A DNA stretch of 64,000 nt from Cohaesibacter sp. (GTDB lineage Bacteria; Pseudomonadota; Alphaproteobacteria; Rhizobiales; Cohaesibacteraceae): NCBI GenBank assembly GCA_025800145.1, contig JAOXSH010000004.1, positions 3,726 through 67,725 on the forward strand. Reading direction: 5' to 3'. The translations under genes were made by a program, and so were the position numbers. Below the pieces are notes generated by a model. It saw only the letters and a list, made by a program, of their open reading frames with translations, did no database searches and was not told the origin of the DNA. Of the stretch, positions 1 to 64,000 are shown piece by piece; the stretch's first letter is position 1, and the number at the start of each line of letters is the position of its first letter.

Positions 1-417
1 TTTCAGCACCTGACCGCGAACACCGGACCCGGCAACGCTTGCCGGATCAATCTTGTTCTCGGTCATCATTTTTCCAGCAGAAGGCGCTGGCTGCATGGAG
101 GTTGCAGCAGGAGCCGGAGCGAGCGCAGCAGCAGGAGCAGCGGCAGGCGCAGCAGCTGCGGGTGCAGCAGCACCCCCTTCGCCTTCATTGAGCATGGCAA
201 GCAATGCACCAACTTCAACCGTATCACCTTCAGCAACAAGCAGCTCACCCATAGTACCAGCAGAAGGCGCTGGCACTTCGATGGTCACTTTGTCTGTTTC
301 CAGTTCCACCAACGGCTCATCAGCAGCAACAGCATCACCAGGTTGCTTGAACCATTGACCGATGGTCGCTTCGGTCACAGATTCCCCAAGAGTTGGGACC
401 TTGATTTCGGTAGCCAT
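1..417 (-). CDS. sucB: Dihydrolipoamide succinyltransferase E2, N-terminal part (runs off window)
   Basis: Hand translation from ATG at 417: MATEIKVPTLGESVTEATIGQWFKQPGD...ELETDKVTIEVPAP (lipoyl domain, ETDK lysine) followed by an Ala/Pro linker; directly downstream of sucA. Confidence 0.97.
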   Translation of the reverse strand, partial: MATEIKVPTLGESVTEATIGQWFKQPGDAVAADEPLVELETDKVTIEVPAPSAGTMGELLVAEGDTVEVGALLAMLNEGEGGAAAPAAAAPAAAPAAALAPAPAATSMQPAPSAGKMMTENKIDPASVAGSGVRGQVLK

Positions 418-456
418 TCGTCTCTCTCACATTTCAAATTCGAATTGGTCAGCCGA

Positions 457-3453
457 TTATTCGGCAAACGCATCATCAAGGAAGGCCTGTAGCTGAGCCA
501 AATGCTTGCTCATCAAGCCCGTTGCAGTCGCAGCAGAGGCCGCACGGCCCACATAAGCTGCACGCTTGGTCTTTGCGCCAATCTGATTGAGCACCCATTC
601 CAGATAAGGCTCGACAAAGAACCAGGAACCCTGGTTTTTCGGCTCTTCCTGACACCAGACCATATCCGCCTGTTTAAAGCGGCTAAGCTCCTTGATCAGG
701 GCCTTGGCCGGGAATGGATAAAGCTGCTCGACACGCAACAGATAAACATCATCAACGCCGCGCTTCTCACGCTCTTCCAACAGATCATAATAGACTTTAC
801 CGGAACAAAGAATCACACGGCGAATCTTGTCATCTGCCACAATTTTGGTCGTAACAGAGGCCGGATTGCTTTGCGCATCATCCCACAAAACACGGTGGAA
901 GGTATTATTGGGTCCCATTTCCTCAAGCCGGGAAACGCAACGCTTGTGGCGCAACAGGCTTTTCGGGGTCATCAAGATCAAAGGCTTACGGAAAGAGCGT
1001 TTCACCTGACGACGCAGAATATGGAAATAGTTGGAAGGCGTAGAACAATTGGCCACCTGAATGTTATCTTCGGCGCAAGCCTGCAAATAACGCTCCAGAC
1101 GGGCAGAACTATGTTCAGGCCCCTGTCCTTCATAACCATGGGGCAACAACATCACCAAACCGGACATACGCAACCATTTGCGCTCGCCAGACGACAGGAA
1201 TTGGTCAAAGACCACCTGCGCACCATTGGCAAAGTCACCAAATTGGCCTTCCCACATAGTCAAGCCACCCGGTTCAGCCAGCGTATAGCCATATTCAAAT
1301 CCAAGAACCGCCTCTTCTGACAGCATGGAATTGATCACTTCATAGCGCTCTTGGCCTTCTGAAATATGGTTGAGCGGAATGAAACGATTCTCATCTTGCT
1401 GATCATACAAAACAGAATGACGCTGGGAGAATGTCCCGCGTTCGCAATCCTGACCGGACAAACGAACCGGATGACCTTCTTTCAACAGGGATGCAAAAGC
1501 CATGGCTTCCGCAGTGGCCCAATCAAAGCCTTCACCCGTTTCAAACATCTTAGCCCGATTGGCCTGAAAACGCTTGATGGTGCGATGAACATTAAAGCTG
1601 TCCGGCACATGGGTCAGTTTCTCGCCAATCGCTTTCAGATCAGCTTCATCCACACCGGTTTTACCAGAGCGACGATCATCTTCCGCGCTTGCCGTGGAAA
1701 GACCAGCCCATTTGCCATCAAACCAGTCTGCCTTATTGGGCGAGAAAGCCTGACCGGCTTCAAATTCTGCATCCAGTTTCTTGCGAACATCAGCCCGCAT
1801 GGCTTCCAGATCCTGTGCCGTGATCGTGCCATCTGCAATCAACTTGTCTGCATAAATTTGCAGGCTGGTTGGATGCTGACGGATCTTTTTATACATGATC
1901 GGCTGGGTAAAGGCCGGCTCGTCCCCTTCATTATGGCCAAAGCGACGATAACAGAACATGTCAATCACCACCGGCTTGCGGAAGGTTTGACGAAACTCTG
2001 TTGCAATTTTAGCCGCAAAAACCACAGATTCAGGATCATCCCCATTACAATGGAAAACCGGCGCTTCAATCATCTTGGCCATATCAGAGGGATAAGGCGA
2101 AGAACGAGAGAAACGCGGATTGGTGGTGAAGCCAATCTGGTTGTTAATGATCACATGGATGGAGCCACCGGTGCGGTGACCACGAAGACCTGACAAACCC
2201 AGACATTCCGCCACAACGCCCTGACCGGCAAAAGCCGCATCCCCATGCAACAGCAAAGGCAGAACCGTAGAGCGGTCAACCTGTGTTGTTTCAATGAACG
2301 GACCTTCACCCGCCGCAATCTGATCTTGCTTGGCACGCGATTTGCCCAAAACAACCGGATTGACAATCTCAAGGTGAGAGGGGTTAGCGGTCAAGGACAA
2401 ATGCACATTATTGCCATCAAACTCGCGATCCGAAGAAGCACCAAGATGATATTTTACATCCCCGGAACCTTCCACATCATCAGGCGCATAAGAGCCACCT
2501 TTAAATTCGTGGAAGATCGCACGATGAGGTTTGGCCATCACTTGCGAGAGCACGTTCAGGCGACCACGGTGAGCCATACCCAGAACGATTTCCTTCACAC
2601 CCATGGCACCGCCACGCTTGATGATTTGTTCCAGAGCCGGGATCAAAGCTTCCCCGCCATCCAGACCAAAACGCTTGGTGCCGGTATATTTGATATCAAG
2701 GAATTTCTCAAAGCCCTCAGCCTCTACCAATTTATAGAGAATGGCTTTTTTACCCTCTGCGGTAAAGGCAATCTGCTTGTCCGGCCCTTCAATACGCTCC
2801 TGAATCCAGCGCTTTTCCGCAGGATCAGAAATATGCATGAACTCAACACCCAAGGTGGAGCAATAGGTCCGGCGCAGAATTTCCATCATTTGCGGAATGG
2901 TCGCAAATTCAAGGCCCAGCACATTGTCGATAAAGATCTTGCGATCATAATCAGCTTCGGTAAAGCCATAAGAGGTCGGATGCAGCTCTTCATGATCCTT
3001 GGCTTCCGCCAATTTCAACGGATCCAGATCTGCATGAAGATGACCTCGCATGCGATAGGCGCGGATCATCATCAAGGCGCGAACAGAATCCCGCGTTGCC
3101 TGCTGCACCGCTTCATCGCTCAACTCAATGCCTTGGCTCTGGGCCTTGGTCTTGAGCTTGTCGCTCAATTTCTTCTCGTCCGGCCCCCAATCGCCATCCA
3201 GAGCAGAGACCAATTCACCTGATTGCGGGATCGGCCAATCAGGCCGTTTCCAGGATGCACCCCGTGCCCCGGCAATCACATCTTCTTTTTTGTCTTGGAG
3301 ATCTTGAAAGAATCCCTGCCACTCAGCAGCTACCGATGCCGGATTTTCCTGATAACGGGCATAGAGATCTTCGATATAGGACGCGTTACCACCATAAAGA
3401 AAGGAGGTTAACGCGAACGCTTCATTTGCGTCCTGACGTGCCATCGCCACCAA
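457..3453 (-). CDS. sucA: 2-oxoglutarate dehydrogenase E1
   Basis: 998 aa; GMAHRGRLN, LHGDAAFAGQG TPP motif, HGYEGQGPEHSSAR. Confidence 0.99.
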   Translation of the reverse strand: MVAMARQDANEAFALTSFLYGGNASYIEDLYARYQENPASVAAEWQGFFQDLQDKKEDVIAGARGASWKRPDWPIPQSGELVSALDGDWGPDEKKLSDKLKTKAQSQGIELSDEAVQQATRDSVRALMMIRAYRMRGHLHADLDPLKLAEAKDHEELHPTSYGFTEADYDRKIFIDNVLGLEFATIPQMMEILRRTYCSTLGVEFMHISDPAEKRWIQERIEGPDKQIAFTAEGKKAILYKLVEAEGFEKFLDIKYTGTKRFGLDGGEALIPALEQIIKRGGAMGVKEIVLGMAHRGRLNVLSQVMAKPHRAIFHEFKGGSYAPDDVEGSGDVKYHLGASSDREFDGNNVHLSLTANPSHLEIVNPVVLGKSRAKQDQIAAGEGPFIETTQVDRSTVLPLLLHGDAAFAGQGVVAECLGLSGLRGHRTGGSIHVIINNQIGFTTNPRFSRSSPYPSDMAKMIEAPVFHCNGDDPESVVFAAKIATEFRQTFRKPVVIDMFCYRRFGHNEGDEPAFTQPIMYKKIRQHPTSLQIYADKLIADGTITAQDLEAMRADVRKKLDAEFEAGQAFSPNKADWFDGKWAGLSTASAEDDRRSGKTGVDEADLKAIGEKLTHVPDSFNVHRTIKRFQANRAKMFETGEGFDWATAEAMAFASLLKEGHPVRLSGQDCERGTFSQRHSVLYDQQDENRFIPLNHISEGQERYEVINSMLSEEAVLGFEYGYTLAEPGGLTMWEGQFGDFANGAQVVFDQFLSSGERKWLRMSGLVMLLPHGYEGQGPEHSSARLERYLQACAEDNIQVANCSTPSNYFHILRRQVKRSFRKPLILMTPKSLLRHKRCVSRLEEMGPNNTFHRVLWDDAQSNPASVTTKIVADDKIRRVILCSGKVYYDLLEEREKRGVDDVYLLRVEQLYPFPAKALIKELSRFKQADMVWCQEEPKNQGSWFFVEPYLEWVLNQIGAKTKRAAYVGRAASAATATGLMSKHLAQLQAFLDDAFAE

Positions 3454-3562
3454 CCGGAATTTCTCCCGGCGCTCTTTGATTTCGTCGGCACCATTGCCGA
3501 ACGATTTGCCGGATTATGAGGGGAAAATGGTTAACGCTTCCCCTCACAATGTCATACTATTG

Positions 3563-4477
3563 TTACTTGCCGTTAAGCAAGTCTACCAGTGTCTTGCCCA
3601 GACTTGCCGGAGAGGGAGAGACGCGAATGCCTGCATCTTCCATAGCAGCAATCTTATCTTCAGCACCACCTTTACCGCCAGAAATTACGGCACCGGCATG
3701 ACCCATGGTACGGCCCGGAGGCGCTGTACGGCCTGCAATGAAACCAACCACAGGCTTCTTACGGCCCTTGGCAGCCTGCTCTTTCAGCCATTCAGAGGCT
3801 TCCTCTTCCGCAGAGCCACCAATCTCACCAATCATGATGATGGATTCGGTCTCTGGATCGTCAAGGAACAGATCCAGCACGTCAATAAATTCTGTGCCTT
3901 TGACCGGATCGCCACCAATGCCGACAGCAGTGGTTTGACCCAAACCTTCCTGAGTGGTCTGGAACACCGCTTCATAAGTCAAAGTACCAGAACGAGAGAC
4001 GATGCCAACAGAACCCTTTTTGAAGATTGAACCGGGCATGATACCGATTTTGCATTCGTCTGGGGTCATAATACCCGGGCAGTTTGGACCAAGAAGACGA
4101 GAATCAGATTTCTCAAGCCGTGCCTTGACTTTCACCATATCGGCAACCGGAATGCCTTCGGTAATGCAAGAGATGAAAGGAACGCCAGCGTCAATCGCCT
4201 CGATAATCGCAGCACCTGCCCCTGCGGGCGGCACATAGACAACAGAGGCATTGGCACCGGTGGCGTCCATGGCTTCCTTAACGGATGCATAGATCGGAAC
4301 CTGCACCTCCTTGCCATCGACATTACCGGTCCAGTGCGTGCCACCTTTTTTCGGATGAACGCCTGCAACCATCTGGGTGCCATAATAAGCCAGAGCCTGT
4401 TCGGTGTGGAAGGTACCGGTTTTACCGGTCAGACCTTGCACGATGACTTTGGTGTCTTTGTTGACAATAATGGACAT
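3563..4477 (-). CDS. sucD: Succinyl-CoA synthetase alpha subunit
   Basis: 304 aa; [26 protein letters not shown] phospho-His loop. Confidence 0.99.
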
Positions 4478-4482
4478 CGCAC

Positions 4483-5679
4483 TTAAGCCCCTTTCACAGC
4501 AGCAACAATTTTCTGAGCTGCATCATTGAGATCATCAGCAGGGATCACATTCAGATCGCTGTCATTGATGATTTTCTTGCCTTCTTCAACTTTGGTGCCT
4601 TCCAGACGAACCACCAAAGGCACCTTCAAGCCAACTTCATTGACCGCTTCCAGGACACCTTGTGCAATCACGTCACAGCGCATGATGCCACCAAAGATAT
4701 TGACCAGAATGCCTTCAACATTTGGATCAGAGGTAATGATCTTGAAAGCAGACGTCACTTTCTCGGTAGTCGCACCGCCACCAACATCCAAAAAGTTTGC
4801 AGGCTCGGCGCCATACAATTTGATGATATCCATGGTTGCCATGGCAAGACCGGCCCCATTGACCATACAGCCAATATTGCCATCAAGCGCCACATAAGCC
4901 AGATCATGCTTGGAGGCTTCGATCTCTTTTTCGTCTTCTTCGGTCTTGTCGCGCAGCGCCATCACATCATCATGACGGAACAAGGCATTGCCATCGAAAG
5001 AAACCTTGGCATCAAGAACACGCAAATGACCATCTTTCATGACGATCAAAGGGTTGATCTCCAGCAAGGACATATCTTTTTCGACAAAGGCCTTATAAAG
5101 GATCGGAAACAGCTTCAAGCCATCTTCGCGCGCAGCACCATCCAACTTCAAGGCATCGCACAATTGGCCAGCCGCCTCAGCGGTAACGCCATTGTCCGGG
5201 TTGATTGGCAAAGTCAGGATTTTCTCAGGGGTTTCTTCGGCCACCTGCTCAATGTCCATACCGCCTTCAGTGGAGGCAACAAAAGCCACGCGGCCACAAG
5301 TCCGGTCAACCAAAAGCGAGAGATAAAGCTCACGCTCGATATCCGCACCATCTTCGATATAAAGACGGTTCACCTGCTTGCCAGCTTCGCCTGTCTGGGC
5401 AGTAACAAGAGTTGAGCCGAGCATCTGTGTCGCAAATTCTGTGACTTCCTCTTTAGAGAAAGCCAGACGCACGCCGCCTTTCTCGCCAGCAGCCTCTTCC
5501 TTGAATTTGCCTTTACCACGGCCACCGGCATGGATCTGGGATTTCACAACCCAAAGCGGGCCACCCAGCTTGTCAGCAGCAGCGGCAGCTTCATCAGCAG
5601 AGAAAATGGCAACACCCTCAGCAACCGGGGCACCAAACTCTTTCAGAAGCGCTTTTGCCTGATATTCATGAATGTTCAT
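4483..5679 (-). CDS. sucC: Succinyl-CoA synthetase beta subunit
   Basis: 398 aa; [42 protein letters not shown]. Confidence 0.99.
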
Positions 5680-5802
5680 GGGAGCTTCACTCCTTCACTC
5701 CAAAATGACATGCCCTCACAGTTTCCCGGCATATCATTCTTCCTCATTTTGACCATAAAATTCTGCCCGGCAAGGGCCGGGCAGAAAAGATCGCATCACA
5801 TC

Positions 5803-6834
<1,032 letters not shown>

Positions 6835-6905
6835 TTAGGGTGCGCTTTCAAGTCGCAGATAGTTGAATTTCGGCAAAAAACATCAGATTTTAGACGTACA
6901 TAACC

Positions 6906-6921
6906 TTGACGTTAAGGTCAT
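6906..6921. promoter_or_regulatory. Imperfect palindrome TTGACGT-TA-AGGTCAT upstream of mdh (LiuR-like operator candidate)
   Basis: Read directly; about 140 bp upstream of mdh, overlapping the zapE stop; near-identical site at 46317. Confidence 0.5.
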
Positions 6922-8057
6922 GCATCATGGAAGCCAGCCGACAAATATTCATCAGATTGCATCTCGATCAGACGTGAGCTGGTGCGTGCAAACTCAAAGG
7001 CTTCCGTGCCTTTTTCCGCAACATATAGATCAAATGCAGAGGCCTGCGCCGAAGCGATCAAGCGCACATGATTGTCATAAAGCGTATCAATGAAGGTGAT
7101 AAAGCGCTTGGCCTCATTGCGCTTGGCCAAACTCAATTGAGGAATACCTTCCATCACAATCGTATGATAAAGCTCGCATAATTTCAGATAATCCGAAGCC
7201 CCAAGCGGTTTTGCGCATAGATCATCAAAATGAAAGCGTGCATGTCCATGATAGGCTTGCGGCACATGGATAGTCCGCCCCTGATGGGAAATGGCATCAC
7301 CAGGGGCCCTCTCACCTTCAATCAAAGCTTCCCACATAGCCTGAATGCGCGCATCTGTCTCCCGCCCCAAAGGATGAAGAAAGATCGGCTGCCCTCCCAG
7401 TTTTTCCATACGGAAATCTGTGCGTGAATCCAGCTTCAAAATTTCACATTTCTCACTCAATAAATCAATGAACGGTAAAAAGAGCTGCCGGTTCAACCCA
7501 TCCTTATAGAGATTGCGCGGCTCGACATTGGAGGTCGCCACCACAATCACCCCCTTGTCAAAAAGCCGGGTAAACAGCCGACCCAATAGCATGGCATCCG
7601 CAATATCGGTGACAGAAAATTCGTCAAAGCACAAAAGCCGAACCTCTTGCGCCAAAGCCTCTGCAACCGGCTTGATCGGATCATCACCTTTGATATTGCC
7701 TGCCGCAATATCTGCACGCGCCTGCTTGATGCGCCGGTGCATATCGCGCATAAATTCGTGAAAATGATAGCGTCCTTTGCGCTTGAAAGGGGCAACCTCA
7801 AAAAACAGATCCATAATCATGGTCTTGCCACGTCCAACGCCACCCCAGACATAAAGCCCCGTCACCCCAACAGGCGGTTGACGTTTGGCAAAAAGCCAAC
7901 CCAAGGTCGAGCTTTTATTGGCAAGGCGGCTGGTGGTTATGCGATCCAGCAAATCATCATAATGAAGAACCAAAGCCCGCTGGGCCTCATCCAGTTCAAT
8001 CTCGCCATGTTCAACCTTAAGATCATAAAGGCTCGATACAGTACTGGACATCTTCAC
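6918..8057 (-). CDS. zapE: AFG1/ZapE family ATPase
   Basis: Walker A GGVGRGKT, LLCFDEF, ATSN, RTSSRLIEMQ; usual position upstream of mdh in Rhizobiales. Confidence 0.95.
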   Translation of the reverse strand: MKMSSTVSSLYDLKVEHGEIELDEAQRALVLHYDDLLDRITTSRLANKSSTLGWLFAKRQPPVGVTGLYVWGGVGRGKTMIMDLFFEVAPFKRKGRYHFHEFMRDMHRRIKQARADIAAGNIKGDDPIKPVAEALAQEVRLLCFDEFSVTDIADAMLLGRLFTRLFDKGVIVVATSNVEPRNLYKDGLNRQLFLPFIDLLSEKCEILKLDSRTDFRMEKLGGQPIFLHPLGRETDARIQAMWEALIEGERAPGDAISHQGRTIHVPQAYHGHARFHFDDLCAKPLGASDYLKLCELYHTIVMEGIPQLSLAKRNEAKRFITFIDTLYDNHVRLIASAQASAFDLYVAEKGTEAFEFARTSSRLIEMQSDEYLSAGFHDA

Positions 8058-8132
8058 TCCACAACCAGAAAAAGCCGGACCAAAGAGGAAAGCTGAACGA
8101 GCGTGTCTTTCATGCCATTCGCTACAAAACGC

Positions 8133-8738
8133 TTAGCGGAAGAAAGAAACGGCACGGCCATCTGTTTTGATCTGCCCATCAAATCGCCCGGCGCTGGACG
8201 AATAAAGCTGCGCCATCACGCTGCCATCTTCTGCGAGAAGCACAACCTGATTGCCCTGCAAATTCCAAGCATTCACGCGCTGCAATTCAGAAGATTGGCA
8301 ACCACGGGTCGACGCCCGATATCCGCCATTCCAGCTGGTCAAATTCACATTAAGCTTACATTGCTCGGCCCCTGACGCCACAGTCCATGCCCCCAACAAG
8401 TCAGTCCGTGACAAAGATTTTGCATTGGCAGGCGGCGTTAAATTGGCAACAGGCTGGGAAGGAGCCGCGCCCTCAGGCGGCGTGAATTGATCCCTCACAG
8501 CCGCTTCAGCGCCCAAGGCATTATTGATAGGCTGGCCCGGTTGGCCAGATGCAAGAGCCCCATCCTGACCGACATCAATCTGACTGGCCGGATTAAGAGG
8601 GCTCAGGGTCTGACTTTGCACAGGCGCAGTCGGTGCAGCTGTCAACGAATCAGCCCGCCCACCAAATCGATCCAATCCGGCGGAAGAGCATCCTGCCAGC
8701 GCAAGACCTGCACCAGCAATAATGAAAAAGCGAATCAT
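8133..8738 (-). CDS. Omp19/AprI-Inh family outer-membrane lipoprotein
   Basis: Lipobox LAGC after MIRFFIIAGAGLA; Pro/Ala/Gln linker; C-terminal LLGAWTV..C.L.L..GGYRA..C...AW domain; adjacent to zapE as Brucella omp19 is. Confidence 0.85.
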   Translation of the reverse strand: MIRFFIIAGAGLALAGCSSAGLDRFGGRADSLTAAPTAPVQSQTLSPLNPASQIDVGQDGALASGQPGQPINNALGAEAAVRDQFTPPEGAAPSQPVANLTPPANAKSLSRTDLLGAWTVASGAEQCKLNVNLTSWNGGYRASTRGCQSSELQRVNAWNLQGNQVVLLAEDGSVMAQLYSSSAGRFDGQIKTDGRAVSFFR

Positions 8739-8900
8739 AAGCTCTCCTTGTCGCACTCTTTCAAGATTTGACCTATAGTGAGCAAAGATCAAGACCACAA
8801 TAAGCGCAATAGGGCTCAAAGTCCCCTCTCACCGAGAAAATGACAGCAATATGCTAAAATAAAGTATAGAGACAAAGCGCAATCAACAAGCTGGGCAAAA

Positions 8901-9620
8901 TCACGATTGCTTGTTAGCAAAGACTGCCAAAGCTCGCTCAAAGACAAAGCTCTGACCCTGATCATCAACGCCAACCCACAAGCGATCGGCTGGACTGTCC
9001 CCGGCGCGCGAAGCGAGACGCAAAATCTCATCGCCCATATGATTTCTCAAAATCACCTTATCACCAAAAGGCCGCCAGCTATCAAGCATGAACAACATAG
9101 TGGGACAAGAAGCAGAACCTTGGGCTTTATAGCCACCTTCAACCGGATCAGCCCCCAATTCAATCTCGCAAATACGCGGCTTGCCACTGCCGGAATGATC
9201 AAAAAGCCGCCGCGCCATAGCAGACAATTTACTCAATCGATCCATTTTTTCTTCATGGCGTGAGCGAACAATCCAGCTCCCCAGCATCTGCGCATTCACA
9301 CCAACCGCCTGAGCGGACAGCCTATTGACAAGCTCGGCAGAACGATAAGCTTCAAAATGCGGCTGATCAGCTTGCGGCCCACCTTGAGCCACAACCAGAT
9401 CCATCATCTCAGATTGGGAAAATTTCTCGCCGATCCTGTTATCAAGGCCTGTCTCATGATCAGGCTCCAAAGGCGGTAAAGCGGCTTGGGTCACAAGAGC
9501 AGAGGATGCAACACCGCTGACCTGATTGGAAGAGGCAGACAAAGACCCATCGTGAGACGCACATCCACTGACCAACAAGCCAGCCAAGACACCAAGCAAG
9601 CACCTATAAGGAGATTTCAT
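8901..9620 (-). CDS. Second AprI/Inh-like lipoprotein (divergent paralog)
   Basis: Lipobox VSGC after MKSPYRCLLGVLAGLL; LGSWIV...CEIEL..GGYKA..C...DSW pattern matches the neighbouring gene. Confidence 0.7.
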   Translation of the reverse strand: MKSPYRCLLGVLAGLLVSGCASHDGSLSASSNQVSGVASSALVTQAALPPLEPDHETGLDNRIGEKFSQSEMMDLVVAQGGPQADQPHFEAYRSAELVNRLSAQAVGVNAQMLGSWIVRSRHEEKMDRLSKLSAMARRLFDHSGSGKPRICEIELGADPVEGGYKAQGSASCPTMLFMLDSWRPFGDKVILRNHMGDEILRLASRAGDSPADRLWVGVDDQGQSFVFERALAVFANKQS

Positions 9621-9796
9621 CGCCGATTCGCACCCATACTGCACAGATGCCACGACTTTAGGCACACATGGATGCAAGGTCCAGCTTTGCTGTCGGATTC
9701 TGATCAAACAAATGCCAAAGGTGGATAAGAGTGACCAAAATATTAACAAATTCCATGTCGATCAGGAAAATTTGGCAAGATAGCCCGAAAAAGACC

Positions 9797-10249
9797 TTAG
9801 GCAGCCTCATGACGCGGCAATTGTCCAGATGCCAAAGCCCGATCAATCACCAAACGCATATCAGCAAAACATTCGCGCACGGCCTGCTTGCGGCCTACAC
9901 TTTCCATGCGTTGAACAACAGGCTTGATCTGCAAATTGGTGATTTTCGGCTGATGCGGAAAAATAGGCAAGACAAATTGATCAATCGTTGGTGTGAAACC
10001 AACAATCATATCGATGCGCGGAGAATAAGGCTGCAAAAAGATATCAATCGGCTTGGGGCAATAATCATCAGGCGCGATATCATTTTCTTTTAAAATCTCA
10101 AGAATATGGCGATCCAGATCAACATCTGATCTCACACCTGCACTAAAGGCACGCAAATGCCCGCGCGAATACTGGTTAAAATAAGCCTCTGCCATGATCG
10201 AACGGCCATTATTGGTCGCATCAACAAACAGAATATTCGTTTGTAGCAT
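9797..10249 (-). CDS. LMW-PTP/ArsC-fold protein lacking catalytic cysteines
   Basis: ILFVDATNNGRSIMAEAYFN and RAFSAG align with ArsC ILFLCTGNSARSIMAEA / RAYSAG; start ATG 10249 (10276 possible). Confidence 0.75.
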   Translation of the reverse strand: MLQTNILFVDATNNGRSIMAEAYFNQYSRGHLRAFSAGVRSDVDLDRHILEILKENDIAPDDYCPKPIDIFLQPYSPRIDMIVGFTPTIDQFVLPIFPHQPKITNLQIKPVVQRMESVGRKQAVRECFADMRLVIDRALASGQLPRHEAA

Positions 10250-10858
10250 CACAGTCTCCCTGAACGAGGCCATCAAATATCGTCTCTATACACACGCAAT
10301 CATAAAACAGACTATGCAATCACTGCTTCAAAACAGAACCAAACCACACAATCAGCTCATCACAGCATAAAAACAAATCACACTGTCTTCATTGCCTTGG
10401 GCCATATATCCCATCTATTAGTCAATTACATGACAAATTTGCCAATCAAACCGAGCTAATCAGCTCATTCCTAATACAAAATTCACAATGATGGCCAGCC
10501 TTTTTTCAAACAAAGGTTAGGCATTCGTATTAGACCGGATTGCCTGAAATGATAGCGGACTATCTTGGACGTAAACTCATACATCTGGTGTATTTGGCGC
10601 TTAAATGGCCCGCTATCGCGTGAAAAAATGTGCAGGATGAGCTGGTTGCCCATTCAAACACTCTTCTTTGCACCTTTCCGCACCGACAGGTGATGACAAA
10701 ACGAGAGCACGGTCATTTAAACGTCGTAAAAATAAGCCTCTACCAAATGCATAACATTTATGGGTCTACGTCCTAATATTGGTGAGCAATAGAAAATGAC
10801 AAGAGCGCAGTCACCTTAAATTTCACTCATGTGAAGAAGAAAATCCGTACCAAAAACA

Positions 10859-10895
10859 AAAACACTGCCCGATCAGTCAGATCGGACAGTGTTTT
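10859..10895 (-). terminator. Intrinsic terminator, probably of sdhCDAB
   Basis: AAAACACTG..CCGATC/GATCGG..CAGTGTTTT stem followed by long T runs on the minus strand. Confidence 0.75.
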
Positions 10896-10907
10896 ATGCC
10901 GTTGGTA

Positions 10908-11054
10908 TTAGAGCCTGATTTAAAAGTCCTGAACCGACTCTCTCCCCCTTGCAGACCACCCGCCATGGTACCCTCATGGGCGGTCTGAAAAGGGAAAGAG
11001 GGCTGGATATGCAGCCTAAAAGTCTCGCTCGGAGACTTTTAAATCGGGCACTAA
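10908..11054. mobile_element. 147-bp MITE-like element with about 18-bp terminal inverted repeats and TA flanks
   Basis: Left TA|GAGCCTGATTTAAAAGTC; right GACTTTTAAATCGGGCAC|TA (16/18 match); internal hairpins; no transposase. Confidence 0.65.
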
Positions 11055-11083
11055 ACAGTCAAAATACCAAAAAGCCTGAAAAA

Positions 11084-11866
11084 TCAGATTTCACGCTCAA
11101 CCAGCATTTTCTTGATCTCGGCAATCGCCTTGGCAGGGTTCAATCCCTTTGGACATGCCTTGGAGCAATTCATAATCGTATGACAGCGATACAGACGGAA
11201 GGGATCTTCCAGATTGTCCAGACGCTCCCCGGTAAATTCATCGCGGCTATCAATCAGCCAGCGATAGGCCTGCAAAAGGATCGATGGTCCAAGATAACGA
11301 TCCCCATTCCACCAATAAGATGGGCAGGATGTCGAGCAGCAGGCACACAGAATACATTCATAAAGCCCATCCAGCTTGGCGCGGTCCTCACGAGACTGCA
11401 ACCATTCGGTCTCCGGCTCCGGCGTCACCGTTTTCAGATATGGCTCAATAGAACGGTGCTGGGCATAAAAATTATTCAGATCCGGCACCAAATCTTTGAC
11501 AACAGACATATGCGGCAAAGGATAAACCTTAACCACATCACTGATGCATTCATCCATACCCTTGGTGCAGGCCAATGTATTGGTGCCATCAATATTCATG
11601 GCGCAAGAGCCACAAATCCCCTCACGACAAGAACGACGCAAGGTCAGGGTTGGGTCGATGCTGTTTTTAATATACAGCAAACCATCCAGAACCATCGGCC
11701 CACAGGCATCGCGATCAACATAGAATGTATCAATCTGCGGATTTTTGCCATCATCCGGGTTCCAGCGATAAATGCGGAATTCAGTCACATTGGTCGCGCC
11801 CTCAGGCTTAGGCCATGTTTTGCCTTCCTGCATCTTGGAATTCTTCGGCAGCGCAAGTTCTACCAT
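11084..11866 (-). CDS. sdhB: Succinate dehydrogenase iron-sulfur subunit
   Basis: [34 protein letters not shown] Fe-S motifs. Confidence 0.99.
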
Positions 11867-11969
11867 AATCTCGCTCCGCTTGTTCGGTCCTCATCTTGTC
11901 CCCATGCCGATGGAGCCAAGACCAAATATCGAAAGAGCCGGACACCAACAAGCGTCCGACATGAAATCT

Positions 11970-13832
11970 TTAGTAAACGCGAGCTTTCGGCGCGATTTTC
12001 TTCATATCAATGCCGCCTTCTGCTTCCGTGGTGAGCGGATCAAGAACAACGGGGCGATAATCAAGCTTCACATCGCCATCCTCAGACACCCAACCAAGGG
12101 TATGCTTGCGCCACTCATCATCATTGCGGCCCGCCAAAGGACCATCTTTAAAGTCCTCACGGGCATGTGCCCCACGGCTTTCCTTACGCGCTTCCGCACC
12201 ATTGACGGTCAAAATAGCATTTGGCATCAGATTTTGCAGCTCAAGCGTTTCCATCAGATCAGAGTTCCAGATCAAGGACCGGTCAGTCACTTTCAAATCT
12301 TTCATCTCACCCCAGATCGCTTTCATCTCAACACAACCCTGTTCCAGCGTATCCTGAACGCGGAACACAGCAGCATTATTTTGCATACTCTTTTGCATCT
12401 TCAAGCGAAGATCAGCCGTTGGCGTACCACCATTTGCAAAACGAGTGTTATCAAAGCGATCCATGATCTGCTCAAAACAGGCTTCATGGGCGGTTGGAAT
12501 AGCCGCTTCGCGATCCACAACCTGTCCTGCCCGAATAGCCGCCGCACGACCAAACACCACAAGGTCAATCAAGGAGTTGGAGCCAAGACGGTTGGCACCA
12601 TGCACAGAGGCACAGCCCGCTTCGCCTACAGCCATCAAGCCCGGTTGAATACGGTTCGGATTGTCGCCATCCGCATTCAGTGCTTCGCCCCAATAATTGG
12701 TTGGAATACCCCCCATATTATAGTGAACGGTCGGCAAAACCGGAATTGGCGCTTTGGTCACATCGACACCGGCAAAAATCTTGGCTGATTCTGAGATACC
12801 CGGCAGGCGCTCTGCCAGCAAGTCAGGATCCAGATGATCCAGATGCAGGAAGATATGATCCCCATCCGCACCAACACCGCGCCCTTCGCGAATCTCCATA
12901 GTCATACAGCGCGACACAACATCACGCGAAGCCAAATCTTTCGCACTTGGCGCATAGCGCTCCATAAAACGCTCGCCTTCGGAATTGACCAGATAGCCAC
13001 CTTCCCCGCGCGCGCCTTCGGTGATCAGACAGCCAGAGCCATAAATCCCGGTTGGGTGGAATTGAACAAATTCCAGATCCTGCATGGGAAGACCGGCACG
13101 GGCAACCATACCGCCACCATCACCGGTACAGGTATGAGCAGACGTTGCAGAGAAATAGGCACGCCCATAACCACCTGTCGCCAAAACTGTCATTTTGGCA
13201 TTGAAGCGGTGAATGGTGCCATCATCCAGATTCCAGGCAACAACCCCTTGGGTTTCCCCGTCAGGAGATTGCAACAAATCCAACGCAAAATATTCGATAT
13301 AAAATTCTGCATTATTGCGCAGGCTTTGCCCATAAAGGGTGTGCAAAATAGCATGGCCGGTCCGGTCAGCCGCCGCACACGTGCGCTGCACGGGAGGGCC
13401 TTCACCATAATTTTGCATATGCCCGCCAAAGGGACGCTGATAGATTTTGCCTTCTTCGGTCCGTGAGAAAGGCACCCCGTAATGCTCCAGTTCATAAACA
13501 GCCGCCGGTGCTTCACGGGTCAGATATTCCATAGCATCGGTATCACCCAGCCAGTCAGAGCCCTTGACCGTGTCATACATATGCCACTGCCAGCTATCAG
13601 GCGTCATATTCTTGAGCGATGCCGCAATGCCCCCTTGCGCTGCAACCGTATGAGAGCGCGTTGGAAACACTTTGGAGATACAGGCTGTTTTCAGCCCCTG
13701 TTCAGCCATACCCAGCGTCGCACGCAATCCCGCGCCACCAGCGCCCACCACGACCACATCAAAATGATGATCGACAATCTGGTAGGCCCGACCATTAATA
13801 TTGAAAGCGCCCGGCTTATAATCACCCGCCAT
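11970..13832 (-). CDS. sdhA: Succinate dehydrogenase flavoprotein
   Basis: [19 protein letters not shown] covalent-FAD His, [11 protein letters not shown]; start ATG 13832 just after the sdhD stop. Confidence 0.98.
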
Positions 13833-13836
13833 TTGC

Positions 13837-14217
13837 TTAACCCCCAAAGGACAGTGTGAGCACGGCGTAAATGCAGCTCAAACCGATCACGATTGAAAAG
13901 AATTTATTGCCCATCACCAGAGGAATTTTAAAATTCTCTGTATGCACATAATCCTCGATGATGACCTGCATCCCCAGATGCATGTGATAAATGCCAGACA
14001 CCACAAACAGGATCATGGCAATCGCCACCAGAGGCGAGGCAACAAGCGCCTTGGCCGCTTCATAATCAGAACCAGCCGCCTTGATCAGAATGATGATGAA
14101 GGCAATAGACAAAAACACATTGGCTGTGGCTGTCACACGCTGCATCCAAAAATGGTGCGTTCCGCTATGGGCAGACCCCAGACCACGGACGCTTTTCATA
14201 TGCGTTTTCATAGTCAT
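13837..14217 (-). CDS. sdhD: Succinate dehydrogenase membrane anchor
   Basis: [32 protein letters not shown]. Confidence 0.97.
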
Positions 14218-14229
14218 ATTATCTCTCCC

Positions 14230-14628
14230 TTACAGAACGGAATAGGCAATGATCCAGACCAGTGCAGTCAGGATCAGGCCACCACCCAAAGTCAGGCGGG
14301 CCAGCCATTCGCGCTCTTGCTCGCCAAAGCCAAGACCAAAGTCCCAGATAAAGTGACGGAACCCACCCAGCATATGGTTAAGCAAGGCCCATGTGTAGCC
14401 AAACAAAACCAGACGCCCAATCCAGGAACCAAAAATAGCCTGCGCCGTGTCAAAGGCTTCCGGTCCGCTGGCAAGAGCAATCAGCCAATAGGCCAATAAG
14501 ACAGTTCCAAAATAGAGCGCAGCTCCAGTGATACGATGCACAATGGACATAGTCATCGTGAGCATCGGACGATAAATCTGTAGATGCGGAGAAAGAGGGC
14601 GCTTGCCCTTCAGGTCGACGTCTGTCAT
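14230..14628 (-). CDS. sdhC: Succinate dehydrogenase cytochrome b556
   Basis: RPLSPHLQIYRP, SIVHRITG, HMLGGFRHFIWD; start ATG 14628. Confidence 0.97.
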   Translation of the reverse strand: MTDVDLKGKRPLSPHLQIYRPMLTMTMSIVHRITGAALYFGTVLLAYWLIALASGPEAFDTAQAIFGSWIGRLVLFGYTWALLNHMLGGFRHFIWDFGLGFGEQEREWLARLTLGGGLILTALVWIIAYSVL

Positions 14629-14960
14629 TTCATTCGGTCCTCGACAGGTGACGCTTGCGTAAAGGTAACCATGGGTCAGGTTCGCATTTCCGTTTTCATA
14701 GCGACAAATTGGCCTAAGGTCAAAGCGAAAGCGGCACAAAATGTCACAAAAGCTACAAAATTCGCCTAAGGAACGAGGAGAAATATTACGTTACGTAAAA
14801 GCAATACACCATTTGTTCAAGGCAACAAAATCAACAAACCTCACCATAAGCAATGAGTGTAAATGAAGTGTGAGGCAAAAAGCAAAGCCCGACAAGCATT
14901 CTTTCGTCGCCGGGCCATCTCAAAGCAGATAGATAGAACCACAAAATGGCTCATAAGCAA

Positions 14961-16013
14961 TCAGGCGCGGGGCAGCAAAACCCAGAGATCCAAATCCAGA
15001 ATAACGGACGCATCATAGCCTTCTTCCCCCTTGCCCGGCAAAGCCTCACAAGGCTGATCCTTGGTGGCAAAGATACGAAGACGCAAAGCCCCGACATCCT
15101 CACGCCCCGGCAACTCGGCTTTGTCCAGCACCTGAGACCAGGCAAAAACCGTATCCCCTGCAAAAAGCGGTGCCACATGCCGCCCACCATTGATTGCAGC
15201 AATGTGAAAAGCATTGCCAAGACCATTAAAGGACAAAGCTCTGGCCAGAGAAATAACATGTCCGCCATAAATCAACCGCCGCCCAAAACGTCCTTGCCCT
15301 TCGGTAAATTGATTGAAATGCACTTTCGCCGTATTTTGATATAACCGCGTTGCCATCTGATGTTCGGCTTCTTCCACTGTCATACCATCCACATGATCAA
15401 TGCTTTCGCCTAATTCATAATCATCCCAAAAATGAACCGAGCCCGAGAGATCGGGATCAAAAGCCGCTTTTTTGATGATCGGAACCGCATCCCCAAGACT
15501 GTCAGCATCCAAAGCCGAAGGAAGGCTCGGCACAAGATTATGACCCGTTGACGTTGAGGCATCCTTCTTGCGCACCATCACCCAGCGCACATAGTCCAGC
15601 ACAGTCACCCCATGTTGATTAACACCGCTGGAGCGCACATAAACCACACCGGTTTTGCCATTGGAATTTTCTTTCAAACCAATCACTTCAGACGAAGCAG
15701 ACACACTGTCACCCGGATAAACCGGCGCTAGAAAACGGCATCCCGCATACCCCAGATTGGCAACAGCATTCAGAGAAATATCCGGCACCGTCTTGCCAAA
15801 GACAATATGAAAAACCAGCAAATCATCCAAAGGTGCCCGCTCATAGCCCAAATCTTGCGCAAAGGCATCTGAAGATTGCACCGCAAACCGTGAGCCATAT
15901 AACGCGGTATAAAGAGATGCATCGCCAACGCTGATTGTGCGCGGTGTCGCATGGCGGATCACCTGCCCAACGCTGAAATCTTCAAAATAATTGCCCGGAT
16001 TGGTCTTGCTCAT
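14961..16013 (-). CDS. mch: Double-MaoC dehydratase, mesaconyl-CoA hydratase-like
   Basis: MSKTNPGNYFEDF, FGKTVPDISLNAVANLGY, GLKENSNGKTGVV closely resemble Rhodobacter Mch as I recall it. Confidence 0.8.
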   Translation of the reverse strand: MSKTNPGNYFEDFSVGQVIRHATPRTISVGDASLYTALYGSRFAVQSSDAFAQDLGYERAPLDDLLVFHIVFGKTVPDISLNAVANLGYAGCRFLAPVYPGDSVSASSEVIGLKENSNGKTGVVYVRSSGVNQHGVTVLDYVRWVMVRKKDASTSTGHNLVPSLPSALDADSLGDAVPIIKKAAFDPDLSGSVHFWDDYELGESIDHVDGMTVEEAEHQMATRLYQNTAKVHFNQFTEGQGRFGRRLIYGGHVISLARALSFNGLGNAFHIAAINGGRHVAPLFAGDTVFAWSQVLDKAELPGREDVGALRLRIFATKDQPCEALPGKGEEGYDASVILDLDLWVLLPRA

Positions 16014-16036
16014 CCTAAACTCTCCCTCGGCCCGTC

Positions 16037-16062
16037 AAAAAGCCCCGATTAAGCGGGGCTTT
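16037..16062 (-). terminator. Terminator-like hairpin immediately upstream of mch
   Basis: Minus strand AAAGCCCCG-CTTAAT-CGGGGC-TTTTT, ending about 24 nt before the mch ATG. Confidence 0.45.
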
Positions 16063-16241
16063 GCAGCTCTCATACACAGCACCATATTGCAGCGCACAAG
16101 AAATGTCATCCAAACCAAAGAATGAGACGAAGACAGCAAAAGGAATAAGAAAGTCACTATCTTCTATCCATCCAGTCTTATCTTTGCCCAAAAGACAATG
16201 CTATAAGAGACAGAAAGTCTTTTCTATGCGAGTCGCCCCTC

Positions 16242-17492
16242 ATGCCCGTGGCCCTGTCATCCAAATCCGCCCATTTTCTCCTGTTTTCAGGTTGTCTTGC
16301 TGCTTCTTTGTCTCTGAGCGCTATATCAAGTTTGGCCGCAACCTTGGGGCCGCGGCCCTTTGCGTTGGTCGATCAATTGGAAGACGGGCCACTGAAAGAA
16401 AAATTGCAAGCCTGCGCGAAAGAGTTCGAAACGGGAAGACAGCTGAAAAAAACTCTCTTCTCCATCGCCCATCGTGGCGCGCCTTTGCAATTTCCCGAAC
16501 ATAGCAAAGAGGGATACAAAGCGGCGGCGCGCATGGGAGCAGGCATTGTCGAATGTGATGTGACCTTCACCAAAGACAAAGAGCTGGTCTGCCGCCATAG
16601 CCAGAATGATCTGGCCACAACCACCAATATTTTACAAACCGATTTGGCCGCCACCTGCGCCAAGCCTTTTCAAGCGGCCAGTGATGGACAAAAAGCCTCT
16701 GCCCAATGTCTGACATCCGATATCCTGTTATCCGAATTTAAGCATCTGACAGGCAAAATGGATGCCGCCAACAAACAGGCAAAAACTGTCGAAGATTTTC
16801 TTAACGGCACAGCCAATTGGCGCACCGATCTCTATGCCGCACAGGGCGGCACCTTGCTCAGCCATAAAGACAGCATTGCTCTTTTTAAAGAGTTAGGGGT
16901 TAAATTCACCCCGGAATTAAAAGCCCCGGTCGCCTCTATGCCATTTGATGGCATGAGCCAGCAAGATTATGCCCAAAAGCTGGTCGATGATTATAAAGAG
17001 GCGGACATCCCCCCATCCGATGTCTGGCTGCAAAGCTTCAACCTCAAAGATATCCAATATTGGATCGACAATGAGCCAGACTTTGGCAAACAGGCCATCT
17101 TTTTAGATGCGCGCTATCGCACCGGCGTCAATCCCCACAATCCCGACAGTTTCAGCCCAACCATGGCCCAGCTTAAGGAAATGGGCGTCAATTACATCGC
17201 CCCACCCCTTTGGATGCTGCTGGACAAACAGGGTGACAGCATCATCCCATCCAAATATGCAAAAGAGGCCAAAAAAGCAGGCCTGTCCATCATCACATGG
17301 ACAATAGAGCGATCAGGCCCACTGAACGAAGGCGGCGGCTGGTATTATCAAACCATCAAATCCTTGATCCAAAAAGACAGCGACATGCTCAAAGTCCTGC
17401 ATGTGCTGGCACAGGATGTCGGCGTCAAAGGCGTCTTTTCCGATTGGCCCGCCACCACCAGCTTTTATGCCAATTGCATGGGATTGGATTGA
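16242..17492 (+). CDS. Exported glycerophosphodiester phosphodiesterase
   Basis: Signal-like N-terminus; IAHRGA, IVECDV, LVCRH, TPELK, SDWP. Confidence 0.9.
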
Positions 17493-17531
17493 GAGGACTG
17501 CACTTCGTTAGCCCTCATATCCAGAGCGTGC

Positions 17532-17741
17532 TTAAAGCCCACCCAATTTGACATCCGGGCTATAGGCAAAATCAGGCCCGACCTCTTTGACAACCGCTTG
17601 CCCACAGCGCATTTTATTGGCGTCTGCATCAAAGGCATAAGTGGGGGAGCCATAGAGCTCCCATCCCTTAGACAAGGCCTCGCTCACCTTATGGCAAAAG
17701 GAAGCGTCATCATCTGCTGTGAGAAAACGATAAACCTGCAT
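17532..17741 (-). CDS. DUF1737-family small protein
   Basis: YRFLTADDDASFCHKVSEALSKGWELYGSP...CGQAVVK; starts 2 nt after the lyase stop. Confidence 0.85.
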   Translation of the reverse strand: MQVYRFLTADDDASFCHKVSEALSKGWELYGSPTYAFDADANKMRCGQAVVKEVGPDFAYSPDVKLGGL

Positions 17742-17743
17742 GA

Positions 17744-18631
17744 CTATTTCTCATCCTGTTTGGCAATCGCATTGGCAATATCCACCACCCGGCGGGCCAT
17801 ATCTGCATGCAAACGCTCCACCATTTTACCGTGAATGGTCATGACATTTTTAGACTGATTCTCCGGCGCATCAAACGCCTCAATAATTTCGCGACAGCGG
17901 GCAATTTCCTCCCCATCTGGCGAGAAAATCCGGTTGCAATCCTCAATCTGTTTCGGGTGAATGATGGTCTTGCCATCCATCCCCATTTCAGCGCCCTGCT
18001 CACATTCTGCAATGAAGCCCTGAGCATCGCTAAACTGGTTATAAACCCCATCAATGATGTCAATATCATAAGCCCGCGCCGCGGCCAAACACTGCATCAA
18101 CCATGGCATCATCGGCGCGCGAGCTGGCACCAGAGCGGCTCGCGTTTCCTTGGATAAGTCGTTGGTCCCCATAATGAAACAGGACAAGCGCGCCCCATGA
18201 TATTCCAATTTTGAGGAAGCAATTTCCAAGGCTCGCACCATTGCACCGGGCGTTTCCATCATCGCCCAGATTTTCAGATCCTGACCAATATGGGCATCAT
18301 TGAGCTTACGCCCAATGGCATAAACATCTTCAGCGCAATCGACTTTGGGAACCAGCACCGCATCAGGTTGCGCTTCAATCACTCCGGCCAGATCATCTTC
18401 TCCCCACGGGGTTTCCAGCCCATTCATGCGGATGACAACTTCACGATGCCCAAAGCCACCCTCGCGAACAGCCTCAACCACTTGCGCCCGTGCCATGTCT
18501 TTTTGGTCCGGTGCCACCGAATCTTCCAAATCCAGCAACAACACATCGACCGGCAGGGTCTTGGCTTTTTCCAGTGCACGAGCATTTGACCCGGGCATAT
18601 AAAGAGCGGTACGACGAGGACGGAAACTCAT
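17744..18631 (-). CDS. CitE/HpcH-family CoA-ester lyase, most like (3S)-malyl-CoA thioesterase Mcl2
   Basis: RRTALYMPGSNARALEKA, LDLEDSVA, WAMMET, MGTNDL, DGVYN, GKTIIHP. Confidence 0.85.
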   Translation of the reverse strand: MSFRPRRTALYMPGSNARALEKAKTLPVDVLLLDLEDSVAPDQKDMARAQVVEAVREGGFGHREVVIRMNGLETPWGEDDLAGVIEAQPDAVLVPKVDCAEDVYAIGRKLNDAHIGQDLKIWAMMETPGAMVRALEIASSKLEYHGARLSCFIMGTNDLSKETRAALVPARAPMMPWLMQCLAAARAYDIDIIDGVYNQFSDAQGFIAECEQGAEMGMDGKTIIHPKQIEDCNRIFSPDGEEIARCREIIEAFDAPENQSKNVMTIHGKMVERLHADMARRVVDIANAIAKQDEK

Positions 18632-18776
18632 TGGTCTGACTCCATAAAAACAAAAGGTCTTGTTGCAGTGCAAGATAAACCGCTTGCAACACCATGACTA
18701 GCCCCTTCGTTAGACCAATCCCACCGATAGCAACACCCTTTCAGCACGCATCCGCATGGCGCAATGGAACATTGAT

Positions 18777-19949
18777 ATGAAAAAAGCAGATCTGGTCATC
18801 ATCGGCGGCGCTATTGTTGGCGCTTGCGTTGCCTATTTCCTGAAAAAAGATCTCGGTTTCAAAGGCTCGGTCATCGTCGTGGAACGCGATCCCACCTATG
18901 CCAAAAGCGCCACAACCTTATCGGCGGCTTCCATCCGCCAACAATTTTCAACACCGCAAAATATCGCCTTGTCGCAATTTGGCCTGTCATTCATCCATCA
19001 ACTCAAAGAGCGCTTTGGTCCAGACGCCGATATTGGCTTCCATGAAGGCGGCTATCTGCTTTTGGCCTCGCAAGCGGGCTTGCCTGTCTTACAGCAAAAT
19101 CACCAAGTGCAGAAAAAAGCCGGCGCAGATATCGAACTGATGACACCCGATGCGCTGAAACGCACCTTTCCATGGATGAATGTCGACGATCTGACAGGCG
19201 GTGCCTATGGCCGCTCTGGCGAAGGCTGGTTTGATGCCCACATGTTGCTGGATCTGGTGCGAAAAGGCGCCATCGAGGCCGGGGCCAACTTCATCAAGGA
19301 TGAGGCAACGGGCTTCACCCGCGAGCACAATCGCATCACCGGGGTTAAACTAGCCTCAGGCAGCACAATTGCCTGTGGTGCCGCGGTCAATTGCGCAGGC
19401 CCCAATGCAGGCAACGTCGCCCGATATCTGGACATTGCACTTCCCATCGAGCCACGCAAGCGCACCGTCTTTGTCATTGACTGCAAAAAACCGCATCCCA
19501 ACATGCCCTTGATGGTCGACACATCCGGCGTCTATATCCGCCCCGAAGGCGATTATTATATTTCGGGCGTCTCCCCGGGAGCCGAGCGCGACCACGCCGT
19601 TGATAGCGATGATCTTGATCCCCATTATGACTTGTTTGAAGACGTGATCTGGCCGTCCCTCTATCAGCGCATGCCCGGCTTTGATGCCATTAAAATGGCC
19701 AATGCCTGGGCTGGCCATTATGAATATTGCACATTGGATCAAAATCCGGTCATTGGTGCGCACCCGGAAATCCAGAATTTCTATATCGCCGCCGGTTTTT
19801 CCGGCCATGGCCTACAACATGCCCCCGGCACCGGCCTTGCCATTGGCGAGCTTTTTCTCCATGGTGCTTATAAAAGCCTCGACCCTTCCATCTTTGGCTA
19901 TGAAAGGATCCTGAGCGGAACGCCCGTGCGCGAACTGAATGTGATCTAG
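18777..19949 (+). CDS. FAD-dependent oxidoreductase (DAO/sarcosine oxidase beta/FOXRED1-like)
   Basis: GGAIVG Rossmann motif, SAASIRQQFS, WAGHYEY, GFSGHGLQHAP; start 18777 or 18756. Confidence 0.88.
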   Translation: MKKADLVIIGGAIVGACVAYFLKKDLGFKGSVIVVERDPTYAKSATTLSAASIRQQFSTPQNIALSQFGLSFIHQLKERFGPDADIGFHEGGYLLLASQAGLPVLQQNHQVQKKAGADIELMTPDALKRTFPWMNVDDLTGGAYGRSGEGWFDAHMLLDLVRKGAIEAGANFIKDEATGFTREHNRITGVKLASGSTIACGAAVNCAGPNAGNVARYLDIALPIEPRKRTVFVIDCKKPHPNMPLMVDTSGVYIRPEGDYYISGVSPGAERDHAVDSDDLDPHYDLFEDVIWPSLYQRMPGFDAIKMANAWAGHYEYCTLDQNPVIGAHPEIQNFYIAAGFSGHGLQHAPGTGLAIGELFLHGAYKSLDPSIFGYERILSGTPVRELNVI

Positions 19950-19951
19950 AT

Positions 19952-20353
19952 ATGACAAAGACTTGCCGTTTCTGCCTCTCAAACAACCTTCTCGACGATG
20001 AGCCACTTTTTGAAAATGCCTCATTCTTTGTGCTCGGCATGAGAGAGCAGGCGCGACAACACGCGGTGATGATCATTCCCAAAAACCATGCTCAAACACC
20101 ATTTGATCTCAAAAGAGAAGATTGGTTAGGGATGGATGAGGCTTTAAGCTTTGCAAAACAAACGCTGGCGCCATTCAATCCTTGCGGCTATTCTATTGGC
20201 TGGAATGTCGGAGCCTCAGCCGGTCAACATATCAACCATGTGCATCTTCACGTCATATGCAGATTTGACGACCAGCCAGCAACAGGGTTAGGTCTCAATG
20301 CTCTCATTGAGCATGTAAACAATCCTCAAAACAAAGATCAGGCAGCCAAATGA
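19952..20353 (+). CDS. HIT family hydrolase
   Basis: N-terminal CRFC, IIPKNH, NVGASAGQHINHVHLHVI histidine triad. Confidence 0.9.
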   Translation: MTKTCRFCLSNNLLDDEPLFENASFFVLGMREQARQHAVMIIPKNHAQTPFDLKREDWLGMDEALSFAKQTLAPFNPCGYSIGWNVGASAGQHINHVHLHVICRFDDQPATGLGLNALIEHVNNPQNKDQAAK

Positions 20354-21297
20354 GCCAAGCCAGACAGCCAGCAAAAAACCAAAAACCAATCATTCTTGTC
20401 ATATCCAGCCATGTCTATGCTGGCTGCGTTGGCAATCGGGCCGCCGCGTTTGCGCTGGAGCGGATGGGTTATCAGGTTTGGGAAATCCCCACCATTTTGT
20501 TGCCATGGCATCCAGGTCACGGCCCCTCGACCCGCACCATCCCTGATGACAAAAACTTTGCACAAAGCCTGCAAGAGCTAACCACACATGCCGATTTTCC
20601 AAATGTCGCTGCTGTCCTTAGCGGTTATTTGGGCCAAACGTCCCAAGCCAAAGCCATTGCAGATCTGGTAACAGCGCTAAAAAAAGCCAATCCAAACACG
20701 CTCTATCTCTGCGATCCGGTTATGGGAGAGGAAAAAGGGCTCTATATTCATCAAGACACCGCTAGCGCCATACGCGATGCTCTCCTGCCGCTTTCCGATA
20801 TTGCAACACCCAATCGCTTCGAATTTGCATGGCTCACCCAATCCAAACCAGAACGCAATGAAGATATGATCGAGGCCAGCCAAACGTGGCCCGTGCCCCA
20901 GACCATCATCACCAGTGCCTTTCCCATGCTGCGCAATGCCATTGGCAATCTGCTTATCAGCAAGACAGACCCGTCAAATGATGCAACACAAGCAATATTA
21001 TGCGAACATCAGGCCTTGGCCAATCCGCCCAGTGGCACAGGAGATCTCTTTTCCGCGCTCTTTTTGGGGCATTTTTTAGCCACACAAAATGAAGAGCACA
21101 GTCTGAAACTGGCCTCCAGCGGGGTGTTTGAGATTGTAGCCCGCACATTGGCCATTGAAAGCAAAGACTTGCAATTGGTCGCTTTTCAGGACCGGTTCAT
21201 GGCTCCCATGGCCATGGTCAATCTGCGCAAAATAGGCAGCAAACCCAAACTATCAGCCTTTCGTAAAGGGCCCAAACGCGCCAAAAAACATGAATAA
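20350..21297 (+). CDS. pdxY: Pyridoxal kinase
   Basis: SSHVYAGCVGN, LSGYLG, CDPVMG, TPNRFE, GTGDLFSA; 4-nt overlap with the HIT gene. Confidence 0.88.
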   Translation: MSQARQPAKNQKPIILVISSHVYAGCVGNRAAAFALERMGYQVWEIPTILLPWHPGHGPSTRTIPDDKNFAQSLQELTTHADFPNVAAVLSGYLGQTSQAKAIADLVTALKKANPNTLYLCDPVMGEEKGLYIHQDTASAIRDALLPLSDIATPNRFEFAWLTQSKPERNEDMIEASQTWPVPQTIITSAFPMLRNAIGNLLISKTDPSNDATQAILCEHQALANPPSGTGDLFSALFLGHFLATQNEEHSLKLASSGVFEIVARTLAIESKDLQLVAFQDRFMAPMAMVNLRKIGSKPKLSAFRKGPKRAKKHE

Positions 21298-21334
21298 AGA
21301 CACATGTCAGACAAGACAGTGAACGGGGATTTTC

Positions 21335-22294
21335 ATGACAACACCTCCGAGCAAAAACGAAATTCAAAACGCCTATCAGCTCATCGAAAACCACATTCGC
21401 AAAACGCCAATTTTGCAGATTGATGGCACAGCATTTGAGCATGACACACCCGTCACCCTCAAATTGGAATTGCTGCAACATAGCGGATCATTCAAGGCAA
21501 GAGGCGCATTTTATAACCTGATATCACGCGATATCCCTGCCTCCGGTCTGGCCGCCGCCTCTGGCGGCAATCATGGTGCCGCCTGTGCCTATGCCGCCCA
21601 AAAACTTGGCATCAAGGCCCGCATTTTCGTGCCCGACATTGCCTCGCCGGCAAAGATAGACAAAATCAAAGCCTATGGTGCTTCTGCCATTGTCAAAGGC
21701 GAGCGCTATGCTGATTCTCTGGCTCTGTGCGATACCTATCAAAGAGATTCCGGGGCCATCGGCCTTCACGCTTATGATGGCTTTCACACCATTTGCGGAC
21801 AGGGAACCCTTGGCTATGAACTGTCCGAACAAATGAAAGACAACCTGCCCGATACCATATTGGTCGCAGTGGGCGGCGGCGGCCTCATTTCTGGTCTGGC
21901 AAGCTGGTTCGGCAAAAAGGTCAAAATTGTCGGGGTGGAACCACAAACATCATGCGCTATGCAACAGGCTCTCAAAGCAGGGGCCCCGATTGATGTTGAA
22001 GTATCCGGCATTGCCGCCGATTCTCTTGGTGCAAAACGGGTCGGTCAGATGGCCTTTTATATTGCCCAAAATGAGATCGACACCATCCTCACCCTATCCG
22101 ACAACGCCATTGCCAAAGCCCAAGCCACCTTATGGAATGACTATCATCTGGCCGCAGAGGCCGGGGGCGCTGCCGCCTTTGCCGCCCTGCAATCCGGCAC
22201 TTATAAGCCAAAACCGGGAGAAAAAGTCGCAATCATTCTGTGCGGATCCAATATAGAACTTGAAAAGCTGGCCGACATCACAAAATCTTCGTGA
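21335..22294 (+). CDS. PLP-dependent threonine/serine dehydratase family
   Basis: LQHSGSFKARGA (PLP Lys), SGGNHG, VGGGGL, no regulatory ACT domain. Confidence 0.9.
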   Translation: MTTPPSKNEIQNAYQLIENHIRKTPILQIDGTAFEHDTPVTLKLELLQHSGSFKARGAFYNLISRDIPASGLAAASGGNHGAACAYAAQKLGIKARIFVPDIASPAKIDKIKAYGASAIVKGERYADSLALCDTYQRDSGAIGLHAYDGFHTICGQGTLGYELSEQMKDNLPDTILVAVGGGGLISGLASWFGKKVKIVGVEPQTSCAMQQALKAGAPIDVEVSGIAADSLGAKRVGQMAFYIAQNEIDTILTLSDNAIAKAQATLWNDYHLAAEAGGAAAFAALQSGTYKPKPGEKVAIILCGSNIELEKLADITKSS

Positions 22295-22309
22295 ACTGTG
22301 TCTATACAA

Positions 22310-22345
22310 ATCCTGCCCCGTCCCCATCAACGAATGGGGCAGGAT
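22310..22345. terminator. Hairpin between convergent dehydratase and carbonic anhydrase genes
   Basis: ATCCTGCCCC...GGGGCAGGAT inverted repeat; weak U tracts. Confidence 0.5.
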
Positions 22346-22395
22346 GTAAGAACTCTATCTTAGTGCGCAATTTAAAAGAATTTTAAATCAGGCTC

Positions 22396-22869
22396 TTATG
22401 GCTGATAGGGCAAGGATGAATGATGCAGCACAATGCGCAACACCCCGTCAGCATTCTTCTTATAGCCAAAACTCTTATCGACCTGTGTGATAGTGCCATC
22501 CTTATCGGTCAGCTTGATCCAGCCCATCCACATACCAACATCGCCCTCGATAAATTCAGCCGCAGTGATGCTTTCCATGGCACGCCATCCCTTGAGACCA
22601 AAACCGGAATCCAATGGATAAGCCTCATCATGGCCAACAAAATAGGACAAAGCCCCCGTGCGGGTTGGGCGGAAGGTCTGATCACCACTGGCCAGCGTCG
22701 GCTTAAACAGAACCGGACCAAGATCATAGCCATAAGCCGCATCCAGAACCTGTTCGGCAACCGGGCGCGCCGCTTCAATATCACCTTCTTCATAAGCCTT
22801 GGAGATGGCAATCAGACCATCACCCCAAGCCTTGCGTGCCGCACTCAGCTCATCGGTGGAAATCGACAT
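22396..22869 (-). CDS. Iota-class carbonic anhydrase homolog (COG4337-type)
   Basis: AYGY..GPVLFKPTLA, GALSYFVG, DSGF.L.GW, VDKSFGY, C-terminal HHSSLPY; no signal peptide. Confidence 0.75.
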   Translation of the reverse strand: MSISTDELSAARKAWGDGLIAISKAYEEGDIEAARPVAEQVLDAAYGYDLGPVLFKPTLASGDQTFRPTRTGALSYFVGHDEAYPLDSGFGLKGWRAMESITAAEFIEGDVGMWMGWIKLTDKDGTITQVDKSFGYKKNADGVLRIVLHHSSLPYQP

Positions 22870-23000
22870 GCTCTTGTCCCTTTCAGTTGGTCACTTTGCA
22901 ACAGCTTATTTAGGCGCAACTTAGCTGTGAATCAAGAAGAGCCGGTCAAAAACCAACCTCTTCAAAAGGGGAAGCTTTTGATAGAAAAGATGATCAAACA

Positions 23001-23034
23001 AAAAAACCGGCCCATTTCAAAAAGGCCGGTTTTT
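23001..23034 (-). terminator. Intrinsic terminator of asd
   Basis: AAAAAACCGGCC...GGCCGGTTTTT with A/T tracts on both sides. Confidence 0.75.
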
Positions 23035-23057
23035 GATCATCATATCTGTCACTCACA

Positions 23058-24107
23058 TTAAGCAGCAACTTCGGCCCGTGGCTTGACCAGACCTTTATTG
23101 ATCAGGGTCTCGGCAATCTGCACGGTGTTCAGCGCAGCGCCTTTGCGCAAGTTATCAGAAACAACCCAGAGATTGAGGCCATTCTCAACGGTGGAATCTT
23201 CGCGGATACGAGAAATGTAAGTCGCATCTTCGCCAGCAGATTCAACAGGGGTGATATATCCCCCATCTTCGCGCTTGTCGACAACCAGACAACCCGGCGC
23301 TTCACGCAAAATATCACGCGCTTCATCAGCAGAGATCGGATTTTCAAATTCCAGATTCACCGCTTCAGAATGACCAACGAAAACAGGCACACGAACAGCA
23401 GTACAGCTCACCTTGATGGATGGATCGAGCATTTTCTTGGTCTCGGCAACAACTTTCCACTCTTCCTTGGTGGAACCGTCATCCATGAACACATCGATAT
23501 GCGGGATCACATTGAAAGCAATGCGCTTGGTGAATTTCTTCGGCTCGATCGGGTCAGACACAAAGACTGCCCGCGTCTGGGTGAACAACTCATCCATGGC
23601 TTCCTTGCCACCACCAGACACAGACTGATAGGTCGAAACAACAGCACGCTTGATCTTTGCTTTCTCATGCAATGGCTTTAAAGCCACCAAAAGCTGCGCG
23701 GTCGAGCAATTCGGGTTAGCGATAATATTGATGCGATCCTTTTTGGCAATCCACTCTTCCAAAGCCGCAGCATTGACCTCTGGCACAATCAAGGGAATGC
23801 GCTCGTCATAGCGCCATTGCGAGGAATTATCGATAACGATGCAGCCTTGCGCCGCAATCTTTGGAGACCATTCCTTGGACAAGGAGCCACCAGCCGACAT
23901 CAGGCAAAAGTCTGTGTCAGAAAAATCATAATGATCCAGAACCTGACATTTCAGCGTGGTGTCGCCAAAAGACACTTCCTTGCCTTTGGAACGCGAAGAG
24001 GCCAAAGCCACCACTTCATCTGCCGGAAAGCCGCGCTCGGACAGAATATCAAGCATCTCGCGCCCCACATTGCCAGTGGCACCGACGATTGCAATTTTAT
24101 AACCCAT
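23058..24107 (-). CDS. asd: Aspartate-semialdehyde dehydrogenase
   Basis: VGATGNVG, IDNSS, IANPNCST catalytic Cys, SDNLRKGAALN. Confidence 0.99.
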   Translation of the reverse strand: MGYKIAIVGATGNVGREMLDILSERGFPADEVVALASSRSKGKEVSFGDTTLKCQVLDHYDFSDTDFCLMSAGGSLSKEWSPKIAAQGCIVIDNSSQWRYDERIPLIVPEVNAAALEEWIAKKDRINIIANPNCSTAQLLVALKPLHEKAKIKRAVVSTYQSVSGGGKEAMDELFTQTRAVFVSDPIEPKKFTKRIAFNVIPHIDVFMDDGSTKEEWKVVAETKKMLDPSIKVSCTAVRVPVFVGHSEAVNLEFENPISADEARDILREAPGCLVVDKREDGGYITPVESAGEDATYISRIREDSTVENGLNLWVVSDNLRKGAALNTVQIAETLINKGLVKPRAEVAA

Positions 24108-24222
24108 AATAGATGATCTCCTGATCCCGGCTCCCCCAAAGTCTCCTGCCTTGCCAACATGGCACAGGCAGAATGGCTCCCCTCACATCCCCGGGGAGAG
24201 CCTGGCAGGGAGCGAGAGGCGC

Positions 24223-24273
24223 TTAAACCTTGGTAATAGTGGTAGTTGTGCGTTTGAGCAGGCCAGCAGTCAT
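24223..24273 (-). CDS. Putative Thr/Ile/Lys-rich attenuator leader peptide of asd (MTAGLLKRTTTTITKV)
   Basis: ATG ACT GCT GGC CTG CTC AAA CGC ACA ACT ACC ACT ATT ACC AAG GTT TAA; AGGGA 8 nt upstream of the ATG; ends 115 nt before the asd ATG. Confidence 0.75.
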   Translation of the reverse strand: MTAGLLKRTTTTITKV

Positions 24274-24512
24274 CACACCGGTCCCTGACGGAGCAGTGAT
24301 AAAATCTGCAAATATGACAAGGGAACCAATCATCCCAAACGCCCTTTTCAAACTCAGCCCGCTTCAAGGCGGACCCTCTCGGTTCAGATGTGCTTTTTGC
24401 CCAAGCCTTGCCCCCAAGTCAAGTAACAATCTGCCCGGCAATCCCCATTATACGAAAGAATGATACCAAAAAAGCAAAGACAGCAGAGCAAAAAGACGCT
24501 AAAAGACGTCTC

Positions 24513-24818
24513 ATGACCAAAGAGAGCAAACAAACACGCGAAGAACGAGAGGCTGCACGGCAAGCAGAAGCCATGCGCGCGCTTGAACGCGTGGAGCGTG
24601 AAAGTGAAACCATCGCCAATTCCAATTTTGCCCGCGCCAGCAACCGGCAAATCAATCATATGGAAGAAGCGCTGGATCGAACGCTCAAAAGGCTTGGGAC
24701 CGATGAAGATGGCAAATATGACCCGATAGAAGCTTGGGGGTCTGGCATTGGCCGCATAGGTGGTGCAATCTTTGCCATCATTCTTGTTATTTGGCTCATC
24801 AGCCATTTCACCAGATAA
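24513..24818 (+). CDS. Small protein with charged helical N-terminus and C-terminal membrane anchor
   Basis: MTKESKQTREERE...DPIEAWGSGIGRIGGAIFAIILVIWLISHFTR; divergent from asd. Confidence 0.65.
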   Translation: MTKESKQTREEREAARQAEAMRALERVERESETIANSNFARASNRQINHMEEALDRTLKRLGTDEDGKYDPIEAWGSGIGRIGGAIFAIILVIWLISHFTR

Positions 24819-24985
24819 CAAAATCCTTGGCTAATCCCCTCAACTGGTGTAGGGGATGGCAAGATAGCTGAAAAATGCCCTATGCCTTGATATTGCGCAT
24901 GATAAGCATTTTGCAAACGGCCTAAGATATAAAATTTCTCACACGCAACCCAAAACAAAGAGACGAACAAGAGAGACACACGATC

Positions 24986-25942
24986 ATGAGCGCGAAAATC
25001 TTTATCGATGGCGAAGTTGGCACGACCGGATTGCAGATCCGTGAGCGCCTGTCAGGCCGCAGCGATATCGAATTCTTGCGCCTTGGCGAAGACAAGCGCA
25101 AGGATCGCGATGCACGGGCAAAAATGCTCAATGAAGCAGACATTGCCATTCTCTGCCTGCCTGACGCTGCCTCTATTGAAGCTGTCACTCTGATCGAAAA
25201 TGACACCACCCGTGTCATTGACGCCTCCTCTGCCCACAGGGTGAGCGAAGGCTGGGTCTATGGCTTTGCGGAAATGACACCGGATCAACGCGAAAAAATC
25301 GCAAATGCCAAACGGGTCACCAATCCCGGCTGCTATCCGCAAGGCTATATCGCGCTGATGCGCCCACTTGTGGAAGCTGGCTTCATTCCGGCCAATTTCC
25401 CCGCAAGCGTGAATGCAATTTCTGGCTATAGTGGCGGCGGCAAAGCCATGATTGCGGACTATGAAGCAACCCAGAATGGCCTGCAAACACCCTATTGGCC
25501 CTATGGCCTGACATTGGCCCATAAACATGTGCCGGAAATGAAAACCTATGCCGGGTTGGATCATGCCCCCATTTTCCAACCAGCGGTTGGCCACTATGCT
25601 CAAGGCATGATCGATGCTGTGCCCGTCAATCTCTGGGCGCTCAACAAGAAACTGCATCTTCAAGACCTGCATGACTGCCTGTCACAGCGCTACCAGAACG
25701 AGTCCTTCGTGAAGGTAGCCCCGCTTCAAGCCGCAAGCAAACTGGACGCCATTACGCCAGAATATTTGAACGGCACCAACAGTATGCATTTGCACATCCA
25801 TGGCAATGATGAGAGCGGGCAAGCGCTCTTGCTGGCCGTGTATGACAATCTGGGCAAAGGGGCATCCGGCGCTGCCATACAGAATATGAATATCATGCTG
25901 GGACTGGATGAGACGACCAGTCTTCCTGTCGCGCCGCTCTAG
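24986..25942 (+). CDS. argC: N-acetyl-gamma-glutamyl-phosphate reductase (short type)
   Basis: [37 protein letters not shown]. Confidence 0.96.
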
Positions 25943-26019
25943 GCACATCCGGCATTCAATCAAAAGCCTGTTTGCCCCCATTGCAAACAGACAAGACGAC
26001 AATAAGGACCGAGCTGAAA

Positions 26020-26625
26020 ATGGATAAGTTCACAACGCTGACCGCAATTGCCGCGCCGATGCCTCTGATCAATATCGACACCGATATGATCATTCCGAAA
26101 CAATTTCTGAAAACCATCAAACGCACCGGCCTTGGTGCCAATGTGTTCCATGAAATGCGTTTCAATGAAGATGGCAGCGAAAATGCGGACTTTGTTCTCA
26201 ATCAGGACGCCTATCGCAAGGCAAAAATCATTGTCGCGGGTGACAATTTTGGCTGTGGCTCCTCCCGTGAACATGCCCCATGGGCTTTGCTTGATTTCGG
26301 CATCAAATGCATCATCTCCACCAGCTTTGCCGATATCTTTTATAACAACAGCTTCAAAAATGGTATTCTGCCAATCGTGGTCAATGAAGACGATCACAAA
26401 AAGCTGCTGGACGATGCCGCACGCGGTGCCAATGCAACCCTGACCATTGATCTGGAAAATCAAGTCATCAAAGGCCCAGATGGCGGCGAAATTGCCTTTG
26501 ACATTGACCCCTTCAAAAAGAAATGTCTGCTGGAAGGCCTCGATGATATCGGCCTGTCCATGCAGAAAATTGACAATGTCGCAAAATTCGAGACCAAAAT
26601 CTCTGACGAGCGTCCTTGGGTCTAG
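26020..26625 (+). CDS. leuD: 3-isopropylmalate dehydratase small subunit
   Basis: [37 protein letters not shown]. Confidence 0.98.
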
Positions 26626-26729
26626 AGCATATTTGTCGAAAAGTGTGTGCGGTTTTCGGACAAAAATATGCTTAGAAACAAAGACTAAAGCATTTTGAAT
26701 AACGACGTGTTTATTCAAAATGCTCTAAG
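26622..26729. repeat. CTAG-bounded double-hairpin interspersed repeat, copy 1
   Basis: CTAGAGCATATTTGTCGAAAAG..TTTTCGGACAAAAATATGCT..CTAAAGCATTTTGAATAA..TTATTCAAAATGCTCTAAG; near-identical to 33749-33853. Confidence 0.9.
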
Positions 26730-26773
26730 TCATTGCAAAGCGGGCAATCTGCTGCAATCAGATACGATCTCAT

Positions 26774-26801
26774 AAAACCAGACCCACGGGTCTGGTTTTT
26801 T
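26774..26801 (+). terminator. Intrinsic terminator after leuD
   Basis: AAAACCAGACCC-AC-GGGTCTGGTTTTTT. Confidence 0.8.
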
Positions 26802-26956
26802 ATTGCCCAATAGTCCCAAAGTGCGTCACAAATCTGCAAAGCGCTTGCACCTTGGCGCAATATTGATTAATCGAAACCCAACCATTTCTTTCTTTCCAAT
26901 CCTTGCAGCCAAACATGGCCGGCAAGCATGATTGCTACCCAAACTGGAACGAGATT

Positions 26957-28066
26957 ATGACAAGCAAGCTTTTCCTCCTGCCCGGCGACGGCATCGGCCC
27001 TGAAATCATGAATGAAGTGAAAAAGATCATCGAGTGGATGAATGCCAATCTCGAGGCTGTTTCCTTTGAAACTGAAGAAGGTCTGGTAGGCGGCTCTGCT
27101 TATGATGCCCATGGCTCTGCAATCTGCGAAGAGGATATGGCAAAGGCAATGGCCGCAGATGCCGTTCTGTTTGGAGCGGTTGGCGGCCCAAAATGGGCAG
27201 ATGTGCCTTACGAAGTGCGCCCCGAAGCTGGCCTGTTGCGTCTACGTAAAGATCTGGGACTGTTTGCCAATTTGCGCCCTGCTCTGTGCTATCCGGCACT
27301 GGCTGATGCCTCTTCGCTCAAAAAAGAACTGGTCGAAGGCCTTGATATCCTGATCGTACGCGAGCTGACCGGCGGCGTTTATTTTGGCGAACCAAAGGAA
27401 ATCACCGATCTGCCTGACGGACAAAAGCGCGCCGTTGATACCCAGCTCTATACCACATCCGAGATTGAGCGCATTTGCCGCGTGGCCTTTGATTTGGCCA
27501 AAACCCGATCCAATCGCGTGGCCTCTTCCGAGAAGCATAATGTGATGAAATCCGGCGTTTTGTGGAAAGAAGTCGCAACCCGTATTGGTGCACAAGAATA
27601 TCCAGACACACCGTTGGAACATGTACTGGCCGATAATTGCGCCATGCAGCTGGTTCGCAATCCAAAGCAATATGACGTCATTGTCTGTGACAACCTGTTT
27701 GGCGATATCCTCTCAGATGTTGCAGCCATGTTGACCGGCTCTCTTGGTATGTTGCCATCCGCCTCCCTTGGCGCACCAGATGCAGCAAGCGGCAAACGCA
27801 AAGCCCTCTATGAGCCCGTTCATGGCTCCGCGCCTGACATTGCTGGCAGTGGCGCTGCTAACCCCATTGCCATGGTTGCTTCTTTTGGTATGGCCCTGCG
27901 CTATTCTTTCGGCCTGATCAAAGAAGCAGAAATGGTCGATGCCGCTATCTCCAACGTCTTGGACAAAGGCCTGCGCACCCGCGACATTGCAACACAAGAT
28001 GCCAACATCGTCACCACCTCAGAGATGGGCGATGCCATTATCACCGAGTTGAAAGCTCTGGCATAA
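26957..28066 (+). CDS. leuB: 3-isopropylmalate dehydrogenase
   Basis: [40 protein letters not shown]. Confidence 0.98.
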
Positions 28067-28089
28067 ACGCCAAGCCACAAGCAAAAATC

Positions 28090-28121
28090 AAAGGCCGGAT
28101 GTTGCCTCATCCGGCCTTTTT
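28090..28121. terminator. Bidirectional terminator between leuB and the CMD gene
   Basis: AAAGGCCGGATG...CATCCGGCCTTTTT. Confidence 0.75.
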
Positions 28122-28131
28122 CATGCAAACA

Positions 28132-28734
28132 TCACCGGTCCATCCCGTGATAGGCTTCATTGGGCATCATGTCGGTTGCAATGGCCACACGATTGGACAT
28201 ATTAAAAAAGCCAACCACATTGGCAATGTCCCAAATATCATGATCGCTAAAACCGGCTTCACGCAGAGCCTCACGATCATCCTCCACCACTTTGGATGGC
28301 TTTTCAGTCAATTTGGCAGCATAATCCAGCATCACCCGATGCCGATTGGACAAATCAGCAACACGATAATTCATCACCAGCATTTCCCCCAATTGCGGAT
28401 CCCCCGATAGCTCACGCACCGCTTGCCCATGGGCCACCAGACAATAAAAACAGCGATTAACAGAGCTGACCACAACGGCAATCATTTCCCGCTCCAGCTT
28501 TGACAAACCGCTCTCCTCCAGCATCAAGGCGTTATAAAGGCCGGAAAAAGCGCGAAATTTATCCTCAGAAAAGGCATGAGCGCTCAAAACATTGGGAACC
28601 AACCCCAGTTTCTCCTGGCAAATTGCCAGATATTTGGCGATATCCGCAGGCATTGGGTCCATCGCTGGCAAATCCAACGCAATAACCGCCCGATTGCCCT
28701 GTTTCACCGGATCTTTCTGCTCATTTTGCTCCAT
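28132..28734 (-). CDS. AhpD/carboxymuconolactone decarboxylase-like peroxidase-related enzyme
   Basis: LGLVPNV, EREMIAVVVSSVNRCFYCLVAHG, FNMSNR. Confidence 0.88.
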   Translation of the reverse strand: MEQNEQKDPVKQGNRAVIALDLPAMDPMPADIAKYLAICQEKLGLVPNVLSAHAFSEDKFRAFSGLYNALMLEESGLSKLEREMIAVVVSSVNRCFYCLVAHGQAVRELSGDPQLGEMLVMNYRVADLSNRHRVMLDYAAKLTEKPSKVVEDDREALREAGFSDHDIWDIANVVGFFNMSNRVAIATDMMPNEAYHGMDR

Positions 28735-28925
28735 TTCACACTCCTTTTCACAGACATGACCAAAAGTTTATTCAAAGTGTATGGACTTCACTTAACCAAT
28801 TTTCACTATCCTTTAGTCTGAAAGGCTGATTAAAATAACGACAAATCGCGAAACGTTGGTCTTAAAACGCGAAAGGGCCATTCCAAAATCCACGCGATGG
28901 ATGGTCCCTTACAGAGGAAACAAAG

Positions 28926-31900
28926 ATGACTTTGGATCTTGATAGTGATCACAAAAAGCATATTGCAAACGCACAAAAGCTGATTGAAAAAGCTGACCCC
29001 CTCCATCAAAATTATTTAAAACATTTGTTTTATCAATCAGATAAAGAAGATCTGGCACGCTATAGTCCAGCCGAATTGGCGCATGTGGCTTCCCTGTCCA
29101 TGGATACATTTGCCAAAAGCTTTGATGGAAAGCACAAGATCCATATCTCTGATCCAACCTTTAAAGACGATGCTGACGCCCTGCTCAATCAGGTCACCAT
29201 CATTGAGCTACACAATGCCAACAAGCCATTCCTCGTTGATTCGGTTATGGGGGTTTTGCAAAATGCCGGCTATGACATCCATCTGGTTTTGCATCCAGTC
29301 ATCACCACAGAGCGCGACGACAAACAGGCCCTGATCGCCCTGCATGACAGAAATGAAGCCCAGACCAACCCAAAATTGCGTCGCGAAAGCCTCATCCATG
29401 TCCATATTTCGCGTTTGGCTGACAAAAAAGCGAAAACAGAACTGCATCAGGCTCTGGATGCAATCCTCAGTGATGTCAGCGCGGTGGTCGAAGATTGGAA
29501 GGCCATGTTGTTGCGCCTTGAAGAAACCATTGCCATCTTCAAAATCACCCCACCGCCTTTGCCACAAGACGATATTGATGAGACCGTCGAATTTCTGCGC
29601 TGGTTGGTCAATAACAATTTCACCCTTTTGGGCATGCGCGAATATGCCATCAATGCCGATTCGGACGAAGGCGAATTGGCCAGAACCGACCGTCCTGGCC
29701 TTGGGGTATTGCGCAACCCAGAAGTCCGCGTCCTGCGCCGTGGTAGTGAATTGGTGACCATGACACCAGAGATCAAAGAATTTCTAATGCGCCCGGAACC
29801 TCTGATCATCACCAAAACCAATGTGAAAACCGGGGTCCATCGCCGGGCTTATATGGATTATATCGGCATCAAACTCTATGACGACCATGGCACCCTAACC
29901 GGCGAATTGCGCATTGTCGGCCTCTTCACCTCCACCACCTATAACCGCTCCGCCACCCATATTCCATTCCTGCGCCGCAAAGTCTCGCAAACATTGGACA
30001 AAGCAGCGGTCGATCCTTCCGGCCATTCAGGCAAGGCCTTGCTCAATGTTTTGGAAGGCTATCCCCGCGATGAGCTATTCCAGATTGATCAGGACACATT
30101 GCTCACCTTCAGTCAGGAAATTCTGCGCCTGCATGAGCGCCCGCGCATTCGCGTTCTCTCCCGCGTGGACAAATTTGACCGCTTCGTCTCGGTGCTGGTC
30201 TTTGTCCCGCGTGATCGCTACAACACCTCAATTCGCCTCAAAATCGGTGATTTCCTAAAAGACGCCTATGATGGCCGCCTCTCCGCCGTTTATCCCGACT
30301 TTCCCGACGGTCCTTTGGCACGGGTGCATTTCATCATTGGCCGCTCCACTGGCAAAACCCCGACCCCAACCCGCATCGAGCTGGAAGAAAGTATCCAGAA
30401 AATTGTGCGCACATGGTCGGATGGGTTGGCAGAAGCGGTCCGAGAAACCTGTTCTCTGGCCAAAGCCGGCCAATTGATCAATCTCTATTGCGATGCTTTC
30501 TCAGACGCCTATCGCGATACATTCGAACCGGAAATCGCGGTCAAAGACATCCGCATCATGGAAAGCATGATAGGCGATGTCGACACAGCCATTCAACTCT
30601 ATCGCAAGCAGGAAGATCCCAAACATCGCATTGCCCTGAAAATCTTCCATTCCCATACCCCCATTCCCTTGTCAGAGCGCGTGCCAATTCTAGAAAATAT
30701 GGGCTTTCGCGTCATTGACGAGCGCTCTTATGACATCAAGCCCGTAAACAGCGACAAACTGTTCTGGATGCATGATATGGAGCTGGAGCGCGCTGACGGT
30801 CAGGATATCGACACGACAGAAGTACAAGAAAATCTTCAGGCCTGTTTCCTTGCCATCTGGCATGGCGAAGCAGAGAATGACGGCTATAATACACTGGTCT
30901 TGAACGCCAATTTGCCATGGCGCGACATCACAATCCTGCGAACCATTTCGCGCTATCTGCGTCAGGTCCGCATCCCCTATTCTCAGGATTATATGTGGGG
31001 TACCCTCAACAGCTATCCTGATTTGTCAGCCCTGATTGTCGATCTGTTCCATACCCGTTTCAACCCCGATCAAAAGAACCGCGTCGCAGAGGCAACCCGT
31101 CTGACCGGTGGCATTGACACCGCTCTGGAAGCAGTCGCCAATCTCGATCATGACCGCATCATGCGCCGTTTTGTCGATGTCATTCAGGCAACCTTGCGCA
31201 CCAACTTCTATCAACTGAGCGAACAAAAGACAGCCAAACCAACTCTGGCTCTCAAACTCAATCCACGCACTATGGAAGAGATGCCCGAACCAAAGCCATT
31301 TCGCGAAATCTTTGTCTATAGCCCACGGGTCGAAGGCCTGCATTTGCGCTTTGGCAAAGTTGCGCGCGGCGGCTTGCGCTGGTCCGACCGCCCACAGGAT
31401 TTCCGCACCGAAGTGCTGGGTCTGGTAAAAGCACAGCAAGTCAAAAATGCCGTGATCGTGCCCGTTGGCTCAAAAGGGGGATTTGTTCCCAAACAATTGC
31501 CAACATCTGGCGATCGCGAAGCCTTCATGGCTGAAGGCATTGCCTCCTATAAATTGTTCATTTCCTCTTTGCTCGATGTCACCGACAATCTGGAAGGCCA
31601 GAAAATTCTGCCACCAACCAAGGTCATCCGTCATGATGAAGATGACCCTTATCTGGTTGTCGCCGCCGACAAAGGCACCGCCACTTTCTCTGACATTGCC
31701 AATGGCATTTCAGAAGGTAAGGAATTTTGGTTGGGCGATGCGTTCGCCTCTGGCGGATCAGCCGGTTACGACCACAAGAAAATGGGCATCACCGCCCGCG
31801 GCGGCTGGGAAGCGGTCAAACGCCATTTCCGCGAAATGGACCGCGATATCCAGACAGAGCCTTTCACCACTATCGGCGTAGGCGATATGTCCGGCGATGT

Positions 31901-33752
31901 CTTTGGCAATGGTATGCTTCTGTCAAAGGCAACCAAACTGATTGCCGCCTTCGATCACCGCGATATCTTCATTGATCCCGATCCAGATCCCGCATCAAGC
32001 TGGCAAGAACGCAAGCGCGTCTTTGATCTGGGCCGCTCCTCATGGCGCGATTATAACGAAAAGCTGATCTCCAAAGGCGGTGGCATTTTCTCCCGTGGCG
32101 AAAAATCCATCACCCTGTCCAAAGAAGCACAAACAGCAATTGGGCTGGATCAGGACAAAGCCACCCCGAACGAGATCATGCAGGCCGTCCTCAAAGCACC
32201 GGTTGATTTGCTCTGGTTCGGCGGCATTGGCACCTATTTGCGCGCATCGACCGAGACCAACGCCGATGCCGATGATCGCGCCAATGATGCAATTCGCATC
32301 ACACCGCAAGAGCTGCGCGTCAAGGTGATTGGCGAAGGCGCCAATCTCGGTGTCACCCAAAAAGCCCGCATTGAATTTAACGAGCTGGGCGGTCGCTGTA
32401 ATTCCGATGCCATCGACAATTCAGCAGGCGTTAACAGCTCCGATATGGAAGTCAATATCAAGATTGCCCTTGGTGCAGCCGTGCGCACTGGCAAACTGGA
32501 TATCGAAGCCCGCAATGATTTGCTGGCCTCCATGACAGACAATGTGGCCGATCTGGTCTTGCGAAACAATTATCTGCAAACCTTGTCCATCTCGCTCACC
32601 CAGTTGCGCGGTATGGAAGATTTTGGTTATCAGAAACGCCTCATGGAGCTGCTCGAAGATATGGGCGAACTGGACCGCGAGGTGGAATTCCTTCCAGACA
32701 ATGAAAAACTGGCAGAACATGCCAAAAAGGCCCAGCCGCTTTCTCGTGCCGAAATCGGCGTGTTGCTGGCCTATGCCAAAAACACCCTCTATGATGAATT
32801 GCTGGAAAGCTCCATTCCTGATGAAGATTATATGGATCAGGAACTGGTGCGTTACTTCCCCGATGACATGCAAAAAACCTATGCATTGGAAATTTCCGAG
32901 CATCGCCTGCGTCGGGAAATCATCACAACCGGCATCACCAATTCCATGATCAACCGCGGCGGAGCCACGCTCATTCCGCGCATCAAGGACAAAACCGGGG
33001 CCAGCTCTGCCGATATTGCAAGAGCCTTCATTGCCGTGCGCGACAGTTTCGGTATGCGCACGCTCAATGATGCGATTGATGCATTGGACAATAAAGTCTC
33101 AGGCGACACCCAGCTCTCGCTCTATGCCGAGGTGCAAAAGCTGCTCTTGTCACAAATTCTGTGGTTCATGCGCAATGTCCCCTCAGACATGAGCATTGCC
33201 GATGCCGTCAAACATTATGGTGCAGGCATTGCCAAGGTGACCAAGGAACTGGACAGCCATTTGCCCCCTTATCTGGCCACCAAACTGGAGCGCGAAACCA
33301 AGCGCTTCCTTGATGCTGGCGTGCCAAAAGATCTGGCCAGCCGCATTGCTCATTTGTCGCTGATCTCCCGCATTCCAGATATCATTCTGGTCTCGGACAG
33401 CACAGGCAAATCCTTGTCCAAATCAGCCGCAGCCTATTTCGCTGTTGCCGGTCATTTCAAAATTGGCCGCATCGACGCGCTGGCTTTGGCGCTAGATGTC
33501 TCCGATTATTATGATGCATTGGCGCTCGACCGCGTAAGGGACAATCTGTCTGAAGCCCATAACCAGATGACCGCCAATGTATTGGATCTGGCAACGGCAA
33601 AGAAAGAAGGTCTGGATATCTGGCTTGAACAAAAAGGCGAAGCGATTGAACGCACCATCAAAGCGGTCAATGCCATCATTGATGATGACGATCTAAGCGT
33701 TTCCAAATTTGCTGTGGCAACAGGCATGTTGTCTGATTTGTCAAACAGCTAG
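28926..33752 (+). CDS. Large NAD-specific glutamate dehydrogenase
   Basis: 1608 aa; RGGLRWSDR, KNAVIVPVGSKGGF, VAADKGTATFSD, GEGANLG, DAIDNSAGV. Confidence 0.97.
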   Translation: MTLDLDSDHKKHIANAQKLIEKADPLHQNYLKHLFYQSDKEDLARYSPAELAHVASLSMDTFAKSFDGKHKIHISDPTFKDDADALLNQVTIIELHNANKPFLVDSVMGVLQNAGYDIHLVLHPVITTERDDKQALIALHDRNEAQTNPKLRRESLIHVHISRLADKKAKTELHQALDAILSDVSAVVEDWKAMLLRLEETIAIFKITPPPLPQDDIDETVEFLRWLVNNNFTLLGMREYAINADSDEGELARTDRPGLGVLRNPEVRVLRRGSELVTMTPEIKEFLMRPEPLIITKTNVKTGVHRRAYMDYIGIKLYDDHGTLTGELRIVGLFTSTTYNRSATHIPFLRRKVSQTLDKAAVDPSGHSGKALLNVLEGYPRDELFQIDQDTLLTFSQEILRLHERPRIRVLSRVDKFDRFVSVLVFVPRDRYNTSIRLKIGDFLKDAYDGRLSAVYPDFPDGPLARVHFIIGRSTGKTPTPTRIELEESIQKIVRTWSDGLAEAVRETCSLAKAGQLINLYCDAFSDAYRDTFEPEIAVKDIRIMESMIGDVDTAIQLYRKQEDPKHRIALKIFHSHTPIPLSERVPILENMGFRVIDERSYDIKPVNSDKLFWMHDMELERADGQDIDTTEVQENLQACFLAIWHGEAENDGYNTLVLNANLPWRDITILRTISRYLRQVRIPYSQDYMWGTLNSYPDLSALIVDLFHTRFNPDQKNRVAEATRLTGGIDTALEAVANLDHDRIMRRFVDVIQATLRTNFYQLSEQKTAKPTLALKLNPRTMEEMPEPKPFREIFVYSPRVEGLHLRFGKVARGGLRWSDRPQDFRTEVLGLVKAQQVKNAVIVPVGSKGGFVPKQLPTSGDREAFMAEGIASYKLFISSLLDVTDNLEGQKILPPTKVIRHDEDDPYLVVAADKGTATFSDIANGISEGKEFWLGDAFASGGSAGYDHKKMGITARGGWEAVKRHFREMDRDIQTEPFTTIGVGDMSGDVFGNGMLLSKATKLIAAFDHRDIFIDPDPDPASSWQERKRVFDLGRSSWRDYNEKLISKGGGIFSRGEKSITLSKEAQTAIGLDQDKATPNEIMQAVLKAPVDLLWFGGIGTYLRASTETNADADDRANDAIRITPQELRVKVIGEGANLGVTQKARIEFNELGGRCNSDAIDNSAGVNSSDMEVNIKIALGAAVRTGKLDIEARNDLLASMTDNVADLVLRNNYLQTLSISLTQLRGMEDFGYQKRLMELLEDMGELDREVEFLPDNEKLAEHAKKAQPLSRAEIGVLLAYAKNTLYDELLESSIPDEDYMDQELVRYFPDDMQKTYALEISEHRLRREIITTGITNSMINRGGATLIPRIKDKTGASSADIARAFIAVRDSFGMRTLNDAIDALDNKVSGDTQLSLYAEVQKLLLSQILWFMRNVPSDMSIADAVKHYGAGIAKVTKELDSHLPPYLATKLERETKRFLDAGVPKDLASRIAHLSLISRIPDIILVSDSTGKSLSKSAAAYFAVAGHFKIGRIDALALALDVSDYYDALALDRVRDNLSEAHNQMTANVLDLATAKKEGLDIWLEQKGEAIERTIKAVNAIIDDDDLSVSKFAVATGMLSDLSNS

Positions 33753-33853
33753 AGCATATTTGTTGAAAAGTGTGTGCGGTTTTCGGACAAAAATATGCTT
33801 AGAAACAAAGGCTAGAGCATTTTGAATAACGACATGTTTATTCAAAATGCTCT
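33749..33853. repeat. CTAG-bounded double-hairpin interspersed repeat, copy 2
   Basis: CTAGAGCATATTTGTTGAAAAGTGTGTGCGG...ATTCAAAATGCTCT; a few substitutions versus copy 1. Confidence 0.9.
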
Positions 33854-33875
33854 CATCGGAAAATATCAGCAAAAA

Positions 33876-33930
33876 GAAAAACGCGCCTGTCTTTTGTCAA
33901 CGCGCCTGTCTTTTGTCAGGCGCGTTTTTT
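33876..33930 (+). terminator. GDH terminator with internal 19-bp tandem duplication
   Basis: AAAAACGCGCCTG..CAGGCGCGTTTTTT with ACGCGCCTGTCTTTTGTCA present twice (33881, 33900). Confidence 0.7.
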
Positions 33931-33970
33931 GCATTTTGAGTACCTATGAGCCTTGGCATAAAATCAAAAG

Positions 33971-33986
33971 TTAAATCTGCCTTAAC
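33971..33986 (+). promoter_or_regulatory. CtrA box
   Basis: TTAA-ATCTGCC-TTAAC(CAT), exact TTAA-N7-TTAAC consensus, about 80 bp upstream of the aminotransferase-ftsK unit. Confidence 0.7.
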
Positions 33987-34063
33987 CATGCCGAAGCTAC
34001 ACTTGGCCGACTCTGTTCGAATTCGGTCATATCTCTCATCCAGCCAAGGGCAATCAACATATT

Positions 34064-35317
34064 ATGCAACAAGAGCGCTCCCCTTTCCAACAATTGGCAG
34101 ATTTGCTAGCAGGAAAAGACCCCGGCCTGTCTGCGCTTGATTTGACCTTGGGAGAGCCAAAACATGCCATGCCCTCTTTCATTCAAGCTGTGATTGATGA
34201 ATATGCCACCGATTTTCGCCGCTATCCCCCTATCCGTGGCACAGAGGATTTCCGAAACGCGGTCGCGCACTGGATTGCACAGCGTTATCAAACCGGCCCA
34301 TTGATAAGCGCCGAAAAACACATTCTGCCCTTAAATGGCACCCGCGAAGGATTGTTTCATGCCGCCATTGGTGCACGGGACTGGGCACAAGACAAGCCCG
34401 GGAAAGACACGAACAATCCAGCCATTTTGCTGCCCAATCCCTTCTATCATGCTTATGCAGCAGGCGCTCATGCCATGGGAGCTGAGGCCGTTTATCTGAA
34501 CGGCACCAAAGACAGCAATCATTTGCCTGATCTGAAAGCTTTGGCCAAGCAAACAGAACTTTTGGACCGAACCATCGCTTTTTATTATGCCTCTCCCGCC
34601 AACCCGCAAGGCACCGCTGCCACTCTTGCAGACTGGCAACACCTCCTCACATTGGCCCGCAAACATCATTTCATGATTTTTGCCGATGAATGCTATTCAG
34701 AAATTTACCGCGAGACGCCACCGACGGGCATTTTAGAGGCCTGCAAGGACGATCTATCCAACATTGTCACCTTTCATTCCTTATCCAAACGCTCCAATCT
34801 GGCAGGACTGCGCTGTGGCTTTGCCGCAGGCGACGAGGCCTTTCTGAGCCAATGGACCAAATATCGCAATATGGCAGCCCCTCAAGTGCCATTGCCTTTG
34901 TTGGCCGCCGCAGCAGCAGCCTATCGCGATGAAGCCCATGTCGAAGAAAATCGCCACCTCTATAACGAAAAATATGAGCAGGCCAGCCAAATTTTGAGCA
35001 CAGATTTCACCTATCAGCGCCCTGAAGGCGGCTTTTTTCTCTGGTTAGATATCAGACAATTCGGTTCCGATATCGCCGTCACTGAAAAACTTTGGAAAGA
35101 GGTGGGGGTCAAAGTCATTCCCGGCTCTTTCTTAGCACGAAAAGATGCACAAGGCATCAATCCGGGGGAGCATTTCATCCGTTTGGCCCTTGTTGCTCCC
35201 TTGCAAGAAACCAGCATGGCATTAACACGCCTGAAACATTGTCTGATCGAAAATAAAACATCTGCACATGAAAGACAAACATCTACCATAGGGTGTGGCA
35301 GAACAAAAGACATCTGA
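34064..35317 (+). CDS. Class I/II PLP aminotransferase (DapC-like)
   Basis: [36 protein letters not shown]. Confidence 0.9.
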
Positions 35318-38300
35318 GAGGGAGGGTGGGATCTCCCGATTGAGAAAAGACGACGAGAAACCATTGAGACTGAGTGATATGTCTGCAACGCAACCATTTG
35401 AAACCGTGTATAAGGACCGGGATAGCGCTCTGCGCCGGGCTTTGCGTCGCAATGCGTTTGCCGCAACCGGCCTGTTGGGTCTGGCTTTATGTGCTGCAAT
35501 TGCTGCAGCGCTCGCAACTTGGCATGTCGCAGACCCCTCCTTTTCCAACGCCACGCAAAATACCCCAAGAAACTTTATGGGCTTGCCCGGCGCAATGATA
35601 TCTGACTTGATGATCCAGACCTTTGGTCTGGCCGCGGCCTTCCTCTTGGTGGCTCCCGTCATCTGGTTCTGGCGCTTGGTCCGCATCCATCCCATGCGCA
35701 TCACACGAATGCGTGGCCTGGCCTGGCTTGGTGGTCTGGCGGCCATTGCCATTGCCTTTTCCACCATCCCGGCTCCCTCAAGCTGGCCTTTACCCATCAG
35801 TTTGGGCGGCATCATTGGCGATGGTTTCCTTGCGCTCATCTCGATGATTGATCCGCATTTCATCAATGGTCTTGGTGCCATTTTGCTCGGCACTGGCTTC
35901 TGTGCGGTTGGCCTTTTGCTGCTGCTCAATTCCATCGACACGACATGGCAGCAAATTCTGTCCCGCCGACGCGCCCCGGTTCATATCATGGACGAGGATG
36001 AACCCTATCATGAAGCAGAGCAAGACGATTACGAGACTGATTTTACCGACGAGCAATATGACGATCCTGCCTATGACGAACAGGCGCATATGCAATCAGG
36101 CCCCGTCTTGGACCGCACCCAAAACAAACCTAAAAAGCTTGGATTCTTCGCAATAATCCGTGGAGCATTAGGGCATTGGCGACTGGCGCGAAAGGCGCAG
36201 CGCAATCGCACCCCCATACAAGCCCACCCAATGCAAGAGCAATCTGCGCACGCTCAACAGGGCACGATGCCGGGTCAATTTGGCCAGCAATCCTTCGAGC
36301 ATCAACCAAATTACGACCATTCTCAGGCACCGCACCTATCAGCGGCCCAGCCAAAACCGCGCCCCGGATTATGGAGCAGCATCAAGGCCCATCTGGCAGG
36401 CGATGAAGAGGATGGACTGGACGCGCTTGCCAATCGGCAAGATCCCTATATGGCACCGATGCCCCATTCTCAGCATCAAGCCCAGCCTCACATGATGGGA
36501 CAAATGCCAAATCAGAGCTATGCCATGCAACATATTCCCCATGGTAATATGAAAGCGGGTATCAATGCAATGCAAAGGGATCAGGCCGCAATGGGCCATG
36601 AGCAGAATCATGGCCAGAATCATGGCCAGCACGATATCTTTGGGGGAGATCGCAATCCAGCCGCTTATGAAAGCTATGATCCCACTTATGATTCTTATGA
36701 GCAAGAGCAGGGCCAGCCCCATATGGACGCCCCATATGATCACGATGATATGTCTCATGAGACCGCCCCATGGGAGATGAACGAGACGGCAAATGCAGGC
36801 CTTGTTGGTATGGCACCGCCAGACGAGATCCATCGCCAGCCACACGCACCGGTTCAACATGCTGCCACCAATGAGCAAGTGCAGGCCAAAACCATGCGCG
36901 AAGGCGTTGGCAAGCGCATGGTGCGCGCTGCCAAAAGCAACACATTCATCCGCAAGCAGGAATTTCAATTCCCCTCAATTTCCTTTTTGGAAGAGCCCAA
37001 AAGCCTTGGCCCCAATGCTGGCCTAACCGCAGACCAGCTGGAACATAATGCTCGCCTTCTGGAAGGGGTTTTGTCCGATTTTGGCATTCGCGGCGAAATC
37101 ATCAAAGTTCGCCCCGGCCCCGTTGTCACTCTTTATGAGCTGGAACCGGCCCCGGGTATCAAATCCTCGCGCGTCATTGGTCTGGCCGATGATATTGCTC
37201 GCTCCATGAGTGCCATTTCCGCCCGTGTTGCCGTTGTACCGGGCCGCAATGCCATTGGCATCGAATTACCCAATGCCCGCCGCGAAACCGTTTATTTGCG
37301 CGAATTGCTCTCCAGCAGTGATTTTGAAAAATCCAAAGCCAAATTGCCCATCTGTATGGGAAAAAGCATTGGCGGCGATCCGGTCATTGCCGATTTGGCC
37401 CGTATGCCCCACGTTTTGGTGGCCGGTACCACCGGCTCCGGTAAATCGGTTTCGATCAACACCACCATCATGTCCCTGCTCTATCGCCATACGCCAGAGC
37501 AATGCCGCCTGATCATGATCGACCCCAAAATGCTGGAATTGTCCATCTATGATGGCATTCCGCATTTGCTGACACCAGTCGTCACCGACCCGTCCAAAGC
37601 CGTTGTTGCTCTGAAATGGGCCGTGCGCGAAATGGAACAGCGCTACAAAAACATGTCCAAAATGGGCGTGCGCAACATTGACGGTTTCAACAATCGTGTA
37701 CGCCAGTCTTTGGCCAAAGGCGAAGCGGTCACCCGCACCGTTCAAACAGGCTTTGATCCAGAAACAGGCGATCCGATTTACGAACAGGAAGAACTCAATC
37801 TCGAGCCAATGCCATATATCGTCATCATTGTCGACGAAATGGCCGATCTGATGATGGTCGCAGGCAAGGATATCGAAGGCGCCATCCAGCGGCTGGCCCA
37901 GATGGCCCGTGCCGCAGGCATCCATTTGATCATGGCAACCCAGCGTCCATCGGTCGATGTGATCACAGGCACGATCAAGGCCAATTTCCCGACCCGTATG
38001 TCCTTTCAGGTGACATCGAAAATCGATTCGCGCACCATTTTAGGCGAAATGGGCGCAGAACAATTGCTTGGGATGGGCGATATGCTCTATATGGCTGGCG
38101 GCGGTCGCACCCAGCGCGTTCATGGCCCCTTTGTCGCCGACGAAGAGGTCGAAGAAATTGTCAAACATCTGAAATTGCAGGGCGTGCCGGATTATCTGGA
38201 AGCCGTGACAGAAGAAACAGAAGAAGAGCAAGCCAACGCTGGCGGATCCGGCTCTGCCAGCGGCGGCGACGAAGGTTCGCTTTATGACAAGGCCGTTGAT

Positions 38301-38474
38301 ATCGTCTTGCGCGATCGCAAAGCCTCCACCTCTTACATCCAGCGCCGCCTGTCCATTGGCTATAACCGGGCCGCAACCCTGATTGAGCAAATGGAGCAAG
38401 AAGGCGTCATCAGCCCGGCCAACCATGCAGGCAAACGCGAAATTCTGGTGCCAGAAGAAGGGGCAACCATGTAA
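35295..38474 (+). CDS. ftsK: DNA translocase FtsK
   Basis: N-terminal TM domain, long low-complexity linker, [22 protein letters not shown], gamma domain [12 protein letters not shown]; GTG start uncertain. Confidence 0.96.
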
Positions 38475-38661
38475 GCGCCCCACATATGCCAGCAAAAAGA
38501 GGCTGTACATAATCCGCAAGAAAACCGCATTTCTTCCTGTTTTTGGCCGCATTGATCGAATAGGACATAAAAATAGCACAGGCTGATATGCAGTCTTTGT
38601 CACACGCTGTTTATATCACTTCTCGCAAGGTGCCCATTCATATAGCAACAAGGAACGCCCA

Positions 38662-39315
38662 TTGATGTTTCGCTCTCACATGTCCCGCCGTTCAATGCTT
38701 GGCCTGACTATTGCAGCCCTCTTTGCTCTGACTGTGTCAATCACATCCCCTGTCAAAGCCATGACACAAGACGTGAAAAACGCGCTGAATGTGATTTCCA
38801 AGGCTTTCAACGCCAACACCACCATGAATGGGGAATTCATTCAAACCGCCCCCAATGGCGATACCTTGCAAGGCTATTTCTTCATTCAGCGTCCGGGCAA
38901 AATCCGCTTCTATTATTCAGCCCCCTCCTTCACCGACATCATTGCCGATGGAAAAACCCTTTCCATCGAAGATCGAAAGCTGAAAACACAAGATATCTAT
39001 CCCCTGTCCAAAACGCCCCTCAAGGTGCTTCTGTCCGAAACACTGGATTTGGCCAATGACAAACGGGTTAGAAATGTCGATCTGTCCGATGATATCATCT
39101 CGGTGGTGGTTGAGCAGGAAAGCCTGTTTGGCGATGGCACCCTAACCCTGATTTTCGAGCGCGAAAGCAGCCTCTTGCGTCAATGGACCATCCGCGACGC
39201 CCAAGGCTATGACACCACGGTCACCGTCTTTAACATCGAAACCGGCAAACCGATCAAACAATCCCTGTTCAAGATCAAACGCGACTTGATGAAAGAACGC
39301 CGGGAAGAGAATTAG
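38662..39315 (+). CDS. lolA: Outer-membrane lipoprotein chaperone LolA family
   Basis: Signal peptide; GEFIQ, QRPGKIRF, LRQWTIRDAQG; follows ftsK. Confidence 0.88.
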   Translation: MMFRSHMSRRSMLGLTIAALFALTVSITSPVKAMTQDVKNALNVISKAFNANTTMNGEFIQTAPNGDTLQGYFFIQRPGKIRFYYSAPSFTDIIADGKTLSIEDRKLKTQDIYPLSKTPLKVLLSETLDLANDKRVRNVDLSDDIISVVVEQESLFGDGTLTLIFERESSLLRQWTIRDAQGYDTTVTVFNIETGKPIKQSLFKIKRDLMKERREEN

Positions 39316-39342
39316 GCTCAAGACCCATACCCAAAATTAGAC

Positions 39343-39373
39343 AAGGCGCTTCTTATAAAGAAGCGCCTTTTTT
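39343..39373 (+). terminator. Intrinsic terminator after lolA
   Basis: AAGGCGCTTCTT-ATA-AAGAAGCGCCTTTTTT. Confidence 0.8.
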
Positions 39374-39467
39374 GTCTTTTATCTCTGGATATCCCAACCA
39401 TGCGCGCTACATTGACGAAGATGATTCGTACATCGCAACACTGATCCTAAGATGATGGAGCGACCCC

Positions 39468-40286
39468 GTGACCCTAAGCCTTGCAACCTGGAACATCAAT
39501 TCTGTGCGCTCCCGCATCAAGCTTGTCGAACAGTTTGAAAGCGACCGCGCGCCCGATATTCTGTGCTTGCAAGAAACCAAATGCATGAATGATCAATTTC
39601 CCTCTGCGGCCCTGAAAAAACTGGGATATGAGTATTTGGCAATCAATGGTCAAAAAAGCTATCACGGCGTCGCAACCCTCTCGCGTGTGCCTTTCCTTGA
39701 TGTAGAAGTGCGTGAATTTTGTAACAAGGGCGACGCTCGCCACATCGCAGTCACCATAGACAGCGACAAGGGGCCGATCAAAATCCATAATTTCTATGTC
39801 CCGGCAGGAGGTGACATTCCAAACCCGGACGAGAATGACAAATTCCGCCACAAGCTGGATTTTCTGGACGAGATGACGGACTGGTTGCAGGGCGAAGAAA
39901 CCAATCGCAATGCCATATTGGTCGGGGATTTGAACATTGCCCCCCATGAAAATGATGTCTGGTCCCACAAACAATTGCTCAAGGTCGTAAGCCATACCCC
40001 GATTGAGGTGGAGCGGCTGGATCAGGTCCAAAAAGCAGGCAAATGGGTCGATGCGGTCCGTGCCCATATCCCCACCAGCCAGCGCCTTTACAGCTGGTGG
40101 TCCTATCGCTCGCCCAATTGGGAAAAGTCCGATAAAGGCCGCCGCCTCGATCATATTTGGGCAACCCCCCATATTGCTGATCAGGTGAGCGCCATTGAAA
40201 TCTATAAAACGGCCCGCGGTTGGGAGAAACCTTCTGACCATGCGCCTATCCTTGCCAAGCTGGATGTGGAATGGCGCAATCTTTAG
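39468..40286 (+). CDS. xth: Exodeoxyribonuclease III
   Basis: ATWNINS, LCLQETK, GDLNIAP, RLDHIW, SDHAP. Confidence 0.96.
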   Translation: MTLSLATWNINSVRSRIKLVEQFESDRAPDILCLQETKCMNDQFPSAALKKLGYEYLAINGQKSYHGVATLSRVPFLDVEVREFCNKGDARHIAVTIDSDKGPIKIHNFYVPAGGDIPNPDENDKFRHKLDFLDEMTDWLQGEETNRNAILVGDLNIAPHENDVWSHKQLLKVVSHTPIEVERLDQVQKAGKWVDAVRAHIPTSQRLYSWWSYRSPNWEKSDKGRRLDHIWATPHIADQVSAIEIYKTARGWEKPSDHAPILAKLDVEWRNL

Positions 40287-40363
40287 CCAAAAGCAAAGAT
40301 CATGCAAAAATCTCTCGCCTCAAGGCTTGAACCAGACCCAACACTATGGTCTAAGGCGCGGCT

Positions 40364-41707
40364 ATGACCAATTCACTATCCTTTTCGTCCCGTAAAGCCG
40401 GTATGGCCGCCCGCGAGGGGGCCCTGCGTCTGACTCACGCGGTTTTATCAGAAAAAAAACTGCTTGATGAAGCCTATCAGGCAGAAATCGAAACCGGCCC
40501 TTTGCGCAAATTGCCCGGCAATGACCGGGCATTTGCCAAACGCATGGTCATCACCCTGCTGCAACATCTGGGCGAAATTGATAGCATCCTGGCAATGTTT
40601 ATGGAGCGCGGCATCCCTAAAAAATCCGGCCCCTTGCGCAACATCCTGCGCCTTGGCGTGGCTGAATTGCTGTTCTTAAATGTACCCTCCCATGCCGTGG
40701 TCGACAGCGCTGTCAGCCATTTTCGCACATGGCGCAAATATGCAGGCTTCAAAGGCCTGACCAATGCCGTCTTACGGCAGGTCAGCCAAAAAGGCGCAGA
40801 ATGTTTAAAGGACATTGATGCCGCCAAAGCCAATTTGCCGGTCTGGCTCTATGAGGACTGGATCAAATCTTACGGCAAAGAAGCCGTCGAGCACATGATG
40901 GACGTGTGCAACGCACCAACCACACCTCTGGATCTCAGCGTCAAGGCCCATGATACAAAAACACAAGACATAGCAAGCCAATTAGAAGGCCAATGGCTAC
41001 CAACAGGCAGCTTGCGCCTTGCCACCCATGGCAAAGTCGATGAATTGGCAGGATTTGAGGACGGTCTGTGGTGGGTGCAGGACACAGCAGCTAGCCTGCC
41101 AGTTAAAATGCTGGGCGATGTCAACAATCTGGACGTGCTGGATTTATGCGCCGCTCCGGGCGGTAAAACCATGCAATTGGCAGCCCTTGGCGCAAAAGTC
41201 ACAGCCCTGGATCTGTCCGGCAAACGCCTGCAACGCATCCAGAAAAATCTCGACCGAACCGGCCTTGAGGCAACCTTGATACAGGGCGATGCCCTCAAAC
41301 AAAAATTTCAAACCAAATTCCCGGCCATTTTACTCGATGCCCCTTGTTCGGCAACCGGCACCATGCGCCGCCATCCTGAACTCATTCACCAGCGAAACGC
41401 CGCAGACATTGCCCATTTTGCCAAAATTCAGGCAAGAATGCTCCGTCATGCCGCCAATCTGCTGGAAGACAATGGCTGTCTGGTTTTCTGCACCTGCTCT
41501 TTGCAACAGGCAGAAGGCCCCGATCTGGTCGCCAATTTTCTGATGGAATATCCAGACTTTAGCATTGATCCCATAGAGGCCGAACAGAATCCAGAGCTGG
41601 CCGCTTTCATTCAAGGCGATGGTTCGATCCGCACCCGGCCTGACCAGATGGCAGAGTTAGGCGGGCTGGATGGCTTTTATGCAATCCGTTTTCGTAAATG
41701 TACGTAA
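40364..41707 (+). CDS. RsmB/NOP-family RNA m5C methyltransferase with NusB-like domain
   Basis: DLCAAPGGKT, LDAPCSATGT, CTCSL. Confidence 0.92.
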   Translation: MTNSLSFSSRKAGMAAREGALRLTHAVLSEKKLLDEAYQAEIETGPLRKLPGNDRAFAKRMVITLLQHLGEIDSILAMFMERGIPKKSGPLRNILRLGVAELLFLNVPSHAVVDSAVSHFRTWRKYAGFKGLTNAVLRQVSQKGAECLKDIDAAKANLPVWLYEDWIKSYGKEAVEHMMDVCNAPTTPLDLSVKAHDTKTQDIASQLEGQWLPTGSLRLATHGKVDELAGFEDGLWWVQDTAASLPVKMLGDVNNLDVLDLCAAPGGKTMQLAALGAKVTALDLSGKRLQRIQKNLDRTGLEATLIQGDALKQKFQTKFPAILLDAPCSATGTMRRHPELIHQRNAADIAHFAKIQARMLRHAANLLEDNGCLVFCTCSLQQAEGPDLVANFLMEYPDFSIDPIEAEQNPELAAFIQGDGSIRTRPDQMAELGGLDGFYAIRFRKCT

Positions 41708-41873
41708 CAACGGCAAAATCAGAGGTTTGTTAACCCTATTTTGATAGAGTGCAAACCGAAAACTAACCATTTTTCAAAGAAAGCAAGCATCATTTTCACG
41801 CCTAAAAAGGCGGGTTTGACTGGACTTATGCCCTGATCAAACAAACGAAAGTGACAGCAAGGATAAGTTAAGA

Positions 41874-43571
41874 GTGGCAAGCGGCTTTCGAAAATTAAAG
41901 ATGCAACTGGCAGCCCTCTCCCGGCGCTTTGCCAAAGCACGCATCCGCATTCCCAATTGTCAGGCCCGCTATGTAACCGGCTGTCCTGAACGCTTGCTCA
42001 TTGCCCCTCAGGATTTGCGCACAACAGACCCCACATTGGCCGATGATATCTATGCCGGTCTCTTTGTCTTTGCCGGACAGGTGGAGAATTGCGATGGCCA
42101 TTCCCCCTTCATCCATCTCTCCCGCTCCCAAGACTGGACGCGAGAATTGCATGGCTTTCGCTGGCTGCGGCATTTGCGGGCCTCACGTACAAATCTGGCC
42201 AAATCCAATGCTCAAATTCTGGTTGATGACTGGATTCAAAAAAGCCGTAACCATCCCACTCAAGCATGGGAATTAAGTGTGACAGCCAATCGCGTCATGG
42301 CATGGCTCAACAATTCTCCCTTAATTTTGCAAAATGCTGATCACGATTTTTATCGCCAATTTATACGCGCCCTCTATGTGCAAATCCGCTATTTACGCGC
42401 CGCTTTTGCCAGCAGCCCCAAAAATGAAACCCGTCTTTTCATCCTGATGGCCGAATTGGCCGGTTGGCTGGCATTTTCAGGCAAGGAACGTCAGGCCAAA
42501 ATAACCGCCAAAAGACTGGTCAGCGAGCTGGAAGAGCAAATCCTGCCAGATGGTGGCCATCAATCACGCAATTCCATGATATTAATTCATTGCCTTTTGG
42601 AATTACTGCCGTTGCGGCAAGCCTTTCTGGCCCGTGACATGGTGCCCCCCGATGGCCTTTTGGATGCAATCGAGCGCATGATGCCAATGCTACGCTTCTT
42701 TCGTCACTCCAATGGCGATATGGCCCATTTCAATGGTGCAGGCGCAACACCGGCAGACCTGTTAGCGACCATTCTGGCCTATGATGAAACCCGCGGCGCT
42801 CCCGTCTCCAATGCCTCTTTCTCCGGCTATCATCGTCTGGAAGCAGGCCCAATGTTGGCCCTGTTTGATTATGGCGAGCAACCCCCTTTGGACCAATCCG
42901 TGCAAGCCCATGCCGGAACCCTTGCCTTTGAATTGAGCATTGATCACGCCCCGTTGATCGTCAATTGTGGTGCCCCCTCCAGCCGCCATGAAAATTGGCG
43001 CGAATTGGCCCGCAGCACCGCCGCTCATTCCACCCTGATCATTCAGGACACCAATAGCTGTCAATTTGCTGGCAAAATAGCTGATCTCAATGGCCGCCCG
43101 ATCCTAAAAGGCCCTGGCCCCATCCAGTGCGAGCGCAGTCTGGAACATGGACAGGAAACCATCATCGCCCATCATGACGCCTATAGCGAAAAATTTGGTA
43201 TGCGCCATAGTCGCAAACTTTGGTTGGCCATCGATGGCAGACGGCTGGACGGGCAAGATGAATTGCTGCCAAAAGGCAAAGGCATCAAAGCCGGGCAGGA
43301 CGCCTATGCCATCCGCTTCCATCTGCATCCATCCGTTCATGTGGAATTAAATGCGGAACAGGACAGGGCCTATTTCGCTCTTTCAAACGGCGAAATCTGG
43401 CACTTCGTCTGTCAGGACAATCATATCAGTCTCGAAGACAGTGTCTTCTTATCTGATATCCATGGCATTCGACCAACCAAGCAACTGGTCCTCAATGGCC
43501 ATGCCAGCCATATTTCCTCCATTCACTGGTATTTCGAGCGCGTGTCTTTTGCCCAGCCAAGCAACAAATGA
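41874..43571 (+). CDS. Heparinase II/III-family protein
   Basis: LHGFRWLRHL, QILPDGGH.SRN, HAGTLAFE, NCGAP, RSTAAHST, YAIRFHLHP. Confidence 0.85.
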   Translation: MASGFRKLKMQLAALSRRFAKARIRIPNCQARYVTGCPERLLIAPQDLRTTDPTLADDIYAGLFVFAGQVENCDGHSPFIHLSRSQDWTRELHGFRWLRHLRASRTNLAKSNAQILVDDWIQKSRNHPTQAWELSVTANRVMAWLNNSPLILQNADHDFYRQFIRALYVQIRYLRAAFASSPKNETRLFILMAELAGWLAFSGKERQAKITAKRLVSELEEQILPDGGHQSRNSMILIHCLLELLPLRQAFLARDMVPPDGLLDAIERMMPMLRFFRHSNGDMAHFNGAGATPADLLATILAYDETRGAPVSNASFSGYHRLEAGPMLALFDYGEQPPLDQSVQAHAGTLAFELSIDHAPLIVNCGAPSSRHENWRELARSTAAHSTLIIQDTNSCQFAGKIADLNGRPILKGPGPIQCERSLEHGQETIIAHHDAYSEKFGMRHSRKLWLAIDGRRLDGQDELLPKGKGIKAGQDAYAIRFHLHPSVHVELNAEQDRAYFALSNGEIWHFVCQDNHISLEDSVFLSDIHGIRPTKQLVLNGHASHISSIHWYFERVSFAQPSNK

Positions 43572-43762
43572 TCACAATAATCACCAAATATGATCGCAAT
43601 ATGAGACCAATGAATAGACAATCTCTGCAAAAAGGATTGTTTCACCAAACGCCAAAACATGATATTTGGCAGCGGTCTGTAGTCTTTTGCCCTCATTTTG
43701 GCGAAACAAGCCCTATGTGAGCGCAAAAGAGCCTGCCAAAATCGCAAAATTCGGGATCCATC

Positions 43763-45376
43763 ATGTCTGTTGCACCGCTTTCCGTTACCGCGCCGGAACT
43801 TGTCACCATCAAGCGCGCTCTTCTTTCCGTTTCCGACAAATCAGGCATCATCGAATTTGCCAAAACCTTGGCAGACAAAGGCGTTGAACTGGTCTCAACA
43901 GGCGGCACCCGCAAGGCCATTTCAGAGGCAGGCATTGCGGTGAAAGACATTTCCGAAATTACCGACTTTCCAGAAATCATGGATGGCCGCGTCAAAACCC
44001 TGCATCCGCGCGTCCATGGCGGTTTGCTTGGTGCCCGCTCCGTAGACAGTCATGCCAGCGCTATGCGCGAGCATGGCATCCCGGAAATTGATCTGGTTGT
44101 CGTCAATCTCTATCCCTTTGAGGAAACCGTCAAGACAGGCGGCGATTATGCCACCACGGTTGAAAATGTCGATATTGGCGGCCCCGCCATGATCCGCGCT
44201 TCTGCCAAAAATCATGCATTTCTGACCACCTTGGTTGATCCTGCCGACTATGCCAAAGTCACAGATCTGATCAATGAACATGGCGGCGTGCCTTATGAAG
44301 AGCGCAAACGCTTTGCCGCCAAAGCCTTTTCACGCACCGCAGCTTATGATGCAGCCATTTCCGGCTGGTTTGCACAAGAGTTGGATATCGAAGCCCCAAC
44401 CTATCGGGCCTTTGGTGGTGAACTGGCAGAAATCATGCGCTATGGTGAAAATCCGCATCAAAAAGCAGGCTTTTACAAAAATGCCTCCACACGCCCCGGC
44501 GTCGCAACAGCTGTGCAAGTACAAGGCAAGCAACTTTCCTACAACAATATCAATGACACAGATGCCGCCTATGAATTGGTCAGTGAATTTGATCCGAAAG
44601 CAAGTGCCGCTGTTGCCATCATCAAACATGCCAATCCATGCGGCGTTGCAACAGGTGCCAGCCTGAAAGAGGCCTATGAAAAAGCCCTGCAATGCGACCC
44701 AGTCTCAGCCTTTGGCGGCATCATTGCCTTGAACCGGACATTGGACGCAGAAGCGGCCAGCGAAATCATCAAAATCTTCACCGAAGTGATCATCGCACCA
44801 GATGCCAGCGATGAAGCAAAAGCGCTGATCGCTTCCAAAAAGAATTTGCGTCTTTTGCTAGCAGGCAGCCTTGCCGATCCGCGCGAGGAAGGCGTCATGG
44901 TCAAATCTGTTGCTGGCGGCTTGCTGGTGCAATCACGCGACAATGGCGTGGTGGACGATCTGGATTTGACAGTCGTCACCAAACGTCAGCCAAGCGAACA
45001 GGAAATGGCCGATCTGAAATTTGCCTTCAAAGTCGGCAAACATGTCAAATCCAACGCCATTGTCTATGTCAAGGATGGCGCGACAGTCGGCGTTGGAGCA
45101 GGACAAATGAGCCGGGTTGATTCTGCCCGCATCGCCGCCCGCAAAGCAGAAGATGCCGCCGAAACCGCTGGCCTGCCAGAAGCCTTGACCAAGGGCTGTG
45201 TGGTAGCATCAGACGCCTTCTTCCCCTTTGCCGATGGCCTGATGGCCGCCGCCGCCGCTGGTGCAACCGCTGTCATCCAGCCAGGTGGCTCCATGCGCGA
45301 TGACGATGTGATCAAAGCCGCCGATGAGGCAGGCCTTGCCATGGTCATGACCGGAATGCGTCATTTCCGCCACTAG
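43763..45376 (+). CDS. purH: Bifunctional AICAR transformylase/IMP cyclohydrolase
   Basis: [39 protein letters not shown]. Confidence 0.99.
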
Positions 45377-45412
45377 AGCATATTTTTCGAAAATGTGTGC
45401 GGTTTTAGGGCA
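45373..45412. repeat. Degenerate, truncated copy 3 of the CTAG repeat
   Basis: CTAGAGCATATTTTTCGAAAATGTGTGCGGTTTT matches the first arm of copies 1 and 2; overlaps the purH TAG. Confidence 0.75.
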
Positions 45413-45427
45413 CATAAAAATCCAGAC

Positions 45428-45463
45428 AAAAAGCCCGGTGCTCACATGAGAGCCGGGCTTTTT
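45428..45463. terminator. Bidirectional terminator between purH and the SDR
   Basis: AAAAAGCCCGG...CCGGGCTTTTT. Confidence 0.8.
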
Positions 45464-45482
45464 GTATCTCAAGGATAATGTC

Positions 45483-46268
45483 TTATTTGGGCTCCAGACG
45501 AATGGCCCCATCCAGACGGATGGCTTCCCCATTGAGCATGTCATTCTCAATAATATGCTGCACCAGCTTGGCATATTCATCCCCCTGCCCAAGCCGGGCA
45601 GGAAACGGCGTTTTTGCCCCAAGGCTGGCCACCACATCTTCGGGCAAACTATCAAACATCGGCGTATGAAACAGGCCCGGCATAATGGTACAAATGCGAA
45701 TGCCCTCTTTGGCCAAATCCCGTGCAATTGGCAAAGTCAGACCCAACACCCCACTTTTCGAAGCAGAATAGGCAACCTGCCCCATTTGCCCATCAGTTGC
45801 AGCAATGGAAGAAGTATTGACAATCACCCCCTTACTGCCATTACCATCCAAAGCATCCAGCCGCGCCATACCAGCTGCACATTTGGCAATCATATGAAAG
45901 GTGCCAATCAGATTGACCTGAATAACCTTGGAAAACAGCCCCAGATCATGAGCCTTCATCTCACCGCTCTCCCGATCCCGGCTCACAGTCTTCTTACCAA
46001 CAACAATTCCGGCACAATTGACCAAAACAACTTCCTGACCATGGCTAGCGCGCGCTTTTTGTAAAGCACCATCCACACTGGCCTCATCGCTCACATCCAC
46101 ATGACAAAACAGACCACCAATCTCATTGGCAACCTGTTTGCCCCGCATATCATTCATGTCAAACAAGGCAACTTTCATACCTTGTCCAGCCAACCGCCGC
46201 GCCGTTGCTTCCCCCAAACCAGAAGCACCACCGGTGACAATGGCAGCCATGCCTGCTTTGATATCCAT
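45483..46268 (-). CDS. SDR, type-II 3-hydroxyacyl-CoA dehydrogenase-like
   Basis: TGGASGLG, VNCAG, GQMGQVAYSASK, MLNGEAIRLDGAIR. Confidence 0.9.
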   Translation of the reverse strand: MDIKAGMAAIVTGGASGLGEATARRLAGQGMKVALFDMNDMRGKQVANEIGGLFCHVDVSDEASVDGALQKARASHGQEVVLVNCAGIVVGKKTVSRDRESGEMKAHDLGLFSKVIQVNLIGTFHMIAKCAAGMARLDALDGNGSKGVIVNTSSIAATDGQMGQVAYSASKSGVLGLTLPIARDLAKEGIRICTIMPGLFHTPMFDSLPEDVVASLGAKTPFPARLGQGDEYAKLVQHIIENDMLNGEAIRLDGAIRLEPK

Positions 46269-46316
46269 ACTTTTTCTTTCCCTTGCCAATCATCTGTGAT
46301 CACACAATAATGCAAG

Positions 46317-46332
46317 TTGACGTTAACGTCTA
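46317..46332. promoter_or_regulatory. Palindrome TTGACGT-TA-ACGTCTA (LiuR-like) overlapping a likely SDR promoter
   Basis: Read directly; the minus strand gives TAGACG-N17-TATTGT over the palindrome. Confidence 0.55.
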
Positions 46333-46444
46333 ATAGTACATCAGGATATCTTTTATAACAAAGGTTTAAGAGAAATAAAAACTATAGATAAAAGTTTCAT
46401 CCTCTCACCTTGAAGCAAAAGAAACATACCCCCATATCAAAAAG

Positions 46445-46885
46445 ATGAGCAAAACGAACCCGATACGCCATTATGACGAAGATGAGCTGGAGTTTTTACT
46501 GCCAGAAGAGGCAGCAAAAGATGACATAGGCCATGCCTCAAGCCAGAACAGTAAAAAGGCCCGGTCAGTTCGCAAAAAATTCTGGAAAGTTGTCAAAAAA
46601 GCCGCTCACCAAATCCCAATCATGGAAGAGGTGGTGGCAGGCTATTATTGCGCCTTTGACAGAAGCACTCCAGCCAAAGTCCGTCTCACTCTCATCGGCG
46701 CACTGGCCTATTTTGTCCTACCTCTCGATTTCATTCCAGATTTCATCCTCGGTCTTGGCTTTGGTGATGACCTGGCCGTCCTGACCATGGCCATTCGTAG
46801 CGTCGCCAACCATATAACAGATGAACATCGCCGCAAAGCCAAACAGGCCTTGCATGACCATATGATGCATGAGCAAGACGAGTAA
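46445..46885 (+). CDS. YkvA/DUF1232 membrane protein
   Basis: ALAYFVLPLDFIPDFILGLGFGDDLAV. Confidence 0.9.
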   Translation: MSKTNPIRHYDEDELEFLLPEEAAKDDIGHASSQNSKKARSVRKKFWKVVKKAAHQIPIMEEVVAGYYCAFDRSTPAKVRLTLIGALAYFVLPLDFIPDFILGLGFGDDLAVLTMAIRSVANHITDEHRRKAKQALHDHMMHEQDE

Positions 46886-46887
46886 AA

Positions 46888-47862
46888 TCAGGGCGTGATA
46901 ATCACCTTGCCTTTCACCTCCCGGTTGGCAATGGCCGCCAGCGCTTTGGGCGTGTCTTCCAGCGCATAAGTCTGATGGATATGGGGCACCAAATTCCCCT
47001 TGGCCACCCAATCCAGCAATTGGCGAACATTCTCGGCATGTTCGTTTGGTTCGCGTATCACCGCTTCCCCCCAAAACACCCCCAAAACATCAACGCCTTT
47101 CAGCATCACAAGATTAAGCGGCATCTTGGTAATTGTGCCAGAGGCAAATCCAACCACCAAAAAGCGGCCATACCAACCCGTTGCCCGCAAAGCCGCCTCA
47201 GCCAAATCGCCACCGACCGGATCATAAACAACATCGACGCCACGACCATCTGTCAGCTCTTTGAGGGTGAGTTTGAGATCTTCCCGTTTGTAATTGATGC
47301 AATCATCAGCGCCAAAGCTGCGACAAAATTCCAGCTTTTCTTGCGAAGAAGCGCAAGCAATCACCCGCGCACCCATCAATTTACCAATCTCGATCGCGGC
47401 TTGACCAACGCCACCCGCTGCCCCCAAAACGGCAAGACTTTCTTCTCTCTGCAATTTGGCACGGTTTTTAAGGCCATAAAGGGTCGTGCCATATGTCACC
47501 ATCAAACCTGCCGCTTTTTCAAAAGCCAATCCATCCGGCATGACAATGGCATCTTTTTCGCTCACCAGCACATAATCGCGACAGCCGCCCCAGCGCAAAT
47601 AGACAACCACCCGATCACCGGCTTTCACATGCTTGCAATCCTGCCCCACCTCTTCCACCACACCGGCAATTTCAGCCGAAGGAGAAAAAGGCAAATCGGG
47701 CTGATATTGATATTTGTTGCGAATGATCAAAGTATCAAAAAAGTTCAATGCGGCGGCTTTCACCGCAATCAGCACCTCGCCGGGGCCGGGTTGCGGTTTT
47801 GGCACCTCTTCCACCACCAGCTCCTCTGGTCCACCATAGCTCTTGCACAAAACAGCACGCAT
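46888..47862 (-). CDS. NADPH:quinone oxidoreductase family (MDR)
   Basis: MRAVLC..YGGPE, AALNFFD, GAAGGVG, DVVYDPVGG, GFASG. Confidence 0.92.
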   Translation of the reverse strand: MRAVLCKSYGGPEELVVEEVPKPQPGPGEVLIAVKAAALNFFDTLIIRNKYQYQPDLPFSPSAEIAGVVEEVGQDCKHVKAGDRVVVYLRWGGCRDYVLVSEKDAIVMPDGLAFEKAAGLMVTYGTTLYGLKNRAKLQREESLAVLGAAGGVGQAAIEIGKLMGARVIACASSQEKLEFCRSFGADDCINYKREDLKLTLKELTDGRGVDVVYDPVGGDLAEAALRATGWYGRFLVVGFASGTITKMPLNLVMLKGVDVLGVFWGEAVIREPNEHAENVRQLLDWVAKGNLVPHIHQTYALEDTPKALAAIANREVKGKVIITP

Positions 47863-48060
47863 GACACATCTCCCAATCTGATTCGCCGCAACTTTCAGCG
47901 CTAACATCGCAGCAAAAACAAAAGAAAATAGCCAGATCGCCAAAAGCGTTAGGAAAATAGTTGCTTTTGGCACGTCGGCTGGCGCAAAAGATAGACAATG
48001 CCCCCACAAATGCCTATTGCAAGAGCTGCAAAACACAAAGGCAACAGGGAAAGGACCAGA

Positions 48061-48603
48061 ATGCGCGGATATTTTGCAATCGGAGTGGAAGGCCTGTCCA
48101 AACAGGGCAATTTCGGCAATCTCGTGCGCACCGCCCATGCGTTCGGAGCCAGCTTCTTTTTTACCATCAGCGCCGAAAAAACATTTTCCCGCCAAGGCAC
48201 AGATACCTCGCGCAGCTCGGACCATATTCCCTATTATCCATGGGCAAGTGCCGATGAAATGCTCCTGCCAAAAGATTGCCGTCTGGTGGGTGTAGAGCTA
48301 ACAGAAGATGCCGTTACCTTGCCAAGTTTTCGTCATCCCACAAAAGCGGCTTATATTTTGGGACCGGAAGCTGGCAGCCTGACACAAAATATGCAGGATC
48401 GCTGCGAATTTATCATCAAGATCCCAACGAAATTTTGCCTCAATGTCGCAACGGCTGGTGCCATCATTATGTATGACCGCGTGCAATCCATGGGCGGCTT
48501 TAGCGAACGCCCTGTGCGCGCTGGCGGACCTTTGGAAGAAAAAATCCATACACATGGCCAGCCAAAATTCCGCTCTGGTGTGCCAGATGCCCTCAAAGGC
48601 TAA
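48061..48603 (+). CDS. TrmH/SpoU-family RNA methyltransferase
   Basis: NFGNLVRTAHAFG, ILGPEAGSL, FCLNVATAGAIIMYDR. Confidence 0.92.
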   Translation: MRGYFAIGVEGLSKQGNFGNLVRTAHAFGASFFFTISAEKTFSRQGTDTSRSSDHIPYYPWASADEMLLPKDCRLVGVELTEDAVTLPSFRHPTKAAYILGPEAGSLTQNMQDRCEFIIKIPTKFCLNVATAGAIIMYDRVQSMGGFSERPVRAGGPLEEKIHTHGQPKFRSGVPDALKG

Positions 48604-48838
48604 CGATTACCTGTTTGAGACAACCATGGATCATCACATTTGCCAATCTCTTGCCGCATTCTGTACCCACAGTGACAATCAGGCGCAAAAAGGACCGTTG
48701 AGACAATTTTCACAAGACAAATGACACTTTTTTGCAATTGCTTCACGGTTTGGTAACCCCATTTTGGGTAAACCTATTATGAATATGGGGCCACTGGGTC
48801 CCGACAATCCCAGTCGAACGAACGCACGACAGGTCGAT

Positions 48839-49351
48839 ATGAAAAGCTTGAAAATTCTTGGTGTAGCCACCCTATTCGCTCTTGCCTCCTCTGCCTCTTT
48901 TGCGCAGGGTTCTGCATCCCGTATCCAGCAGTTCAAGGACTGGGGCACCTATGTCCTGAACGATAGCCAGCGCGGCAAAATGTGTTTTGCTGCCAGCCAG
49001 CCAAAGGATATGGAACCAAAGAATGTAAACCGTGATCCGGTTTATTTCTTCATCACCACCCGCCCCCGCGAAGGCGTGCGCGAAGAGGTGAATGTGATCA
49101 CCGGCTATCCTTATAAGGAAGGCTCCAAAACCAGCATTCAGATCGGCTCTGACAGCTTCTCGCTCTATACATCCGGTGATGGGGCATGGTTGGAAAATGC
49201 CGCAGACGAAGCCCGTCTGGTTAATGCCATGCGCCGTGGGTCGACCATGGTTGTGCGCGGCACGTCCCGCCGTGGTACATTGACCATTGATACCTATTCT
49301 CTGGCTGGCATCACCGCCGCCACCAAAAAAGCGCTGGAATCCTGCCGTTAA
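48839..49351 (+). CDS. Invasion-associated locus B (IalB)-family exported protein
   Basis: Signal peptide; QFKDWGTY, CFAASQP, GDGAW, MRRGSTM, YSLAGITAA..C. Confidence 0.8.
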   Translation: MKSLKILGVATLFALASSASFAQGSASRIQQFKDWGTYVLNDSQRGKMCFAASQPKDMEPKNVNRDPVYFFITTRPREGVREEVNVITGYPYKEGSKTSIQIGSDSFSLYTSGDGAWLENAADEARLVNAMRRGSTMVVRGTSRRGTLTIDTYSLAGITAATKKALESCR

Positions 49352-49687
49352 GCGGCAACCAGACAGAAAATTTCGCCAAGAAAGAGGCTGACAAAGCCAT
49401 CAATCTGGCCTATAAGACACAAGAAGCGGCGTAAAACCAAAATCGGTTTGCGCCGTTTTGCTATGACAAAGCAAAAGACCAATAGTCCCTTACTGACACT
49501 GATTCACCCCCTGAATGACAAAAATTGTCACCAAGGGCAAAGCTGAGGTTCTTCCCTGTCCGGCTCTCCGGCAAAGAATCCGTCTGGAATGGTGAAGACA
49601 TGAATTGAGCGCGCTGATCGATCACACACGAGAAAAAGTGCAGCCAATCAACCTTGAAAAGAGGCCCTCAAAATGAGGGAGAGCCAC

Positions 49688-51001
49688 ATGAACACAGCTG
49701 TAACAGCACAACAATCTGATAGTACCAGCACCATCCCAATAGCCGCAATCGAAACGCCCGCCCGTCCAGGCAATTGGGAAATAGCCGATCCAGCCAAAAT
49801 CAACTTGGTGGGCATGGACCGCGAAGATCTGGCACAAGTGCTGGAACAAATAGGCGTCAAGCCAAAGCAAATCCGTATGCGCGTCAACCAGCTCTGGCAC
49901 TGGATTTATCTGCGCGGCGCATCCAGCTTTGACGACATGACCAATGTCTCCAAAGATTTGCGCGCCAAACTGGATAGACAACATACAATTGCTCATCCCG
50001 AATTGGTCGCTGAGCAAATCTCGGTTGATGGCACAAGAAAATGGCTCATCCGCTTTCCCGCACGCGGCGCAGGCAAACCGGTCGAAGTGGAAACGGTTTA
50101 TATCCCCGATCAAAGCCGCGGCACGTTATGCGTCTCCAGTCAGGTGGGCTGTACACTCAATTGTACTTTTTGCCATACAGGCACCCAAAAACTGGTGCGC
50201 AACCTGACAGCAGAAGAAATTGTTGCCCAGCTGCGCATTGCCCGCGAAATGCTCAATGATTTTCCAGAGCGCGAACCGGAAACCGGGGCCATCGTGCCCA
50301 AAACCGGACGCTTTGTCTCCAACATCGTCATGATGGGCATGGGCGAGCCGCTTTATAATTATGATCATGTAAGAAAATCCTTGCAGATCATGTGTGACGG
50401 CGAAGGCCTGTCCATCTCACGCCGCCGCATCACCTTGTCCACTTCTGGTCATGTGCCCAATATCGAACGCATTGGCGCAGAAACAGGCTGTGCGCTTGCC
50501 ATTTCCTTGCACGCGGTCACCGATGAATTGCGCAACGAATTGGTGCCAATCAACAAAAAATGGCCCCTCAAGGATTTGCTGCAAGCCTGCCGCACTTATC
50601 CAGGCGTCTCCAACGCCAAACGCATCACATTTGAATATGTCATGCTCAAGGGCGTCAATGATTCCCTCAAAGAGGCCGCTCAATTGGTCAAATTGCTCAA
50701 AGGCATTCCAGCCAAGATCAACCTCATTCCCTTCAATCCATGGCCAGGTACCCAATATGAATGCTCTGACTGGGACCAGATTGAGGAATTTGCCGATTTT
50801 ATCAATAAGGCCGGCTATGCATCCCCCGTCCGTACCCCACGCGGACGCGATATCTTTGCCGCTTGCGGACAGCTCAAATCCGAGACCGAGCGCCTGCGCA
50901 AGGCAGAACGCGAAAAACTGGAACTGGAAGCATTAGAGAGAATGCGTCTGTCCAACCTTGCAGGCGATGGCTCCAATGACGATATGGAAGATGAGGATTA
51001 G
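49688..51001 (+). CDS. rlmN: Dual-specificity RNA methyltransferase RlmN
   Basis: [18 protein letters not shown] radical-SAM motif, MGMGEP, AACGQL; SD GAGGGAG before ATG 49688. Confidence 0.97.
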
Positions 51002-51078
51002 GACGTAAACTCATAAATCCTTCTCTTTCTCACCTGCAACCAGCAGGCCTTCAAATAGCGCAAAAGATTGGAAAGACC

Positions 51079-51531
51079 GTGAGCTTTTCCCGCCTCCTTG
51101 CCCGCCTGATGATGGTTCCTTTGGGGCTTTTCTGTGCAATTCTGGCAACAGGCATTTTTCTTGCCTTTGCCTTGCTCACCCTTGATCCGCATTATGGAAC
51201 AGATCCGCAGCTACACTCTATTTTTGCCCTTTTTTCCGGTGTTGTGATGGCCGCAATGATTGGTCCTTTTTCGGTCACCCCAACTTTGGCATTTTTGCTG
51301 ATGGCGGAATTGCTCTCTTGGCGCAGTCTCTATATCTATCTTGGTTTCGGGCTAACATTGTCGCTATTTGCCTTTCATGTGCCAACTGAGGCAAAAGATC
51401 AAATGGCAACAGATCTGGATATCCGCGCCATGGCATCGGGCCTTGTTGGCGGCTTTGTCTATTGGATGATTGCAGGACGAGGTGCAGGCATTGTCAAACG
51501 TGACGCCAACAACAAGCCTCTTGCGCTTTAA
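51079..51531 (+). CDS. Uncharacterised membrane protein (about 4 TM)
   Basis: Several hydrophobic stretches; C-terminal GGFVYWMIAGRGAG. Confidence 0.7.
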   Translation: MSFSRLLARLMMVPLGLFCAILATGIFLAFALLTLDPHYGTDPQLHSIFALFSGVVMAAMIGPFSVTPTLAFLLMAELLSWRSLYIYLGFGLTLSLFAFHVPTEAKDQMATDLDIRAMASGLVGGFVYWMIAGRGAGIVKRDANNKPLAL

Positions 51532-51626
51532 GTCAAAACAAAAAACCCGTCGTGAAAAGACACTTGGCTTTTAAAGCCAGATCGCAATAATGGCCCCATC
51601 TTGCCATAGCCAGATAGTGCATAAAG

Positions 51627-53489
51627 ATGGATCATCACGCCAAAATCGCCGCCTCTCTTGCCAGACCAAAAGAACAACGCGCCTTATGGCTCGTTGGCCT
51701 GATGCTGGTAGCGGCCATTCTGGTGGCCTCTTACGTCTATTTGCGTGCGCATTTCAGCCAATTGGCAAAAGATCTAGCCGCAGAGCGTCTGACATTGCAT
51801 CACGCTTTTTTATCTGCCGAATTAGAGAAATATAAATATCTCCCCTTTGTCCTGTCAAAAGATGCCACCATTGAAAATTTGCTGCTCCAGCATCAGAAAA
51901 ATAGCCTGACAGCCAGTACACAAAAAAAAGTCAATCAAAGATTGGCCGATTTTGTCACGCAATCAGGTGCCGCTGCTCTGTATCTGATGGATGAAACAGG
52001 CCTGACCATCGCCTCTTCAAATTTTGAGGATCAAACCTCATTCATCGGCAACAAATATGCCTTTCGGCCTTATTTTCAGGATGCTTTGCAGGGAAGACAA
52101 GGAGCCTTTTTCGCCGTTGGCGTCACCACAAAAACAAGAGGTATGTTTTATTCCAACCCCGTGCAAAACAATCAGGGCACAATCGGCGTTATGGCTGTAA
52201 AAGTTGATTTCAGCCCTTTGGAAAAAAGCTGGCAGCAAGCCCGCGAACGGGTTTTCGTCACCGATGAGCGCGGCATTATTGTCCTCTCCAGCAATGAAGA
52301 ACAGCTCTATCACAGCACACGCCCCCTCTTGCCAGAAGATTTGCAGACCATTCGCAAGCAAAGGCAATTTGCCGAAAATGACTTGCCCCTCTTGTCGCAT
52401 GGAACCCGGTCCCTTGAGAAGGCCAGCGAAATGACGCTGGATCAAACAACCTTCATCCATCAAACCCGAAAAATGCCCAGCCAGAACTGGACTTTGCATT
52501 ATCTAACCCCTGCATCTGATGTCAAAACACGCAGCCTGTCTGCGCTTGCATTGGAAGGCTTGATCCTCTCATTCGGTCTGCTCGCCCTGCTCTATTGGCG
52601 CGGCACCAATTTAAAACGCCAGTCTTTACGCGCCCAAGCCGATGCCAAATTACAGCGCCGCCTCAATCAAAGACTGGAAAGCGAGATAGAAGAACGAAAA
52701 CGCACCGAGCAGGAATTACGCGCCACGCAGGATAATTTGATCCATGCATCAAAAATGGCCTCTCTGGGCCATATGTCCGCCACCATCTCCCACGAAATCA
52801 ACCAGCATATTGCTGCGGCAACCACCTTCATTGCCGGTATGAAAAAACTCATACACCAAAAAAGGCATGAAGAAGCCGACAAAACATTGGGCCGCATTGA
52901 TGGTCTGATGAAGCGCATGACCGCCATTACAAAACAGCTCAAAGCCTTTTCACGTAAGGCCGAACAGCATCAAAGCCCGGTCAATATATTGGATGCCCTG
53001 ACCAGCGCCTTATCCATTGCCGAACCAAGACTGAAAAACCTTGATATCCACTTGACCATCAAACCATTTCACAAACCGCTGATGGTGATGGGAGATCGCA
53101 GTCAAATGGAGCAGGTCTTTCTCAATATCATCCAAAATGCCATTGATGCCGTAGCCGATAAAGCCACAAGGAAAATAATCCTTTCCATAAGCGCAACAGA
53201 CGCAAAAGCCTCTATCCATATCGAAGATTCCGGCCCCGGCCTGTCTGATGATATTCAGACAACTCTGTTTGACCCCTTCGTCACCACAAAACCCCATGGC
53301 GATGGGCTAGGGCTTGGCCTTGCTATCTCGACCAAAATTATTGAAAGCTTTGGGGGCACATTGATTGCCCAAAACAGCCAACAGCAAAAGATGGGCGCTC
53401 TCTTCATCATTGATCTGCCTTTACAAACCGATAGACAAGCAAAAATCGGCCCGCAATCATCACACCAAAAGAAAGCTTCCCTCATATGA
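51627..53489 (+). CDS. dctB: DctB-like sensor histidine kinase
   Basis: TM plus Cache domain (YAFRPYF), H box SHEINQ, N box NIIQNAIDA, G boxes; 4-nt overlap with the regulator. Confidence 0.88.
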   Translation: MDHHAKIAASLARPKEQRALWLVGLMLVAAILVASYVYLRAHFSQLAKDLAAERLTLHHAFLSAELEKYKYLPFVLSKDATIENLLLQHQKNSLTASTQKKVNQRLADFVTQSGAAALYLMDETGLTIASSNFEDQTSFIGNKYAFRPYFQDALQGRQGAFFAVGVTTKTRGMFYSNPVQNNQGTIGVMAVKVDFSPLEKSWQQARERVFVTDERGIIVLSSNEEQLYHSTRPLLPEDLQTIRKQRQFAENDLPLLSHGTRSLEKASEMTLDQTTFIHQTRKMPSQNWTLHYLTPASDVKTRSLSALALEGLILSFGLLALLYWRGTNLKRQSLRAQADAKLQRRLNQRLESEIEERKRTEQELRATQDNLIHASKMASLGHMSATISHEINQHIAAATTFIAGMKKLIHQKRHEEADKTLGRIDGLMKRMTAITKQLKAFSRKAEQHQSPVNILDALTSALSIAEPRLKNLDIHLTIKPFHKPLMVMGDRSQMEQVFLNIIQNAIDAVADKATRKIILSISATDAKASIHIEDSGPGLSDDIQTTLFDPFVTTKPHGDGLGLGLAISTKIIESFGGTLIAQNSQQQKMGALFIIDLPLQTDRQAKIGPQSSHQKKASLI

Positions 53490-54874
53490 CGCCTGTTTCT
53501 ACCCATGCCAAAGGGCCGGTTCTGTTGGTCGATGATCAAAGCGACATGCGAGAATCCATTGCCCAATTTTTCGATCTGGCAGGCTATAAAGTGCAACAAT
53601 TCTCCCGCGCCAAAGACGCCTTACCCCATATCACCAAATCATTTGAAGGCATTGTGCTCAGCGATATCAAAATGCCTGATATGGATGGCAACGCCCTGTT
53701 GCAGCATTGCCAGACAATCGATAAGGAATTACCGGTCATCCTGATCACCGGCCATGGGGATGTGCCTATGGCAGTAGTCGCTATGCGCTCTGGCGCTTAT
53801 GACTTTATCGAAAAACCATTTGATCCAGAGCTGCTGGTCGATGTTGTGGCACGGGCCTGTGACAAGCGCAATTTGGTACTGGAAAATCGCCGCTTGCGCC
53901 ATTCCCTTGACGAAGCCGGGCAATTGGGCGGGCGGCTTGTCGGCACCTCTGATGTCATGCATCGCCTGCGCGAAGACATTCTAACCTATGCCCAGACAGA
54001 TGCCTCTATTCTCATCATAGGAGAAACCGGCACTGGCAAGGAACTGGTTGCCCGCGCCCTTCATAATCAATCAAACCGTAAACAGCACAATTTTGCCGCC
54101 ATCAATTGCGCCGCCATTCCCGACACGATGTTTGAAAGCGAAATGTTCGGCCATGAAGCTGGTGCTTTTACAGGGGCCAATGCAAAGCGTCAGGGCTGGT
54201 TCGAACGGGCAGATAAAGGCACACTCTTTCTCGATGAATTATCAGCTCTGCCCTTTGCCTTACAGCCCAAATTGCTACGGGCCTTGCAAGAACGCGAAAT
54301 CACCCGGCTGGGCGGCACCAAAACCTTGCCCGTTGATCTGCGCGTCATCTCCGCAACCAATCTGGATTTGGAAAAAGCCGCACAAGAAGGCACCTTTCGC
54401 GCCGATCTTCTCTATCGCCTGAACAGTGTCGAATTACACCTGCCGCCATTGCGAGAGCGCGGGGAAGATGCCCTGATCCTGTTTGATCTGTTCACTTATC
54501 GCTTTGGACAGCGCTACAATCACAAAAGCCCGACACCAGATGCGGCTGATCGGATTGCTCTGCTCTCCTATAACTGGCCGGGCAATGTCCGTCAGCTGAT
54601 CAACATTGCCGAACGCTATGTGCTACGCAATATTCGCACGCCAACCAGCGTCGAACCATTGCTCAATGGCACGAACACAATTGATGCCAGCGCCAATGAG
54701 ACAAATATTGCGCTCAAAGACCGTATGGACGCCTTTGAAGCGGCCATCATTCGCCAAACGCTCAATGACACCGCAGGCAATATTGCCAAAGCCATGGAAA
54801 AGCTGGATCTGCCCCGCAGAACCCTGAACGAGAAAATGGCCAAATATGCCATTGAAAGATCCGATTTTTTATAA
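53486..54874 (+). CDS. dctD: DctD-like sigma54-dependent response regulator
   Basis: REC (SDIKMP), GETGTGKE, GAFTGA, TLFLDE, WPGNVRQL, C-terminal HTH. Confidence 0.9.
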   Translation: MTPVSTHAKGPVLLVDDQSDMRESIAQFFDLAGYKVQQFSRAKDALPHITKSFEGIVLSDIKMPDMDGNALLQHCQTIDKELPVILITGHGDVPMAVVAMRSGAYDFIEKPFDPELLVDVVARACDKRNLVLENRRLRHSLDEAGQLGGRLVGTSDVMHRLREDILTYAQTDASILIIGETGTGKELVARALHNQSNRKQHNFAAINCAAIPDTMFESEMFGHEAGAFTGANAKRQGWFERADKGTLFLDELSALPFALQPKLLRALQEREITRLGGTKTLPVDLRVISATNLDLEKAAQEGTFRADLLYRLNSVELHLPPLRERGEDALILFDLFTYRFGQRYNHKSPTPDAADRIALLSYNWPGNVRQLINIAERYVLRNIRTPTSVEPLLNGTNTIDASANETNIALKDRMDAFEAAIIRQTLNDTAGNIAKAMEKLDLPRRTLNEKMAKYAIERSDFL

Positions 54875-54887
54875 AAAGATCCAGCAA

Positions 54888-54938
54888 TGAGCAAAATATT
54901 GCCACCATCCTGTCACGCCATCGGCAAAAATCCGCTCA
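54888..54938 (+). promoter_or_regulatory. Two candidate DctD enhancer sites
   Basis: TGAGCAAAATATTGCCAC (54888) and TCGGCAAAAATCCGCTCA (54921), 33 bp apart; the second matches the rhizobial dctA site as I recall it (TGTGCGGAAATCCGCACA) at 13/18. Confidence 0.4.
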
Positions 54939-55009
54939 TCTCCTGATCCATCCTCCCCAATATCTGCCAAAATCTGCCAAAATCTGTTGATCTCAAGCCT
55001 CCTCCCACT

Positions 55010-55025
55010 TGGCATAAAGATTGCT
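55010..55025 (+). promoter_or_regulatory. Sigma54 -24/-12 promoter of the TRAP operon
   Basis: TGGCATAAAGATTGCT with exact GG-N10-GC spacing, about 80 bp upstream of dctP. Confidence 0.8.
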
Positions 55026-55107
55026 AATAGGATCAACAAGATTGATTGATCTGCAAAAGCAAGACACAATCATAAAAATAAATGACAAGCGACATAGGGA
55101 GGAAACA

Positions 55108-56121
55108 ATGTCCTTGAAGAAATTACTCACCACCACCACAGTCATGGGAATGGCCGCTCTGTTCGTTGGCGAAGCAGCCGCTGCCGATGTCACATGGAAT
55201 GTCTCGCTTTGGGGCAAGCGTCGTGCCTTTACCGAGCATGTGGAGAAACTGGCAGAATTGGTCAATGCCAAAACCAATGGCTCCTTCGAGATCAAGCTGC
55301 ATTATGGCGCAGCCCTGTCAAAATCCCGCGAAAATCTTGACGGCATTGCCATTGGCGCCTTTGAAATGGCACAATTCTGCGCTTCCTATCATGCCGATAA
55401 AAACCCATCCATCACCGTTCTGGAATTGCCTTTCCTTGGCGTGCCAAATCTGCAAACACAGATCAAACTCGACAAACTGGTTTATGCAACAGAGGCGGTA
55501 AAGAAAGATCTGGCGCGCTGGAATGCCCAAATCCTCATGTCCTCACCCATGCCGCAATATAATTTTGTCGGTCGCGGCGATGCGCCAAAAAGCCTGAAAG
55601 ATTTTGAAGGCATGCGCGTACGTGCACTGGGTGGTGTTGGCGTTGCCATGAAAACCATCGGCGCAGTTCCAACCACCGTGACAGCCTCTGAAACCTATCA
55701 GGCCATTGAATCAGGTACCGTGCAGGCAGCCTCTTTTGCCCCTCATGCCCATCTTGCCTTTAAAACCGTGGAAGCGGGCAAATGGTATACAACCAATCTC
55801 AATCCCGGCACTGTCAATTGCCCTGTTGTTGCCAATACCGACTCTCTGGCTGCCCTGTCAGCCGAGCATAAAGACGCACTCATGAGCTCCATTGATGAAG
55901 CCTATGATCATTATGTCGCCAATTATGCCAAGCTGAATGAAAAATTCGCAGCAGAATTGGAAAAGCTCAAAATCGAAAAAGTCAGCTTCAATGCCGACGA
56001 ACTGACAGCCTTCAAAGCCGCAGCGGGCAAGCCAAATTGGGACAAATGGCTGGCAGATATGAAGAAAAAAGGCGTCCCCGGTGATGAGTTGCTCAAGCTG
56101 GTTCAGGACAATCTGAAATAA
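55108..56121 (+). CDS. dctP: TRAP transporter solute-binding protein
   Basis: SD GGGAGG; signal peptide; LELPF, GMRVR conserved Arg. Confidence 0.92.
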   Translation: MSLKKLLTTTTVMGMAALFVGEAAAADVTWNVSLWGKRRAFTEHVEKLAELVNAKTNGSFEIKLHYGAALSKSRENLDGIAIGAFEMAQFCASYHADKNPSITVLELPFLGVPNLQTQIKLDKLVYATEAVKKDLARWNAQILMSSPMPQYNFVGRGDAPKSLKDFEGMRVRALGGVGVAMKTIGAVPTTVTASETYQAIESGTVQAASFAPHAHLAFKTVEAGKWYTTNLNPGTVNCPVVANTDSLAALSAEHKDALMSSIDEAYDHYVANYAKLNEKFAAELEKLKIEKVSFNADELTAFKAAAGKPNWDKWLADMKKKGVPGDELLKLVQDNLK

Positions 56122-56304
56122 TCACCAAAACCATCTTTGCCTTAATCATGTCAGAGAGGCTTGCCCTCTCTGGCTTTTTCAAGCGAAAATCGCAATCACA
56201 TCTGCGCAATAGTCGTTCCAAAAACAGCGCATCACCATATGCCAAAACAAACAAACGGAACGAAACAAGCTTGAGGCAAATTTCCTTCGCTGCGGAACGA
56301 CATC

Positions 56305-56979
56305 ATGTCTGGATCTTCATCCCTCTCTCATCCAGACCCAAATCATTCTAATCAAGGCGCGCCCGGCTTGCGCCTTTGGGATGGCTGGGTCGCCAAACTA
56401 GAAGATGGTTTCAATGCCCTTGCGGGGCTGTCCATTCTTTTTCTTATTCTGCTGGCAGTGGTTCAGGTCATTGGCCGCGCAGTCTTTAACAATCCAATCC
56501 CCGGTTTCATCGACTTTGTCGAGCAAGCCATGGCGCTATTTGCCTTTCTTGGCATTGCCTATACCCAGCGTCTGGGAGGCCATATTCGTATGGAGCTGGT
56601 CCTGTCTGGCCTAAAGGGTCGCCCTTTATGGTTTGCAGAAACGCTGGCCACTTTGTTGGTACTGGTTTTGATCGCTGCTCTCATCAATGGCTCTTTCGAT
56701 CATTTTCTACGTTCCTGGACCCTTGGCGATTCCACCATTGATATTGGCTTGCCAACATGGCCCTCCAAATTGGTGGTGCCCATTGCCCTATCTTTGCTGT
56801 GGCTGCGCCTTGCCATCCAACTGATGGGTTATGCCCGCCTGCTTGTCTCTCCTGCGAAATCCCCTATTGCGGTTCCTTTGATTGAAAGTGTGAAAGACCA
56901 TGCCCAGCATGAAATTGAGGATGCATTGGGCGAAGACGCAAACGAAATCAGCAATCAAAACAAGGAGGCCAACCAATGA
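56305..56979 (+). CDS. dctQ: TRAP transporter small permease
   Basis: FLGIAYTQRLGGHIRMEL; about 4 TM. Confidence 0.92.
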   Translation: MSGSSSLSHPDPNHSNQGAPGLRLWDGWVAKLEDGFNALAGLSILFLILLAVVQVIGRAVFNNPIPGFIDFVEQAMALFAFLGIAYTQRLGGHIRMELVLSGLKGRPLWFAETLATLLVLVLIAALINGSFDHFLRSWTLGDSTIDIGLPTWPSKLVVPIALSLLWLRLAIQLMGYARLLVSPAKSPIAVPLIESVKDHAQHEIEDALGEDANEISNQNKEANQ

Positions 56980-58301
56980 CCCCCTTTGATATTGGTCTTC
57001 TCTATACCGGTTTACTACTGGTCTTTGTCCTGATGGGGATGCGCGTGGCCTTTGCCGCAGGTCTCATTGGCTTTCTGGGTCTGGCAACCATTTTCACCAT
57101 GAAGCTGGGTTTTGACAAAGGCATTTGGGTCGCCATCAAAATGGCAGGCACCATCCCCCATTCAAAATCTGTCACTTATGCCCTATCGCTGCTGCCAACA
57201 TTCATCCTGATTGGCTTTCTCGCCTTTCATGCAGGCCTGACAAAAAAACTGTTCGAAGCCTCCAAACGCTGGCTTGGCTGGTTGCCGGGCGGCATGGGCG
57301 TTGCAACCATTTTTGCGACCGCAGGCTTTGCCGCAGTCTCTGGCGCTTCTGTTGCCACAGCCGCAGTTTTCTCCCGCGTTGCAATCCCCGAAATGCTCAA
57401 GGAAGGCTATTCCAAACCCTTGGCCGCAGGTGTAGTGGCCGCAGGTGGCACCTTGGCAACGCTGATCCCGCCCTCCACCATTTTGGTCATTTATGCCATC
57501 ATCGTCGAACAATCGGTCGGCCAATTGCTGATTGCAGGTTTCATCCCCGGCATGGTGTCGGCCCTGATTTATGGCGGCATCGTCATTGCATTGGCACTCT
57601 GGAAGAAGGACACAGCTCCCTCCACCCGCACCTATAACTGGACGGAACGCTTCAATGCCGTACCGGGCACATTTCCCATTCTGATGGTTGTGGGCATCAT
57701 TTTTGGCAGTCTCTACTTTGGTCTGGCAACACCAACAGAGGCTGGCTCCCTTGGTGCATTTGTCATCCTTGTCATTGCCCTTTGGAAAGGCATGAAATGG
57801 AAGCAGTTAAGCCAAGCCCTGCATGAAACAGCCAAACTGACCGCGATGATTTTCACCATCATCTGGGGTGTGCTGCTTTATGTGCGTTTTCTGGGCTTTG
57901 CCGGTCTTCCCGAAGCCTTTAAGGATTTCATCACCGCTCTGGACCAACCACCTTTGGTCACGCTACTGATGATCTTGGTCGCCTATGCCATTTTGGGCAT
58001 GTTCATGGATGCCATCGGCATGTTGTTGCTCACCCTGCCAGTGGTCTATCCAGCCGTCATCGCCCTTGGCTATGATCCCATCTGGTTTGGTATCATTGTC
58101 GTGAAAATGGCCGAGCTGTGCCTGATCACACCACCCATTGGCCTCAATTGCTTTGTCGTTAGCGGCGTCAGGCCCGACATACCGGTGCAGGATGTCTTTC
58201 GCGGCGCAACGCCCTTCTTCTTTGCCGACGTGGTGACAGTGGGTGTCCTAATCGCCTTCCCATCCATCGTCTTGTGGCTGCCCCAACAAATGTTCAATTA
58301 A
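56976..58301 (+). CDS. dctM: TRAP transporter large permease
   Basis: AVSGASVAT, GTLATLIPPS, ATPTEAG, ITPPIGLN. Confidence 0.95.
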   Translation: MTPFDIGLLYTGLLLVFVLMGMRVAFAAGLIGFLGLATIFTMKLGFDKGIWVAIKMAGTIPHSKSVTYALSLLPTFILIGFLAFHAGLTKKLFEASKRWLGWLPGGMGVATIFATAGFAAVSGASVATAAVFSRVAIPEMLKEGYSKPLAAGVVAAGGTLATLIPPSTILVIYAIIVEQSVGQLLIAGFIPGMVSALIYGGIVIALALWKKDTAPSTRTYNWTERFNAVPGTFPILMVVGIIFGSLYFGLATPTEAGSLGAFVILVIALWKGMKWKQLSQALHETAKLTAMIFTIIWGVLLYVRFLGFAGLPEAFKDFITALDQPPLVTLLMILVAYAILGMFMDAIGMLLLTLPVVYPAVIALGYDPIWFGIIVVKMAELCLITPPIGLNCFVVSGVRPDIPVQDVFRGATPFFFADVVTVGVLIAFPSIVLWLPQQMFN

Positions 58302-58328
58302 ACGACAAAGCAATCTATTTAACCGATC

Positions 58329-58363
58329 AAAAAAGGCGCAGGTTGAACAACCCGCGCCTTTTT
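58329..58363. terminator. Bidirectional terminator
   Basis: AAAAAAGGCGC...GCGCCTTTTT. Confidence 0.75.
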
Positions 58364-58388
58364 CATAGACCAAATCCAATACAGGATC

Positions 58389-58850
58389 TTAATTCTTCTT
58401 GCTATCTTTCTTCTGACTGTCTTTTTTCTTGCTGGCTTTTTTAGGGGCAGACTTCTTTTTAACCGCTGCTTTTTTCTTGGAACTTGCCTTTTTAGCGTCA
58501 GCTTTCTTGGAGGGTTTTTGGGCAGCCTTTTTCGCATCAGCCTTTTTCTCTGATGCTGTTTTGCTATCCGCTTTCTTCTCCTCTACGGCCTTCTTGGCAG
58601 AGGAAGATTTCTTGGACGACGATGCCTTGGCTTTGCCACCAATTTTGCGGCAATATCCATCCACGTTCTTGCCCGTTTTGGTTTTATAGGATTTCACCCA
58701 TGTACAGCTCTTGTCAGAAGAGCAAGCGCTTTTCGCCTTTCCCTTACACTCAGCGGCCAAAGCGGCCCCCCCACCAAAGGCAACAGAGCCAAGCAATCCA
58801 ATCGTCAATGCCAGACTAGCGGCCCCGGATTTTGCAAATATTTCCATCAT
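58389..58850 (-). CDS. Exported protein: 4-Cys mini-domain plus Lys/Ala/Ser-rich polybasic tail
   Basis: Signal peptide ending ALA-A; Cys at 35, 43, 49, 67; about 34 Lys in the last 85 aa. Confidence 0.8.
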   Translation of the reverse strand: MMEIFAKSGAASLALTIGLLGSVAFGGGAALAAECKGKAKSACSSDKSCTWVKSYKTKTGKNVDGYCRKIGGKAKASSSKKSSSAKKAVEEKKADSKTASEKKADAKKAAQKPSKKADAKKASSKKKAAVKKKSAPKKASKKKDSQKKDSKKN

Positions 58851-58968
58851 CTTTTCCTTATCCCAAAAAAACGCACCAGATCAGAGTCTCTTGCAACCAC
58901 TCCAATCACCTTTCTTTCCAAATTGAAATGACTTAAACAGGATCTACAAATTTTCATCTGAATGAGCG

Positions 58969-59742
58969 GTGAACAACATCTCCATGTTAGTAACGTTAAA
59001 GGATCGCCTCAGATCTTCTCCTTTGCGCAGCATTTTTGTCATCGGCGCTCTCCTGTCCTTATTTTTCACGCTCTTTGCCCAAGTCGATCTCTGGGCATCC
59101 AGCTTGTTTTTTGACGGCACACACTTTCCCATGCGCAGCCTTGACGGCCCGCGCCTGCTTCGCCGTCTTGGTATTCTGGTCCCGCGCCTTGCTATTCTCG
59201 GATTATTGGTATTTTTAACAATACGCCTGTTCATACCAAGTCTGAAAAAATATCTCAGCCTGCAAACAGCACTATTTTTGCTCTCTAGCGCCATCATAGC
59301 CCCCGGCATCATCGTCAATCTGATCCTGAAAAGCCATTGGGGCCGGGCCAGACCATCACAAACAGATCTCTTTGGCGGCGATTGGGCCTATAGCAAAGTC
59401 TGGGTGATTGCAAACAATTGCCAGTCCAATTGCTCTTTCGTCTCTGGCGAGGGGGCGATGGGCTTTTGGTTACTGGGTTTGGCTTTGCTTGTGCCAGCAG
59501 CGCAGCGCCTGCACGCATTTTGGTTGCTTGGTGGATTTGGCGCTCTTATTTCTTTCAACCGCATTGCCTTTGGCGGCCATTATCTCTCCGATATCCTGCT
59601 GTCATGGGCAATCACAGCCTTTGTCATGATCGCTCTTTGGCGTATCTTGAACAAGCATCCTGCCCACTGGTTACATCAAGAAAAGCTCGAAGCAAGCTGG
59701 GATCGCGCTGGCCTCTGGATCAAAAAGCGCCTGCAAAGATAA
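58969..59742 (+). CDS. PAP2-family membrane phosphatase, lipid A 4'-phosphatase (LpxF)-like
   Basis: [32 protein letters not shown]; multiple TMs. Confidence 0.8.
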
Positions 59743-59780
59743 AATTTGCGCAAAACAGCAGAAAATTTGCCTGATTTTCC

Positions 59781-59809
59781 CTTGCACAGAGCAGTCTAGC
59801 GCCTATAGT
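59781..59809 (+). promoter_or_regulatory. Candidate sigma70 promoter of argG
   Basis: CTTGCA-N16-CTATAG(T), resembling the alphaproteobacterial CTTGAC...CTATAT consensus. Confidence 0.4.
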
Positions 59810-59917
59810 GCGCCAGACTTTAGAATTCGGGCTGTCAAAGCAGCCCATGGACGACCCTCCCAGCCCGCAAAGGCAACAATTCCCCTTGCAGGCCCTATTG
59901 AAAATGGATGCAGTCGC

Positions 59918-61144
59918 ATGGCTAAAAAAGGCGATATCAAAAAAGTCGTATTGGCTTATTCCGGTGGTCTTGATACCTCTATCATTTTGAAATGGTTGCA
60001 GACCGAATATGAATGCGAAGTGGTAACCTTCACCGCCGACCTTGGTCAGGGAGAAGAGCTGGAACCAGCCCGCCAAAAAGCCGAGATGCTGGGCATCAAG
60101 GACATCTATATCGAAGATGTCCGCGAAGAATTTGTCCGCGACTTTGTTTTCCCGATGTTCCGCGCCAACACCCTCTATGAAGGCGTCTATCTGCTTGGCA
60201 CCTCCATTGCCCGCCCGCTCATTTCCAAGCGCCTGGTTGAGATTGCCGAGGAAGTTGGCGCTGACGCCATTGCCCATGGCGCAACTGGCAAAGGCAATGA
60301 TCAGGTTCGTTTCGAGCTGGCCGCCCGCGCCCTCAATCCCGATATCGAAGTAATCGCTCCATGGCGCGAATGGGATTTGTCCTCCCGCACCAAATTGATC
60401 GATTTTGCCGAAAAGAACCAGATTCCAATCGCCAAAGACAAACGCGGCGAAGCCCCATTCTCCGTTGATGCCAACCTGTTGCATACCTCATCGGAAGGCA
60501 AAGCGCTGGAAGATCCGGCCATCCCGGCAGAAGAATATGTCTATTCGCGCACTGTCAGCCCCGAAGAGGCCCCAGACAAAGCCACCATCATTGAAATTGG
60601 TTTTGAAAAAGGCGATGCTGTCTCCATTGACGGCACAACCATGAGCCCTGCCGAAATCCTGACCAAACTCAATGAGCTTGGCCGCGACAATGGCATTGGC
60701 CGCCTTGATCTGGTTGAAAACCGCTTCGTTGGCATGAAATCCCGTGGCATTTATGAAACACCGGGTGGCACCATTTTGATTGCTGCCCACCGTGGAATCG
60801 AGTCCATTACCCTTGATGGCGGTGCAGCCCATCTCAAAGACAGCATCATGCCACGCTATGCCGAGCTGATTTATAACGGCTTTTGGTACAGCCCGGAACG
60901 CGAAATGCTGCAAGCCCTAATCGACAAATCTCAGGAACATGTCACAGGCACTGTCAAACTCAAGCTGTATAAAGGCAATTGCGATGTGATTGCCCGCGAC
61001 AGCGAGCACAGCCTCTATTCCGAAGATCTGGTCACCTTCGAAGACGGCGCGGTTGATTATGACCATAATGACGCAGCAGGCTTTATTGAACTGAATGCGC
61101 TGCGCCTGCGCACCGTTGCCTATCGCAACAAAAAACTCAAATAA
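59918..61144 (+). CDS. argG: Argininosuccinate synthase
   Basis: [30 protein letters not shown]. Confidence 0.99.
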
Positions 61145-61167
61145 GACGCTACAAAACACTTTTATCG

Positions 61168-61195
61168 AATGGCGGGGCTTTGCTCCGCCATTTTT
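61168..61195 (+). terminator. Intrinsic terminator after argG
   Basis: AATGGCGGGGC-TTT-GCTCCGCCATTTTT. Confidence 0.75.
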
Positions 61196-61211
61196 ATGAG
61201 CGGATCAAACA

Positions 61212-61778
61212 ATGCCCCTTATCACCCGCACCCATAGCGAAAATGGCATAGAATCAAGCGCGCTCTATTCACCATGCGAGCGCTATCGCTATGCTTTGAG
61301 CCGCCAGTGGGATGAAAAGGGCAAAAAGCTGCTCTTCCTCATGCTCAATCCATCCAAGGCAACAGAGCTGAAAAATGATCCAACCATCGAGCGCTGTGAA
61401 AGACGCGCCATTGCATTGGGCTATGGAGCATTTCGCGCCTGCAATCTCTTTGCCTTTCGCGCCACCGACCCGCGTGATTTAAAAAAAGAAAAGCAGCCAA
61501 TTGGCCCGGACAATCTGGCCCATATCCTGATTGGTGCCAACTGGGCCGATGACATTTTATGTGCATGGGGCACGCATGGCAGCCATATGGGCCTTGGCTT
61601 TGCTGTCAAAGCCTTGTTGGAGCAGCAAAATCATTCGCTACTCCATCTTGGTTTGTCAAAAGATGGGCACCCCAAACATCCGCTCTATATTGCCTATAGC
61701 GAGCAACCGCAAAGATGGCAGACCAATCAGGCTCTAAGACAAAAAATGCGGGCGGCCAAACATGGTGCCCACATCTAA
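61212..61778 (+). CDS. DUF1643-family protein
   Basis: YRYALSRQW, FLMLNPSKA...DPT, NLFAFRATDP, CAWG, PKHPLY. Confidence 0.88.
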   Translation: MPLITRTHSENGIESSALYSPCERYRYALSRQWDEKGKKLLFLMLNPSKATELKNDPTIERCERRAIALGYGAFRACNLFAFRATDPRDLKKEKQPIGPDNLAHILIGANWADDILCAWGTHGSHMGLGFAVKALLEQQNHSLLHLGLSKDGHPKHPLYIAYSEQPQRWQTNQALRQKMRAAKHGAHI

Positions 61779-61796
61779 TACCAACGGCACGAAAGA

Positions 61797-62222
61797 TTAT
61801 TTCACGGTAATCGTGATCCGCTCAGACATAACGGGCGGATTATGCGGCACATGAGACCAATCCCCCAAAACCAGCTGCAAAACATGTTTGCCGGGTTTTA
61901 ATTCGATCAACGCTTCGGTCTGTCCGCCACCAAAATGCCGATGCTGCTCATCGCTATCAATGGCATAATCCAGCTCTTCTCCTTCAATGGCTTCATCAAT
62001 GATCAAATGATGATGACCGGTATTTTCAGGCCCCTCCACACCCGCAGGAGAAATGCCCATACCTGACAGGCCAAACTGCATGAAAACCGGTGATGTCACC
62101 ACATCCCCATCTTTCAGATTGACGAAATATACCTTGGCATTGGGAGCAGACGGCGTCTCCCCTGCTTGTACGCCAACCACAGACGCCAAAACAAAAGCTG
62201 CGCCCACCAATAGATTCTTCAT
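61797..62222 (-). CDS. DUF4399-family exported protein
   Basis: Signal peptide; GHHHLIID, HFGGGQTE, LKPGKHVLQL..GD..H.PH; start ATG 62222. Confidence 0.85.
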   Translation of the reverse strand: MKNLLVGAAFVLASVVGVQAGETPSAPNAKVYFVNLKDGDVVTSPVFMQFGLSGMGISPAGVEGPENTGHHHLIIDEAIEGEELDYAIDSDEQHRHFGGGQTEALIELKPGKHVLQLVLGDWSHVPHNPPVMSERITITVK

Positions 62223-62438
62223 ATAACTCTCCCAAAAAGAATAGATCAAGAAAGAAAAGGTGGGCCTCATCCTCAAAAAACACGGTCCTCTGGTCAAAGG
62301 CCCACCAATAGAAGCAGCCCTGGATCTCTGCTTCTATATGAACAGGATAGACTATAGGCTGTTACAAGACAGCAATACTACCCAAAGCAAGCCCCACCCT
62401 CTTGGGCGAATAATGACAAAAGGCTTTCATAAGATCCA

Positions 62439-62475
62439 ATATTATGTTTTTCTTGTTTTGATAAATTTTCCTTAT
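62439..62475. promoter_or_regulatory. Degenerate OxyR-type operator
   Basis: ATAT-N7-TTCT-N7-ATAA-N7-TTAT versus consensus ATAG-N7-CTAT-N7-ATAG-N7-CTAT, just upstream of oxyR. Confidence 0.4.
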
Positions 62476-62487
62476 TGCGAGATCCTG

Positions 62488-63363
62488 ATGCTTACCTTGC
62501 GCCAACTCAGTTATTTTGACGCCCTTGCCAAAGAGCAACATTTTGGCCGTGCTGCAGAGCGCGTCGCCGTCTCACAACCCGCCCTCTCTGTTCAGATACG
62601 GGAATTGGAAACCCATTTGGGCCTGCAATTGGTGGAACGCTTTTCCGGCGGCGCAAGATTGACCGAAGCTGGCAAGGATGTGTTGGAAAAAAGCCGTCAA
62701 ATCCTGCTGGCCGTGCAGGAGTTGGAAACATTTGGTCAAACCAGACAAGGCCCCCTCAATGGCCCGTTCAGATTGGGTGTCATTCCCTCAATCGGCCCTT
62801 ACCTGTTGCCCGATATGCTGCCACGCTTGCGCACCCATTATCCCCATCTGGAATTGATCTTGCGAGAAAGCCGCACCACCAACCTGATCAGCGAATTGTC
62901 CCAAGGCCATCTGGATGCAGCCATTCTGGCGCTGCCACTCGAAGAGGACAATCTAAAGACACAGGCCCTGTTTGAAGACCCCTTTTACCTTGCAACCCCA
63001 AAACAACCAGATGCTCCTGCCGCCATCTCTGCCACCGCCATTCCCATGGATGATTTATTGTTGCTGGAAGAAGGCCATTGCCTGCGCGATCAGGCCTTGC
63101 AGGCTTGCAGCATTGCCACCAATCCCTTGATGAAAAGCTTTGGCGCGTCCAGTTTAACCACCCTCATCCAGCTGATTACCAATGGCTATGCAAGCACGCT
63201 CTTGCCGCAAATGTGCATTGAAAAGGAAGCCGGGCTTGATCATATCAGCCTGATCCCCTTTCTCGATCCTGCCCCCAGCCGCACCATTGGCCTTGCATGG
63301 CGCAAAAGCGCCCCAACAGAGCAGGATTTCACAGCATTGGCCAATATCATCAAAAATAGATAA
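62488..63363 (+). CDS. oxyR: LysR-family hydrogen peroxide sensor
   Basis: HFGRAAERVAVSQPALS HTH; GHCLRDQALQAC with both redox cysteines; SLTTLIQL. Confidence 0.85.
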   Translation: MLTLRQLSYFDALAKEQHFGRAAERVAVSQPALSVQIRELETHLGLQLVERFSGGARLTEAGKDVLEKSRQILLAVQELETFGQTRQGPLNGPFRLGVIPSIGPYLLPDMLPRLRTHYPHLELILRESRTTNLISELSQGHLDAAILALPLEEDNLKTQALFEDPFYLATPKQPDAPAAISATAIPMDDLLLLEEGHCLRDQALQACSIATNPLMKSFGASSLTTLIQLITNGYASTLLPQMCIEKEAGLDHISLIPFLDPAPSRTIGLAWRKSAPTEQDFTALANIIKNR

Positions 63364-63582
63364 ACAGCATGGTTTTCATAATCCTGTCATCTTAAACCCA
63401 TAAGGGCTTATCCCAATTAACGACCATGACGCAAATGCCCGCATTTGAGGCAATCTAAGGCTTTTCAAATCAGGCACAATAGTATAGAGCTTGCGCCAAT
63501 TCCAAACAAAAGCGGGTCGAACACAGTTCCCCGGTAGCAACCGGGCGTTTTCATGCGCCCTATCATGAAGAGATCAGACCTC

Positions 63583-64000
63583 ATGAATTTGCGTAACATC
63601 GCGATCATTGCCCATGTTGACCATGGCAAGACCACTCTTATTGACGAATTGCTCAAAGCCTCTGGTATGTTCCGTGAAAACCAGCAGACTGAAGAACGCA
63701 TGATGGATAGCAACGATATCGAGCGCGAGCGCGGTATCACCATTCTAGCCAAAGTCACCTCACTGGAACATAACGACACCCGCATCAATATCGTGGACAC
63801 ACCGGGCCATGCCGATTTCGGCGGCGAGGTTGAGCGTATTTTGCATATGGTTGACGGTGTGATCGTGTTGGTCGACGCAGCCGAAGGCCCGATGCCACAA
63901 ACAAAATTCGTGGTCTCCAAAGCTCTCAAGCTTGGCCTGCGCCCGATTGTTGCCATCAACAAGATCGACAAGCCTGAGCAACGCGCCGATGAAGTGCTGG
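63583..64000 (+). CDS. typA: Translational GTPase TypA/BipA, N-terminal part (runs off window)
   Basis: [44 protein letters not shown]. Confidence 0.97.

Follow-up and report, generated by a model that had tools for sequence, protein, structure and literature searches.

In the E. coli tnaC-rut-tnaA system and in the Salmonella mgtL-mgtA and corA leaders, transcription termination is Rho-dependent, and the position of a ribosome or an alternative stem-loop decides whether the Rho site is exposed. The leader of asd described here resembles tna/mgtA-type leaders in that C-rich RNA follows the leader open reading frame (ORF) and an intrinsic terminator is lacking, the part played by Rho being putative in the asd leader. 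The tna attenuator is also cited in a study of actinobacterial leaders (Seliverstov et al. 2005, PMC1262725), where a pseudoknot and an alternative hairpin were predicted for the LEU element and Rho was proposed for the Cys leaders; these leaders share with the asd leader a leader peptide with regulatory codons and the absence of a terminator. Classical attenuators, such as those of E. coli thrL/thr (RF00506), the trp, his, and leu leaders, and S. meliloti trpL/rnTrpL (PMC6614838), have in common with it a short leader ORF carrying a run of end-product codons and, as is proposed for asd, the selection of mutually exclusive helices by ribosome position, a ribosome at the stop codon masking the first of the competing strands. 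A structured RNA upstream of asd is already known from Lactobacillales (the asd RNA motif, RF01732).

The control of asd in alphaproteobacteria is essentially undescribed. The S. meliloti small ORF SEP5, which is the counterpart of the leader ORF considered here, is translated according to Ribo-seq and Western blot data (Hadjeras et al. 2023, PMC10117765); the authors proposed a possible leader-peptide role for it and described its conservation as confined to Sinorhizobium, and their report contains neither an RNA structure nor a mechanism. Outside Vitreschak et al. (2004), our literature search for an asd leader or attenuator in alphaproteobacteria found only this remark on SEP5 and no description of the downstream switch. 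Screens for premature terminators themselves state that they are blind to leaders that have no terminator (PMC2965389). To judge from this search, in which SEP5 was the only related report, the set of helices located 3′ of the Thr/Lys leader and common to many Rhizobium-like bacteria has not yet been described. Here, we analyze it in a 64,000-nt stretch of Cohaesibacter sp. DNA (GenBank assembly GCA_025800145.1, contig JAOXSH010000004.1, positions 3,726 to 67,725), hereafter the window, and in related loci.

Results

The asd locus of the window and its leader ORF

In the window, asd is located on the minus strand at 23058 to 24107, with its AUG at 24107. The 349-aa product was identified as aspartate-semialdehyde dehydrogenase by NF011456 (503 bits) and TIGR01296 (444 bits), both scores being above the cut-offs. 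Asd is a branch-point enzyme that provides the sole entry to the synthesis of Lys, Thr, Met, and diaminopimelate. The Shine-Dalgarno (SD) sequence of asd, CAGGAG (24118 to 24123, minus strand), lies 10 nt 5′ of the AUG. Farther upstream on the same strand, at 24223 to 24273, there is a leader ORF of 16 codons encoding MTAGLLKRTTTTITKV, whose AUG occupies 24273-24271 and whose TAA stop codon occupies 24225-24223; an SD-like AGGGA is found at 24286-24282, 8 nt 5′ of this AUG. The regulatory codons of the ORF extend over 24229 to 24255 (minus strand) and comprise Lys AAA (24255-24253), the Thr/Ile run ACA ACU ACC ACU AUU ACC (24249-24232), and Lys AAG (24231-24229). Regulatory codons clustered in a short ORF, as in classical attenuators, are thus present.

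The genes argC (24986-25942), leuD (25972-26625), and leuB (26903-28066), all on the plus strand, are divergent from asd in the part of the window that was annotated (20350-28066). On the other side of asd are genes for a protein resembling metal-independent carbonic anhydrases with a score below the family cut-off (22396-22869, minus strand), a Ser/Thr dehydratase (21335-22294, plus strand), and pyridoxal kinase (20350-21297, plus strand). The region 5′ of the asd leader contains a terminator-like hairpin on the minus strand (24512-24493) and a sigma-70–like CTTGAC at 24423-24418 as a candidate part of the asd promoter, for which a convincing −10 element was not found. This region is overlapped on the opposite strand by a 142-aa ORF (24390-24818, plus strand) with a hydrophobic C terminus; no NCBIfam match was obtained for it, and with a start at an internal Met, its product would begin with MTKESKQTREEREAARQ. 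The window comes from a coral-associated bacterium, and metatranscriptome contigs from coral span 24183-24437 of it at a coverage of only 2-6x, which is uninformative on 3′ ends.

Three helices compete between the leader ORF and asd

All segments between the leader stop codon and asd are described on the minus strand. The pyrimidine-rich segment s1, CCUCUCGCUCCCUG (24206 to 24219), starts 4 nt past the leader stop and pairs over 14 bp with 24193-24179. It includes CUCCCUG (24212-24206), which a preliminary description of this DNA had placed correctly, although the spacing from the TAA is 10 nt and not 11 nt as given there. The next segment, A (GGCUCUCCCC, 24193 to 24202), is a pyrimidine strand that toggles between two partners. 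The proximal partner, B (CGGGGAUGUGAGGGGAGCC, 24175 to 24193), uses 24193-24179 for pairing with s1 and 24182-24175 (GGGGAGCC) for pairing with A, and the two uses overlap. B is followed by the hairpin H2 (24144 to 24173, 13 bp), whose base is formed by UUCUGCCU (24173-24166) and AGGCAGGA (24151-24144) and whose cap is UGCCA-UGU-UGGCA. H2 is a spacer hairpin with a sequence that differs among relatives and an energy of −18.2 kcal/mol when folded alone. The distal partner of A, C (GGGGGAGCC, 24129 to 24137), is separated at its 3′ end from the SD by 5 nt and from the AUG by 21 nt.

The two possibilities for A had been recognized in the preliminary description, which noted that GGCUCUCCCC at 24202-24193 can pair with either of two copies of GGGGAGCC (24182-24175 and 24136-24129); both copies were found at these positions of the minus strand. 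The UGCCA/UGGCA hairpin that it reported is also present, with UGCCA at 24164-24160 and UGGCA at 24156-24152. Pairing of CUCCCUG with GGCAGGAG (24150-24143), another of its proposals, is not supported, GGCAGGAG being the 3′ strand of H2.

Three competing helices result from this arrangement: s1:B and A:B share B, while A:B and A:C share A. In the minimum-free-energy fold of the window, s1 is paired with CGGGGA.GUGAGGGG (24193-24179) and A is left in a loop. Explicit energies in the window were −39.6 kcal/mol for s1:B with H2, −34.5 kcal/mol for A:C with H2, and −32.1 kcal/mol for A:B with H2. Other near-isoenergetic combinations, for example, s1:C with A:B or an A:C helix extended onto the CAGG of the SD, were also obtained in equilibrium folds of the window. 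In folding of the growing transcript, a mask over 15 nt counted from the stop codon, which imitates a terminating ribosome, caused A:B to form first; with the ORF alone masked, to imitate a ribosome stalled upstream, s1:B formed first. In the window, combining the helices s1:B (13-14 bp) and A:C (9 bp) gives an arrangement with loops of 3 nt and 41 nt, the longer of which holds H2.

The leader ORF is widespread in Hyphomicrobiales

The window and 80 Hyphomicrobiales loci made up a set of 81 asd loci. A leader ORF ending in Thr/Lys codons was found 5′ of asd in 60 of the 81, at a distance of 78-150 nt, mostly 105-115 nt. Some further loci, among them L030 and L041, seem on visual inspection to carry a weaker form of the leader; within the same set, the leader was absent from the loci of Xanthobacteraceae-like and Pseudolabrys-like genomes and from some others. 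Compared to the SEP5 report, the ORF and the downstream switch are here seen to be spread across Hyphomicrobiales. In the last 12 codons of the 50 distinct leader tails, Thr accounts for 40% and Lys for 20%. The Lys codons of the leader tails are AAA in 79% of cases (97 AAA and 26 AAG), whereas the asd genes at these loci use AAA for 11% (147 AAA and 1202 AAG), a bias that points to the choice of a rare codon for sensitivity or to the avoidance of G in this stretch.

The Asd protein of the window is at most 82% identical to those of the genome representatives, the nearest of which is Roseibium; two metagenome contigs are nearer (97 and 86% identity). The leaders of metagenome contigs L201 (482-603) and L202 (481-603) are the closest relatives of the window leader. 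In L201, the Ile of the codon run is replaced by Thr (KRTTTTTTKV followed by the stop), and the UGCCA/UGGCA stem carries a compensatory change from A-U to G-C. In L202, the sequence of H2 is unrelated to that of the window, and s1:B, A:B, and A:C are retained.

Strand A co-varies with two partners

Contiguous helices of 5-11 bp for A:B and of 5-12 bp for A:C were found in all 60 leaders. Among the 37 leaders with distinct A cores, the A:C helix score was at least 7 in 81%, compared to 13% when the partner region was shuffled; for A:B, the corresponding values were 46 and 13%. To compare cognate and noncognate partners, the contiguous-helix score of each A with its own partner region was set against its scores with the partner regions of others in 29 representatives with less than 55% mutual identity. 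Cognate partners scored higher than permuted ones for A:C (7.52 versus 6.60±0.20; 0 of 20,000 permutations at least as good), A:B (6.67 versus 6.10±0.16; 8 of 20,000), and s1:B (6.52 versus 6.02±0.21; 285 of 20,000, and 0 of 3000 permuted partners as good as the cognate one in another permutation set), while s1:C was at the permuted level (6.29 versus 6.27±0.20; 9042 of 20,000); these figures are inflated by relatedness, but their direction is clear. The search for covariation in relatives, a check named in the preliminary description, thus came out in favor of its central proposal of competing hairpins: A:B and A:C are nearly isoenergetic (the difference between forced A:B and forced A:C is 1.8±4.5 kcal/mol over the 60 leaders), are kept in the 60 relatives, and co-vary with A. 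RNAduplex on 48-nt windows produced long gappy duplexes (−36.3 for cognate versus −34.5 for noncognate pairs) and was replaced by the contiguous-helix scoring.

The covariation can be followed in individual variants of the A core. CUCUUCC is matched by GGAAGAG at both B and C (L020 and L045), CUCUCGC by GCGGGAG and GCGAGAG (L046), UCCCGCCG by CGGCGGGA (L076), and CGAUCUCUCC by GGAGAGAUCG (L009). Among the window, L201, and L202, 97.6% of the cells of s1:B and 96% of those of A:C are paired, with changes that are only one-sided and pair-keeping; H2 has three pairs altered on both sides, and relatives beyond these have a hairpin of unrelated sequence at the H2 position. The A:B helix of L202 persists as CGCUUCCC:GGGGAGCG, shifted by one column, and column-wise scoring counted it as unpaired. 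Since the purine and pyrimidine strands slip and B and C occur in shifted registers, column-wise covariation across clades is unmeasurable in MAFFT alignments.

The positions of the strands relative to the leader stop are also kept. In 50 of the 60 leaders, at least 3 nt of B are common to the strands that pair with s1 and with A. The start of s1 is located at a median of +3 past the leader stop (interquartile range of +2 to +7; 60 leaders), and that of A at +20 to +22. A ribosome at a stop codon shields ~9-12 nt beyond the stop. By this measure, s1 lies within the reach of a terminating ribosome and A lies outside it. Across the family, 4-40 nt separate the 3′ end of C from the AUG, the distance being mostly 14-28 nt. 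In the Rhizobiaceae leaders, only ~3 nt are common to A:B and A:C, and AGAGAGC next to the SD is a possible partner for the 5′ half of A; a translational component is therefore possible in this lineage. Overall, the helices are mutually exclusive, as in attenuators, and their geometry suggests that the choice between them depends on ribosome position. We consider it highly probable that helix competition controlled by the leader peptide takes place upstream of asd.

One group of leaders departs from this layout. In Roseiarcus-like metagenome-assembled genomes (L036, L039, L040, L048, L049, L054, L061, and L064), the leader, ~100-170 nt before asd, continues for ~9 codons beyond the Thr run (KTRRPLKGGT.G and the stop). 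The extra codons encode a hairpin, CCCGC-UGAAAG-GCGGG, within the ORF, making these leaders a sub-type with an added element. Their s1 helix starts at +11 to +13 past the stop instead of +2 to +4, that is, at the edge of the footprint of a terminating ribosome.

The asd SD has no conserved partner in the leader

The switch could act on translation, with one conformer hindering the 30S subunit at the asd SD or standby site, either by occlusion or through an abutting A:C helix, and with RNA loss as a secondary effect of polarity or decay. The preliminary description had included SD occlusion among its read-outs and proposed that CUCCCUG pairs with the CAGGAG that contains the SD. Some of the folds are compatible with such an action. 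The best fold of the window obtained with a ribosome placed on the leader stop codon extends A:C, CCUGCC pairing to the GG..CAGG of the SD, and the minimum-free-energy fold of Rhizobiaceae closes GCUCUCU:AGAGAGC 6-9 nt before the AUG. At its most frequent distances from the AUG, the end of C is within the region contacted by the 30S subunit. The SD was also slightly less accessible when A:C was forced (0.45) than when A:B was forced (0.49), with differences of more than 0.05 in 30 leaders compared to 13 in the opposite direction.

The comparison across leaders argues against this reading. For the 20 nt that precede the AUG, no conserved complementary strand was detected: s1 scored 4.77 versus 4.71 for permuted partners, A scored 4.14 versus 3.96, and B and the leader ORF behaved likewise, so that s1, A, and the leader ORF are no better matched to this stretch than permuted partners are. 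The SD region matches permuted coding sequences better (5.76) than its own (5.38), suggesting that it is kept open; nor was conserved pairing found between the initial 90 nt of asd and any of C, the SD, s1, and A, or between the leader ORF and the SD. The accessibility of the initiation region is equal in the two conformers (0.50 with A:B forced and 0.49 with A:C forced), and the small effect on the SD has the wrong sign if A:C belongs to the starvation fold.

Folding with ribosome footprints masked had been proposed in the preliminary description to decide whether a single structure dominates and whether the SD responds. Over the 60 leaders, forced A:B and forced A:C were near-equal in energy; as to the second point, the masks caused no consistent shift in the accessibility of either the SD or the initiation region. 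The G of CUCCCUG is moreover lost in L201, which has CUCCCUU. Given this change and the null results of the permutation and accessibility analyses, pairing of CUCCCUG with the SD is a trait of the window sequence and is not conserved. Conformer-dependent sequestration of the SD or start codon was thus not observed beyond lineage-specific partial pairing in the window and Rhizobiaceae, the case for SD occlusion is weakened, and we regard a switch acting directly on translation as unlikely.

Leader RNA is abundant relative to asd in some Rhizobium libraries

The 81 nt around the leader stop contain 39% C and 23% G, with a median C/G ratio of 1.78 (2.0 in the window); it falls to 1.0 within the asd coding region and to 0.67 over the remainder of the leader. 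Such a C-rich, G-poor region would fit a Rho loading site, but the composition is in part a consequence of the ACN Thr codons and the pyrimidine strands, which could account for it in the absence of Rho.

At the RNA level, assembled RNA-seq contigs (unitigs) from Rhizobium strains were placed on L085, the orthologous locus of Rhizobium ruizarguesonis, and compared by their mean depths, a poor measure. Leader RNA exceeded the asd body 3-40 fold in some Rhizobium runs and not in others, with depth steps at structure boundaries, values that come from a genus other than that of the window, from long unitigs that average several genes, and from libraries some of which may hold DNA. In run X28, the depth was ~30,000-38,000 over the leader ORF, ~7,200 over the structured part, and 817 in the asd-containing unitig. 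Run X29 contained a fragment that begins at the leader stop, ends shortly before C1, and has a depth of 6,000-18,000, compared to 636 upstream and 888 downstream. Steps of 3-4 fold were located 45-110 nt inside asd in X36 and X37, and X30 and X38 showed no step. In the poly(A)-tailed small-RNA library X35, no 3′ end was found inside the leader. The unitig depths are suggestive only; they would fit transcripts that, depending on conditions, end prematurely or are processed, with no intrinsic stop at a fixed site, and they would equally fit a nuclease-resistant leader fragment.

On the minus strand of L085 (4700-4900), the leader RNA species have a 5′ end at ~4898 and further boundaries at 4800-4812, where the leader stop and s1 are located, at 4728, ahead of C1, and at 4707, past C2 and 9 nt short of the asd AUG. 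They give a strong signal in X28, X29, and X31 and none in X30 and X38. They may represent products of attenuation, stable fragments left by decay, or an sRNA similar to rnTrpL; the X29 fragment looks like a stable decay product rather than a termination product.

The region could instead be a static, stable 5′-untranslated fold, serving as an mRNA stabilizer, pause element, or processing signal, with the leader ORF acting alone, for example, through a stalled ribosome that blocks Rho or RNase, or regulating nothing. The X29 fragment, very abundant and extending from approximately the leader stop to just before C1, resembles a nuclease-resistant structured core. The low-complexity pyrimidine and purine strands can pair in many registers, and the z-score of the window fold is only −2.26. 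However, a static fold needs one partner for A, while A keeps two near-equal, co-varying partners in 60 leaders, and the third competitor, s1, is positioned precisely under the footprint of a terminating ribosome. A static fold is therefore quite improbable.

The leader lacks an intrinsic terminator and matches no known RNA family

The preliminary description stated that no U-tract follows any stem, and this proved to hold for the whole family. The consensus scan of the window found no terminator-like site from the leader to asd, and UUUU is absent between the leader stop and the AUG in 53 of the 60 leaders; the GC-rich hairpin and U-tract of classical attenuators are thus lacking. Loose terminator-like matches were obtained in 3 of the 60 leaders, one of which spans the leader stop, while the other two have their U’s inside the H2 stem. 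The family has a single U-rich stretch 3′ of a stem, UUUUCUCC, which follows H2 in the Mesorhizobium-like loci L026 and L028, ~45 nt before asd. Its U’s pair with AACC at the base of H2, so that it is probably not a terminator. Searches for the Rfam Thr_leader (RF00506) and other leader families gave no relevant match in the window at E values up to 10 or in six relatives at E values up to 1.

One might also consider a riboswitch, an operator recognized by a regulatory protein or an sRNA, or another RNA that binds a metabolite or protein and merely adjoins the leader ORF, since the fold is compact and may contain a pseudoknot (s1:B crossing A:C), like some small riboswitches. Conservation is confined to the helical strands, with loops and junctions varying in sequence and length, so that no conserved unpaired pocket was found; together with the lack of an Rfam match and the duplicated partner segments, which suit a switch and not a ligand pocket, this makes a binding RNA very improbable. 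A classical intrinsic attenuator of the kind known from E. coli thr, trp, and his, with an antiterminator that alternates with a U-tract–bearing 3:4 terminator hairpin, would account for the codon run of the leader ORF and for mutually exclusive helices set by ribosome position, but it is already contradicted by the terminator scans (none of the three consensus matches is at the end of a terminating stem), the Rfam result, and the small-RNA library, and is barely credible.

A model for ribosome-controlled read-out at the RNA level

Since neither a hairpin with a U-tract nor conserved pairing of the SD was found, the most likely read-out is factor-dependent termination (by Rho) or a related RNA-level event near the boundary of the leader and asd. 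Our best reading is a switch set by the ribosome and read at the RNA level, with Rho as the probable factor, and not by direct SD occlusion. Rho-dependent termination, the other read-out named in the preliminary description, is plausible on indirect support, as is another form of attenuation at the RNA level. We assign a probability of roughly 45% to the complete chain, that is, a ribosome-sensed Thr/Lys attenuator of asd that includes a Rho-type read-out at the RNA level. The ORF, the three helices with their conservation and geometry, and the lack of a terminator are observed; the assignment of folds to amino acid states, the pseudoknot, and the involvement of Rho are inferred.

When both Thr and Lys are ample, the ribosome would reach the stop codon and cover s1 as B is being transcribed, allowing the local A:B hairpin to form. 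Once the ribosome is released, the C-rich end of the ORF and s1 would be naked, Rho (or an RNase) would act, and expression would be low. When charged Thr-tRNA or Lys-tRNA is scarce, the ribosome would stall in the codon run; s1 would remain free and capture B, and A would move to C. The resulting starvation fold would be similar to an H-type pseudoknot, with the C-rich strands all paired or covered by the ribosome, and transcription would proceed.

In its most specific form, the model would describe a Hyphomicrobiales-wide attenuator that responds jointly to Thr and Lys by toggling between the A:B hairpin and an H-type pseudoknot (s1:B crossing A:C), thereby exposing or hiding a Rho loading site. 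We put this form forward tentatively and consider it rather doubtful as a whole. If true, it would represent an amino acid biosynthetic leader-peptide attenuator that operates through Rho and a pseudoknot and not through an intrinsic terminator. Abundant released leader RNA might, in addition, act in trans, like rnTrpL.

Discussion

The asd leader constitutes a family that is currently missing from Rfam. If the model of a ribosome-controlled switch holds, leader-peptide attenuation operates in a large, agriculturally important order, which includes rhizobia, Agrobacterium, and marine and coral associates, in a form that is invisible to terminator-based searches. A multivalent sensor of Thr and Lys would then join the known attenuators, and the leader would provide a highly conserved, well-defined test case for Rho-dependent or pseudoknot-based attenuation.

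The asd leader can be distinguished from each of the systems that it resembles. The asd RNA motif of Lactobacillales (RF01732) has no leader ORF, comes from another phylum, and was not matched in the Rfam scan; the two RNAs are unrelated. The actinobacterial LEU element and Cys leaders differ from the asd leader in phylum, genes, and sequences. In the LEU element, moreover, the base stem pairs Leu codons with the SD, while the asd leader has no strand, the codon run included, with conserved complementarity to the SD. The tna/mgtA-type leaders have no counterpart of the duplicated purine partners B and C, and the signals to which they respond are free Trp, Pro, or Mg2+, while the signal proposed for the asd leader is uncharged Thr- or Lys-tRNA and the controlled gene is biosynthetic. 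Compared to classical attenuators, the asd leader lacks a terminator hairpin with a U-tract and a match in Rfam. The classical thr leader controls thrABC, while the asd leader would control asd and appears to sense Thr and Lys together. The wiring differs as well: in classical attenuators it is linear (1:2, 2:3, and 3:4), while in the asd leader the pairings are s1:B, A:B, and A:C, and since A is flanked by s1 and B, one of the states is pseudoknot-like.

Follow-up and report, generated by a model that had tools for sequence, protein, structure and literature searches.

The aspartate-semialdehyde dehydrogenase gene (asd) in the window, by which is meant the whole 64,000-nucleotide stretch of Cohaesibacter DNA analysed here, is very probably preceded by a genuine, conserved Thr/Lys leader open reading frame (ORF) that is tied to asd and forms the sensor part of a control device. 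By its anatomy the asd leader would work like a leader-peptide attenuator, and it lies outside both the thrL family and the terminator-based attenuators. New here are the extent of the family, which reaches across much of the Hyphomicrobiales, the nature of the conserved signal, which is Thr plus Lys, and the partner of the leader ORF, a terminator-less RNA switch of three co-varying helices. Judging from its anatomy, the leader probably lets the cell raise Asd when Thr or Lys runs short.

Asd catalyses the last reaction common to the lysine/diaminopimelate and the threonine/methionine/isoleucine branches, both of which start from aspartate semialdehyde; Lys is an end product of the one and Thr of the other. 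To our knowledge, asd regulation in Alphaproteobacteria is essentially undescribed, and, as far as we know, neither the lysine riboswitch nor the thrL system seen in other bacteria exists in this class. Through a leader that responds to both Thr and Lys codons, two end products would exert compact control over the branch-point enzyme. The element spans Rhizobiaceae, Phyllobacteriaceae-like genera, Stappiaceae, Kaistia, Beijerinckiaceae-like lineages and Boseaceae. Because it is widespread, absent from Rfam and devoid of a terminator, it offers a tractable model for terminator-less attenuation, with good genetics available in Sinorhizobium meliloti and Agrobacterium. The small ORF and the RNA motif are recognisable, and can now be used by annotation pipelines.

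A Thr/Lys-tailed leader ORF

The leader ORF encodes MTAGLLKRTTTTITKV, 16 codons of which six specify Thr and two Lys, and its stop lies 115 nt before the asd ATG, which is at 24107 on the minus strand (Table 1). On the minus strand the codons after the ATG (24273-24271) read ACT GCT GGC CTG CTC AAA CGC ACA ACT ACC ACT ATT ACC AAG GTT, and the TAA stop occupies 24225-24223. This reading bears out what an earlier note on the sequence had described: a 16-codon minus-strand ORF (24273-24223) with its own Shine-Dalgarno (SD)-like AGGGA, containing six Thr codons and the run T-T-T-T-I-T-K. A strain variant represented by RNA contigs carries AGGGG instead of AGGGA at the SD-like site.

Table 1. Features of the asd leader region in window coordinates
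Feature	Positions	Strand	Basis
asd, aspartate-semialdehyde dehydrogenase (349 aa), presumed regulated gene	23058..24107	-	PF01118 + PF02774; 82% identity to Roseibium Asd
asd Shine-Dalgarno AGGAG	24118..24122	-	read from sequence
R4, GGGGGAGCC, G/A-rich distal partner of R2, just upstream of asd SD	24129..24137	-	swap test, duplex energy, spacing
V, variable hairpin CUGCCUGUGCCAUGUUGGCAAGGCAG	24146..24171	-	-15.1 kcal/mol, z -3.6
R3, GGGGAUGUGAGGGGAGCC, G-rich; partner R1 or R2, not both	24175..24192	-	swap tests, shared nucleotides
R2, GGCUCUCCCC, most conserved motif, near-universal CUCYCCCCGG; partner R3 or R4	24193..24202	-	duplex energies, swap tests
R1, C/U-rich GCGCCUCUCGCUCCCUG, from the first nucleotide after the stop onward; partner R3	24206..24222	-	duplex energy, co-variation, geometry
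Leader ORF MTAGLLKRTTTTITKV with TAA stop	24223..24273	-	read from sequence; orthologous Thr/Lys-tailed ORFs in relatives; SEP5 translated
Sensor codons ACA ACT ACC ACT ATT ACC AAG (T T T T I T K)	24229..24249	-	run ends 2 codons before stop
SD-like AGGGA of leader ORF, 8 nt before its ATG	24282..24286	-	read from sequence
Possible -10 box TATAAT of asd leader transcript; -35 region weak	24447..24452	-	read from sequence; tentative

Taken alone, the Thr run is within chance for 64 kb. In the window a single stop-free stretch reaches five or more Thr in seven codons, and mononucleotide shuffles yield 1.8 per 64 kb over six frames; short ORFs that have a start codon and place such a run no more than four codons from the stop are expected 0.06 times per 64 kb. 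The leader ORF is considered real because it lies directly upstream of asd and is conserved across relatives, not on account of the Thr run alone.

Conservation was followed in a genome set of 80 loci for relatives of Asd (73-82% identity), most of them from Hyphomicrobiales. A Thr/Lys-rich small ORF ending ∼105-115 nt before the asd ATG is present in 60 of these 80 loci, and a Thr/Lys-tailed leader ORF occupies the same place in 45 of 74 metagenome loci, which form an independent set. The check suggested in the earlier note, a comparison of asd upstream regions from relatives, finds the Thr-run ORF conserved. The leader is found in Rhizobium, Agrobacterium, Ensifer, Neorhizobium, Aliihoeflea, Allomesorhizobium, Roseibium, Stappia, Pseudovibrio and Kaistia, as well as in Beijerinckiaceae-like metagenome-assembled genomes (MAGs), one Methylobacterium and a Boseaceae genome; among the genome loci it is absent from Amorphus, Ancylobacter, Pseudolabrys and others. 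The Beijerinckiaceae-like MAGs have a second leader type, with ∼11 codons between the Thr run and the stop and with a hairpin contained in the ORF.

The part of the peptide that is kept is its tail. The commonest form among the genome loci ends in KTKAKTTTKTV before the stop. After dereplication to 39 lineages, Thr makes up 41.6% of the tail codons, Lys 20.4%, Ile 1.5% and Met ∼1%. Thr is written with each of its four codons (ACC 95, ACG 98, ACA 22, ACT 13), and the other two reading frames over the tail contain no conserved peptide in these 39 lineages; this frame-specific conservation supports the predicted coding status of the ORF. The remainder of the peptide drifts: its length ranges from 12 to ∼40 aa, and the N-terminus and start position vary even between relatives that are 97% identical. 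In the closest relative (L081, 97% Asd identity) the leader reads MTAGAIAADMLKRTTTTTTKV, with ATT in place of the window's ATG, and at 86% identity (L082) the leader tail reads TLTPSTTTTKI. Both retain the Thr run, the Lys and the stop while the start codon shifts. Such a pattern is characteristic of a leader peptide in which selection maintains nothing but the placement of Thr and Lys codons, N-terminus, length and start being free to vary.

The same figures bear on what the leader may sense. The earlier note had proposed control by charged tRNA-Thr, possibly also by tRNA-Ile and tRNA-Lys. The conserved C-terminal Thr cluster is consistent with Thr as a sensed residue, and Lys, at 20% of tail codons, can be added with it. 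Ile has to be dropped: it accounts for 1.5% of tail codons, and the window's single Ile codon, ATT, is the Thr codon ACC in the 97%-identical relative.

One member of this family has been caught in translation. In S. meliloti 2011 the small protein SEP5 (SM2011_c04409 / SM2011_RS34175) is translated, as established by Ribo-seq and by western blot of a tagged version (Hadjeras et al. 2023, PMC10117765). SEP5 is MRPKGSSIAALNLPAHHAGPISHFSLARKTTAKTTTKTV, 39 aa, and overlaps the annotated SM2011_c04409; it was proposed as 'possibly a leader peptide', with conservation stated as Sinorhizobium only, in a paper that covers translation, without RNA structure or mechanism (PMC10117765). The gene downstream is named 'aspartate dehydrogenase' there and is asd (PMC10117765). 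SEP5 and the window ORF share their location in the asd 5' leader and a Thr/Lys tail immediately before the stop (KTTAKTTTKTV and TTTTITKV, respectively), whereas they differ in length (39 aa versus 16 aa) and have unrelated N-termini. The SEP5 tail is identical to tails of Rhizobiaceae loci in the genome set, and these loci share the downstream RNA element that a covariance model matches in the window. By tail, location and RNA element, the window ORF is an orthologue of SEP5 and belongs to the same family. The published limit to Sinorhizobium is corrected accordingly, as the leader spans many Hyphomicrobiales. Literature searches returned no characterised asd leader and no follow-up of SEP5 beyond the 2023 paper. 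The earlier note's point that no asd leader of this kind is known to be characterised in Hyphomicrobiales is roughly right, but a candidate, SEP5, had been published in 2023 (PMC10117765). The breadth of the family and the RNA anatomy of the SEP5-type asd leader appear to be undescribed so far.

Alternative helices between leader and asd

The same five pieces separate the leader stop from the asd SD in every lineage: R1, R2, R3, V and R4 (Table 1). R4 almost repeats the 3' half of R3, and the V hairpin is kept in relatives with a different sequence. In the window the R1:R3 duplex has an energy of -25.1 kcal/mol (-26.3 kcal/mol when folded as a hairpin), the R2:R4 duplex -19.8 kcal/mol and the R2:R3 duplex -17.4 kcal/mol, and the domain from R2 to R4 folds at -39.2 kcal/mol, better than 200 of 200 shuffles.

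Whether partners have changed together was assessed mainly with an alignment-free swap test, which compares native with cross-species duplex energies in the 39 lineages; it was relied on because alignments misplace the segments. In whole-leader MAFFT alignments R4 is off register by 1-2 columns, and RNAalifold run on them gives almost nothing; the covariance-model alignment is better for Rhizobiaceae and Phyllobacteriaceae rows, and misplaces the window's R2 and R4. In the swap test all three helices are stronger between native partners: R2:R4 at -17.8 versus -15.5 kcal/mol, R1:R3 at -19.3 versus -16.7 kcal/mol and R2:R3 at -18.4 versus -15.6 kcal/mol (p<=0.0002 in each case). The control pairings R1:SD (p=0.89) and R1:R4 (p=0.45) lack co-variation in the same lineages; both are stable, and a role of R1 as an anti-SD is neither supported nor excluded by this result. 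The invariant core of R2:R3, CCCCGG/CCGGGG, is uninformative for co-variation.

Compensatory R2:R4 pairs can be read directly from the sequences: UCCCCUCC/GGAGGGGA, CCCUCUCC/GGAGAGGG, CUCUCUCC/GGAGAGAG, UCUUCC/GGAAGA and CGAUCUCUCC/GGAGAGAUCG, compared with GGCUCUCCCC/GGGGGAGCC in the window. Formal pair counts point the same way. For R2:R4 together with V, 69.7% are paired against 58.7% in shuffles, with a co-variation score of 0.299 against 0.174 (slid control <=0.158); for R1:R3 the values are 72.9% against 65.4% and 0.259 against 0.186, with a one-column slid control at 0.221. None of 500 shuffles reaches the native score for either element. These counts are only moderate because the covariance-model alignment misregisters the window and distant lineages.

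The covariance model itself describes R2:R4 plus V and was built from 25 seeds, largely Rhizobiaceae and Phyllobacteriaceae loci, with the window among them. It matches upstream of asd in ∼55 of 80 genome loci and in 36 of 80 metagenome loci that the model had not seen. Over the 64 kb it gives a single match, at 24115-24234 on the minus strand (E=5e-7), which is partly by construction as the window is a seed; the match in the 97%-identical relative (E=5.8e-6) is independent of the seeds.

The helices compete for the same nucleotides. In all 39 lineages the competitors for R2 overlap by five or more of its nucleotides, and in 38 of 39 the competitors for R3 overlap by four or more: R1:R3 and R2:R3 have a mean of ∼7.6 R3 nucleotides in common (eight in the window), and R2:R3 and R2:R4 have ∼9-10 R2 nucleotides in common (nine of ten in the window). 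Because such helices cannot freely coexist, only two folds are considered. State A, predicted from these pairings, can form from R1:R3 together with R2:R4, and is pseudoknot-like since the two helices cross; state B can form as the local R2:R3 hairpin. The mutually exclusive helices are placed where the position of a ribosome could select between them, and the ribosome is presumed to make that selection.

Proposed mechanism and its rivals

The anatomy suggests the following sequence of events. When charged tRNA-Thr or tRNA-Lys is scarce, a ribosome would stall on the Thr/Lys run with its leading edge at about the stop codon; R1 would then remain free to take R3, and R2 would pair with R4 (state A). 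When supply is ample, the ribosome would reach the stop and cover R1, and R3 would pair with R2 (state B). A ribosome covers ∼12-15 nt 3' of the P site, as established for the trp attenuator. In 25 of 29 type I lineages the last Thr/Lys codon precedes the stop by two codons, and R1 pairing begins +1 to +5 nt past the stop in 39 of 39 lineages, so that a ribosome at the stop would cover R1. State A would be the 'on' state, which fits a feedback logic. We infer which ribosome position picks which fold, which fold is 'on' and which step is gated.

Among the steps that might be gated, initiation of asd translation is taken as the likeliest, given that R4 lies right against the asd SD and that each of the four segments resembles an SD or an anti-SD sequence. 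The distance from the 3' end of R4 to the asd ATG has a median of 18 nt over the 39 lineages and exceeds 35 nt in only four; extra hairpins intervene between R4 and the SD in four of the 39, and R4 adjoins the SD in the other 35. Rho-dependent polarity might follow as a secondary effect of blocked translation, and no intrinsic terminator would be involved. The full model, in which the Thr/Lys leader senses, the RNA switches and asd translation initiation responds, is put forward tentatively, as a nearly even prospect.

Folding calculations give this output a modest and uneven signal. Equilibrium folding of 60 loci with ribosome masks (three stall positions, at the stop, or absent) returns a mean SD accessibility of ∼0.48 throughout, with no consistent change. 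When the two states are forced, accessibility of the SD core is 0.57 in state A versus 0.51 in state B (p=0.17), and that of the wider SD region 0.565 versus 0.516 (p=0.003); in the window the values are 0.67 versus 0.60. Some lineages show a large rise in state A and the window next to none; overall the rise is weak and inconsistent.

The same sensor and RNA switch might instead gate Rho-dependent termination of transcription. Rho would then load on the sequence that runs from the Thr/Lys codons to the end of R2, which is rich in C and poor in G, and a stalled ribosome together with pairing of R1 and R2 would hide this site. Rho is a live alternative, or a secondary effect, because the stretch from the run through R2 is unusually rich in C and poor in G: 70 nt from the Thr/Lys run to R2 average 40% C and 21% G, and lie in the top 5% of C-minus-G skew for their own locus in 47 of 60 loci. 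The leader has no intrinsic terminator, and the modelling of SD occlusion is weak, both of which would suit this reading. However, C-richness follows from ACN codons and C/U-rich pairing arms and hence adds no independent support, both folds allow R1 and R2 to be paired, and the close spacing of R4 and SD in 35 of 39 lineages is left unexplained; Rho as the gated step is considered somewhat unlikely. Classical attenuation of the thrL/trpL type, in which translation of the leader picks either an antiterminator or a Rho-independent terminator hairpin, has in its favour the standard anatomy, regulatory codons in a leader peptide combined with alternative helices, and is the mode of the S. meliloti trp attenuator (PMC6614838). 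What it lacks is the terminator. There is no terminator-like site between leader and asd in the window, TTTT occurs even once between leader stop and asd ATG in only 5 of 60 loci, and the leader matches neither Thr_leader nor other Rfam leader families. The same organism places a textbook hairpin and U7 terminator after asd (-19.8 kcal/mol, z -4.4), which indicates that it uses canonical terminators. Attenuation at an intrinsic terminator was rejected on the consensus terminator scan of the window and the TTTT census (5/60 loci), and the classical scheme is regarded as highly improbable.

Two further readings were considered. The conserved fold could be mainly a metabolite- or protein-binding site in the manner of a riboswitch, the small ORF being minor or serving for coupling; in its favour, the structured element is conserved, measures ∼110 nt, and has pseudoknot potential and an invariant CUCYCCCCGG motif. 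This seems improbable, as the Thr/Lys bias is frame-specific, is kept across very different nucleotide sequences and stands at a fixed distance from R1; moreover, the alternative helices co-vary in a way that fits a ribosome-driven switch, and no known riboswitch family matches. Alternatively, the ORF could encode a trans-acting small protein, or be a chance ORF without a role in asd control. In S. meliloti a tagged form of SEP5 builds up as soluble protein (PMC10117765), and the Thr run within the window is not beyond chance, but conservation is limited to the Thr/Lys tail, with length, N-terminus and start varying even at 97% identity, and wherever the ORF occurs it precedes asd and keeps a constant spacing to the RNA element. 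It is very unlikely, on these grounds, that the ORF acts in trans or by accident.

The preferred reading remains the one in which the ribosome on the Thr/Lys leader acts on asd translation. Its broadest form holds that one leader peptide integrates Thr and Lys at Asd and that the ribosome toggles a pseudoknot against a hairpin to set asd translation initiation, without a terminator and throughout the Hyphomicrobiales. Stated so broadly it is possible, although the balance leans against it. If true, it would represent an amino-acid-sensing translational attenuator in Alphaproteobacteria, of which no characterised example was found in the literature.

Known leader systems and the setting of asd

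Like the window's leader, the enterobacterial thr operon leader, thrL, is a short Thr-run ORF upstream of an aspartate-family biosynthetic gene, with the presumed logic of charged-tRNA sensing through ribosome stalling. The systems part in what they read and control: thrL combines Thr and Ile codons with thrABC and a Rho-independent terminator, whereas the window combines Thr and Lys codons with asd and no terminator. A scan against Rfam of 23900-24700 (E<=10) finds neither Thr_leader (RF00506) nor the asd RNA motif (RF01732), only noise, and six related loci scanned at E<=1 contain no Thr_leader, no RF01732 and no known riboswitch family. The analogy to the enterobacterial thrABC leader drawn in the earlier note thus fails on a defining feature, since the asd leader has no intrinsic terminator, and it gains no match to Thr_leader.

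Conserved structured RNA upstream of asd is also known from Lactobacillales (RF01732), and this motif has no match here; we know of no leader peptide associated with it. Leaders in which the position of a ribosome on an upstream ORF remodels the RNA without an intrinsic terminator are represented by ermC and cat (stalled-ribosome translational attenuation), tnaC and mgtL/mgtP. A Rho-linked leader peptide, toiL, has been described as well (PMC12121999). With these five the asd leader would share the principle that ribosome position on a short ORF sets expression with no intrinsic terminator, but their stalls are caused by antibiotics, free Trp, Pro or Mg2+, whereas a stall in the asd leader would reflect shortage of charged tRNA-Thr or tRNA-Lys. 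With respect to an ermC-like logic, occlusion of the SD in the asd leader is not clearly seen in the folding models. In the same bacterial order as the window, the S. meliloti trpL (rnTrpL) attenuator senses Trp codons and ends transcription at an intrinsic terminator (PMC6614838). It resembles the asd leader as a leader-peptide attenuator of an amino-acid biosynthesis gene; its intrinsic terminator has no counterpart there.

On its far side, the ∼400-nt intergenic region that contains the asd leader is bordered by a divergent ORF of 101 aa (24513-24818, plus strand), for which there is no Pfam match. The TATAAT listed in Table 1 was not called by a promoter scan of the window. It would put the start of transcription near 24440, close to the end of one RNA contig, and this is only suggestive. 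The contig, from metatranscriptome run X6, is unstranded, spans 24183-24437 and ends 3-5 nt inside the start predicted from the TATAAT box. A second coral metatranscriptome contig spans 24207-24357; the leader region is thus present in RNA samples. As the RNA evidence consists of unstranded assembler contigs from coral metatranscriptomes, without strand or depth, it gives neither a start site nor an attenuation ratio. Contigs from Rhizobium freirei runs were left out, being of uncertain type and sharing ∼25-30% of words. The DNA of the window is also found in coral metagenomes.

Leader architectures among relatives of the Cohaesibacter asd locus

The Asd protein most similar to that of the window is encoded on a 323 kb metagenome contig (L081, ERZ794982.8-NODE-8), with 97% identity; the closest genome locus, among the matches listed, belongs to Roseibium and reaches only 82%. 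The source of the window appears to be a Stappiaceae relative living in association with corals, with its own species missing from the loci found in that scan. In low-GC lineages (loci L033, L042, L046 and L068), the RNA element between the leader stop and asd is compact: the leader stop lies 82-90 nt from the asd ATG, the variable hairpin V is absent, and segments R3 and R4 are separated by only ~9 nt, a spacing that would strain the simultaneous formation of R1:R3 and R2:R4 as a pseudoknot.

A second type of leader is found in Beijerinckiaceae/Roseiarcus-like lineages, exemplified by the peptide M..LKTTTKTRRPLKGGTNG*. Here, ~11 codons lie between the Thr run and the stop, and a conserved hairpin (e.g. 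CGUCGCCCGCUGAAAGGCGGGACG) is located within this stretch of the ORF, where it may provide one extra alternative pairing layer.

Features of the asd region and of second-type leaders
Feature	Position	Strand	Remarks
157-aa ORF	22396-22869	-	window; downstream of asd
Canonical intrinsic terminator	22996-23031	-	directly after asd; AAAAACCGGCC...GGCCGGUUUUUUU; -19.8 kcal/mol
Perfect TATAAT	24447-24452	-	window; weak -35 region
101-aa ORF	24513-24818	+	MTKESKQTREEREAARQ...; divergent from asd
Second-type leader region	about 60-10 nt before leader stop		loci L036, L039, L048, L055, L067, L073, L074, L079

Possible transcript start and strain variation

If the TATAAT hexamer marks a real promoter, the sequence places the start of the asd leader transcript ~165 nt upstream of the leader ATG. 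The contig from X6, a coral metatranscriptome run whose contigs carry no strand information, reaches 24437 and thereby stops a few nt short of this predicted start site. RNA-derived contigs from coral samples also reveal a strain variant at 24280-24282, a short distance 5' of the leader ATG. X6 reads AGGGGTT in place of AGGGACC, and the contig of run X7 has two of these three changes. Neither the leader ORF nor R1, R2 or the covered part of R3 is altered in the variant contigs.

Flanking ORFs and terminator

The terminator behind asd, missed by a simple scan because its loop exceeds 8 nt, is probably bidirectional. No Pfam family was matched by the 157-aa ORF beyond it, nor by the divergent 101-aa ORF, which shares an intergenic region of ~400 nt with the asd leader and encodes a product with a charged N-terminal part and a hydrophobic C-terminus.
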